From: an uncultured virus (IMG/VR IMGVR_UViG_2061766007_000286)
Taxonomy: Duplodnaviria > Heunggongvirae > Uroviricota > Caudoviricetes
Strand: one strand, 5' to 3'
IMG/VR virus record: IMGVR_UViG_2061766007_000286
DNA length: 38,882 nucleotides
Shown one piece after another: positions 1 through 38,882 of the stretch. Position 1 is the first letter of the stretch; every line of letters starts with the position of its first letter. A program made the translations under genes and the position numbers. The notes beneath the pieces were generated by a model, which had not been told where the DNA came from, ran no database searches, and was given only the letters and a program-made list of their open reading frames with translations.

Positions 1-3000
1 ACCCGTGACGCACTGGTCCATCAGCATGACGAGATCGTTTTCCTTGAACCTCACGATCGTCCCGTCATGCTTCTTGAATTCATACGCGGCTCTCAGACTG
101 GACACGTTGTCCTTGCAGGAATTCTCCTGTATGACATGCCCCTTTGCGCAGCGGAGGTTCGGGCGATACGGGTCTCTCACGGTGCCCTGTATGCTGAACA
201 TTGTTTCGGAGTCCACCTTTTCGACGACATGTTCGCCGAACATGGGAGAGTCGCCGATTATTATAACGCTGTCTCCAACGGAGAACCCGTGCGGATCGTC
301 CGTTATGACTCGTATGAACCCTTCGTCGTACACGGCCGACTTGACTCGGTTCCCGTAGTAGCTGGACCCATAATTGGACACGGCCTGCCAGTCGACGCCT
401 TCCACGATGTACTTGTACCAGCCCATGCACTTCATTATGCCGCTTCTCTGCACGCTCTTGACTGTGCTGTCGAACGCTGGAACGTTGAAGTATACCGCGC
501 CGTTCTCTGGGGCCGGATACGAAAGAACTTCGAACTTCCCGTTGAACCCGTCTACGAGGCAGTCCTCNNNNNNNNNNGGGAGCAGGGTACGAAAGAACTT
601 CGAACTTCCCGTTGAACCCGTCTACGAGGCAGTCCTCGATGTTTATCTTCTCGCCTGGCATTATACCGTGCTTGGAGTCGTAGAGTTCCGCACACGCGAT
701 CTCGTCGGAATACATGTAGATGTTCTTTATCGTGTAGTTGACGCCCTCGGCGATTCCAGGATTGGCTTCGTTTTCCTCGAACAGATTGCGCTGCGAGTAC
801 AGAACGAAAGAATCCTGCACGCGATCGAGATCGTATACCTTCCATTCCCCGTCTCCGACGATGTACATGGTTCCACCGGCTTCGTTGTCCGGATCGACCA
901 TCATCACGAAGTCGCCGCTTTTCGGCGAATACTCTACATACGCGGCGTCTTCCTTGGTGACGGACGTGACGCCGTTCGGAGCGTTCACGACCAGGACGTT
1001 GTTTTCCCTGTCGGCTTCGACGATCTCGTACACACCGTTTTCGAGTTCTGGCACCCCGGTAAATCCTATTTCATCACCAACTGAAAGACCGTTGTACGTT
1101 CCGGTTGTCACGGTCACGAGTCCGGAACTTATGCTCACGGAGTGTATGGAGCTTCTCGCGACGTTTCTGTATTCGACTGTTCCGGAAGAATAGTTGAACT
1201 CGTTTCCCTCCAGTATGTCATACGAGAACGTTCTTGGGTCGACGACATTTATCACGTGGACGCCGGACGCATCTTCGTTTTCGCACGACACGTCCNNNNN
1301 NNNNNGCCTTTATCACGTGGACGCCGGACGCATCTTCGTTTTCGCACGACACGTCCACGAACATACCGTCTACGAGATTATGGACTTCCACCGTTCTCAG
1401 AGTGACATGCCCGTCGTCGCACGATATGCGGTCGATGTTCATCTTTACGGTCAGATTCACTCCGCTGGTGATCATCTTGGACCCAGTGAACACGTCGGCG
1501 ACTCCCTTTGCGGTGCGGTTCACGATATCGAACTCGGTGTTGCCAGGATAAAGCTCTATGTAACCATGTCTGGTCGTGTCGTTGACGTCCGCGAACGAAG
1601 GGTTGGTCACGAACTCCCGGTCCTTGGTGTTGTATATCAGCCCGACCTGCTTTTCCTTTTGTATATACANNNNNNNNNNGGTGCTCTCTTCCGTGGACGA
1701 TACCACCACACCGTCAAGCCGTATGGACACTTTCGCATCGGATCCGTCTTCTTTAGCAGCAGCGGATATGTCCACTATCCGGTATATCTCGCCGTATTCT
1801 AGCGGGCTCGGCAGGTTGTCGTTTCCCTTGAAGTACACGTAATCACCGGTCGAAAGTCCNNNNNNNNNNGGTTGTCAGATATGTGGTCCTTTATGTCGTT
1901 TGCGTAGTCGATCGTCTCGCCGTAGTCCAGAGACTTGAGACGGTACATGCCGAACATGTACGGATTCGTCTCGGAGACGTATTTTGGAACGACGAGACCG
2001 GAGTCCACCTTCTGGAACACGTCCACATCTCTTGTCGGGTCGAGCGTTTTGCCTATGGATCCGTTTATGACGGAGTACACTGAATACGAACTGCCTGTCG
2101 TCCCGTCATTCACGGCATACCGTTCCCCGACGTATACGTTCTTAATGGATTCATCCCAATGCCGTATGCCAGTTCCATAACCTATGGTTATTGTCTGGTC
2201 GCCGGTAACGTCGTATGCGAGACCTTCGCTAAGCAGGTCTCCGTAATACCTTTCCATTCCGATGTTTCCAGTTTCCATCGGTGTCTCGACATCCACTTCA
2301 TCTATGACGCCACGACCCCACACCTCGTCCTTGTATATGCGGATCGCGACGATGCCACTGGCTTCGTCGGAGANNNNNNNNNNGGTTTCCATCGGTGTCT
2401 CGACATCCACTTCGTCTATGACGCCACGGCCCCACATCTCGTCCTTGTATATGCGGATCGCGACGATGCCACTGGCTTCGTCGGAGAATGTCACGTTGCG
2501 GAGTGTTACCGTGTTTTCGTCCGCGTTCACGGAGTCTACCACGAACACGTTTCCATCGGAGTATCCGTTAGGCGCATGGGAGCCGTCGTCCGCCGCCTCC
2601 ATTGACACCTTGACGCCCTGCTTGAGACCGGTCACGTCGTTCAACTCGATCGTGCCGGTTCCGACCTCGGTGGATACGATGTACTTGTCGATCTTTGTCA
2701 GTTGCGCTGTGCTCTCTTCCGTGGACGATACCACTACTCCGTCAAGTCGTATGGACACCTTCGCATCGGATCCGTCTTCTTTAGCAGCGGCGGATATGTC
2801 CACTATCCTGTATATCTCTCCGTATTCTAGCGGGTTAGGCAGGTTGTCGTTTCCCTTGAAGTACACGTAATCACCGGTCGAAAGTCCGCTTTCGCGTATT
2901 TCCTTCTTGGCGGATTCGACGCTGTCCATGCTTATTGACAGCGACCCGGATCTAGCATCGACGTCCTTGGAGAAATCTATCTTCATTCCACGGTCCGGAT

Positions 3001-4166
3001 TTGCCACGGATATGCGTATGATCTGGTCTCCGACAGATACTTCGTCGTCGCCCGCAATCAGCTTGTATGGAACGCACAGGCGGTTGGCGTTTTTGGAAAC
3101 ACCTTTTCTCGTGTAGAAGAGATGGACAGAGAGAACGTCCGCGTCCTTTACGATGTCGGTGTCGTTCCATTCGCAGCAGAACTCCATGTCCGAAACGACT
3201 TTCGACACGACGTATTCCTTCTCGCGGCCCTTTATGTAGAACCGTTCACCGACACAGAAGTTGTGTGGAACAGCGCTCTTGAACGTCATTATTCCGTGGT
3301 CGTACGAGCACTTCGTCTGTATGGTGTCGACGACGCCGTCGGATGGATCGGAATACGCCGCCTTGTCCTTTATGTAGTCGACGCTCTTTCCTTCAAGATC
3401 TCTGAAGTAGAACATCGAACCGCCCTCGGTGTCTCCGTTCCATTCGAAGTCAGCGCACCCGTCGATGAATTCGATGGCGTACTTGGACGAATACTTCCTG
3501 GAGTCGGGAACGTCTATCGTGTCGTAATAGTCTATCAGAGAATTGGAGTCTTCGTCTCCGGAAAGCGCGACCGACTGGGCCGACGGAACACTCTCTATAC
3601 CGCTTATCCTTGCGTCGAANNNNNNNNNNNNNNNNNNNNNNNNNNNNNNNNNNNNNNNNNNNNNNNNNNNNNNNNNNNNNNNNNNNNNNNNNNNNNNNNN
3701 NNNNNNNNNNNNNTCCCTCTTCTCCGGGCTCTGTGAACTCTATGTAGAACAGGTCACCGTTCAGCTTCGTGTTCGACATTATCACCGAAGGTGAAAGATT
3801 TTCGAGTCGGCCTCCATACACTATCTTTTCCCTTATGACCGGCGCCTCTGGATGATACCTGTTGCCCTGCGGTTTCGACAGCAGAATCACCGGAACTGAG
3901 TACTCTTCCGCGCTGGAGAACAATCTGCGAAGCTTCTCGGCCCTGCGCTCGGTTTCGCCCAGCGTGGCGTCGGTCGCGACAAACTTGAACGAAAACGTGT
4001 CGACCGTCGTCGTGTTCCTGTACGCGTTGTTCAGGTAGTCGGAGAACACCTGGAGAAGCTCGATGATGTCTCCCTCGCTTCTCATGAACTCGGGAACGTA
4101 CGACACGTAGTCGAGGAAATACCCGGTTCCCTTGGTGTTGTGTATTGTCCTGGTAAAGGTTGCCAT
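1..4166 (-). CDS. Large baseplate wedge/tail-associated protein (T4 gp7-like position) with repeated beta domains; broken by gaps and running off the window edge
   Basis: ATG at 4166 with SD (AGGAG) immediately after gp6. N-terminus YVSYVPEFMRSEGDIIELLQVFSDYL resembles baseplate wedge N-termini. ORF pieces 3450-4166, 1799-3415, 1218-1838, 80-1291 and 1-567 join across gaps. Repeated (H)GLxxGDxVxI motifs. Confidence 0.65.
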
Positions 4167-4175
4167 CTACTTCTC

Positions 4176-7093
4176 CTAGGACGACAGCGAGTTGTCGGTC
4201 TGCACCTTCACGCTTATGTCGGAGGCGTCTATCCGGAACTGGCAGATTTCGTTTTCACCCGTGTACTTGGATATGTTCCCGTTTTCGTCTATCATGTTGT
4301 ACGCCGAGCGGTACTTCAGCACGTTTCTCACAAGCTTTATGTACTCGATCGCGTAGATCAGGTAGTTGTACAGGTAGTTGGAGGAATCTTCCGAGAGGTT
4401 CCGGATGACGGTGGTGTCCTTGAACGACAGAGAGCGGTCGTCCATGTCCCATCCCTTCACGGCGTCTATTAGAGCATACAGCGCGGAGCTTCTGGTGGAG
4501 CTGCCCGTCAGAAGCTCTTCTCTGTACGCGTTGTAGATCGGCGTGTATATGTTGCGCATGACGCGGTCCCATATGAACGCGACGAAGTTGTTTATGTCGC
4601 ACTCGCGCACGCTTTCCTTCGGAAGAGTCGTCCCGTTTGACGCCTGTATGTACGTCCTGTAGTATCCGAGTATGGCGTCCTTCGTTTCGGTCTGGTCACC
4701 AACGTCGAGCATGAATACGTTGTCGGACGACACAGATTCACCGCCGTCGGCGTTTCCGTACACGTAGTCGAACGTGAGCTTGGTCGAGAACCCGTCCATG
4801 TTGATGTAGTTCTGCTCAATGAACTCGGCCGTGTCGTTGCCGAGCCACGTTAGATTGGCGAGGCTCAGATTGGAGTAGTCGTTTTCCTTCGGAGCTATCT
4901 TCAGATCGACGCCCATCACTTCCGGCATCTTCTGTATTATGCTGGCCAGCCTGGACTTGAACACAGGAGTCGCAAAGTCCGTGTTGTCGGTGAGATACTC
5001 GTAGATTCCGTTNNNNNNNNNNTACAGGAGTCGCGAAGTCCGTGTTGTCGGTGAGATACTCGTAGATTCCGTTCTTGATGCGGGTCTTGATGTCGTTGAA
5101 GTTCTGCCCCTTGTAGAGGGTAACGTCCACCTTGGTCGTGAACTCGTGGACGACCGGAGGAGTGTACACGTGATATCCGCCACCAAGAGTGACGTATCCG
5201 CGGCGATTCAGCATCTTGTCGATTATCTCGAGTTCGGATCCGGTCTCGATGAAATCGGATGGAGCCAGCTGCGCGGTGAACACGCTGCTCGGAAGAGTCG
5301 CCGATATGTCGGATTCCCCTGCGCTTACGAACTTCTTCACGAATATGCCCGGATCGATGGCGTTCCCCTCCGAGTCCGTTATCTTTACACCGGACTTCTC
5401 TATCGACCCGACGATATCGTCAAACGCCTTGACGTTCACATACGAGTCGTGGGCTTCCTTCAGCTCCTGGTAGTCGTACTGCCAGGCGTACACGAGTCCG
5501 TTCACCTTGTATCCAGAGATGTGGTATTCGCTCGCGTCGATCGGATAATACGTGTTGTCCTTCTTGCGATACAGGTCGCGCACCATCGAATAGCGCACCA
5601 TGTTGCAATACTTGACCTGCCGAGGATATTCGTTGTCGGCGAGTCCCCTGGCGATGCAGGCGATACGATGGAGCAGCTCTTCTCCGAACGCGGTGGCATA
5701 CTTTGCCCCGCTGTATCTCTTGAGGAACACGATGTACGACTCTCTGGTGCAGAGCGAGTCCATCGTCGCATACACCTTCGGTGCGTTCTGCTTTATGGAC
5801 TCGTTTGACTCGATGTTCTGGCCGCCGCGGATGTCGGTCAGCAGGCCGATGTTGAGATCGTTGATGTTTATGTCGCTTTCGGACCCATCTTCCTGGGTTA
5901 TCAGTATACCGTTGCTGGACGGTTCGAGGGTCTTCCCCGCGACATTGAGGCGGTTGCCGTTTTCCCCGTTTGTGGAGAAGTACTTTATCGTAACGGTTCC
6001 GTATGGGATCGCGGCGTTGATGCCGTCGCCGAAATTGAGGCGGATGTTGCCGTCGTTGGCGGTTTCAAGGAGAACGGTGTAGTTGTTGGACTTGTTGTTT
6101 CCATTGACGAAAGCGTCTATGTCGCTCTCACCGTTGTCGTTCGCCGGGTCGTAGAAACCGCGTCTAGAGACTCTCCAATAGATCTTTCCGTCCACGGAGT
6201 CTTCAGGATTAAAACCATCCACAAGGGATGCATCCGATGACACGGTTGTGTAACGTGTCGCGCGCTTGGCGAACGTGTCGTCCTCGCTGTAATTGGGATC
6301 GCCATCGCCGAAGTAGTCGGAGAACGTGCGGTTCTTGACGATGTATTCCTGGTTCTGCTCGCCGTTGGAGAAATACGTGGTGTAGTTGAACTGCCCCTCT
6401 ATTAGCACCGCTCTTCCGTTCACCAGCGTCATGAGACCGGTCTGCGCGGTGTCGTCAGCGCGTCTGTACACGAACTCGCAGTCGTCTACGGCGGTGAGGA
6501 TCGATCCAGAAATCGAGAACAGAGTGCCCGCCGACACATGNNNNNNNNNNTTTGACAATGTATTCCTGGTTCTGCTCGCCGTTGGAGAAATACGTTGTGT
6601 AGTTGAACTGTCCTTCGATAAGCACCGCTCTGCCGTTCACCAGCGTCATGAGGCCGGTCTGCGCGGTGTCGTCGGCGCGTCTGTACACGAACTCGCAGTC
6701 GTCTACAGCGGTGAGGATCGATCCAGAAATCGAGAACAGAGTGCCCGCCGACACATGGACGCGCACCGTCGGATACGTCCCCGTTCTCTTGAGAGACATG
6801 CCATACATGGCCTTTGCCGGAATTGGCCGGCGGATGCTGTATCCAAGAGAGCGAGCCCCCGAATAAATCGCTTCCTTTGTCTGCGCACTGGAGAGGAATG
6901 ATTCCGAGAACGCCTGCTCTATCCATGTCGCGGATAGGTCGGCCGTGCCTGAGAATATGTCGAGAAGAGTTCTGCCATAAGAGGATTCACTGAAGTCAGC
7001 AAGAGGTCCTGATTTTGACTTCAGGATCTTCTCCATGTCCCGGATTATTTCGTCATAATTCAGCCTTGTATACTTACGGTCTGTTGTACTCAC
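4176..7093 (-). CDS. gp6: Baseplate wedge subunit, T4 gp6 / baseplate J-like (split by two gaps with duplicated flanks)
   Basis: N-terminus LNYDEII..DFSESSYGRTLLDIF..ESFLSSAQ..ARSLGY. Internal FGDGINAAIP..Y..TNGENGN and GGQNIESNESIKQNAPKVY motifs are typical of gp6. Confidence 0.88.
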
Positions 7094-7125
7094 GGCGGAT
7101 CCACTATGCTGCGATATCTAGCAAT

Positions 7126-7133
7126 AGTTTATA
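7126..7133 (-). promoter_or_regulatory. Late-promoter-like TATAAACT upstream of gp6
   Basis: Motif about 33 nt before the GTG start; recurs before many structural genes. Confidence 0.7.
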
Positions 7134-7165
7134 CAACGCCGTGAAATTAGCCTAGTTGACGCCTG

Positions 7166-7774
7166 TCACTCATTGCTATGATATGCGTCGTACATTTCTT
7201 TCAAAGCCTTCCAATCAGTAGCATCGTTGCAATCGTTTTCCATAAGGTATTTAATGTTGATGTCGTACTGCCCAGGAAACTCCGAAAACTCGCGCACCAT
7301 TCTCTTCAGACCCCTATAACATAGATACGCCGGACTAGCTTTACCGCTGATGGAAATGGACGGGACGTCTTCCGGAAAAAGCTCACAATCCACTTTCACG
7401 CCGAACATTTTATCAACAACCGATTTCGTCAATTGGATGAAATACGGAATTCTCACCACCCTGTAACCAAGCCGTTCATACGTCTCAACATTTTTGGCAT
7501 CTCGCACACAAGCACAAGGATCGATGTAATGATTGATACCATCGAACTCAACAATCAGTTTTAGAGTTTCGCTCCTGTAGTCGGGTCTGGTCATTACCTT
7601 TTTGTCATCTAAAACCGCACCAGGAATAACTTTGTCGTGTACCCAGTCAGTCACGTTCGGGAAGATGACACCGAGATATTCATTCAACCCAGTGCGCTTG
7701 ATATTAAACTCCTTGTCCAAGCCATCTTTTTCCGCGGCTTCAGAAGTCTCTCTTAAAAATCCAAATTCACTCAT
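7166..7774 (-). CDS. DUF559/Vsr-like PD-(D/E)xK endonuclease
   Basis: RPDY..LKLIVEFDGINHY..RD..Y..LGYRVVRIPY motif. Likely start MSEFGFLRET (ATG 7774) overlaps the upstream stop (ATGAGTGA). Confidence 0.72.
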   Translation of the reverse strand: MSEFGFLRETSEAAEKDGLDKEFNIKRTGLNEYLGVIFPNVTDWVHDKVIPGAVLDDKKVMTRPDYRSETLKLIVEFDGINHYIDPCACVRDAKNVETYERLGYRVVRIPYFIQLTKSVVDKMFGVKVDCELFPEDVPSISISGKASPAYLCYRGLKRMVREFSEFPGQYDINIKYLMENDCNDATDWKALKEMYDAYHSNE

Positions 7775-8351
7775 GATCGCCTTCTTCGCTTTTGAGTTGT
7801 TCCCCTTCATTGTCGGCATACTTGTCCTTGTTTTTTAGACAATACTGATACGGCACACCGATGCGCTTCATATTGCACTCTCTCAAATGCTTCTGAAACT
7901 CTTCGGTGGCCGCGTAGCTGGTCTTGCCGTAACGCTCGAGATTGGTTTTCTTCACCTCGTCGGCATATCCAGAGGTCTGTGAATAGAAATCTACCCCATA
8001 GCGCTCATTCATGGTTTTCTTCCTAGCTTCCTTCACGGACTCAAGCTCGGCGCAATTCGACACACCATATTCCTTCATCATGGTTTTTCTGCATGCCTCA
8101 ATCTTGGCAGCGTTGAGTTCTGGATTCTCTTTGATATACACCGCACTGCACTTGCGAGAGCAGAATTGATTATAGCCCTTGCCAAACCCCTTGAACACGG
8201 TCGGTTTGCCACACTGTTTGCAAACATCGTCCCCAACATTTTTGACATATTTGTCAAAGTAGTCCTTTGGGGACATGTTGTGAGTCTTGAGGATATGCGT
8301 GCACATAGGGTGTGCCTTACTGAATTCTTTGTGGCAAATTTGACATTCCAT
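7767..8351 (-). CDS. Zinc-finger and (K/R)YG-repeat DNA-binding protein resembling the N-terminal part of phage homing endonucleases
   Basis: CQIC..H..H C2H2-like finger and CKQC..FCSRKC ribbon, followed by repeats KTMMKEYGV, KTMNERYGV, KTNLERYGK, CNMKRIGV. Strong SD (AAGGAG). Confidence 0.7.
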   Translation of the reverse strand: MECQICHKEFSKAHPMCTHILKTHNMSPKDYFDKYVKNVGDDVCKQCGKPTVFKGFGKGYNQFCSRKCSAVYIKENPELNAAKIEACRKTMMKEYGVSNCAELESVKEARKKTMNERYGVDFYSQTSGYADEVKKTNLERYGKTSYAATEEFQKHLRECNMKRIGVPYQYCLKNKDKYADNEGEQLKSEEGDHE

Positions 8352-8375
8352 TATGTCTTCTCCTTATCTTCTAGC

Positions 8376-8397
8376 TATAATATAGTATTTTTTGAGG
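8376..8397 (-). promoter_or_regulatory. Promoter-like element CCTCAAAAAATACTATATTATA
   Basis: Identical 22-mer at 36319-36340 (+) upstream of uvsW; core also recurs elsewhere. Confidence 0.65.
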
Positions 8398-8431
8398 TGC
8401 TTGATACAGGAAAAATCACATTTTTGAAAAT

Positions 8432-8460
8432 AAAAAGAGGAGACCGTTGCCGGTCTCCTC
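8432..8460 (-). terminator. Rho-independent terminator of gp23
   Basis: 10-bp stem GAGGAGACCG/CGGTCTCCTC, GCAA tetraloop and U-tract on the minus strand, just after the gp23 stop. Confidence 0.88.
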
Positions 8461-8484
8461 TCCTTTTCTCCGTCAGTCTATTGA

Positions 8485-9999
8485 CTAGACTTCGACTTCG
8501 GCGTCGGCGTCAGTGTCGCCTTCGACAGAGGGCTGCCAAGTGTCAGTCTTCTTGTCGACACCACCGATCTTGGGCTGACCAACGTTGACGTTGCCAGACA
8601 CCGTCATGGTGGCACCAGGGTTGAAGGACGCGTCACCATAGGAGATGCCAGAGGCTTCCCAAGGATTGGCGGTGCTACCGTAGGCGATCACCTTATCAGA
8701 ATTGGTGAAGACCACCATTCTGTAGAACTGACCAGCGCCAAGCAGGTTGGCCACGACGGCGTAACGAGACTTGACGATCAGACGAGGAGACCCGTCTTCC
8801 TGTCCGGCCGTCTTCGTGAAGATATAAGGAATATAAGGCATGAAGATGATACCAGCTTCACCCATACGAGCTCCCTTATAACCGACGAGAGCGTAGTCTT
8901 CTTCGGCATACACGTCGCGGTAGACCTTGATCATACCGGCATTCAGGGTACCGACTTCGGTGATGCAGCCATCAGCGTAGCCGTTGACAGCAGTTCCGAG
9001 GTAACCGGAAGGCTGATACAGACCGTTGTTCAGAGTGGTGATCGCAGCCAGGATAGCGGGCGAAACGATCGCGAAGTTACCGGCACCCATACGAGTGGTA
9101 ACGGCAACCTTCTGAGAGAGGGCGAGAATGGTATTGACCACACCGCCAGCGATGCGTTCACCAGCCCAACGACCGTCAGAAGGACCAAATTCTGTGCTCT
9201 GGTCGAGGTTGACCTGGATAGGAGCTTCGCCACCGAGACCGGCCTTGGTAGAAACCCACTTCATGTCTTCGAGGATTTCACGGTCGATTTCCTGCTGGAT
9301 TTCGAACTGGAGAGCTTCGAGGAGGTTGGCTTCAACGTCCTGACCATGGAGAGCGGCCATGTCCTGCTGCAGTTCAAGGGTGTACTGGGACTTGATGGCG
9401 CGAGTCTGAGCCATGGCAGTACCACGAATCACCTTGATAGAAGCAGTCTTGATGCGATGACCACCGAGTTCGGGAGGATTGGCACCCCAAGCTTCGGGAC
9501 CGGCATAGGTGTGAAGCTCGTGATGAGGAGCATCAGCACTATCGGGGTCGTTGGATTCCATGAAGTTCGAAAGATATTCACCTTCCGAAGTGCTCCATGC
9601 ACCAGGACCCTTGCCGGTGTAGTCGCGGTCGAGGTCGTAGCCGATTTCCTTCTTTTCGCCGTAGCGGAAGGCGCTCTTCTTCTTGGCGCTATAGTCGTAC
9701 AGATAACGCATAGCGAAGTAGACGCCAACCGGAGTCGTCATAGGAATGACGGCGACGGTGTTCATCGCGAGCAGTTCGGGGAACTGACGACGGATGAGGG
9801 GAAGGGCGTACTGCTGATAGACAGCGACGTCGGATGTAACGTTAGCGGACTCGGGGAGGAAGCCATTGTTCAGCTTTGCCTGGTTTTCAAACAAAGTAGA
9901 AAGAACCATAGCCTGTCCCTGACTCTTCACAGGAGCACCCATGGTGTTCTTGAGAAGAGGAGACCACTTGTTGATAAGGCTCTTGCCTGCAGTATTCAT
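8485..9999 (-). CDS. gp23: Major capsid protein, T4 gp23-like
   Basis: LINKWSPLL, LPLIRRQFPELLA..V.PMTTPVG..FAMRY, TRAIKSQYTLELQQD..A.HG.D.E..L..EIQQEIDREI, GYKG..EAGIIFMPYIP, PR....SRY. Confidence 0.96.
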   Translation of the reverse strand: MNTAGKSLINKWSPLLKNTMGAPVKSQGQAMVLSTLFENQAKLNNGFLPESANVTSDVAVYQQYALPLIRRQFPELLAMNTVAVIPMTTPVGVYFAMRYLYDYSAKKKSAFRYGEKKEIGYDLDRDYTGKGPGAWSTSEGEYLSNFMESNDPDSADAPHHELHTYAGPEAWGANPPELGGHRIKTASIKVIRGTAMAQTRAIKSQYTLELQQDMAALHGQDVEANLLEALQFEIQQEIDREILEDMKWVSTKAGLGGEAPIQVNLDQSTEFGPSDGRWAGERIAGGVVNTILALSQKVAVTTRMGAGNFAIVSPAILAAITTLNNGLYQPSGYLGTAVNGYADGCITEVGTLNAGMIKVYRDVYAEEDYALVGYKGARMGEAGIIFMPYIPYIFTKTAGQEDGSPRLIVKSRYAVVANLLGAGQFYRMVVFTNSDKVIAYGSTANPWEASGISYGDASFNPGATMTVSGNVNVGQPKIGGVDKKTDTWQPSVEGDTDADAEVEV

Positions 10000-10050
10000 A
10001 TGATTACCTCTGTGGTTGTTGAACCAAAACTATTTTGGTTACTCAGTATT

Positions 10051-10058
10051 TGTTTATT
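10051..10058 (-). promoter_or_regulatory. Late-promoter-like AATAAACA upstream of gp23, followed by a 5' hairpin (10022-10040)
   Basis: One-mismatch variant of the TATAAAC(T/A) motif; stem AACCAAAA/TTTTGGTT lies between it and the RBS. Confidence 0.5.
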
Positions 10059-10097
10059 TTAAAGATTCCCCAAAATTTCCAAAAAAGCCCTACATAA

Positions 10098-10120
10098 GAA
10101 AAAGACCCCAAAAAGGGGTC
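10098..10120 (-). terminator. Probable terminator after the 10155-10406 gene
   Basis: GACCCC/GGGGTC stem followed by TTTTTC on the minus strand. Confidence 0.6.
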
Positions 10121-10154
10121 ATTTTCATGCCATTGTGTTCACTACAATGGAAAA

Positions 10155-10406
10155 TCACCATGGTTCGGTGCTTGTTCTACCAGGCGTATAGTGCATTCCG
10201 GCCTTGTATCCTATCTTCGCGCGCTCGCTCCGTTCGATGAGCTCTTTAGGCAGCGTCTGCGTGAAGTATTCGGAGTTGCTGGTGTTCCCGGATATGCACA
10301 TGCCAGGCATCCGGTTGGAGATGTTCTGTCCGAAGCGCTTCCGGTTGTTGTCGTCGGATCCGACGGCCTGTGTTATGCTTGGCGTGTTTATGTTTGGACC
10401 TGGCAT
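10155..10406 (-). CDS. Hypothetical protein (83 aa), late operon
   Basis: ORF with SD GGAGGTGA, directly after the gp53-like gene. Confidence 0.65.
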   Translation of the reverse strand: MPGPNINTPSITQAVGSDDNNRKRFGQNISNRMPGMCISGNTSNSEYFTQTLPKELIERSERAKIGYKAGMHYTPGRTSTEPW

Positions 10407-10416
10407 CTCTCACCTC

Positions 10417-10866
10417 CTATTCGTTGGCTTCCTCGGCGCCTTCGTCACCCCACCCATACATCTGCATCCACCTGGTGGCGCTTTCCAGCGTCGGTATCAT
10501 CAGATATCTCCCTGCATAGACATCCGAAGCGAATCCCTCGTACGTGTCGAAGTAGTTTTTCCACGTATATTCGCTCATTTCCATGTTTCTGACGATGTCG
10601 GACGTTTCCCCGTCCAATATGGTTCCACGAAGGCCGTCTCTGTATAGTTCGTTCCTTACGGCCTGCGCGACAGGACGGACGCCATATCTCGTTCCGACCA
10701 TCTTCCTGAGGTTGTTAGCTGCCGCGATCGCCTTGTAATACATAGGCTGGCCAAACAGTTCCTCGGCTATTAGGTCGAGTCTCCCGGAGTATTTGTTTGG
10801 AACCAGGTACATGTCCGGGCGTATCTGGAACTCGTATTCTCTGAATCTTGGAAACTTGGAAAGCAT
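10417..10866 (-). CDS. gp53: Baseplate wedge protein, T4 gp53-like (LysM-like fold)
   Basis: GRLDLIAEELFGQPMYYKAIAAANNL and C-terminal G..L.IP motifs. Confidence 0.7.
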   Translation of the reverse strand: MLSKFPRFREYEFQIRPDMYLVPNKYSGRLDLIAEELFGQPMYYKAIAAANNLRKMVGTRYGVRPVAQAVRNELYRDGLRGTILDGETSDIVRNMEMSEYTWKNYFDTYEGFASDVYAGRYLMIPTLESATRWMQMYGWGDEGAEEANE

Positions 10867-10876
10867 GTTTCACCGC

Positions 10877-11398
10877 CTATGCCATGGTAACCGACTGGCG
10901 GATGTACACTAGGAAAGTGGTTTCATCTATGGCGTTCCCGACAAGCTGGGACACGAGTCCGGCTTCCGGGTCTCTCGTTGCGTATCCGGTCTGATTGAGG
11001 AAGTAGTATTTCCCTGGTTCAAGTCCTTCCATGCCGGTCACTATTCCGCACATGACCACATCGACGAGACCGCCTTCTTCGGCCTGGTTCAGTGCCATAC
11101 CTACTGTGCGTTCGGAAATGCTGGGGTTGAGGGAAGAGGCGACACAAATCGATCCTTCCGGGTTCACGAACACGAACTGGAACTTCTCTATGTGGTGGTA
11201 CGCCTTGAATGTCGCCTTTATGCAGTGCAGAGACTTCGCCTGCGCGACGATTTCCTTGGCTGTCTTCAGGTTTACGGCGTCCGTGTCGTTTACAGGATCG
11301 CCGAGAGAGGTAATTCTGTTTCCACCCATCGACTGGTCGGCCGTGAAAGCCACGGAGCCGTCGTTGCGTATGTATGACTGATTGGCGGTTTTGGCCAT
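10877..11398 (-). CDS. Virion decoration/fibre-like protein: YadA-stalk-like motif plus capsid-cement (DUF2190-like) domain
   Basis: Probable start MAKTANQ at 11398, after the late motif. RITSLGDPVNDTDAVN stalk motif; VGMA..A..GG.VDV...G.V...GLEPGKYYFL..G domain. Confidence 0.6.
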   Translation of the reverse strand: MAKTANQSYIRNDGSVAFTADQSMGGNRITSLGDPVNDTDAVNLKTAKEIVAQAKSLHCIKATFKAYHHIEKFQFVFVNPEGSICVASSLNPSISERTVGMALNQAEEGGLVDVVMCGIVTGMEGLEPGKYYFLNQTGYATRDPEAGLVSQLVGNAIDETTFLVYIRQSVTMA

Positions 11399-11424
11399 GT
11401 TCGCGACCTGGGTGATTCGGTAAT

Positions 11425-11436
11425 AGTTTATAAACT
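11425..11436. promoter_or_regulatory. Palindromic bidirectional late-promoter-like element AGTTTATAAACT
   Basis: Reads TATAAACT on both strands between divergent genes starting at 11398 (-) and 11478 (+). Confidence 0.72.
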
Positions 11437-11477
11437 CTTTGTATACTGGCGCCTTAAGCCGAACCGGAACACCAGAG

Positions 11478-12755
11478 ATGGCAGACGAAAAGAATAAAGT
11501 TTCGCGGACAAGAGAATTCTCTGTAGAAAGCGGAGTCAGGAAAGATCCGGTGCCCGGAACAGACGAAGGAAAGGACCTCCCACGAAACCTAGAAGGAAGA
11601 GGTCTCCGAACCGCAACACCATTCCCAAATATAATAAGAATAGAACAACTTGATGGTGCTGCAAGAAACAGGTATTCCAGCGGACTTAACAACGTGATAG
11701 ACAAGCTACACTCGGTGGCTGAAAGCGGGCGTATTGGTGGGATAACAAACGAAGTGTTCTACGGATTCGTAAAAACCCCACCGGACTCACAGAAAATAGA
11801 CATAAGATGGAAGCAACGGGGTGGTCTGGCAAACATAATATCCGTTGCCTCGGCAACAGCAGCCGCACCCGTAAATGCCGTTGCAAAAATGGTAGGTGGC
11901 GCGGCTGGACAAGCTGTTATGAATTTCACGGAAGGTGCTCAAAGTCTCGCAAGCTCGGCGTTTAAGGCGATTGATGCCGGTTCCGAGATTGCTGGGGAGC
12001 TTGCAGGCATAAATACAAAGATGGTCGGCGGAAACACGATAAAACGCGTCGAAAGCATTGGATTGAATTCATTTTCAGTCACGTGCTCGTGGTATCTTCC
12101 AGAACAATACGCTCTCTTCTGCAAAGGCATAAGAAGCCTATTCAGAATTGCATACCCAAACGAGGTAAGCCTCGGGGACTCGCTCACGACAGATGTTAAA
12201 AAACTTTTAAGCGGAAAAATGAAGGATGTTGACGAGCACTCGTCCGGACCAGAAATAAGAGATGCGGCAACAAAGGAATCCATGGAAAGTGGGTGGACGA
12301 ACGCGGTCAATACCGTTACAGGCGGAATAGGAAAAGCATTTGATGCGGTTCAGTGGGCAGCAACAAAGCTCGGCCTCACATTCTCAATTGACCCGAGTCC
12401 TGTGAGAGTTTCAATAGGACAATCGTGGGACCTTGAACCACTTGCTATAACAGGTCTTACCATAAAACCATCCAGAGAAACCTTCATAGAACCGACAACG
12501 CACGCTCACCTGCCTATAACGGTTGAGGTCACGATAAATCTGGACTACTGGCTCACCCCGAGAGCCGGTCAGGAAAACATGTCCATCGCCGGTCAGGAAA
12601 TCTTCGGCTGGCTGCAGGAAGACCGCTACAAGAACGTCATCAAAGACACCGAAAAATACGTCGCGGAAAAGAACGAAAAAATGTGGGGTCTGCTCACGCA
12701 GGACAAGCTGAACTCCGCACCAAATGCAAACAGAAGGCGCGGCGTGAACATGTAA
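11478..12755 (+). CDS. Baseplate/tail-tube junction protein, T4 gp48-like
   Basis: Gly/Ala-rich middle. C-terminal PSPVRVSIG..LEPLAITGLTIK..LPITVEVTINL resembles the gp48/tube fold. Start MADEKNK downstream of the late motif. Confidence 0.55.
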   Translation: MADEKNKVSRTREFSVESGVRKDPVPGTDEGKDLPRNLEGRGLRTATPFPNIIRIEQLDGAARNRYSSGLNNVIDKLHSVAESGRIGGITNEVFYGFVKTPPDSQKIDIRWKQRGGLANIISVASATAAAPVNAVAKMVGGAAGQAVMNFTEGAQSLASSAFKAIDAGSEIAGELAGINTKMVGGNTIKRVESIGLNSFSVTCSWYLPEQYALFCKGIRSLFRIAYPNEVSLGDSLTTDVKKLLSGKMKDVDEHSSGPEIRDAATKESMESGWTNAVNTVTGGIGKAFDAVQWAATKLGLTFSIDPSPVRVSIGQSWDLEPLAITGLTIKPSRETFIEPTTHAHLPITVEVTINLDYWLTPRAGQENMSIAGQEIFGWLQEDRYKNVIKDTEKYVAEKNEKMWGLLTQDKLNSAPNANRRRGVNM

Positions 12756-12759
12756 TGGC

Positions 12760-12767
12760 TATAAACA
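12760..12767 (+). promoter_or_regulatory. Late-promoter-like TATAAACA upstream of gp13
   Basis: Motif followed by SD AGGAG and ATG at 12790. Confidence 0.65.
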
Positions 12768-12789
12768 GGAATAGGAGACACAAGTCATC

Positions 12790-13496
12790 ATGGCATCTGG
12801 AATATACATAACACGGGACGACATGGTCGAATACATCAAGGCCAGACTCGGACACCCGGTCGTCGACCTTGAACTGGAACTCGAGGAGAAGAACGGCCTT
12901 GGCCACATACACCTGGCAATAAACGACACCCTGGACTGGTTCTTCAGACATAACCAGAACGAGGCCGACTTCTCTGACTACATGGTTCTTTTCCTGAAGC
13001 CAGGCATCATCGAGTACGACGTGCCAGAAGACGTGACCGACATAATCGACGTTGCTCCCTCGTTCGGCAACGGCTTCACGCCATGGACCGCGTTCGACGT
13101 TGGCGAAGGCGAAACCCTTGTCGCCACTACCGGTTGGAGTCAGTTCGACCTTGTCACATACACGGCCGCCATGCGATATATTTCAGACGTTAAGAAGCTG
13201 CTTGGTACACAGTACCAGGTGCGCTTCCACCCACAGGCTCACAAGGTCCGCATCCTTCCAACGCCAAGGCGTCCGCGCGTCGCGATGTGCAAGGTATACC
13301 GGAAGGCTGCTCTCTCCGAAATCTTCGCAAACGTCTATTTCAGAGATCTCGCCGTTGCCAGGACGAAGGTCATGTGGGGCGAAATCCTGACCAAGGACAG
13401 CTACAACTTCCCAGGCGGAGGCAAGGTGAACGGCGACACGCTGCTCTCAAACGCCCGCGCCGACCAGGATCGTCTCGAAAAGGAAATCATCTCCCA
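12790..13496 (+). CDS. gp13: Neck protein, T4 gp13-like (3' end in gap; allelic duplicate at 13507-13659)
   Basis: YIKARLGHPVVDLEL..AINDTLDWF and C-terminal A..K..WG..L.K....PGG.KVNG..L...A. Confidence 0.88.
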
Positions 13497-13869
13497 NNNN
13501 NNNNNNGGCGTTCGACGTTGGTGAGGGTGAAACCCTTGTGGCAACCACCGGTTGGAGCCAGTTCGACCTGGTTACGTATACTGCGGCGATGCGGTATATC
13601 TCCGACGTGAAGAAGCTGCTTGGTACACAGTACCAGGTGCGCTTCCACCCACAGGCTCANNNNNNNNNNNNNNNNNNNNNNNNNNNNNNNNNNNNNNNNN
13701 NNNNNNNNNNNNNNNNNNNNNNNNNNNNNNNNNNNNNNNNNNNNNNNNNNNNNNNNNNNNNNNNNNNNNNNNNNNNNNNNNNNNNNNNNNNNNNNNNNNN
13801 NNNNNNNNNNNNNNNNNNNNNNNNNNNNNNNNNNGTCCTCCGCGATCATAACCGACCTGGACCTGTAAT

Positions 13870-14652
13870 ATGGATGGCAAAGTCGATTTTGTCATCCCGT
13901 TCACACTGGATGCAAAGCAGTGCTATTCTCATGCCAACACAGGGTATGAGCACCTGGAACTCGAGTATGTCTTGCGCAGCATAAGGAAGTTCTGCCCGTG
14001 GTCTGGCAGGATATTCCTTGCCACGGAAAGCGAGCTGCCGGAAAACATATCGAAACAGGTCGTCGTGGTGAAAGTCGGTGATCCATACACACATATCAAG
14101 GACGCCAACATAATCAACAAGATCAAGACGGTAATAGAGAGCGTTCCGGACCTAAGCGAGACGTTCATCATGGCAAGCGACGACCAGGTGGTGACTCGGG
14201 AATGCGGTTTGGCGGATTTCTATCCAAGGATAAAGTACGACATGACTGGGAAGCTGAGGGAATACGCGGCGATGATGGGGACGTATTCGGACGCGGACGG
14301 ATCCAAGAAGTGGAACATGGCCATGTTGAACACACTGAAAAAGTTCCCTAGAAGGTCGTACTTCTACGAGCCGCACATATGGTCCCCGATGAACAAACAC
14401 GCGTTCATGGAGATGTGCCGTACGTTCGACATAGCACACGACACCGGGATAATAACGCAGTCTCTGTACTACAATTTCGTAAACCAGGCACCTAGGGGAA
14501 ACTACGACCACACATACATGCATGCCGGTCTGGACGACCGGCAGATAAGGTCGATAATCACGTCGCCTACTCGGCACATCGCGTGGGTGGACAAGATCTT
14601 CTCCTATAAACTATTCAGGGAATTTCTCGGAAAACTTTTGGATTTGGAGTGA
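13870..14652 (+). CDS. Stealth-family-like hexose-1-phosphate transferase
   Basis: CR1-like VDFVIP; CR2-like LELEYVLRSIRKFCPWSGRIFLAT and VPDLSETFIMASDD; CR3-like HIWSPMNK. Confidence 0.75.
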   Translation: MDGKVDFVIPFTLDAKQCYSHANTGYEHLELEYVLRSIRKFCPWSGRIFLATESELPENISKQVVVVKVGDPYTHIKDANIINKIKTVIESVPDLSETFIMASDDQVVTRECGLADFYPRIKYDMTGKLREYAAMMGTYSDADGSKKWNMAMLNTLKKFPRRSYFYEPHIWSPMNKHAFMEMCRTFDIAHDTGIITQSLYYNFVNQAPRGNYDHTYMHAGLDDRQIRSIITSPTRHIAWVDKIFSYKLFREFLGKLLDLE

Positions 14653-16496
14653 CAATGCCAAGACGTCTCAACGTAGGTACACTGGAAGCGGCCAAACGGT
14701 CTTTTTACGAACTCGGAAGACACATGTTTATGGGTTCGTATTTTGGGATACGATGCAATTTCTGTGGAAAGACTAAATACATCGAAGGCGAGTACCTATT
14801 AAGAAAACTGGGTGATGAGCACTATAAATGCAGAGACTGTGCGCAAATGGAACAAAACGAAAAAATGAGAAGGCGCGTATATCACAAAGCAAACACCGTC
14901 GAGGCAAGGCCAGTATTTAAAGAAGTCAAAGAGCAAACGCCTACCTCAAATGTTCAGTATAAAATGAACATGGGTTACGCAAACAATATCGTTGTGACGA
15001 TGACATCGTGGTCAAAACGAATAAAAAATTGTTATGCCGTTGTAAAGTCCATACTTTGTCAAACGGTCCCGCCAGACACCATATACCTAAACCTGTCATC
15101 TGATGAGTTCAAAAACAAAGAAGACGATCTCCCGAAAAACCTTATAGAGCTTAGAGACGCCAACAAAAACTTCATAATAAATTGGGTAGATGGTGAAAAC
15201 ACCAAGTCTATGAAAAAGGTATTCCCAATACTTAAATTTTTGAACGATGACGATGTCATAATAGACACGGACGATGACATCATCATGCCGGTAGATTTGA
15301 TAGAGGCTCGATTAAATGATTTTGCAAGAGCGGGAAAAAGATCTCCAGTGACAAGCTGTACAAGAAAGTGGGACTTGGCAGGAATACCGTGTTACATAAT
15401 GTCAGCGTGGTCTGTGTTCCAGCCAAAGATGTTATCCGGCTGGGAGAACGTTGTAACAAAAGAAATAATCAAAACATACAACGACGACAGAACATATCTT
15501 CTCATGATGTGGCTGAACGGGTACAAATGCGTACCGTGTACAAGATATGACATGAAAGAGCTTATGAGTCGATTCACAAAAAACGCGAACGACTCCATGA
15601 CAAACAACAAGGTCCACCTAGTTGGTGGTAAATACGATAAAGTTGCCGAACCTATTATCCTTAAATTGTTCGGCAAGAACATAAAAGATTCGTTTGGCAT
15701 ATTGAAAAACAAGGTCGATGACCAGGAAAAGAAATCGAAAGATAAAAAAATAGACTTTATAATACCATATACATTGTCGGCAAAAAAGGCTGACTCTATC
15801 GCAGTGACCAAATTTAAACGTTTGGAAATCGAATATGTGCTAAAAAGCATAAAGAAATTCTGTCCATTTGCCGGAAGAATATTCTTGGCGACAGACAGTA
15901 AGATACCTGATACGATAGCGAGCCAAGTGACAATAATAAAGGTCGGTGATCCATACACGCATACAAAGGACGCCAACATAATCAACAAGATCAAGACCGT
16001 CATAGAGCAGGTACCGGATCTGAGTGAGACGTTCATAATGGCGAGCGACGATCAAATCGTAAGAAAAAATGCCGAATTGAGCGACTTTAATCCTAGGGTT
16101 TCCGGGGATCTTACCGGAAAACTAAGTACATATAAAATGCACGCGACAAGCAATTGGCAAAAATGTCTAGCCATGACACTCAAGAAATTTCCAAACAGAC
16201 CGTATATTTATCAACCGCATATATGGTCTCCGATGAACAAATATAAATTCATTGAAATGTGCAAAAAATACGATATAAGAAAAGAGAAAGGTGTCATAAC
16301 GCAATCTCTGTACTACAATTTTGTTAAACAACCAAAGACACTGAACTACGATCACACATATCTTTCATGGAGATGCACGTCAAAAGAAATAGTGGATGCC
16401 ATAAGAAGACATACGCGCCATCTTGCATGGACAGACACCGCATTCAAAGACAAAAAATTCAGAGATTACCTGGAAAAACTATTGTTCGGAGAGTAA
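14649..16496 (+). CDS. Multidomain glycosyltransferase: Zn-ribbon, GT-A domain and Stealth-like domain
   Basis: CNFC..CRDC; VVTMTSWSKRI..SILCQTV.PD.I.L..KKVFP..IIDTDDDIIMP (GT-A, DxD); C-terminal IDFIIP..IEYVLKSIKKFCPF..SETFIMASDD. Confidence 0.8.
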   Translation: MTMPRRLNVGTLEAAKRSFYELGRHMFMGSYFGIRCNFCGKTKYIEGEYLLRKLGDEHYKCRDCAQMEQNEKMRRRVYHKANTVEARPVFKEVKEQTPTSNVQYKMNMGYANNIVVTMTSWSKRIKNCYAVVKSILCQTVPPDTIYLNLSSDEFKNKEDDLPKNLIELRDANKNFIINWVDGENTKSMKKVFPILKFLNDDDVIIDTDDDIIMPVDLIEARLNDFARAGKRSPVTSCTRKWDLAGIPCYIMSAWSVFQPKMLSGWENVVTKEIIKTYNDDRTYLLMMWLNGYKCVPCTRYDMKELMSRFTKNANDSMTNNKVHLVGGKYDKVAEPIILKLFGKNIKDSFGILKNKVDDQEKKSKDKKIDFIIPYTLSAKKADSIAVTKFKRLEIEYVLKSIKKFCPFAGRIFLATDSKIPDTIASQVTIIKVGDPYTHTKDANIINKIKTVIEQVPDLSETFIMASDDQIVRKNAELSDFNPRVSGDLTGKLSTYKMHATSNWQKCLAMTLKKFPNRPYIYQPHIWSPMNKYKFIEMCKKYDIRKEKGVITQSLYYNFVKQPKTLNYDHTYLSWRCTSKEIVDAIRRHTRHLAWTDTAFKDKKFRDYLEKLLFGE

Positions 16497-16497
16497 C

Positions 16498-17595
16498 ATG
16501 AAAATAGCGATATATTCACCAAACATAATGAAAACATATGGTGGACTAGAGAGAGCGTCATATTGGTTGTACACAAAGCTAACCCTAAAAGGCATCGACG
16601 TGACATTTCTAGTGTTCGACTACAAAGAGAATGAACCAGAGAGATATAAATTCGAACAACTGCCAAAAAATGTCGTCATCAATCCATTCAAAAAAGACTT
16701 AATGAAAAAAATAATGAATAGTGGCAGATACGATTGCGTTATCGTTTTCGCGTCCCACCCATATACACCATACATATGTGACGCATTGAAGGAAACGAAG
16801 ATACCGTGGATATATGCGGAACGTACGGAGGCAGAGTCTCTAGAAAACCTGTACAAAAGAAGGTTCCAAAACCCAAAAGCAAAAAGATTGCAAATGATAA
16901 ACAACTGTTCTGCAATGGTGTTGCAGTTGGACGAGTACTCAAAATCCGTACCAGAAGCGCGCAGACACAAACTAAGAATAATACCAAATACATGCGCAAT
17001 AAAACCAGACCGCAAACGATCCACAAATCCAGACAAAAAAATACTGCTAAGCCTTGGGCGTCTATCAGATAATCAAAAACAAATTTCTATACTTATAAAC
17101 GCGTTTAGCGTTGCCGCAGCCGGACTAAACAACTGGGAATTACACATATACGGAAACGGTCCGAATGAAGCCAAACTAAAACTACTAGCAAACTCAAAGA
17201 CAAATAAATCTATAATTAAATTTAACGGAGTATCCAAACACCCATCTGACCAGTATTCTACATCTGATGTATTCTGTCTCCCATCAAAATTCGAGGGGTT
17301 TCCAAATACAGTGATCGAAGCATTCACACATGCTCTGCCAGTCGTTGCCTTCAAAGACTGCACGGCGGCAAGAAGCATAATAACGGATGGATATAACGGT
17401 ATACTGGCGGATAAAATGGATGCAAATTCTCTAGCAAATTCGTTAAAAAAGGTAATGTCATCGCCAGATCTTGTAAACAAATTGTCAATTGGAGCCGAAG
17501 AAACGTCAAAAAAATATGACGAGGATACTATATTCAACATGTGGTTAGATGTGATAAATTTTGCAATTAAGAATAGGCATCATGTATCGAGGTGA
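16498..17595 (+). CDS. GT4 (GT-B fold) glycosyltransferase
   Basis: GGLER, IIPN, LGRL..QK, LHIYGNG, FCLPSKFEGFPNTVIEA (EX7E), IITDGYNGIL. Confidence 0.9.
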   Translation: MKIAIYSPNIMKTYGGLERASYWLYTKLTLKGIDVTFLVFDYKENEPERYKFEQLPKNVVINPFKKDLMKKIMNSGRYDCVIVFASHPYTPYICDALKETKIPWIYAERTEAESLENLYKRRFQNPKAKRLQMINNCSAMVLQLDEYSKSVPEARRHKLRIIPNTCAIKPDRKRSTNPDKKILLSLGRLSDNQKQISILINAFSVAAAGLNNWELHIYGNGPNEAKLKLLANSKTNKSIIKFNGVSKHPSDQYSTSDVFCLPSKFEGFPNTVIEAFTHALPVVAFKDCTAARSIITDGYNGILADKMDANSLANSLKKVMSSPDLVNKLSIGAEETSKKYDEDTIFNMWLDVINFAIKNRHHVSR

Positions 17596-19160
17596 AAGCG
17601 ATGAGAATGACTTCTGTAAAAAAGCGAGTTCTCTGGCAATTCAAAAGTAAACTCGGTTTCGATCTGAATCTATCAAACCCCAAGCTTTTCTGTGAAAAGC
17701 TATGTTGGCTTAAACTATTCGACAGAAATCCAGATTATACAAAAATTGTTGATAAATACTCCGTAAAAGAGTACGTCGGAAACATAATAGGAAAGGACCA
17801 TATAATACCAACCATTGGTGTTTATGGGCAGTTTGACGACATAGACTTTAATTCTCTTCCAAAAAAATTCGTGATGAAATGCACACACGACCCGGGAACC
17901 GTCGTGGTTGTAAAGGACAAGAGCAAATTAGACTTAAAGAAAACAAAGAAAAAACTAACAGACGCCATGTCAAGAAACTACTATAACTCATGGTTGGAAT
18001 ACCAATATAAGTATGTGGAACCACGAATAATAATAGAACCATATCTTTCTGATAACATAAGAAACTATAAATTCTTTTGCTTTAACGGTGACCCAAAATT
18101 TCTGTACATATCGGACAATTCCAGCGATCACAAAAAAAACCGGGCCACGTTTGTCGATTTCAAAAAATGGAAACGGTTGCCATTTTTCAGAAAAGAATAT
18201 AGACAGCATGATAAAAACCCAGGGCTGAAAAAACCATCGAGACTAAACGAAATGGTGGAAATATCAAAGAAACTTTCAAGCGGGATACCATTTGTTAGCA
18301 TTGGCATGTACCAAATTGAAGATAGAGTGTATTTTTCAAAAATAACATTTCATCCAGCAGACGGTAGGTTGTATGTCTACCCGCGAGAATGGAACAAGAA
18401 ACTTGGTGATATGCTAGACATATCCAAGCTTTTTGACGGAAAAATTAAATACAAAAAACCAATAAAAATATACGACCTTTGTCGGAATAAGGAGACAGAT
18501 TCAAATATACATCTGCTCAAAAAACTTTTTACCAATATCGATATAGTGTTCCCCTGTATTGGAACGAAAAAATATGAATATACTTATTGGCAAAAAGGCA
18601 GCGAGCATCACATGACGCCTCGTTCAAATTTGACACTCCTTATGAGTATGATGGTTGAAAACGGAATCGCGCCTGACTTTGAGAAAAATATACAAATGAG
18701 AAAACAGTCATTTTCGGGTAAAATGTTGGAGTACCCAGTACCGGTGACAGGGGAATACATAGTCAAAGGAGAGAGAGGAACAATTTCTGGTGGCCCTGAA
18801 ATACTTTATAGAGATATACACACAACGGAAGAAACTAACAAAAAAATACTAAGTGTTGCAAGAAATGACTTCAAAAGCGAATATCACAAAATGTTCTCTT
18901 TCATGCATGATAGAGCCGAAATAATAAACACAAATGTCAAAGATGGATCAGTTCTGATTTTAGGGGATAGCATGATAGGCCCAGACATACCTATTATCGC
19001 AACACATGTACACCAACTGGACTTCTTCGACTGGCGATCACGCCCATCCGAAAAAATAGACATGGAAAAATACGATAAAGTTATAATATGTACGTTAGGT
19101 AACAGTGCATTTGAAGAACTAATTCATTTCATCCGTCAATTCGTCAAACAATCAAATTAA
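17592..19160 (+). CDS. TupA-like ATP-grasp (polysaccharide modification) with C-terminal GDS-motif SGNH-like domain
   Basis: NPKLFCEKLCWLKL..DKYSVKEYV..LPKKFVMKCTH..PRIIIEPYL..YKFFCFNGDPK; C-terminal VLILGDSM. Confidence 0.8.
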   Translation: MKAMRMTSVKKRVLWQFKSKLGFDLNLSNPKLFCEKLCWLKLFDRNPDYTKIVDKYSVKEYVGNIIGKDHIIPTIGVYGQFDDIDFNSLPKKFVMKCTHDPGTVVVVKDKSKLDLKKTKKKLTDAMSRNYYNSWLEYQYKYVEPRIIIEPYLSDNIRNYKFFCFNGDPKFLYISDNSSDHKKNRATFVDFKKWKRLPFFRKEYRQHDKNPGLKKPSRLNEMVEISKKLSSGIPFVSIGMYQIEDRVYFSKITFHPADGRLYVYPREWNKKLGDMLDISKLFDGKIKYKKPIKIYDLCRNKETDSNIHLLKKLFTNIDIVFPCIGTKKYEYTYWQKGSEHHMTPRSNLTLLMSMMVENGIAPDFEKNIQMRKQSFSGKMLEYPVPVTGEYIVKGERGTISGGPEILYRDIHTTEETNKKILSVARNDFKSEYHKMFSFMHDRAEIINTNVKDGSVLILGDSMIGPDIPIIATHVHQLDFFDWRSRPSEKIDMEKYDKVIICTLGNSAFEELIHFIRQFVKQSN

Positions 19161-19201
19161 ACAAACGGTATAAACAACTATATAATTATGAGGAATCGTT
19201 C

Positions 19202-19750
19202 ATGTCAGAAGAGTTGAAATTGCGAGTGATGAGAACACAATGGGAGCAAATCGGCCTGATGAATCTTATCTCGGCTGTAAAAAAGAACATCGGAAGCGGT
19301 CTAAGAATGGTCGAAATAGGATCATACGCAGGAGAGTCGTCTGAGATATGGGCCAAATCCGGCATATTTGACAAGGTCATTTGTGTGGACGCCTGGAAGA
19401 ACGGATATGACCAAACAGACTATGCCTCAAAAACAGCAGAACTCGCCGAAAAGAAATTCGACGAAATTGCCTCCAAATACCCCTGCATAGAAAAATGCAA
19501 ATGCGCCTCGCTAGAAGCGGCAGGAAAATTCGCGAACGGTTCGCTTGACCTGGTCTACATCGATGCCATGCATACATACGACGCCGTGAAAGCGGACATC
19601 GAGGCGTGGCTACCTAAAATCAGAAAGGGCGGTGTTATCTCAGGTCACGATTACAGCGATGCATGGGATGGCGTCGTCCGTGCTGTAAATGAAAAGTTTG
19701 GAAAACCAGACCAACTGTTTAGAGATTTCTCTTGGGTTAAGCGTGTTTAA
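19202..19750 (+). CDS. Class I SAM-dependent methyltransferase (Methyltransf_24-like)
   Basis: VEIGSYAGES, LDLVYIDAMHTYDAVKADI..W.PKIRKGGVISGHDY. TATAAACA at 19169-19176 upstream. Confidence 0.88.
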   Translation: MSEELKLRVMRTQWEQIGLMNLISAVKKNIGSGLRMVEIGSYAGESSEIWAKSGIFDKVICVDAWKNGYDQTDYASKTAELAEKKFDEIASKYPCIEKCKCASLEAAGKFANGSLDLVYIDAMHTYDAVKADIEAWLPKIRKGGVISGHDYSDAWDGVVRAVNEKFGKPDQLFRDFSWVKRV

Positions 19751-19801
19751 TAAACAAAATTCGCCAGTAAACTAACCAATGCTCCTGGATCGATAAAACC
19801 A

Positions 19802-20419
19802 ATGTATGTAATGTCCATAGGCGGTAACTGCGCTGATCTAGCATTCCTAGGACCAGGTACAAGAGTTCCGGGTCCAGTTGATAACTGGTACGCGATAAAT
19901 GGAATGAAATCCATAATAGGATTGTTCACAAGCTTCGAAGATCAACTGACAAAAGGGTGGACAAGAAAAGAAAGGGGTTGGTATTACTACAAAGACTATG
20001 CTTGTCCACACCTTAACGTTGAAAATCCAGTTGTCATCGAAAAGATCCTAAAACGATACGCAACCTTTCTCAGGTTTTGGTCCACCGTAAGAAGCGAACC
20101 GCGCTTCTACTTTTCATACGTTCTAAACCCAGCAGACGTGTGCAAAAATGGTGACAAAAACGTTTTGACGGAGTCCACCGTTGACATGTTAAAAAACGTC
20201 GATAAATATTTCCCGCTGCACAAGCTAATTGTAGTCGGCACCCCTCTCATAGACCTAAAGGACGGCTGGTTCAACAATTACATAGACGATCCACCACCAG
20301 GAATCAACTACGTCAACATCAAGGACATCAAGAACTCGTCGATACGGTATGGGAACGACATAGACAAAGAGTGGCCACGGAAGCAATTCAACCAATACAT
20401 TGAAACCCTGAAAGTTTAA
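19802..20419 (+). CDS. DUF1796-like protein
   Basis: N-terminal SIGGNC...GPVDNW and H......KILKRY pattern. Confidence 0.5.
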   Translation: MYVMSIGGNCADLAFLGPGTRVPGPVDNWYAINGMKSIIGLFTSFEDQLTKGWTRKERGWYYYKDYACPHLNVENPVVIEKILKRYATFLRFWSTVRSEPRFYFSYVLNPADVCKNGDKNVLTESTVDMLKNVDKYFPLHKLIVVGTPLIDLKDGWFNNYIDDPPPGINYVNIKDIKNSSIRYGNDIDKEWPRKQFNQYIETLKV

Positions 20420-20424
20420 CATAC

Positions 20425-20454
20425 AAAAAGCCGGTCACTTTAGACCGGCTTTTT
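20425..20454. terminator. Bidirectional terminator
   Basis: AAAAAGCCGGTC-ACTTTA-GACCGGCTTTTT between convergent genes. Confidence 0.88.
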
Positions 20455-20473
20455 CGTTCCAACGCCCAAACAC

Positions 20474-20695
20474 CTAGTCTCGCCTAAGACCCGGATATTC
20501 GCAATTCTCGGCAGCACCATCATCGCAAAGCCTCGCAATGATGTCCAGGAGCTTGTCAGCGCTCCTCAATAGATCGGGCCCGTCGTTTGGCATCGGTTCC
20601 AAACCACAATCAATGCACCTGCCTATCCTGCCAATATCCTTGACAATTCCAGCAAGATCACGTATCATCTTCTTCTTGTTTTCGTCCATGGTCAT
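20474..20695 (-). CDS. Hypothetical protein (about 73 aa)
   Basis: ORF between the M16 gene and the terminator. Confidence 0.5.
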   Translation of the reverse strand: MTMDENKKKMIRDLAGIVKDIGRIGRCIDCGLEPMPNDGPDLLRSADKLLDIIARLCDDGAAENCEYPGLRRD

Positions 20696-20712
20696 CTCAC
20701 ATCAAATGCGAA

Positions 20713-21666
20713 CTACTTCCAAATCTTCCCTCGCCATTCCTTCGGAACAACCGCGGCGTATGACCAATCTTCGACATCCTCGATCATGTCGATCGCCTCT
20801 CTGATCTCGGTCATGTTGATGGAATCGATCCGACGGACCAAAGCGGAGATGTCCATCGGCTTCCGCTTGTTCAGTTCGCGCTCACCGAGCACCATCATCC
20901 TGTTCAAAGCCGATTCGTGGACAAGCCGCATCTGCCCGCAGAGCGAGTCCTTGGCGCGACGAATTTCGTCCTTCCCGAATCTGCATTTCCACATCTTCCC
21001 CATCTCTTCGCTCACGGCCTCGCACGCCAATGCGGCCTTTCCCGGTTCGGCCTTATATCCAATGCAGAACCCGATACCTTCGTCATATGTCTCCGTCATG
21101 GCGCGGATCCCATACACGAGCCCCATCTTCTCTCGCACCGTCTGGAACAACCTGGAAGACATGCCGTCGCCCATGATGTTCCGCACGATCGAGAGAGCTA
21201 CCCGAGTACGCTCGTCTTCGGTAAAAATCACCGTCCCTTCCCGCACACATGCCTGGTTAACCGACATGCGCTTCGTCTTGTTCCAAGCACCGGAGAAAAA
21301 CTGGTCACCAATTACCTTTCCGACGCCGGTCTTCCTGGAAAGTCCGTCTCTCACAAGCTTCACGAGTTCCGCGTGGTCCACCTTCCCCGAAGCCGCAACG
21401 ACCATGGGAACGACCGCTAATACCTTTTCATGGTATTCCTTCAGGTCGTCCACTCCGATCTTCTTGATGGACGAAAGGGTTCCGATCACCGGACGACCGA
21501 GGTTCGTACCGGCTCCCCACAAAGCCTCCTCGTACATGTCCCCAACGACACGGTCCGGCAGGTCAAGATACATCTTGGCTTCCTCCAAGATGACGCCCTT
21601 TTCCGTCTTGACATCCACAGGGTCGATCTTCGGGGAGTTGATCATCTCGCAGATCGTCTCCACCGC
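20713..21666 (-). CDS. M16 family zinc peptidase (N-terminus with the HxxEH site lost in gap)
   Basis: EKGVILEE..MYLD.P, LGRPVIGT, MVVAASGKVDH, IMGDGMSSRLFQTVREKMGLVYGI. Confidence 0.88.
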   Translation of the reverse strand, partial: AVETICEMINSPKIDPVDVKTEKGVILEEAKMYLDLPDRVVGDMYEEALWGAGTNLGRPVIGTLSSIKKIGVDDLKEYHEKVLAVVPMVVAASGKVDHAELVKLVRDGLSRKTGVGKVIGDQFFSGAWNKTKRMSVNQACVREGTVIFTEDERTRVALSIVRNIMGDGMSSRLFQTVREKMGLVYGIRAMTETYDEGIGFCIGYKAEPGKAALACEAVSEEMGKMWKCRFGKDEIRRAKDSLCGQMRLVHESALNRMMVLGERELNKRKPMDISALVRRIDSINMTEIREAIDMIEDVEDWSYAAVVPKEWRGKIWK

Positions 21667-22019
21667 NNNNNNNNNNNNNNNNNNNNNNNNNNNNNNNNNN
21701 NNNNNNNNNNNNNNNNNNNNNNNNNNNNNNNNNNNNNNNNNNNNNNNNNNNNNNNNNNNNNNNNNNNNNNNNNNNNNNNNNNNNNNNNNNNNNNNNNNNN
21801 NNNNNNNNNNNNNNNNNNNNNNNNNNNNNNNNNNNNNNNNNNNNNNNNNNNNNNNNNNNNNNNNNNNNNNNNNNNNNNNNNNNNNNNNNNNNNNNNNNNN
21901 NNNNNNNNNNNNNNNNNNNNNNNNNNNNNNNNNNNNNNNNNNNNNNNNNNNNNNNNNNNNNNNNNNNNNNNNNNNNNNNNNNNNNNNNNNNNNNNNNNNN
22001 NNNNNNNNNNNNNNNNNNN

Positions 22020-22221
22020 CGCCAGCACCCACATAGACACCACGGAAAAGTTCCTGGCATGTGAAGCGTTGCTGACGGGATGCAGGCTCGAGTTCCCAAC
22101 CGTGAAGACGTGTGGGGTAGTTCGTTCGAAACTCGCGATCGGAGACGAGAAGTCCGATCAAGAAGCGAGAGACAGGCTTCTCAAAAACAGTCTAGGATTC
22201 CTCAAAAAAGTCCTGAACTGA
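22020..22221 (+). CDS. C-terminal fragment of a hypothetical protein
   Basis: Open frame from the gap to TGA at 22219-22221, followed by the AAAATACTATATT motif. Confidence 0.45.
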
Positions 22222-22233
22222 AAATACTATATT
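22221..22233 (+). promoter_or_regulatory. AAAATACTATATT promoter-like motif (downstream gene lost in gap)
   Basis: Same core as at 8376-8397, 23348-23361 and 36319-36340. Confidence 0.55.
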
Positions 22234-22257
22234 AAGGGCTAACCGAGNNNNNNNNNN

Positions 22258-22629
22258 GGCGATGGAACTTGCCAAGGCGAGAGACATAAACGCCGGGGAA
22301 TTGTACATTCACAAGGACCACTACAACCGAATCCACACGAATTTCACGAACATTTCGAAAAACATCCGCAAAACGGGTCTCACCTTCCACGGTGAACATG
22401 TCAGCGAAATAGACATCGTCTCCTCTCAGCCAACTTTGCTATATGCTTTATTGGTCTCCTGGTTCAAAAAGTGCGAAAACCATGCGAAAGAAGGTGCCGA
22501 CGGCAAATACTTCATCGAAGAACCATCGAAAAGGGTTGATATCCGGCAGAAATATGTGAACCGGAAGAACAAGTACCACGGGAGCAACATGTTCGCATGT
22601 GAACTCAACGAGAATTACGACCGTCTCGG
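22258..22629 (+). CDS. Internal fragment with family-A polymerase-like palm motif
   Basis: RIHTNFTNISKNIRK...GEHVSEIDIVSSQPTLL parallels the GR..(N/T)L..IR...D..Q segment around motif A. Bounded by gaps. Confidence 0.5.
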
Positions 22630-22663
22630 NNNNNNNNNNGACCTATAAACTGTGTTCAGTTCG

Positions 22664-23283
22664 ATGTCTGAAAAAGCAAAACATAAAGGTAGTTCTTTAA
22701 ACTCGTCCACTGTGGTGGTCCTCGCTCCAAAAATTTTAATAAAAACTATATATACTCATTTAAGTACTATAAAAGAGAAAAAAGGCGAAGACGAGGAGTT
22801 TTTCGGATCTGACGGAAAATCGTTCAGGTACTCGATGGACTCCCTTGTCTACATCTGCTCCAAGATCTCGAGTCTGAAGGCCCAGAAGCGGTTCAAGAAC
22901 CTGGACAAGGTTCCTCTCTCGTCGACTGTTCTCCTGCATGAAATCGGCAGGAACTACAGAAAGTACATCAACCTGCTCCTCGACAACGGAATAATCGAAA
23001 CGGACAATCACTACGTGGTCGGAGATGAGGAGAACGGGCGTAAAGGGAAGTGCAAGTGCTACTGCATAAGCAACAAATACCTTGGTTCCGATCTAGTAGA
23101 GTACAAAATAACGAAAAAGTCACTTTTAGGCAAGATTTTGGACTGGAAGGAAAGGATGCTCGGCGAAATCGAGTCGGACGAGATGCTTTCCAACATATAC
23201 GGCATGATGAAGGAGTTCAAAATCGATCTTTCCACTGCCGTTTTGGATGCTCCCGGCGAACGCCGGTGCAAAAAAGGCACTCT
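22664..23283 (+). CDS. N-terminal fragment with winged-helix-like domain; probably the same gene as 22258-22629, misordered in the scaffold
   Basis: VPLSSTVL..IGRNYRKYINLLLDNGIIETDNHYVVG..KCKCY. TATAAACT at 22644-22651 upstream. Confidence 0.55.
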
Positions 23284-23293
23284 NNNNNNNNNN

Positions 23294-23319
23294 GTTCCCG
23301 TCGAAACCAAAGCACCCCC
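23294..23319 (-). ncRNA. ssrA: Probable tmRNA 5' end (remainder lost in gap)
   Basis: Minus strand reads GGGGGTGCTTTGGTTTCGACGGGAAC, matching the conserved tmRNA 5' pattern GGGG-N-TG-N3/5-GG-N-TTCGACGGG, about 30 nt downstream of a promoter-like motif. Confidence 0.72.
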
Positions 23320-23347
23320 GAAGGGTTCATGTGTAGTTTATCAGTTG

Positions 23348-23361
23348 TAATATAGTATTTT
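23348..23361 (-). promoter_or_regulatory. AAAATACTATATTA promoter-like motif upstream of the putative tmRNA
   Basis: Shared motif; a late-like GATAAACT also lies at 23335-23342. Confidence 0.6.
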
Positions 23362-23411
23362 CCGATGCTGATAGGAGGGTTGCTCCGGCATTTTAAGTTT
23401 TTGATAGTATC

Positions 23412-24308
23412 TTAGATCAGTTTTCCGCCAGGAACACCGGCGTCTTCCAGCGCCTTCTTCAGTTTTTCGTCGCGTTCTGGCATGACATACCTATCAAGCT
23501 CGTTTCTCGGAACCTGTATGTGGTTGAACATGCCGCCTAGCTCAAGTATCTCGGATTCCTTTTCACCGATGCTAGGCGAAATATCTACAGCATATACGTG
23601 TTCCTCGTCAAGGTCGTCGTCCCATTCGTCGGTACTATAGCTGTAACCAGTACGATACAGATGCTTCTCATCGTTCAAGCGATCCTTGTCGTCGGCATAG
23701 AGGCTGTTCACAAAGGCCAGCACGTACTTGATTTCCCCACGAACACACATTTCATCTGGATTTCCTGGATACTGTCCGATATGCATCTTAAATCCAAGCT
23801 CCGGATATACAGACTCGGCGGCTTCTTTTATTCGATCACATATATCGCGTCTATCCTTTTTGTAAGCATCGCTAGCTATCTTGTACTCGGAATATTCTTT
23901 GTTATATCGTTCCATCGCGATAGCGTCGTCTTTGTTTTCTGGTTCACGCGGTCTGCGAGGATATGGACGAGTTACTTTTGAAGAAAACAGTACAGTATAG
24001 TCAGCAATACTGTTGTCCATCTTGTCTCCTATATATGTCATGTCGTGGGTACCGGGACGACCGTCCACAAAATTCTTGTGCTCGTCCGGATTGTTCATGA
24101 ACTTTTCGTAAGTTTTGTCGTCATATATCTCAAAGTTCTTCCCGGAATTTACCATGTACTCATAGTTTTTGTTCATTCTTTCCTCGAAATCCTTTTCAAA
24201 GTCGGCTTCGAAGATGACTGTGCGAATATCCTCGATGCTTTCAGAAACAGTCTTTGAAAAACCGGATTTCATCAATGAGTCGATGAACTCTTTTCTCTGC
24301 TTTTTCAT
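23412..24308 (-). CDS. Acidic hypothetical protein with the shared N-terminal leader (putative internal head protein)
   Basis: Leader FIDSLMKSGFSKTVSESIEDIRTVIFE; TATAAACT at 24338-24345. Confidence 0.75.
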   Translation of the reverse strand: MKKQRKEFIDSLMKSGFSKTVSESIEDIRTVIFEADFEKDFEERMNKNYEYMVNSGKNFEIYDDKTYEKFMNNPDEHKNFVDGRPGTHDMTYIGDKMDNSIADYTVLFSSKVTRPYPRRPREPENKDDAIAMERYNKEYSEYKIASDAYKKDRRDICDRIKEAAESVYPELGFKMHIGQYPGNPDEMCVRGEIKYVLAFVNSLYADDKDRLNDEKHLYRTGYSYSTDEWDDDLDEEHVYAVDISPSIGEKESEILELGGMFNHIQVPRNELDRYVMPERDEKLKKALEDAGVPGGKLI

Positions 24309-24345
24309 GGAGAACCTATAACGGTTTACACAAAATCAGTTTATA

Positions 24346-24374
24346 CAAAAACCGGGTGCAAAAGCACCCGGTTT
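24346..24374 (-). terminator. Terminator after uvsX, abutting the next late motif
   Basis: AAACCGGGTGC/GCACCCGGTTT stem with U-tract on the minus strand. Confidence 0.8.
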
Positions 24375-24390
24375 CGCATTCCATTCCAAC

Positions 24391-24801
24391 CTATCCAAGA
24401 ATCGCACCAGATCCACCGGAATACTTCCTAGCACGGTCCTCTGCGGTTTCAGCGTCTTCAAGGTTGTCCTCGTCGATCTCCAAAGCCTCTTCATTTTCGT
24501 CTCCGGAAGCGAAGTTGACTGGCTTCAGGAGCGGATACACCTTCTTGACCCAGTCGTTGATCGGTTCGAAAATGGTGCCGATGGTGCTCTCCTTGTGCAG
24601 GTCGTATTCCTTGCAAACGATCCAGTCCTTCGGATCCTTGTTAGGGTCCTTGATCACGTACCAGTTGAAGTTGCCTGCCTTCTCAGGACCGACCACTCCC
24701 TTCTTGTCGAACTTTGAAGCGCTCCACTTTTCAAGCAGTCCGGCTTCTTCGGCGAAGATGTGCAGACCGTACCACTTGTTCAACCCCTTTTCAAAGTTGA
24801 G
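24391..24801 (-). CDS. uvsX: UvsX/RecA-like recombinase, C-terminal fragment
   Basis: LNFEKGLNKWYGLHIFAEEAGL..NWY and an acidic tail match the T4-like UvsX C-terminus (F..GI..Y.GL...A...G). Confidence 0.62.
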   Translation of the reverse strand, partial: LNFEKGLNKWYGLHIFAEEAGLLEKWSASKFDKKGVVGPEKAGNFNWYVIKDPNKDPKDWIVCKEYDLHKESTIGTIFEPINDWVKKVYPLLKPVNFASGDENEEALEIDEDNLEDAETAEDRARKYSGGSGAILG

Positions 24802-24812
24802 NNNNNNNNNNC

Positions 24813-24977
24813 AGACTCGGAGCGTATGATATCGGCGAAGGCCGTCTCATTTTGAAACGGACGATTTATCTCGCCATCGCCTTCTCCACCGCATTGCTTT
24901 TCTTCGGTTCTGTCACCGGAGCATGCCTGCTTTACATCGGCAAAAACGTGATACCGTTGATAATAGGTCTGCTCTGA
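24813..24977 (+). CDS. C-terminal fragment of a membrane protein (not in the ORF track)
   Basis: Frame reads ..KRTIYLAIAFSTALLFFGSVTGACLLYIGKNVIPLIIGLL*; its TGA overlaps the next ATG (TGATG). Confidence 0.55.
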   Translation, partial: RLGAYDIGEGRLILKRTIYLAIAFSTALLFFGSVTGACLLYIGKNVIPLIIGLL

Positions 24978-25156
24978 TGTCGAAAGAATTACGCGACACC
25001 CACGAAGAAGACTGGAAGACCGATTCGTTTTACGAAGAGGTCAATGGAGACCTCGATGCAATGCGCGGAATGAAACCACAGAGCGGAGTTTTCGAGACCG
25101 ACGAAGAGTTTTTCCAGCGTAAGCGAGCCGAAAAATACAACAGGCAGAAACGCTAA
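24977..25156 (+). CDS. Small charged hypothetical protein (59 aa)
   Basis: ATG coupled to the upstream stop; MSKELRDTHEEDW... Confidence 0.55.
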   Translation: MSKELRDTHEEDWKTDSFYEEVNGDLDAMRGMKPQSGVFETDEEFFQRKRAEKYNRQKR

Positions 25157-25233
25157 AAATCCGCCGGCGCGAACTCAAGTTTTCCAAACAAATTTTTATA
25201 AACTAAAGTTGTGTGTTGCCAGTGGAGAAATCC

Positions 25234-25530
25234 ATGGAATTCATCGATGCATTCAAGGTACTGTGGGCGCCAGTGACGGCGATCATAACAGTTGCCATAT
25301 GGGTTGGTTCCTTAAAACACACCATAAACGACCACGAAAGACGCATAAAAGCTCTTGAAGTAGACATAGACGAGAGGGTAAACGCCATACAAACTCTTAT
25401 CCGCGAAGAAATTGGTGCTCTGAGAGAAGAGCTGAAAGACCAACGAGAAGCAGTTCAAGCACTCTCTATCAAGGTAGCCGAGCTCTCCACCACGCTACAG
25501 CTCACCCTGAAGAACAGAGAAGAAGACTAA
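25234..25530 (+). CDS. Single-TM coiled-coil protein (possibly lysis-related)
   Basis: TATAAACT at 25197-25204 and SD GGAGA. N-terminal hydrophobic VLWAPVTAIITVAIWVG followed by heptad repeats. Confidence 0.6.
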   Translation: MEFIDAFKVLWAPVTAIITVAIWVGSLKHTINDHERRIKALEVDIDERVNAIQTLIREEIGALREELKDQREAVQALSIKVAELSTTLQLTLKNREED

Positions 25531-25886
25531 TCATTTAAAAATCGATCCAGCATGGACTCCATCTGCCTCAGTTTGGAGTCGTCTATCTCTCCGTCGCAAT
25601 AAATTGACGGGCAAGATTCCGGAAATTGGAGCTCGTCGCTGGCATCGTCTATGTTGATCTCGACGAACCTGTGCTTTGATTGCGCGATGGACTTATGAAG
25701 AGTTATCCTAGATCCATCGTTAAGATACACGACGAACACGTGGGAGACATCCGGACTCTCGTCTCCCTGCTCGAATTCGTACTTGATCTTGTCCTTGACG
25801 AAGTGACCACGAAGACGGTCGAACACTTCGTTCATGACGGCGTTGACTCTATTGACCTTAGCCGACCTTTTGGGACTTATATACAT
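25527..25886 (-). CDS. Hypothetical protein (119 aa)
   Basis: Complete ORF; its stop overlaps the convergent gene's stop. Confidence 0.65.
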   Translation of the reverse strand: MYISPKRSAKVNRVNAVMNEVFDRLRGHFVKDKIKYEFEQGDESPDVSHVFVVYLNDGSRITLHKSIAQSKHRFVEINIDDASDELQFPESCPSIYCDGEIDDSKLRQMESMLDRFLND

Positions 25887-25907
25887 AGTTCCACCAAAAA
25901 TACTATT

Positions 25908-26853
25908 CTATATGATCTTCTGAACCCACTTCAACCGCTTCAGGTCGTTTGCGTACAAGTACTTGTCGTTTTCATCCAGCTTCAAAGGCTTGAACATCGC
26001 CTCGTAGTGCTTTTCCAGCGCAAGNNNNNNNNNNCCCGTTCTGGTCTCTTGCAACATCATTCGAACGGCTTTCTCCGATTCTAGTTCTAATAAAGTCTCT
26101 TGTTTTGCTGGCGGCACGTCCTTCGGCATCCTCGAAAATCGGATGGCAGGCTAAATATCCCTGTAGGACAGCTTCGCAGAGTTCCCGTTCACCAGACATG
26201 TTTTCAAGTCTGTAAATGAANNNNNNNNNNGTCCAGCTTCAAAGGCTTGAACATCGCCTCGTAGTGCTTTTCCAGCGCAAGCATTCCATTCCCGCTTATG
26301 AGCACGTTCTTCGGAGGAGTCTCCGCGACCCCGACCGAGAAGTGGTGTATCATCATCTGCGCCCACTTTGAACACGTGCGAATAGTGCCTGCCATGAATA
26401 TGGCAGGCGNNNNNNNNNNTCTTGGGTTTGGAGCTCGTGATGAAGTGTTCGTCTCGACCGTACTTCTTTATGGCCAGACCGGCATTGTCGATTATGTTTG
26501 CGACCTGGTAAATCGCGTCCTTGTCGCTGGCGATTTCATCGAACTGGCTNNNNNNNNNNGCTGTTCTTGATGGAGTCTATCAATGCGAACCCGGAATAGA
26601 CGTCCCCGCCCTCGGACGAAATGTTCAGCGTGATGTACGTGTTCTTCAAATTCTCTGGCTTCACGCTGGAATTGATCTGGTCTATCTGCGCGATCAACTC
26701 CTTTACGCTGTCGTCGTTCACCTCGCCTATCAACCAAAGCGGAATCTCGACCATCATCGTGTCGGTCTTCTCTATCGTCACATGAGGCTTAGTCTTCGTC
26801 TTGCCGGTTTCTGGAGCAGTTGATCGTCGTTTTCTCATCTTGCCGCCGTTCAT
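25908..26853 (-). CDS. clpP: ClpP-like (S14) protease, in three pieces: 26560-26853, 26231-26409, 25908-26024
   Basis: LIGEVNDDS..ITLNISSEGGDVYSGFALIDSI; AIFMAG..R......MMIH; D.YL.A. The catalytic Ser region falls in a gap. Unrelated fragments are interleaved. Confidence 0.75.
26035..26220 (-). CDS. N-terminal fragment of a WG-repeat family protein (leader region)
   Basis: FIYRLENMSGERELCEAVLQGYLACHPIFEDAEGRAASKTRDFI; overlaps the sequence of 34500-34606. Confidence 0.6.
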
Positions 26854-26897
26854 GTCTATAATATAGTTTATCTATTGGCACACCTATTCGCTCAGCG

Positions 26898-26931
26898 AAA
26901 AATTAAAAGCGGCGATCAAAAGACCACCGCT
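26898..26931 (-). terminator. Terminator after the 26957 gene
   Basis: AGCGGTGGTC-TTTT-GATCGCCGCT stem (two G-U pairs) and a U-rich tail on the minus strand. Confidence 0.7.
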
Positions 26932-26956
26932 CAAAATTTTCAAATAACTAAAATAA

Positions 26957-27460
26957 CTAAATTTCATTCACCTCATTCTGGACAATCTTGCAGAAATCGC
27001 TGGCATTCAACAGCTTTTCCTTTTCCCTGTCGCGAATAAACGTCGGACGACTCTTGTCATCGTCGTAATTAAGAAGGTCGTTCCCCCATGTATTTGTCGT
27101 TATGATGATGTCGAGAACGGCATCGCATTCCATCGCCTCGGTTTCATCGTTCAGTTCGAATATGCCATATTGTGCGCATATCTGGTATCGGCCGCCGGCG
27201 CACTTGAACGTAACCTCGGGCTTGGAGCTCGTGATGAAGTGCTCGTCGCGGCCATACTTCTTTATGGCCAGACCGGCGTTGTCGATTATGTTGGCGACCT
27301 GGTAAATCGCGTCCTTGTCGCTGGCGATTTCATCGAACTGGCTCGCGGCGTCCTTGACATACTCGTCGACGATTTCCTGCAGCTCTTTAAGAGGTTTGCA
27401 CAAATCGGCATCTTCTTTCTTGCGAACACACACGTCAACCTTTCTTATCTCTATCTTCAT
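26957..27460 (-). CDS. Hypothetical protein (variant copy of part at 26420-26549)
   Basis: ORF; the variant fragment differs mainly at third codon positions in this frame. Confidence 0.7.
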   Translation of the reverse strand: MKIEIRKVDVCVRKKEDADLCKPLKELQEIVDEYVKDAASQFDEIASDKDAIYQVANIIDNAGLAIKKYGRDEHFITSSKPEVTFKCAGGRYQICAQYGIFELNDETEAMECDAVLDIIITTNTWGNDLLNYDDDKSRPTFIRDREKEKLLNASDFCKIVQNEVNEI

Positions 27461-27469
27461 GTCCAATAC

Positions 27470-29500
27470 CTACCTGATCTTCGAGATCCTGTTCATGCGC
27501 TCAGAGGCGCTTGAAGAACTTTCCATGTTGTGGTCGAGGGCCCATTCTGTATAGCCGCGCTCGACCGTCATCACGAACGCGTGATACACCTGCGATTCTT
27601 CGTCGTAGAAGTACTTCACGTCGTACAATTCATCGTTTTCGCTGAGAGGGAGGTCGACATTGGAAGAGTGTGCGTTTGCGTAATTTATCAACTCCATCTC
27701 GTCCGACATGACCTCATGGAAATCCTTTTCCGCGGCGGCAGCGGCAAGTCTGGCGGCTTCATGTATGTCACCGGATTCCCCGTGACCGAACCCCATCACG
27801 AAGTCTCTGTCATGGTCAGAGGAGACGCGCCCGACCTCGTTGGAGAAAAGTTCGTCCATGTCAACGTATTTGTATTTGTCTACGTCCTTCTTCTGCCGTT
27901 CAAGATAACCCATGTCGGATATGTCTGCGATCGGGCTGTCTCCGACCACCGTCACCTTTGCACCGACTTCCCTGTTGAGCGCGTTCAACTTGTCTTGGGT
28001 CATGTTGTCCCAACCGTCTTCATAGTAGGCGGGAGCGTCGGTGTTGTCGGCGGTCTGGTCGTATTCCGCGTTGTCGCTTGGCTGGGCAAGCGCCATGTTG
28101 CCCGCCAGCGCACCAGCGAGAGCAACGTTCTTTACCTTTTTCATCGCAGGGGCGAACATTTCACCTAAGCGAGATTCAATCAATACCAGCGGGTACTCAT
28201 CTGGATTGGATTTATTTAGTTCTATAATCTTTTCGTTTACTTTGTCTTTTAGTTCATTTAGCGACACCTTCATCTCGGTAGCATACCGATGATACTCTTT
28301 CTCGATTTCCTTTAATTCTTCGCCTTGAACGCCATCGCGTATTGCATTTTTAAATCTCGACCATACATAACATGCCTCATTTTCAAGATCATCGATATGA
28401 TCGCACAATTCCTTGAAGTATTTTTTCGCAATTTCATCTCTGCATTCACTAATCATGCTCTGTTCATCGCAGTAATCTTCATAATCTCTGATAGCAGATT
28501 CCGGATCAAAACCACAAGTTATATCACCGGCACCTTCGAAAACCTCCTTCCGTATGTTGTTTGTCGACTCGCTTATCGCGTGTTCCGGGTACACCGCATT
28601 GAACACGGTTATGATGGCGCTCGCTTCGGCCTTGTCGCATATGGAGCAGATGGATTCAAGGAAAAGATAGCCATCGGAGTTTTCTCTAATTTCAGCCTCA
28701 TTACGGGGCATAGTCAAATCCTCCTTGTGTTTCATCTCCATCGCCTTGCTGACATAGCCGAAAATTGAATCCACGACACGCTTCGCGGCATCAAATGATA
28801 TTTCCATACCAGAATCTCTTGATGCTTCTTTAGCGAGTTCAACAATAACTTCATCATGTGTTTCACCGCCTTTGAAATAGTCGTTGGCGAGAATCCCATA
28901 CTTGTTGTTGCGACACATCCAAGAACTGAATGCGTCCGTCTGCTTTTTAATGTTTTCCCGTTCGGACATCGGAACACCGTACATGCTCAGGGGGTTCTCG
29001 TAGTCGGTGTCTTCCATGGATTCGAAAACGTCGCCGACCTTTCTGCTGTTCTCTTCTACCCAGTTATCGAACTCTTCCTTGTTGTTGAAAACGATATCTT
29101 CTTCAGGCTTCAACACATTCTTTGCCAGCTTGACCACATCCACTATGCGCTTGAACTCGCTTTCCGGTGTCCAGTTATCGTTTTTGTCATAATACCGGCC
29201 GTCATGATGCTTCCCGATAATCATGTACGTATAGGAATCATAGTCGATATCGTCGGCGTTTGGATAGTAGAACTCAAGCCCGACATCACCGTCTTTATAC
29301 ATTTTGATGCTACCGATCCACCAGCCGCTATACTGCTCGGCGATGTCTTCGTCGGACATAAGCACTCCATGCGTTCCAACCGTATCGTTTTCGAAAACGG
29401 CTCTCCGTATGCCGTTCACCGACTCGCACAGAGACTTCGAGATGCCGATTTTCTTCAAAGAGTCGAGAAACTCAATTTCCGTTTTTGACAAGGATTTCAC
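27470..29500 (-). CDS. Acidic multi-module protein with the shared leader (putative cleaved internal head polyprotein)
   Basis: Leader FLDSLKKIGISKSLCESVNGIRRAVFE; internal copy SESTNNIRKEVFE; TATAAACT at 29529-29536. Confidence 0.78.
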   Translation of the reverse strand: MKSLSKTEIEFLDSLKKIGISKSLCESVNGIRRAVFENDTVGTHGVLMSDEDIAEQYSGWWIGSIKMYKDGDVGLEFYYPNADDIDYDSYTYMIIGKHHDGRYYDKNDNWTPESEFKRIVDVVKLAKNVLKPEEDIVFNNKEEFDNWVEENSRKVGDVFESMEDTDYENPLSMYGVPMSERENIKKQTDAFSSWMCRNNKYGILANDYFKGGETHDEVIVELAKEASRDSGMEISFDAAKRVVDSIFGYVSKAMEMKHKEDLTMPRNEAEIRENSDGYLFLESICSICDKAEASAIITVFNAVYPEHAISESTNNIRKEVFEGAGDITCGFDPESAIRDYEDYCDEQSMISECRDEIAKKYFKELCDHIDDLENEACYVWSRFKNAIRDGVQGEELKEIEKEYHRYATEMKVSLNELKDKVNEKIIELNKSNPDEYPLVLIESRLGEMFAPAMKKVKNVALAGALAGNMALAQPSDNAEYDQTADNTDAPAYYEDGWDNMTQDKLNALNREVGAKVTVVGDSPIADISDMGYLERQKKDVDKYKYVDMDELFSNEVGRVSSDHDRDFVMGFGHGESGDIHEAARLAAAAAEKDFHEVMSDEMELINYANAHSSNVDLPLSENDELYDVKYFYDEESQVYHAFVMTVERGYTEWALDHNMESSSSASERMNRISKIR

Positions 29501-29537
29501 TGGAACCGCCTGTGGTTCTTATGTATGGAGTTTATAA

Positions 29538-30950
29538 TTATTGGGCATATTCCAAGAGCATTTCCATGATCTGCTCATCGGTCGGCTCAACACCTGAGAT
29601 GTACATTTCGCACATTCTATTTGCGACCTTTTCCAGCACGGATCCATAATTTGGACCTGGTTGAATTCCGATCTCCCTCATCATCCTGGATATGCTGTTG
29701 AACCTTGGTACGGCTTCACGAATCAACATCCGGACAGTTGGGATAAGATCCGCATAATCACCGTCGTCGCCGTATATGGCATGATTGACTTCCCGCAACC
29801 GGTCGAAGTCCTTGTTCTTCACAACATTTATAGCACCGATCGGATCGAGCTCTCCGAGCCGGCGATAATTATCCAGATTCCGGTAAATGAAACCGACGCT
29901 CCTTATCTGCTCGACCGTGCACCGGAAATACTGCATTGCAGCCTTCGCATCGTTCGTTCCGTAGAACAGCAACGCCAGCGATACAATGACATCTTTGTCC
30001 ATCTCGGCGAACAGCGGATCTGTTGCTCTCGTATCTGCCAGGTCTCTAGCTTTTTCCCAGTCGATGAAGCTGTTTGGATCTATGATCTCGCCACACCCAG
30101 TATCGTTCATAAGCGACACGACAGAGGCGAACTGCTTTGCTCCGTACTCGGCGGTTTTTATCAGCTCGTCTCGAACGCGTTCCATCGATATCCTGTTCAA
30201 CTGCCCCTTGCAAGCGATCATCCCCTTCAGGGTATCTTCCGCTATTGTCATGTCAAACCTTGCGGCAAAGCGCATTGCACGGATTATGCGTAGGGCGTCT
30301 TCGGTGAAACGCTCCGTCGGGTCTCCGACGGTTCGCAATATCCTGTTTCGCAGGTCCGCCACTCCGCCGTTGTAGTCGATAACATTCCCGTCCGCGTCGA
30401 TTCCCATTGCGTTTATTGTGAAGTCTCGGCGCCTGGTATCGTCCTCGAACGAATCGGTCCACGATACATTGTCAGGATGGCGGCCGTCGCTATAACCGGT
30501 TTCTGTTCTGAATTGAGTTACCTCGAACATGACACCATCGTTTTCCACGAGAATCGTGCCATGCTTCTCACCTCCGTTATCGGCCGTGTTGAACGCACGC
30601 TTCAGTTCTGCGATTGGCATATTGGTTGCGATGTCCACGTCATGGACGTCCTTGCTACCGTTGACGATGTCGCGCACGCATCCACCGACTATGTATGCCT
30701 CGTAGCCGTGTTCGTTTATCTTTCGCATCAGATCGATGCCTTTCTGGATGTCAGGATCCGGGAAAGAACTCCAGTCTATTTTATCGCCGTTCTCCGTGGA
30801 ACGGTCTGGTGTATGTTCCGGTTTTGCGTAATCATCTTCTCCCTCGAAAACAACCTTTCTGATATCGTTTATGCTTTCGCAAACCGGGCCGGGAAAACCA
30901 GCCCTCCGAAGATAGTTAATGAAGTCCCATTCTTTTTCCGATTCGTTCAT
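29538..30950 (-). CDS. cca: Class II tRNA nucleotidyltransferase (CCA-adding enzyme) with N-terminal leader extension
   Basis: YIVGGCVRD..DVDIAT, EVTQFRTE, RRDFTINAM, RFTEDALRIIRAMRFAARF, SMERVRDEL, GIQPGP.YG..L. TATAAACT at 30982-30989. Confidence 0.92.
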   Translation of the reverse strand: MNESEKEWDFINYLRRAGFPGPVCESINDIRKVVFEGEDDYAKPEHTPDRSTENGDKIDWSSFPDPDIQKGIDLMRKINEHGYEAYIVGGCVRDIVNGSKDVHDVDIATNMPIAELKRAFNTADNGGEKHGTILVENDGVMFEVTQFRTETGYSDGRHPDNVSWTDSFEDDTRRRDFTINAMGIDADGNVIDYNGGVADLRNRILRTVGDPTERFTEDALRIIRAMRFAARFDMTIAEDTLKGMIACKGQLNRISMERVRDELIKTAEYGAKQFASVVSLMNDTGCGEIIDPNSFIDWEKARDLADTRATDPLFAEMDKDVIVSLALLFYGTNDAKAAMQYFRCTVEQIRSVGFIYRNLDNYRRLGELDPIGAINVVKNKDFDRLREVNHAIYGDDGDYADLIPTVRMLIREAVPRFNSISRMMREIGIQPGPNYGSVLEKVANRMCEMYISGVEPTDEQIMEMLLEYAQ

Positions 30951-30991
30951 GAATCAAATTCTGGAAGCATCGTACAGTGTAAGTTTATAAC

Positions 30992-31020
30992 AAAAATGGG
31001 CACTGGTTGGTGCCCGTTTT
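30992..31020 (-). terminator. Terminator after the WG-repeat gene, abutting the late motif of cca
   Basis: AAAACGGGCAC/GTGCCCATTTTT hairpin on the minus strand. Confidence 0.7.
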
Positions 31021-31047
31021 GAATTGTTATGTGAAAGGCAGCTAATT

Positions 31048-32706
31048 CTATGTTATATCGTGCAAATTTCCTTCTTTGTCGATCTTATACCATTTTCCGT
31101 TCAGGCTGCCCTCGGCATATCCTTTATCGAAGAAGAAGCTGGCATTGTCAAACCACTCCTCACCTTTCCATAGGAGATTTCCGTCTTTGTCGATCCAGTT
31201 GTATTTGTTATCAAGTTCGACCCGGGCATATCCTTCGTCGAAGTTGTTGGCACCATCAAACCACTTCTCGCCTTTCCACAGGAGATCCCCGTCCTTGTCG
31301 ATGAAGTTATATTTTCCGTTCAGTTTGACCATGGCAGGTCCTTCGTCGAAGATGCCGGCATAATCAAACCACTTCTCGCCTTTCCATAGGAAATTCCCGT
31401 CCTTGTCGATCCAGTTGTATTTGTTATCAAGTTCGACCGTGGCGTATCCTTCATGGAAGCTGCCGACATTATCAAACCACTCCTCACCTTTCCATGGGAG
31501 ATTCCCATCCTTGTCGATGAAGCTCCATTTCCCGTTAAGTTCAATCCTGGCATATCCTTCATCGAAGTCACATGCATAATCAACCCACTTCTCACCATTC
31601 CACAAGAAATTCCCGTCTTTATCGATGAAGTTATATTTTCCGTTCAGTTTTACCACGGCATATCCTTCGCTGAAGACGTCGACACTATCAAACCACTCCT
31701 CCCCTTTCCATAGGAGATTTCCGTCTTTGTCAATCCAGTTGTATTCTCCGTTCAGTTCGACCCGGGCATATCCTTCATAGAAGTTACTGACATAATCGAA
31801 CAAACTTCTGTCATGCGTCTCGTTATACTTTTCAAGCTTCTCTCTGAAAGTATAAATACCCCTGGAATGCAATTCTTCCAACGAGAACGGTTTAAATGCG
31901 TCATAAAACGACTGACCGATTACATTGGAGATCTGTTCAACATCCATGATTGTATCGCCCTTGCCGCCGTCGTCATGGTGGTTCCACCTGCAGGCACAGG
32001 AACACAATGCAGGTCGGTTGTCGTCGTTCGCATCGTTAGTGACGAAGATACCGAACATTGACAGGCCGTATTCGTCGAGGGGGTGTCCTTCCCCTTCGAT
32101 TGGTTTCATCTTCTCAAATCCGTCCTTCAACACGAAATACGCCCGGTTTCTCCCGTTTCCCGAATATGTGTCCCATGCATCTTCGCTCTCTGTGATGCAC
32201 CATGTGTACGGTTCCGTCCACTTCGCATATTCCTGGGCTTCTTCGAAAGAGTGTATTTCGACTATGCGGTATGAATTGTTCTTCTCGTATTGCGTGGTGT
32301 TGATCCTGTTATATGTCTCTTCGGATTCCCTCGCCACATCCTTTCCGAATCTGGTCTTGAGCTGTTCGAACGAAAGGCCGTTCAAGTCTTTGTTGTATTC
32401 ATCTGCATGGGAACTGCTTATGATCTTCAGGATGTTCTTGAGAGTTGCAATGCCTATGTTGTCTTGACGATTTCCTTGGAAATCCAGGTTGTCAAACGCG
32501 ATTCTCGCGACACCCGGCTCGAACTTCTTGTTGATATAGTCGTTGTGGAAGAATTCGTTTCTGATCTTCAGCTCAAGACTCTGTGCGTCGATTGATTCTC
32601 CGAATCTGCTCCTGATGAATTCTCTTGTGGAATGCTGTGCTCTTTTGGCCGCGTCCTCCATGATCGGATGGCAGGCTAAATATCCCTGCAGGACAGCTTC
32701 GCAGAG
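31048..32706 (-). CDS. WG-repeat protein with conserved N-terminal globular domain (start in gap)
   Basis: N-domain WCIT..W..Y..DEYGLSM..CRWNH, followed by seven F.EGYA.V.LNGK.N.IDKDG repeats. Confidence 0.82.
   Translation of the reverse strand, partial: LCEAVLQGYLACHPIMEDAAKRAQHSTREFIRSRFGESIDAQSLELKIRNEFFHNDYINKKFEPGVARIAFDNLDFQGNRQDNIGIATLKNILKIISSSHADEYNKDLNGLSFEQLKTRFGKDVARESEETYNRINTTQYEKNNSYRIVEIHSFEEAQEYAKWTEPYTWCITESEDAWDTYSGNGRNRAYFVLKDGFEKMKPIEGEGHPLDEYGLSMFGIFVTNDANDDNRPALCSCACRWNHHDDGGKGDTIMDVEQISNVIGQSFYDAFKPFSLEELHSRGIYTFREKLEKYNETHDRSLFDYVSNFYEGYARVELNGEYNWIDKDGNLLWKGEEWFDSVDVFSEGYAVVKLNGKYNFIDKDGNFLWNGEKWVDYACDFDEGYARIELNGKWSFIDKDGNLPWKGEEWFDNVGSFHEGYATVELDNKYNWIDKDGNFLWKGEKWFDYAGIFDEGPAMVKLNGKYNFIDKDGDLLWKGEKWFDGANNFDEGYARVELDNKYNWIDKDGNLLWKGEEWFDNASFFFDKGYAEGSLNGKWYKIDKEGNLHDIT
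31060..31800 (-). repeat. Seven imperfect tandem 108-bp (36-aa) WG-type repeats
   Basis: Periodic AACCAC..CC.TTCCA and GTC.ATGAAG blocks every 108 bp. Confidence 0.88.
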
Positions 32707-32716
32707 NNNNNNNNNN

Positions 32717-33464
32717 CTTGTCAATGAAGTTCCATTTTCCGTTCAGTTCGACCCGGGCATATCCTTCTTTGAAGCTGCCAACACTATCAAACCACTTCTC
32801 ACCATTCCACAAGAAATTCCCGTCTTTGTCGATGAAGTTCCATTTTCCGTTCAGTTCGATCCGGGCATATCCATGCCAAAATCTGTCGACATAATCTAAC
32901 AAACTTCTGTCGTGTGTCTCACTATACTTTTCAAACTTCTCTCTGAAAGTATAAATTCCTTTGGCATGGAGTTCTTCAACCGAGAATGGTTTGAATGCGT
33001 TGTAAAAGGATTCGCCGATGACGTTTGAGATCTGATCGACGCTCATGACTTGGTCAGACCCACCGTTATCATGGTTCCATCTGCAAGTGCAAGTGCACAG
33101 CGTTGGTCTGTCCTCATCACCGATATCGTTTGTCACGATGACGCATATCATGGACAGACCGTATTCGTCCAATGGACAATTCTCACCTTTTTCTGGTTTC
33201 ATGTCATCGAAACCGTCCTTAAGGACGAAATAAACCCTGTTTCCACCATTCCCGGTATATGTATCCCACATGTTTTCCATGTGAGTCAAGCACCATCTTG
33301 AATTTGGATTGGTGTATTTGTAGTATTTCTTTGCTTCCGCGAACGATGGTATCTCAACGATTTCGTAGTCGTTGTTCCTCTCGTATTTCGCTGAACTGAC
33401 TCTCCTGTAGTCTTCTTCGGACGCGGCCGCCATGTTTTCGCCAAAGCGATCTTCGAGTTGTTCA
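32717..33464 (-). CDS. WG-repeat family paralog, internal fragment
   Basis: WCLTHMENMWDTY..DEYGLSM..CTCRWNH plus two WG repeats; clearly diverged from the 31048 copy. Confidence 0.75.
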
Positions 33465-33474
33465 NNNNNNNNNN

Positions 33475-33794
33475 CCCCTTTCCTCTTCACCGGTGGACAT
33501 CAGCTTCCCGCTCACGTTGAATCCGGCCGAATACGGATTTTCTCCCATTGCTATCCTGTCCATGTCTATCTCCACGGAATCCGTGTCGGACGCTCCGAGT
33601 ATGATGTAGTCTGGTTCCTGCCCAGGAGCACTTCCGGAATACTTGTTGTACAACGCGTCCTTTTCGGCCTGGCGTTCTTCCAGCCACTTCATCACGCCGT
33701 TTCCATGCGCATATCCTGGTATGTAGTTTCCGTCGCGCCACTGGCTTTCTTCCCGTGGCGTCATGTCGTCTCCGAATGTTTGACCGAATATCAT
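33475..33794 (-). CDS. Hypothetical late protein, N-terminal fragment
   Basis: ATG at 33794 downstream of the palindromic late motif; open to the gap. Confidence 0.55.
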
Positions 33795-33816
33795 GCTTGA
33801 ACCAGTTTCCCTAAAA

Positions 33817-33828
33817 AGTTTATAAACT
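33817..33828. promoter_or_regulatory. Palindromic bidirectional late-promoter-like element AGTTTATAAACT
   Basis: Same 12-mer as 11425-11436, again between divergent starts (33794 - and 33857 +). Confidence 0.72.
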
Positions 33829-33856
33829 ATAGTGGGAAAAGGATCCCGCACAGCCA

Positions 33857-34068
33857 ATGAATCCCGCCAACAACGCACAGCCTATCATAGCAATGGACCT
33901 GAACGGGTTCCTGATACCACCGACCAACATGAAACAGCTGGCGTTCACCATACCGATGAACGGCCCGCCTACCGGAACCGTCTCGTTCGTAGACTACGAA
34001 AACCAGATAACCGAGGGGTCCAAGATAACTTCCGTAGGCAACATCGCCACAAAATACGTGGTAGTCGG
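33857..34068 (+). CDS. N-terminal fragment, probably of the baseplate hub gene continuing at 34617
   Basis: Beta-rich start after the late motif; same strand as the headless 34617-35727 ORF. Confidence 0.5.
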
Positions 34069-34078
34069 NNNNNNNNNN

Positions 34079-34606
34079 ACTTTTTGGATTCGTGTATTCG
34101 TAGTATTTCTTTGCTTCCGCGAACGATGGTATCTCAACTATTTCGTAGTCGTTGTTCCTTTCGTATTTCGCTGAGCTGACTCTCCTGTAGTCTTCTTCTG
34201 AGGCAGCGACCATTCTCTCTCCGAATCTTTCAGACAGCTCATCAAACGACATGCCATTGAGATTCGCGTCATACTCATCCTTGTGAGCATTGCTAATGAT
34301 CTTCAGAATCCCCTTTAGCGTCTCCATTCTTCTGACATCGTAGTTTTCTCTTTCCATTCCGATGTCATCAAACACAATCCTGGCAACACCTGGCTCGAAC
34401 TTGATATTGGCATATTCATTATGGAAGAACATGTCGCGGATTTGGCGTTCAAAATAATCAACAACCGTTTGTTCTTTTCCACTTGCCGTCAGTATAGGTT
34501 CTCCGTTCTGGTCTCTTGCAACATCATTCGAACGGTCTTCACCGATTCTCGTTCTGATAAAGTCTCTTGTTTTGCTGGCGGCACGTCCTTCGGCATCCTC
34601 GAAAAT
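34079..34606 (-). CDS. WG-repeat family paralog/allele, N-domain fragment
   Basis: IFEDAEGRAASKTRDFI..KFEPGVARI..YEIVEIPSFAEAKKY, homologous to the other copies. Confidence 0.7.
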
Positions 34607-34616
34607 NNNNNNNNNN

Positions 34617-35727
34617 CGGCAAGACAAACACGAACTCGCTGCAGGTCACAACCTACTCGATGAACGTGAACAACCTGAACCCGCACAGCGACTGCGTTGC
34701 CAATTTCTCCGCCCAGAACGCTAGCACCCTTTCCAAGCAGACAGTCGCCATGTCCGGTACCTCCATGGACTGCCTGAAGAGACTTCTCGAAAAATGCGGT
34801 TTCCAAGTCGACGTGAAGCTCGACAAGAACGACAAGCTTGCAAGAGCCGACGAAATGACCTGGAGGTTCGTCCAGGACAACGTATGGGACCAGCTCAACT
34901 GGATAACCGAGCACTCATACCGTCCAAACGACTTCATGTTCTGGGCATACGACGACACCACCGGCAAGTTCAAGGTATCTTCCTTCAACACTGAAAAGAA
35001 GTCCGATCCGGTAAAGTACATGTTCGTGCAGAGCCAAAACGCGATGCGCGACAATCTGGAAGCCGCATTGCACAACGACAAATACGATGCCGACGTCTTC
35101 TTCTTCGACGCATTCTCGAAAACGGACACCCTCGCGTCGAACATGGAAGCCATATTCCCGAATGTCATAATATCCGGAACAACGTTCGACAAGAAGGGCG
35201 GTATAATAGCCATGGCACTCACGAAGCTGCTTGGCAATGACGGAACGACCGGAACGCAGTTCTCCCAGTTCCTGAAGTCGCAGGGAGATACCAAGCAGAA
35301 GGATATAGCGGCAAGATGCGGGTTCACAGATACCGACGTTGCACTTGGACCGCTTCAGCTGATAAACCACTTCCCGCAGAACGTCCATAGATATTATTCC
35401 ATCGCGCCCGTGTGCAGGAAACGCGAGCTGGCAACCTATTCGAAGATGGTCAAGCTATATGTAATCAACAACATCGGACCATCTGTCGGCAGCTATTGCG
35501 ACTTGTTCATACGCACACCGGACAGAGCCCATCTGGACAATCGGTACAGCGGCGAGTATATACTGTTGCAGAAGACGATAAGATTGAACAACGTGATGAA
35601 ATCGCTTACCGGCGACAAACCGGCGCAGACGCCTATCATGGTCACGGAAATGCTGTTCGTGTCAGACCAGTACAACCTGCTGCAGACGGACAAGTACGAT
35701 GAGATCTACAAGGAAGTGATGGCCTGA
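34617..35727 (+). CDS. Baseplate hub-like protein (T4 gp27/gpD-like), 5' end in gap; allelic duplicate at 38675-38882
   Basis: W..LNWI..HS......FWAYD and C-terminal P.VG....L......YSGEYIL pattern typical of hub proteins. Confidence 0.55.
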
Positions 35728-35731
35728 CGCG

Positions 35732-36263
35732 TCATCGACTAATTTTCCCGTCTTTGTCGATCTTGTACCGTTTTCCGTCCTGTTCGACCTCAGCGTATCC
35801 TTCGTCGAAGTTGTCGGCATCATCGAACCACTTCTCACCTTTCCATAGGAGATCCCCGTCCTTGTCAATGAAGTTCAATTTTCCGTTAAGTTCAACCCTG
35901 GCATATCCTTCTTTGAATCTATAAACCTGGTCAAACCACTTATCCCCGCCACCGATCAACTCTCCATCCTCGTCGATGAAGCTTTGTTTCCCGTTCTGGT
36001 CGACGACTGTGGCATATCCTTCAAAGAAGAAACCGGTATCACGAAACCACTTCTTACCACCACCGATCAATTCACCATCTTTGCCGATTAAGCTGCGTTT
36101 TCCGTATGCCCCAACTTTAGCGTAACCGTTATGGAAATCATTTGCGCCATCAAACCACTTATCCCCACCACCGATCAACTCTCCATCCTTGTCGATGAAG
36201 CTCCATTTCCCGTTAAGTTCAATCCTGGCATANNNNNNNNNNCTCAACAAATGCTTTATTCAT
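35732..36263 (-). CDS. WG-repeat family protein: C-terminal repeats (35732-36232) and a probable start MNKAFVE (36243-36263) across a gap
   Basis: Repeats with the ELIGGG.KWF variant; ATG at 36263 follows TATAAACT at 36290-36297. Confidence 0.72.
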
Positions 36264-36318
36264 GATATAACTCGGCGTCGCTTGACAATAGTTTATAACA
36301 AAAACGCGTGTAAATCCT

Positions 36319-36340
36319 CCTCAAAAAATACTATATTATA
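36319..36340 (+). promoter_or_regulatory. Promoter-like element CCTCAAAAAATACTATATTATA upstream of uvsW
   Basis: Exact match to 8376-8397 (minus). Confidence 0.65.
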
Positions 36341-36369
36341 CACGAGGTGCGTCGACCGCATCCCACAAC

Positions 36370-38106
36370 ATGGCTACTATATACTGTTCGAAGGCGCAAG
36401 GCAACTATGCCAAGATAGACTTCCTCGACTGTACCGAGGAAGAAGCGTCCACCATCAACAAACACATATACAACTGGTTCTCCTACTTCAATGAAAAGAA
36501 AATGTTTACATGGGAGTACGAACAGGGAAGAACCGACGCGGTCGAGCATATCTATGACGCCAAAAAGCATCTTCTTCCAATCGGCCTGCTACCAATGCTC
36601 AAGGTCAGGACGAAGATGTTTCCAAACTACAAATTGGCCATATCGGACGAAATACGTGCCCTTTTTACGCCAAAAACGCCAATAACAGAAGAAAGCATCC
36701 GCGAATACGCGGAGACTCTTGGTATGGTCAACAAGGACGGCAAGAAGATAGTTCCATATGACCACCAGGTCAGGCTGATCCTCAAGGCAATCAACGGCAG
36801 GCGCATGTCTCTCATGGCATGCACTTCGGCCGGCAAGTCGCTTGCCATGTACATAATGTCCCGCTACCTCCTCGAAAAGGAACGCAAGAAAGTTCTCATA
36901 ATCACGCCTTCCTCAGCCCTTGTCGAACAGCTGTACTCCAACTTCAAAGACGACTACGGCTGGAAAGAGGTCGACGATTACTGCACGCTTATCCACGGGG
37001 AATCCAAGGACAAGCTGACCGCATCCGACAAGCAGAAGCTTTCCGATCTCAACCTGGGCGAAGAGGTCATGCTCAAGGATATCACGATATCGACTTGGCA
37101 GAGCCTCCAGAACAAACCGGACAAGTTCTTCACCGTGTTCAATGCCGTCATAATCGACGAGTGCCACGGAACGAGGGGCGAGGTCATCCGCGAAATCCTG
37201 GACAAGTGCGTCAACGCGGAAGACTTCAAGGTCGGCGTATCCGGCACGTTGCCGGACAATGGACTGGACGCGGCTTTGATCGAATCTGCCCTCGGGCGAA
37301 AAGAAGTCGTCGTCCGCAGCTACGAGCTAATCCAGAAGGGAGTTCTCTCCCCGCTGGAAATATACGGCATACGCATTCCCTATCCTCAGGATAAGGCGAT
37401 GTACATGTGCCGGCAGAACTACAAAACCGAGTTCGCTGTGCTCACCAACAACGGATCCCGCAAAGTGGTCATGGATCTGCTCATATCGAGCGGGTACATC
37501 AACACCGAGCAGAACACGGTCATTCTATACAAGAAGAAGGATACTCTGGAAGATATGCATCAGTACCTCCTGGAAAAGTATCCGCAGTTCAAGTACCACG
37601 TGATCATAGGCGAAGTGTCTCCGCTGGAACGAGATAAAATGCGTGGCGAGGTCAATTCCTCCAAGGGGAACATAATCATCGCCACCTACGGCACCATGAA
37701 GCAGGGCGTCAACATCGAGTTCCTGCACAATCTGGTTTTCGCAGAGTTCTCCAAGTCCATGTACGAGGTGGTCCAGTCCATCGGGCGCGTCATCCGGTTC
37801 CACAAGGACAAGGAGATCGCACGCGTATACGACATTTTCGACGACTGCTCCTATACCACCCGCGGCGGGAACACGAAGGAAAACTATTCTCTCAAGCACT
37901 ATAAAACGAGACTCAAGTACTACAAGGACGACCTTTTCCCCGTCAAGGAAATCAATCTCCGAGGCGTTTTTGAAGGTTCCATAACGGCGGACCCAAACAA
38001 GAAGAGCAAGCCGAAGAAGGAACGCAAGACGACCGGACGGAAAAAGAAGGAAACTAAGGCCGTTCCGAAGTTCTACGCCAAAAATTACACACCGCAGGTT
38101 TGGTAA
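36370..38106 (+). CDS. uvsW: UvsW-like SF2 DNA helicase
   Basis: PYDHQ, TSAGKSL (Walker A), ISTWQSL, IIDECH, G.SGT, IIATYGT..GVNI..LHN, QSIGR..R. Confidence 0.93.
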   Translation: MATIYCSKAQGNYAKIDFLDCTEEEASTINKHIYNWFSYFNEKKMFTWEYEQGRTDAVEHIYDAKKHLLPIGLLPMLKVRTKMFPNYKLAISDEIRALFTPKTPITEESIREYAETLGMVNKDGKKIVPYDHQVRLILKAINGRRMSLMACTSAGKSLAMYIMSRYLLEKERKKVLIITPSSALVEQLYSNFKDDYGWKEVDDYCTLIHGESKDKLTASDKQKLSDLNLGEEVMLKDITISTWQSLQNKPDKFFTVFNAVIIDECHGTRGEVIREILDKCVNAEDFKVGVSGTLPDNGLDAALIESALGRKEVVVRSYELIQKGVLSPLEIYGIRIPYPQDKAMYMCRQNYKTEFAVLTNNGSRKVVMDLLISSGYINTEQNTVILYKKKDTLEDMHQYLLEKYPQFKYHVIIGEVSPLERDKMRGEVNSSKGNIIIATYGTMKQGVNIEFLHNLVFAEFSKSMYEVVQSIGRVIRFHKDKEIARVYDIFDDCSYTTRGGNTKENYSLKHYKTRLKYYKDDLFPVKEINLRGVFEGSITADPNKKSKPKKERKTTGRKKKETKAVPKFYAKNYTPQVW

Positions 38107-38582
38107 ATGGCAACCGCGCTGATAGGAATCACTACATCAACCGACATACCTATACGGCATAACGCCACGGTAGATCGCCAGAACAGCCTCCCGGACATAA
38201 CGATCATGATGCCAGGCAAGTCGTTGCCTGACCTGGACAAGACCATACGCAGGCTTTTCTCGGGCGGATATGATTCCGTCATAATAGTTGACATGGACTG
38301 CGAGCTGCAGAGAGACCTTGTGAAGATTCACAGAAAAATGCTTCGCGGTCAGGAACCAACCGTTACATATTTCCCTATAAGAGAGAAGCGGCGTGGATCA
38401 TTTATAATAACAAAGAACATCAAACCGGAGTTCGACCGGAACAAGTGGAAAACCGTCAGGAGCATACTGAACGGAAACCACCTTTCCATTTCCAACTTCG
38501 GCATCAACAAGTCGGCGTTCGACCTGATATCGAGCGTCAACGAAAAAATGTATGGAGAACGGGCTTTGTTCCCGAAACCCCT
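38107..38582 (+). CDS. Hypothetical protein, possibly degenerate GT-A fold (3' end in gap)
   Basis: YDSVIIVDMDC (DxD) and ISNFGINK segments; abuts the uvsW stop. Confidence 0.45.
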
Positions 38583-38592
38583 NNNNNNNNNN

Positions 38593-38664
38593 CGCGAGAT
38601 ACCCCCGCAGAACCGCTTCGCAGAGTTCCCGTTCACCAGACATGTTTTCAAGTCTGTAAATGAA
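38593..38664 (-). CDS. Fragment of the WG-repeat family leader
   Basis: FIYRLENMSGERELCEAVLRGYLA, a variant of 26149-26220. Confidence 0.5.
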
Positions 38665-38882
38665 NNNNNNNNNNTGGCAAGACAAACACGAACTCGCTGC
38701 AGGTCACAACCTACTCGATGAGCGTGAACAACCTGAATCCGCACAGCGACTGCGTTGCCAATTTCTCCGCCCAGAACGCGAGCACTCTTTCCAAGCAGAC
38801 AGTCGCCATGTCCGGCACCTCCATGGACTGCGTGAAGAGACTTCTCGAAAAATGCGGTTTCCAAGTCGACGTGAAGCTCGAC

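Follow-up and report, generated by a model that had tools for sequence, protein, structure and literature searches.

The 470-residue protein encoded at 29538..30950 (minus strand) is a full-length class II, CCA-adding-type tRNA nucleotidyltransferase. At its N-terminus it carries a ‘leader’ which is seen as well on otherwise unrelated proteins, and which ends at a sharp Phe-Glu boundary. The reading of this leader which we hold, with just better than even confidence, is that it is a propeptide resembling the capsid-targeting sequence (CTS) of phage T4, that is, one which would be cut after Phe-Glu, with the enzyme packaged and then entering the next cell along with the phage DNA. Capsid targeting, cleavage, ejection, substrate, and timing are, in that reading, what we infer.

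The gene originates from an uncultured T4-like phage of the cattle gut (rumen). It was studied within a stretch of 38,882 nucleotides (‘the window’), which is a genome fragment, i.e., a scaffold that is jumbled at its runs of N. Gene order therefore is uncertain outside of the contig at 25000-31216. A 6232-nt run contig carries, all on one strand, the CCA gene, genes for 676-aa and 169-aa proteins, and a protease-like gene.

An intact tRNA nucleotidyltransferase

The original prediction described an intact class II nucleotidyltransferase possessing GGxVRD, DxD, RRD, and EDxxR motifs, and that description holds. Pfam places a PolyA_pol head (PF01743) at residues 85-206 (E 1.6e-32) and PolyA_pol_RNAbd (PF12627) at residues 233-266, and the open reading frame matches PHROG 2244 as well (7e-59). 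The motifs are GGCVRD (89-94), DVD (104-106), RRD (174-176), and EDALR (217-221), with most of their positions invariant in an alignment of 21 sequences, i.e., G89, G90, V92, R93, D94, D104, and D106 of the head domain along with R174, R175, D176, D218, L220, and R221; E217 is present too in the phage enzyme. Present thus are the metal-binding carboxylates (motif A, the DxD) of a Pol-beta-type head domain. RRD (motif B) and EDxxR (motif D) in class II enzymes form the protein template that selects CTP or ATP.

The catalytic core (head, neck, body, and tail) consists of residues 57-470 and, with the stop codon, spans 29538..30782 (minus strand), its start being set by where leaderless homologues start. 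Within an AF2 model of mean pLDDT 88.5, this core mostly exceeds 86. Foldseek aligns the model with 1MIV_A (E 4.9e-20, 419 columns, target-normalised TM 0.77), and by model and fold match together the head-neck-body-tail architecture is complete.

Among NCBIfam families the best is NF009814 (CCA tRNA nucleotidyltransferase), at 245.8 bits versus 152 bits for PcnB, a score which falls short of the 290 bits required by the equivalog cut-off. The best PDB sequence matches are to true CCA-adding enzymes (6IBP, 1e-48; 1MIV, 3.4e-46), with poly(A) polymerases (1e-26) and chains named A-adding or ‘poly A polymerase’ (1e-20) being weaker. It is this ranking of solved relatives that points to CCA addition rather than to CC-adding, A-adding, or poly(A) activity.

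The Bacillus-type class II enzymes of Geobacillus stearothermophilus (1MIV) and Planococcus halocryophilus (6IBP/6QY6) share with the phage enzyme both catalytic motifs and four-domain fold, with target-normalised TM of 0.77-0.79 and 26-28% identity in structural alignments. They begin, however, approximately 63 residues later, residue 3 of 1MIV corresponding to phage residue 66. Leaderless tRNA nucleotidyltransferases of the same family (PHROG 2244) are found also in large phages rich in tRNA genes, e.g., as gene 8 of Mycobacterium phage Wildcat, gp522 of Bacillus phage G, and ORF446 of Xanthomonas phage XacN1. The tRNA nucleotidyltransferase of phage Atu_ph07 appears in the annotation table of that phage's supplement and is absent there as a virion protein.

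A portable leader with a Phe-Glu boundary

The leader on the enzyme consists of residues 1-36 (30843..30950, minus strand), ending V34-F35-E36. Two helices are predicted, at residues 4-16 and 22-34, with moderate model confidence (pLDDT 57-67). There follows an acidic linker, residues 37-56 (30783..30842, minus strand; pI 4.26), which is disordered in the model (pLDDT <50 at 37-55). Within this linker a 95%-identical homologue, P0001, displays an indel, with the leader itself being conserved. The roughly 60 extra residues that had been proposed come to about 56 as judged against leaderless homologues, which begin at ‘MKIDW’, i.e., at K57 of the phage enzyme, against 1MIV, and against the NCBIfam CCA profile, position 6 of which aligns with residue 68.

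Upon alignment with cellular and phage CCA enzymes, as had been suggested, this extension is without counterpart in cellular enzymes and in about 100 of 116 close homologues, many of these coming from phage contigs. Of GenBank phage records, 157 match the enzyme, and residues 1-34 are left uncovered in all of them, the earliest query residue reached among the matches listed being 42; tblastn with both leader types gave no match at E<=1 in 50,697 GenBank phage records. A pattern scan based on the first 60 residues, which detects close relatives only, yielded just two loci across 185,579 cellular species genomes. One of these falls by chance inside a MutL-like open reading frame; the other is a match of 15 residues.

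A true start lying downstream of the leader had been named beforehand as a reason for doubt. Within the first 90 codons, however, ATG1 and ATG75 are the only ATG, GTG, or TTG start codons, and M75 lies inside of the conserved core, downstream of its invariant residues W60 and G71. A stop codon is found two codons 5' of ATG1, and window paralogues encode identical leader residues using different codons. The position of M75 and these synonymous differences contradict a downstream start.

That the leader is common to other proteins of the window was noticed originally and is borne out by BLASTP (E 4e-6), blastp-short (7e-9 to 2e-5), and profile matches. The acidic 676-aa protein (27470..29500, minus strand) carries it as residues 1-37, with further V-F-E tripeptides at 158-160 and 320-322 plus an internal second copy of just the last 16 leader residues (HAISESTNNIRKEVFE; 28535..28582, minus strand). 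The acidic 298-aa protein (23412..24308, minus strand), of which P0121 is a near-identical database member, carries it as residues 1-34, ending V-I-F-E. A WG-repeat protein (31048..32724, minus strand; Pfam, blastp-short, and profile) begins with a short, divergent form (…LCEAVLQGYLACHPIME/D, the slash being the boundary). WG-repeat paralogues are found also at 33827-34627 and, as fragments, at 26035-26220 and 38398-38685.

Beyond the window, a profile built from seven leaders was searched against 1,835,955,588 proteins (E<=1e-3), giving 84 matching cluster representatives, from which four repetitive ones were set aside. Among the resulting 80 the leader is found at the extreme N-terminus (starting within the first nine residues) in 73. 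It ends as hydrophobic-hydrophobic-[FLMIY]-[ED] in 72, with S, N, G, or A next in 58 of those 72, and past this boundary similarity among members stops entirely. Leader length across the family is 34-38 residues, with consensus …F-L-E-S-L-K…S-L-I-E-S-I…I-F-E. What follows the leader is diverse. A Pfam scan of 79 members found no family in 56, with the remaining 23 including WG repeats (8), ART-PolyVal ADP-ribosyltransferases (5), and AAA_33 kinases (2), along with an ABC-type ATPase, GNAT, WDGH, PEGA, and, weakly, a 2H phosphoesterase. Within 10 kb to either side of the leader-bearing CCA genes L002-4, L006, L012, and L026, no other full leaders were found.

A related phage, here G1 (its adaptor is 74% and its helicase 56% identical to those of the window phage), possesses a CCA enzyme that is 41% identical to that of the window and which bears G1's own leader subtype (...Y-E-I-V-F-E/G). 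Across the whole G1 contig that subtype is seen on four proteins, i.e., on the CCA enzyme and on at least three others; when G1 and G2 were searched by words with the G1 leader, only that leader itself was returned. In the window and in G1 alike, the leader on the CCA enzyme thus is of the subtype of its own phage. G2 is an unrelated phage whose enzyme core is 72% identical to the window core and which displays a different N-terminal extension. That extension is not claimed here as a leader because no paralogue of it is detectable in G2. In a tree, the window enzyme core falls in a clade apart from the type-B leader enzymes.

Neighbouring genes and transcription

Close by the leader-bearing genes is a gene resembling a ClpP-related head-maturation protease, the N-terminal part of which is found at 26560..26853 (minus strand), continuing at 26231-26406 and 25887-25973 as joined by the run contig. 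Its matches are weak and partial (PHROG 94, 3e-7; Pfam CLP_protease, 7e-5; NF045542, 23.7 bits versus a cut-off of 120). Pfam found no T4 gp21-type protease (Peptidase_S77, PF03420) among the 36 open reading frames of this genome fragment, and Glu-specific cutting therefore is not transferable by homology. PF03420 also had no match in the partial G1 genome, where control genomes were equally silent, making that result uninformative. Between protease-like and 676-aa genes is found a 169-aa acidic protein (26957..27466, minus strand), with I-F-E at 102-104, which is unassigned to a family but possibly is scaffold-like; in the ESM Atlas it gave a best feature score of 0.78 from a low-confidence model, and no assignment.

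The major capsid protein of the window (8485..9999, minus strand) is of the gp23 type (Pfam Gp23, PF07068, 7e-66). Its residues 7-42 align with 8-42 of T4 gp23, a segment that is weak alone (8.9 bits), and near its N-terminus are L36-F37-E38 and L48-P49-E50, the L-F-E being at the same distance from the N-terminus as is the F-E end of the leader. The leader as a copy of the capsid propeptide was considered and set aside, the leader profile giving no match to the capsid protein. Overall, [VILM][FM]E tripeptides are not enriched in the window (15 observed versus 13.2 expected); 6 of those 15 are N-terminal, falling at residues 1-40 of their proteins (binomial p 0.010).

A late motif was reported upstream of the CCA gene, and a TATAAAC is indeed there, 33 nt 5' of the ATG (30983..30989, minus strand). 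The motif is over-represented, occurring 16 times in the window versus 2.95 expected, with none of 100 shuffles reaching 16. Copies are mostly 25-45 nt 5' of start codons and correctly oriented, sitting before structural genes, those resembling tail-fibre genes included. One is upstream of the 298-aa gene (24339-24345) and another (29530..29536, minus strand) is within the 37-nt gap between CCA and 676-aa genes. Calling TATAAAC a ‘late’ promoter is by analogy with the T4 late consensus TATAAATA, which with <=1 mismatch is mildly enriched in the window (31 versus 20.3), along with position before structural genes.

The CCA gene had been described also as its own unit of expression, a claim that stands at one end of the gene but not at the other. 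Upstream, a terminator-like hairpin (30998..31015, minus strand) ends the WG-repeat gene and is followed by TATAAAC. Downstream, in contrast, no terminator separates the CCA gene from the next two genes. As the next terminator-like site on that strand is at 26907..26932 (minus strand), the transcription unit probably consists of the CCA, 676-aa, and 169-aa genes, with the second TATAAAC being internal. Overall, scans of 22000-36500 for sigma-70 promoters and for terminators gave no more than shuffled sequence does, and only these two gene-end hairpins were used.

The surroundings of the CCA gene in G1 are of another kind. G1 has 28 tRNA genes, 27 of them lacking an encoded CCA, and its leader-bearing CCA gene is found between tRNA clusters and beside enzyme genes. 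Upstream of it is CTATATTA rather than TATAAAC. Possibly AAAATACTATATTA serves as a promoter at an earlier stage than TATAAAC, which would then be the late one.

Proposed packaging and its alternatives

Under the packaging reading, the portable, 36-residue, two-helix tag would act like the CTS of T4 internal proteins, docking the enzyme to the assembling prohead core alongside the tagged WG-repeat paralogues and the 676-aa and 298-aa proteins. Cutting past the conserved Phe-Glu (V34-F35-E36/G37) by the head-maturation protease would then leave the mature CCA enzyme within the head, from which it would pass along with the DNA into the next host and, ahead of any phage gene expression, restore or add 3'-CCA ends. 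This could serve to mend host tRNAs after attack by toxins or defences directed at 3' ends, and/or to give a head start to those phage tRNAs of the lineage that lack an encoded CCA. The original prediction proposed both packaging with cleavage after V-F-E and an anti-defence purpose. In favour of the former are a leader family that stops sharply at F-E, its unrelated cargo, the subtype match, and the neighbours on one contig; the protease side of the argument is the weaker, consisting of the partial ClpP-like match. For the latter there is at least one equally plausible alternative, maturation of the phage's own tRNAs, and the two are inseparable because nearly all G1 tRNA genes lack an encoded CCA.

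The likeness to T4 is one of arrangement. According to PMC9026906 and PMC3012670, T4 packages Alt and internal proteins IPI-III by means of a 10-residue CTS, gp21 cuts after L/I-x-E, and the CTS has already been proposed as a means by which T4-like phages load varied proteins. In T4 as here, an N-terminal leader thus is common to unrelated proteins of one phage (IPI, IPII, IPIII, and Alt), CTS and leader both end hydrophobic-x-Glu, and both phages possess a gp23-type capsid protein. Alt, furthermore, is an ADP-ribosyltransferase, as is some of the cargo of the leader family. The differences are that the CTS, as described in PMC9026906, has 10 residues, versus the 34-38 residues and two predicted helices of the leader, to which it is likened by description; that T4 has gp21, versus the weak ClpP-like candidate here; and that the putative cargo here is a tRNA enzyme. 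The CTS by itself has been shown to bring GFP into T4 particles.

In the giant phages phiKZ and SPN3US, as passages of PMC9026906 relate, many head proteins possess removable propeptides, including with redundant or internal sites as are seen in the 676-aa protein, and ejection and inner-body propeptides are cut after Glu by gp21-like proteases. These phages belong to another lineage, however, with another cleavage logo, the comparison again is by description, and no long shared leader family is described in those passages. Among the matches listed from the literature on phage virion proteomes and anti-defence, there was no report of a packaged CCA enzyme. Counting against packaging are the G1 gene's location amid tRNA and enzyme genes without TATAAAC, the oddness of WG-repeat proteins as cargo of a capsid interior, and the length of the leader, 36 residues versus 10 in T4, along with the weak protease match, the want of overall tripeptide enrichment, and the weak alignment of the capsid N-terminus with that of gp23.

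The first of those observations leads as well to an alternative that we consider unlikely, though not to be passed over quickly: the enzyme may act solely inside of the producing cell, maturing the phage's CCA-less tRNAs, with the leader staying uncut, as a two-helix module for partner binding or oligomerisation that is unrelated to the capsid. Such a module might, for example, bring a number of phage proteins together on a single complex of phage or host. The many CCA-less tRNA genes of G1, the setting of its CCA gene between tRNA clusters, near enzyme genes, and behind a motif other than TATAAAC, and the moderate confidence (pLDDT 57-67) of the leader helices are all consistent with this, and phage CCA enzymes usually are taken to be tRNA-maturation genes (PMC5852040, PMC6102473). 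It leaves unexplained, however, why the F-E boundary is near-invariant, with small residues next and similarity then ending (72 of 80), why the 676-aa protein repeats internally only the last 16 leader residues, and why Alt-like ADP-ribosyltransferases are among the cargo. Approximately 100 of 116 close homologues, furthermore, manage without a leader.

The leader might instead be a pro-sequence that is removed in the cytoplasm by some other peptidase, e.g., the product of an M16-family peptidase-like gene of the window (20713-22161; Pfam Peptidase_M16_C, 6e-19), serving as a zymogen or timing device rather than as a packaging signal, a possibility that we regard as distinctly unlikely. By such means potentially harmful enzymes might be held inactive, or in one place, up to a certain moment. 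Presequences and leader peptides are processed by M16 enzymes; some tagged cargo, too, could harm the producing cell (ADP-ribosyltransferases, kinases, and the ABC-type ATPase). That gene is broken by a gap of 353 N, however, with only an inactive-type domain matched, and no M16-like homologue was detected in G1. Within the enzyme model, a 20-residue disordered linker joins leader to core with no obviously inhibitory contact, and the neighbours of the CCA gene on one contig are genes for a leader protein and for the head-maturation-type protease-like protein.

Conserved N-terminal anchors attach interchangeable tail spikes. By extension the leader might be a peptide that docks variable proteins to the exterior of virions, as head or tail decoration, with the CCA enzyme a passenger. 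WG-repeat proteins, which resemble binding modules, are the most common identifiable cargo (8 of the 23 members with a Pfam match), with several paralogues in the window, and TATAAAC precedes tail-fibre-like genes too. An exterior position nonetheless would be useless to tRNA enzymes, P-loop kinases, GNAT, and ADP-ribosyltransferases because their substrates are cytoplasmic, and the acidic, disordered linker and Glu boundary resemble those of propeptides rather than of structural anchors, so that exterior docking appears very improbable.

That the extension is an annotation artefact, with the true start 3' of the leader, is scarcely credible: though no Shine-Dalgarno-like sequence is evident 5' of ATG1, and type-B leader enzymes have a Met just where the core begins (...NMKIDW), the only alternative start in the window enzyme lies past invariant core residues, a stop codon closely precedes ATG1, and the leader is conserved at the protein level despite synonymous codon differences, including in P0001. 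In the type-B relatives, a leaderless product is conceivable because of that Met.

Returning to packaging, if the reading is true then the load, clip, and inject principle of T4 would extend to a much longer leader family, to the cattle gut, and to cargo for translation repair. Some phages, that is, would arrive with a capacity for tRNA-end repair or maturation before any of their genes are read, which would bear both on the defeat of tRNA-targeting defences and on the usability of CCA-less phage tRNAs. A CCA-adding enzyme can counteract the tRNA-3'-end toxin MenT3 (PMC11541572).

More tentatively, a broader proposal is possible, one which we would not expect to hold in full. The tag may be a previously undescribed, 36-residue, two-helix device, of two lineage-matched subtypes and with a strict Phe-Glu cut site, that loads interchangeable proteins into the capsids of rumen T4-like phages. 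These could include a tRNA/RNA-end kit (CCA enzyme, P-loop kinase, and possibly 2H phosphoesterase), Alt-like ADP-ribosyltransferases, and hypervariable WG-repeat binders. The tag in that case would have captured CCA enzymes on two or more occasions, from separate enzyme lineages, and therefore there would have been recurrent selection for a ready-made tRNA 3'-end enzyme at the time of DNA entry. Possible selecting agents would be abortive-infection toxins that target tRNA ends, of the MenT/AbiEii kind.

The leader profile, lastly, offers a sequence handle on candidate injected proteins in metagenomes, 56 of the 79 members scanned possessing no known domain. Foreign proteins, too, could be loaded into capsids by means of the leader, as with the T4 CTS.

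The enzyme and its N-terminal extension

Sequence comparison points to a family of long, two-helix leaders in T4-like phages of the cattle gut. These leaders end at a Phe-Glu boundary, and one of the proteins they precede is a tRNA CCA-adding enzyme. The original sequence observation was right. The enzyme is encoded by a 470-codon ORF on the minus strand of the window (29538-30950), with the upper limit given earlier, 30989, representing this ORF plus an upstream TATAAAC motif. Pfam places a PolyA_pol head domain at residues 85-206 (E 1.6e-32) and PolyA_pol_RNAbd at 233-266, while PHROG 2244, ‘tRNA nucleotidyltransferase’, matches residues 83-437 (7e-59). The top NCBIfam model is the CCA tRNA nucleotidyltransferase equivalog NF009814 (residues 68-451 on profile positions 6-379 of 396), with a score, 245.8 bits, that is below the cut-off of 290 yet well over the 152 bits of PcnB. 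Upon alignment with 20 homologues, invariance is seen across GGxVRD (G89, G90, V92, R93, D94), DxD (D104, D106), RRD (R174-D176), and, for EDxxR, at D218, L220 and R221 (D-x-L-R). The top sequence matches among solved structures are true CCA-adding enzymes (6IBP, 1e-48; 1MIV, 3.4e-46), followed by poly(A) polymerases at about 1e-26. An AlphaFold2 model (mean pLDDT 88.5, pTM 0.78) aligns structurally with the enzyme of Bacillus stearothermophilus across 419 columns (E 4.9e-20; TM 0.77, normalised to the target). Because of these domains, invariant motifs, structure matches, and superposition, the protein is an intact four-domain CCA-adding-type enzyme, one for which sequence cannot discriminate CCA, CC or A addition. 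The intact class II nucleotidyltransferase with four motifs that had been described is borne out by the Pfam domains and motif positions.

About 60 extra residues had been described as well, i.e., a shared leader plus an acidic linker, and these indeed are present: leaderless homologues start with ‘MKIDW’ at what is K57 of the window enzyme, and residue 3 of 1MIV aligns with its residue 66. For the proposed comparison with other CCA enzymes, GG[ACS]VRD was located in 116 of 121 rows (window plus 120 best database homologues; five rows lacked a regex match). At least 33 residues precede the core in 16 of those 116, and at most 26 in the others, with most rows having just 0-2 extra residues. The leader (residues 1-36) is modelled as two helices (4-16 and 22-34; pLDDT 57-67) and terminates with V34-F35-E36. 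The linker (residues 37-56) is acidic (pI 4.26) and modelled as disordered (pLDDT <50 for 37-55), and it is there that P0001, a 95%-identical database protein, has an indel. As a stop codon lies two codons upstream of ATG1, and as the sole other ATG, GTG or TTG within the first 90 codons, M75, lies inside the core, the leader must be translated; a true start downstream of the leader is very unlikely, given the position of M75 beyond invariant core residues W60 and G71.

A leader shared among phage proteins

Two other window proteins carry this leader. Residues 4-38 of the CCA enzyme match residues 5-39 of the 676-aa product of the next gene (27470-29500; 40% identity, E 4e-6, BLASTP), and residues 17-40 match as well an internal segment of that protein (302-326, E 0.009, BLASTP). 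In an all-against-all blastp-short comparison of the N-terminal 55 residues of 136 ORFs, a 298-aa protein (23412-24308) opens with the same leader (E 7e-9 versus the CCA enzyme; 2.5e-8 versus the 676-aa protein). A six-frame translation of the window contains IR[KR]x[VILFA][FLIVY]E three times, in every case within the CCA enzyme or the 676-aa protein. Identical leader residues often differ in codon (e.g., at 5 of 9-10 identical positions within the last 16 residues), and leader sharing therefore is protein-level conservation rather than a DNA repeat. Each of the three leader-bearing proteins has an acidic pI (4.5-4.9), and the leader region of none of them has a Pfam or PHROG match.

A profile was built from seven leaders, i.e., the three from the window and four from a related phage contig (G1), with M1, F10 and E36 invariant. 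Searching 1,835,955,588 cluster representatives gave 84 matches at E<=1e-3, seven of them at E<=1e-10. Four long, repetitive proteins, with matches confined to profile positions 4-19, were left out. Of the 80 that remain, the match falls within the first nine residues in 73 and further inside the chain in seven, some of the latter probably being mis-called starts or read-through fusions. An ending of hydrophobic-hydrophobic-[FLMIY]-[ED] is present in 72 of the 80, is followed by S (21), N (20), G (11) or A (6), and it is there that similarity ends. Two subtypes can be distinguished, type A, which is the window's kind (...SLCESINDIRKAVFE), and type B (...NFLESLK..GN.SLIESI..GY..IFE). Neither subtype gave a tblastn match at E<=1 in 50,697 GenBank phage records, and nothing credible was found in a scan of 185,579 cellular species genomes, a scan sensitive to close relatives only.

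Leader-family proteins range from 38 to 667 residues in length. A Pfam scan of 83 of the 84 (P0199, at 38 aa, was left out) found as cargo WG_beta_rep (8 proteins), ART-PolyVal ADP-ribosyltransferase (5), AAA_33 kinase (2), an AAA_15/AAA_21 ATPase (1), GNAT, WDGH and PEGA (1 each), a ClpP fragment, and one weak, sub-threshold match to 2H/tRNA-ligase-CPD; 56 of the 79 scanned non-repetitive proteins have no Pfam family. The leader is found on AAA_33 P-loop kinases and on weak 2H-phosphoesterase/tRNA-ligase-CPD matches in P0126, P0176, P0160 and P0166, and these kinases, the weak phosphoesterase and the CCA enzyme together do no more than hint at an RNA-end healing kit. In G1, at 117576-118521, an ART-like gene runs into a leader-bearing gene, and P0143 is a single chain of ART-PolyVal, internal leader and DUF5661, an arrangement that may represent a polyprotein with an internal cut site.

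The window also encodes a family of WG-repeat (PF14903) paralogues (31048-36250 and 38398-38685) with a conserved short N-terminus (MSGERELCEAVLQGYLACHPIFE|D). A profile from the 73 N-terminal members matches these N-termini more weakly (E 2.5e-4, 1.7e-3 and 0.027), and they end with P-I-F-E or P-I-M-E, which suggests a truncated form of the same leader.

Leader and core in related phages

G1 is a 131-kb IMG/VR contig (estimated 31% complete) and truly related to the window phage, with matches to 10 window proteins, including the adaptor-like protein (74% identical) and the helicase (56%). Although the G1 CCA enzyme shares just 41% identity with the window's, it opens with a type-B leader (MKNFKQFRTFLESLK...YEIVFE|G). 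Leaders of this type stand on at least three further G1 proteins (...YELIFE|N, ...YDLIFE|A and ...PDIME|L), one of which, of 296 aa, is syntenic with the window's 298-aa protein. A second contig, G2 (132 kb), encodes a CCA enzyme whose core shares 72% identity with that of the window enzyme but whose N-extension differs; outside of that core the contig shares just one weak match with the window. From these comparisons, the leader travels with the phage lineage and the enzyme core does not.

In a maximum-likelihood tree of 116 cores, the window enzyme and P0001 group with three other-extension enzymes (SH-aLRT 99), in a clade sister to a leaderless enzyme and apart from the clade holding 11 type-B leader enzymes. 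Most simply, leader and core would be separable modules whose combination arose or was renewed more than once; the tree by itself, however, is also compatible with one origin followed by several losses.

Type-B enzymes P0028, P0077, P0090, P0102 and P0103 keep a Met exactly at the core start (…NMKIDW), either left over from the original start codon or serving as a second site of initiation, one that would yield leaderless enzyme from the same gene; the window gene, unlike these, has no Met there. A separate phage CCA clade (L005:7056-8327, L013:9974-11236, P0053-55, P0058, P0071, P0073, P0094; 7 rows, SH-aLRT 100) has instead an N-terminus of 10-13 residues, M..(D/V)FM..FE-KFE, just ahead of the core, of which the length and Glu ending recall the 10-residue capsid-targeting sequence (CTS) of T4.

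Expression, maturation and possible role

TATAAAC occurs 16 times in the window versus 2.95 expected (0 of 100 shuffles reach 16), with 12 or 13 copies lying 25-45 nt upstream of start codons, correctly oriented. It precedes the adaptor-like gene, tail-fibre-like genes, all three full leader proteins and some enzyme genes; G1 has 24 and 19 copies on its two strands, including upstream of the adaptor homologue and the 296-aa leader protein. The resemblance of TATAAAC to T4 late TATAAATA is no more than suggestive. A second promoter-like motif, AAAATACTATATTA (8385, 22227, 23355, 26866 and 36331), precedes a helicase gene, a homing-endonuclease gene and a protease-like gene. The leader-bearing CCA gene of G1 is preceded, at a distance of about 50 nt, by a motif of this second kind and has no TATAAAC within 80 nt, so exclusively late expression of the tagged enzyme is not a conserved feature. 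Of the late promoter originally proposed, the enriched upstream motif stands, but its being ‘late’ is not established.

On the minus strand of a single 6232-nt contig there is, in order, a terminator-like hairpin (31015-30998), TATAAAC (30989-30983), the CCA gene, a second TATAAAC (29536-29530), genes for the 676-aa leader protein and a 169-aa acidic protein, another such hairpin (26932-26907), and the protease-like gene (about 200 codons). A hairpin and TATAAAC thus precede the CCA gene, but with the next hairpin only past the 169-aa gene, its being its own transcription unit is not established. The N-terminal third of the protease-like product weakly resembles ClpP-related head-maturation proteases (PHROG 94, 3e-7; Pfam, 7e-5; NF045542, 23.7 bits versus a cut-off of 120), and a search of 36 window ORFs for a protease of the gp21 type (PF03420) found none. 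A gene at 20713-22161 (minus strand), broken by a 353-N gap, matches Peptidase_M16_C (6e-19), and no homologue of it was seen in G1; as M16 enzymes process leader sequences and presequences in other systems, it could be relevant to the leaders.

In the gp23-type capsid protein (PF07068, 7e-66), L36-F37-E38 lies at nearly the position, counted from the N-terminus, that F-E has in the leaders. In an HMMER alignment, residues 7-42 of this protein pair with residues 8-42 of T4 gp23, L-F-E-N-Q opposite I-F-E-N-Q, a segment that alone scores only 8.9 bits; T4 gp23 maturation removes the first 65 residues (521-aa versus 456-aa chains). Overall, [VILM][FM]E is not enriched in window proteins (15 versus 13.2 expected), with 6 of the 15 within the first 40 residues (binomial p 0.010).

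In T4, the first ten residues of IPIII are enough to target it to the head, gp21 cleaves following L/I-x-E, and both IPI-III and Alt are ejected along with the DNA; it has been suggested that the CTS serves in evolution as a means of loading varied proteins (PMC9026906, PMC3012670); Alt is the prototype injected ADP-ribosyltransferase (PMC5512222). The window arrangement would act like this CTS system, albeit with a leader more than three times as long and with a weakly ClpP-like product as the candidate protease. Packaging of the tagged CCA enzyme is, on comparative grounds, the best-supported interpretation, to which I would give slightly better than even chances. No published report of a virion-borne CCA-adding enzyme was found in full-text literature searches, though virion lists in supplements may hold one.

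The window has no tRNA genes. G1 has 28 predicted, in three clusters (L082:4251-8344, L083:5334-6952 and L088:5742-7419), two of which flank its CCA gene. Because 27 of the 28, from their flanks, have no encoded 3' CCA, phage tRNA maturation is at least as plausible a use for the enzyme as host tRNA repair, and the ‘anti-defence’ purpose that had been suggested is not established; both uses would gain from an enzyme present at entry. MenT toxins are related to AbiEii abortive-infection toxins. One that acts on tRNA 3' ends, MenT3, is counteracted by a cellular CCA-adding enzyme (PMC11541572), and the phage RNA-repair functions listed in a review of jumbo phages include this kind of enzyme (PMC7824862).

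The window covers part of the genome of an uncultured phage. Its capsid protein shares just about 29% identity with the counterparts in cultured T4-like phages, and it codes as well for baseplate- and tail-fibre-like proteins, a head-tail adaptor-like protein, a helicase and homing endonucleases. Near-identical DNA is present in four sequencing runs (X1-X4) labelled bovine gut metagenome. The scaffold, with 26 N runs totalling 852 N, is unreliable at those runs (25974-26560, 22248-23293 and other 10-N runs), where some pieces occur twice or out of place: part of the 169-aa gene recurs at 26420-26549, the start of a WG-repeat gene recurs at 26035-26220, and two ORFs at 22262-23350 are permuted relative to a single 473-aa G1 homologue. 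WG repeats also break the assembly. The 6232-nt contig (X1, X2) joins 25000-25973 directly to 26231-26406, then 49 other letters, then 26560-31216, though these runs may be the window's own source sample and the contig thus not independent evidence. Two homing-endonuclease-like genes (DUF559-like; DUF7487/PHROG 3339) directly adjoin the major capsid gene (7166-8351, minus strand). A lower-GC block (38-43%; 13870-20419, plus strand) encodes two Stealth_CR2 proteins, a GT4 glycosyltransferase, a TupA-like ATP-grasp enzyme and a methyltransferase, and resembles, within a phage, a module for modification of surface polysaccharide or of the teichoic-acid type; TATAAAC precedes two of its genes.
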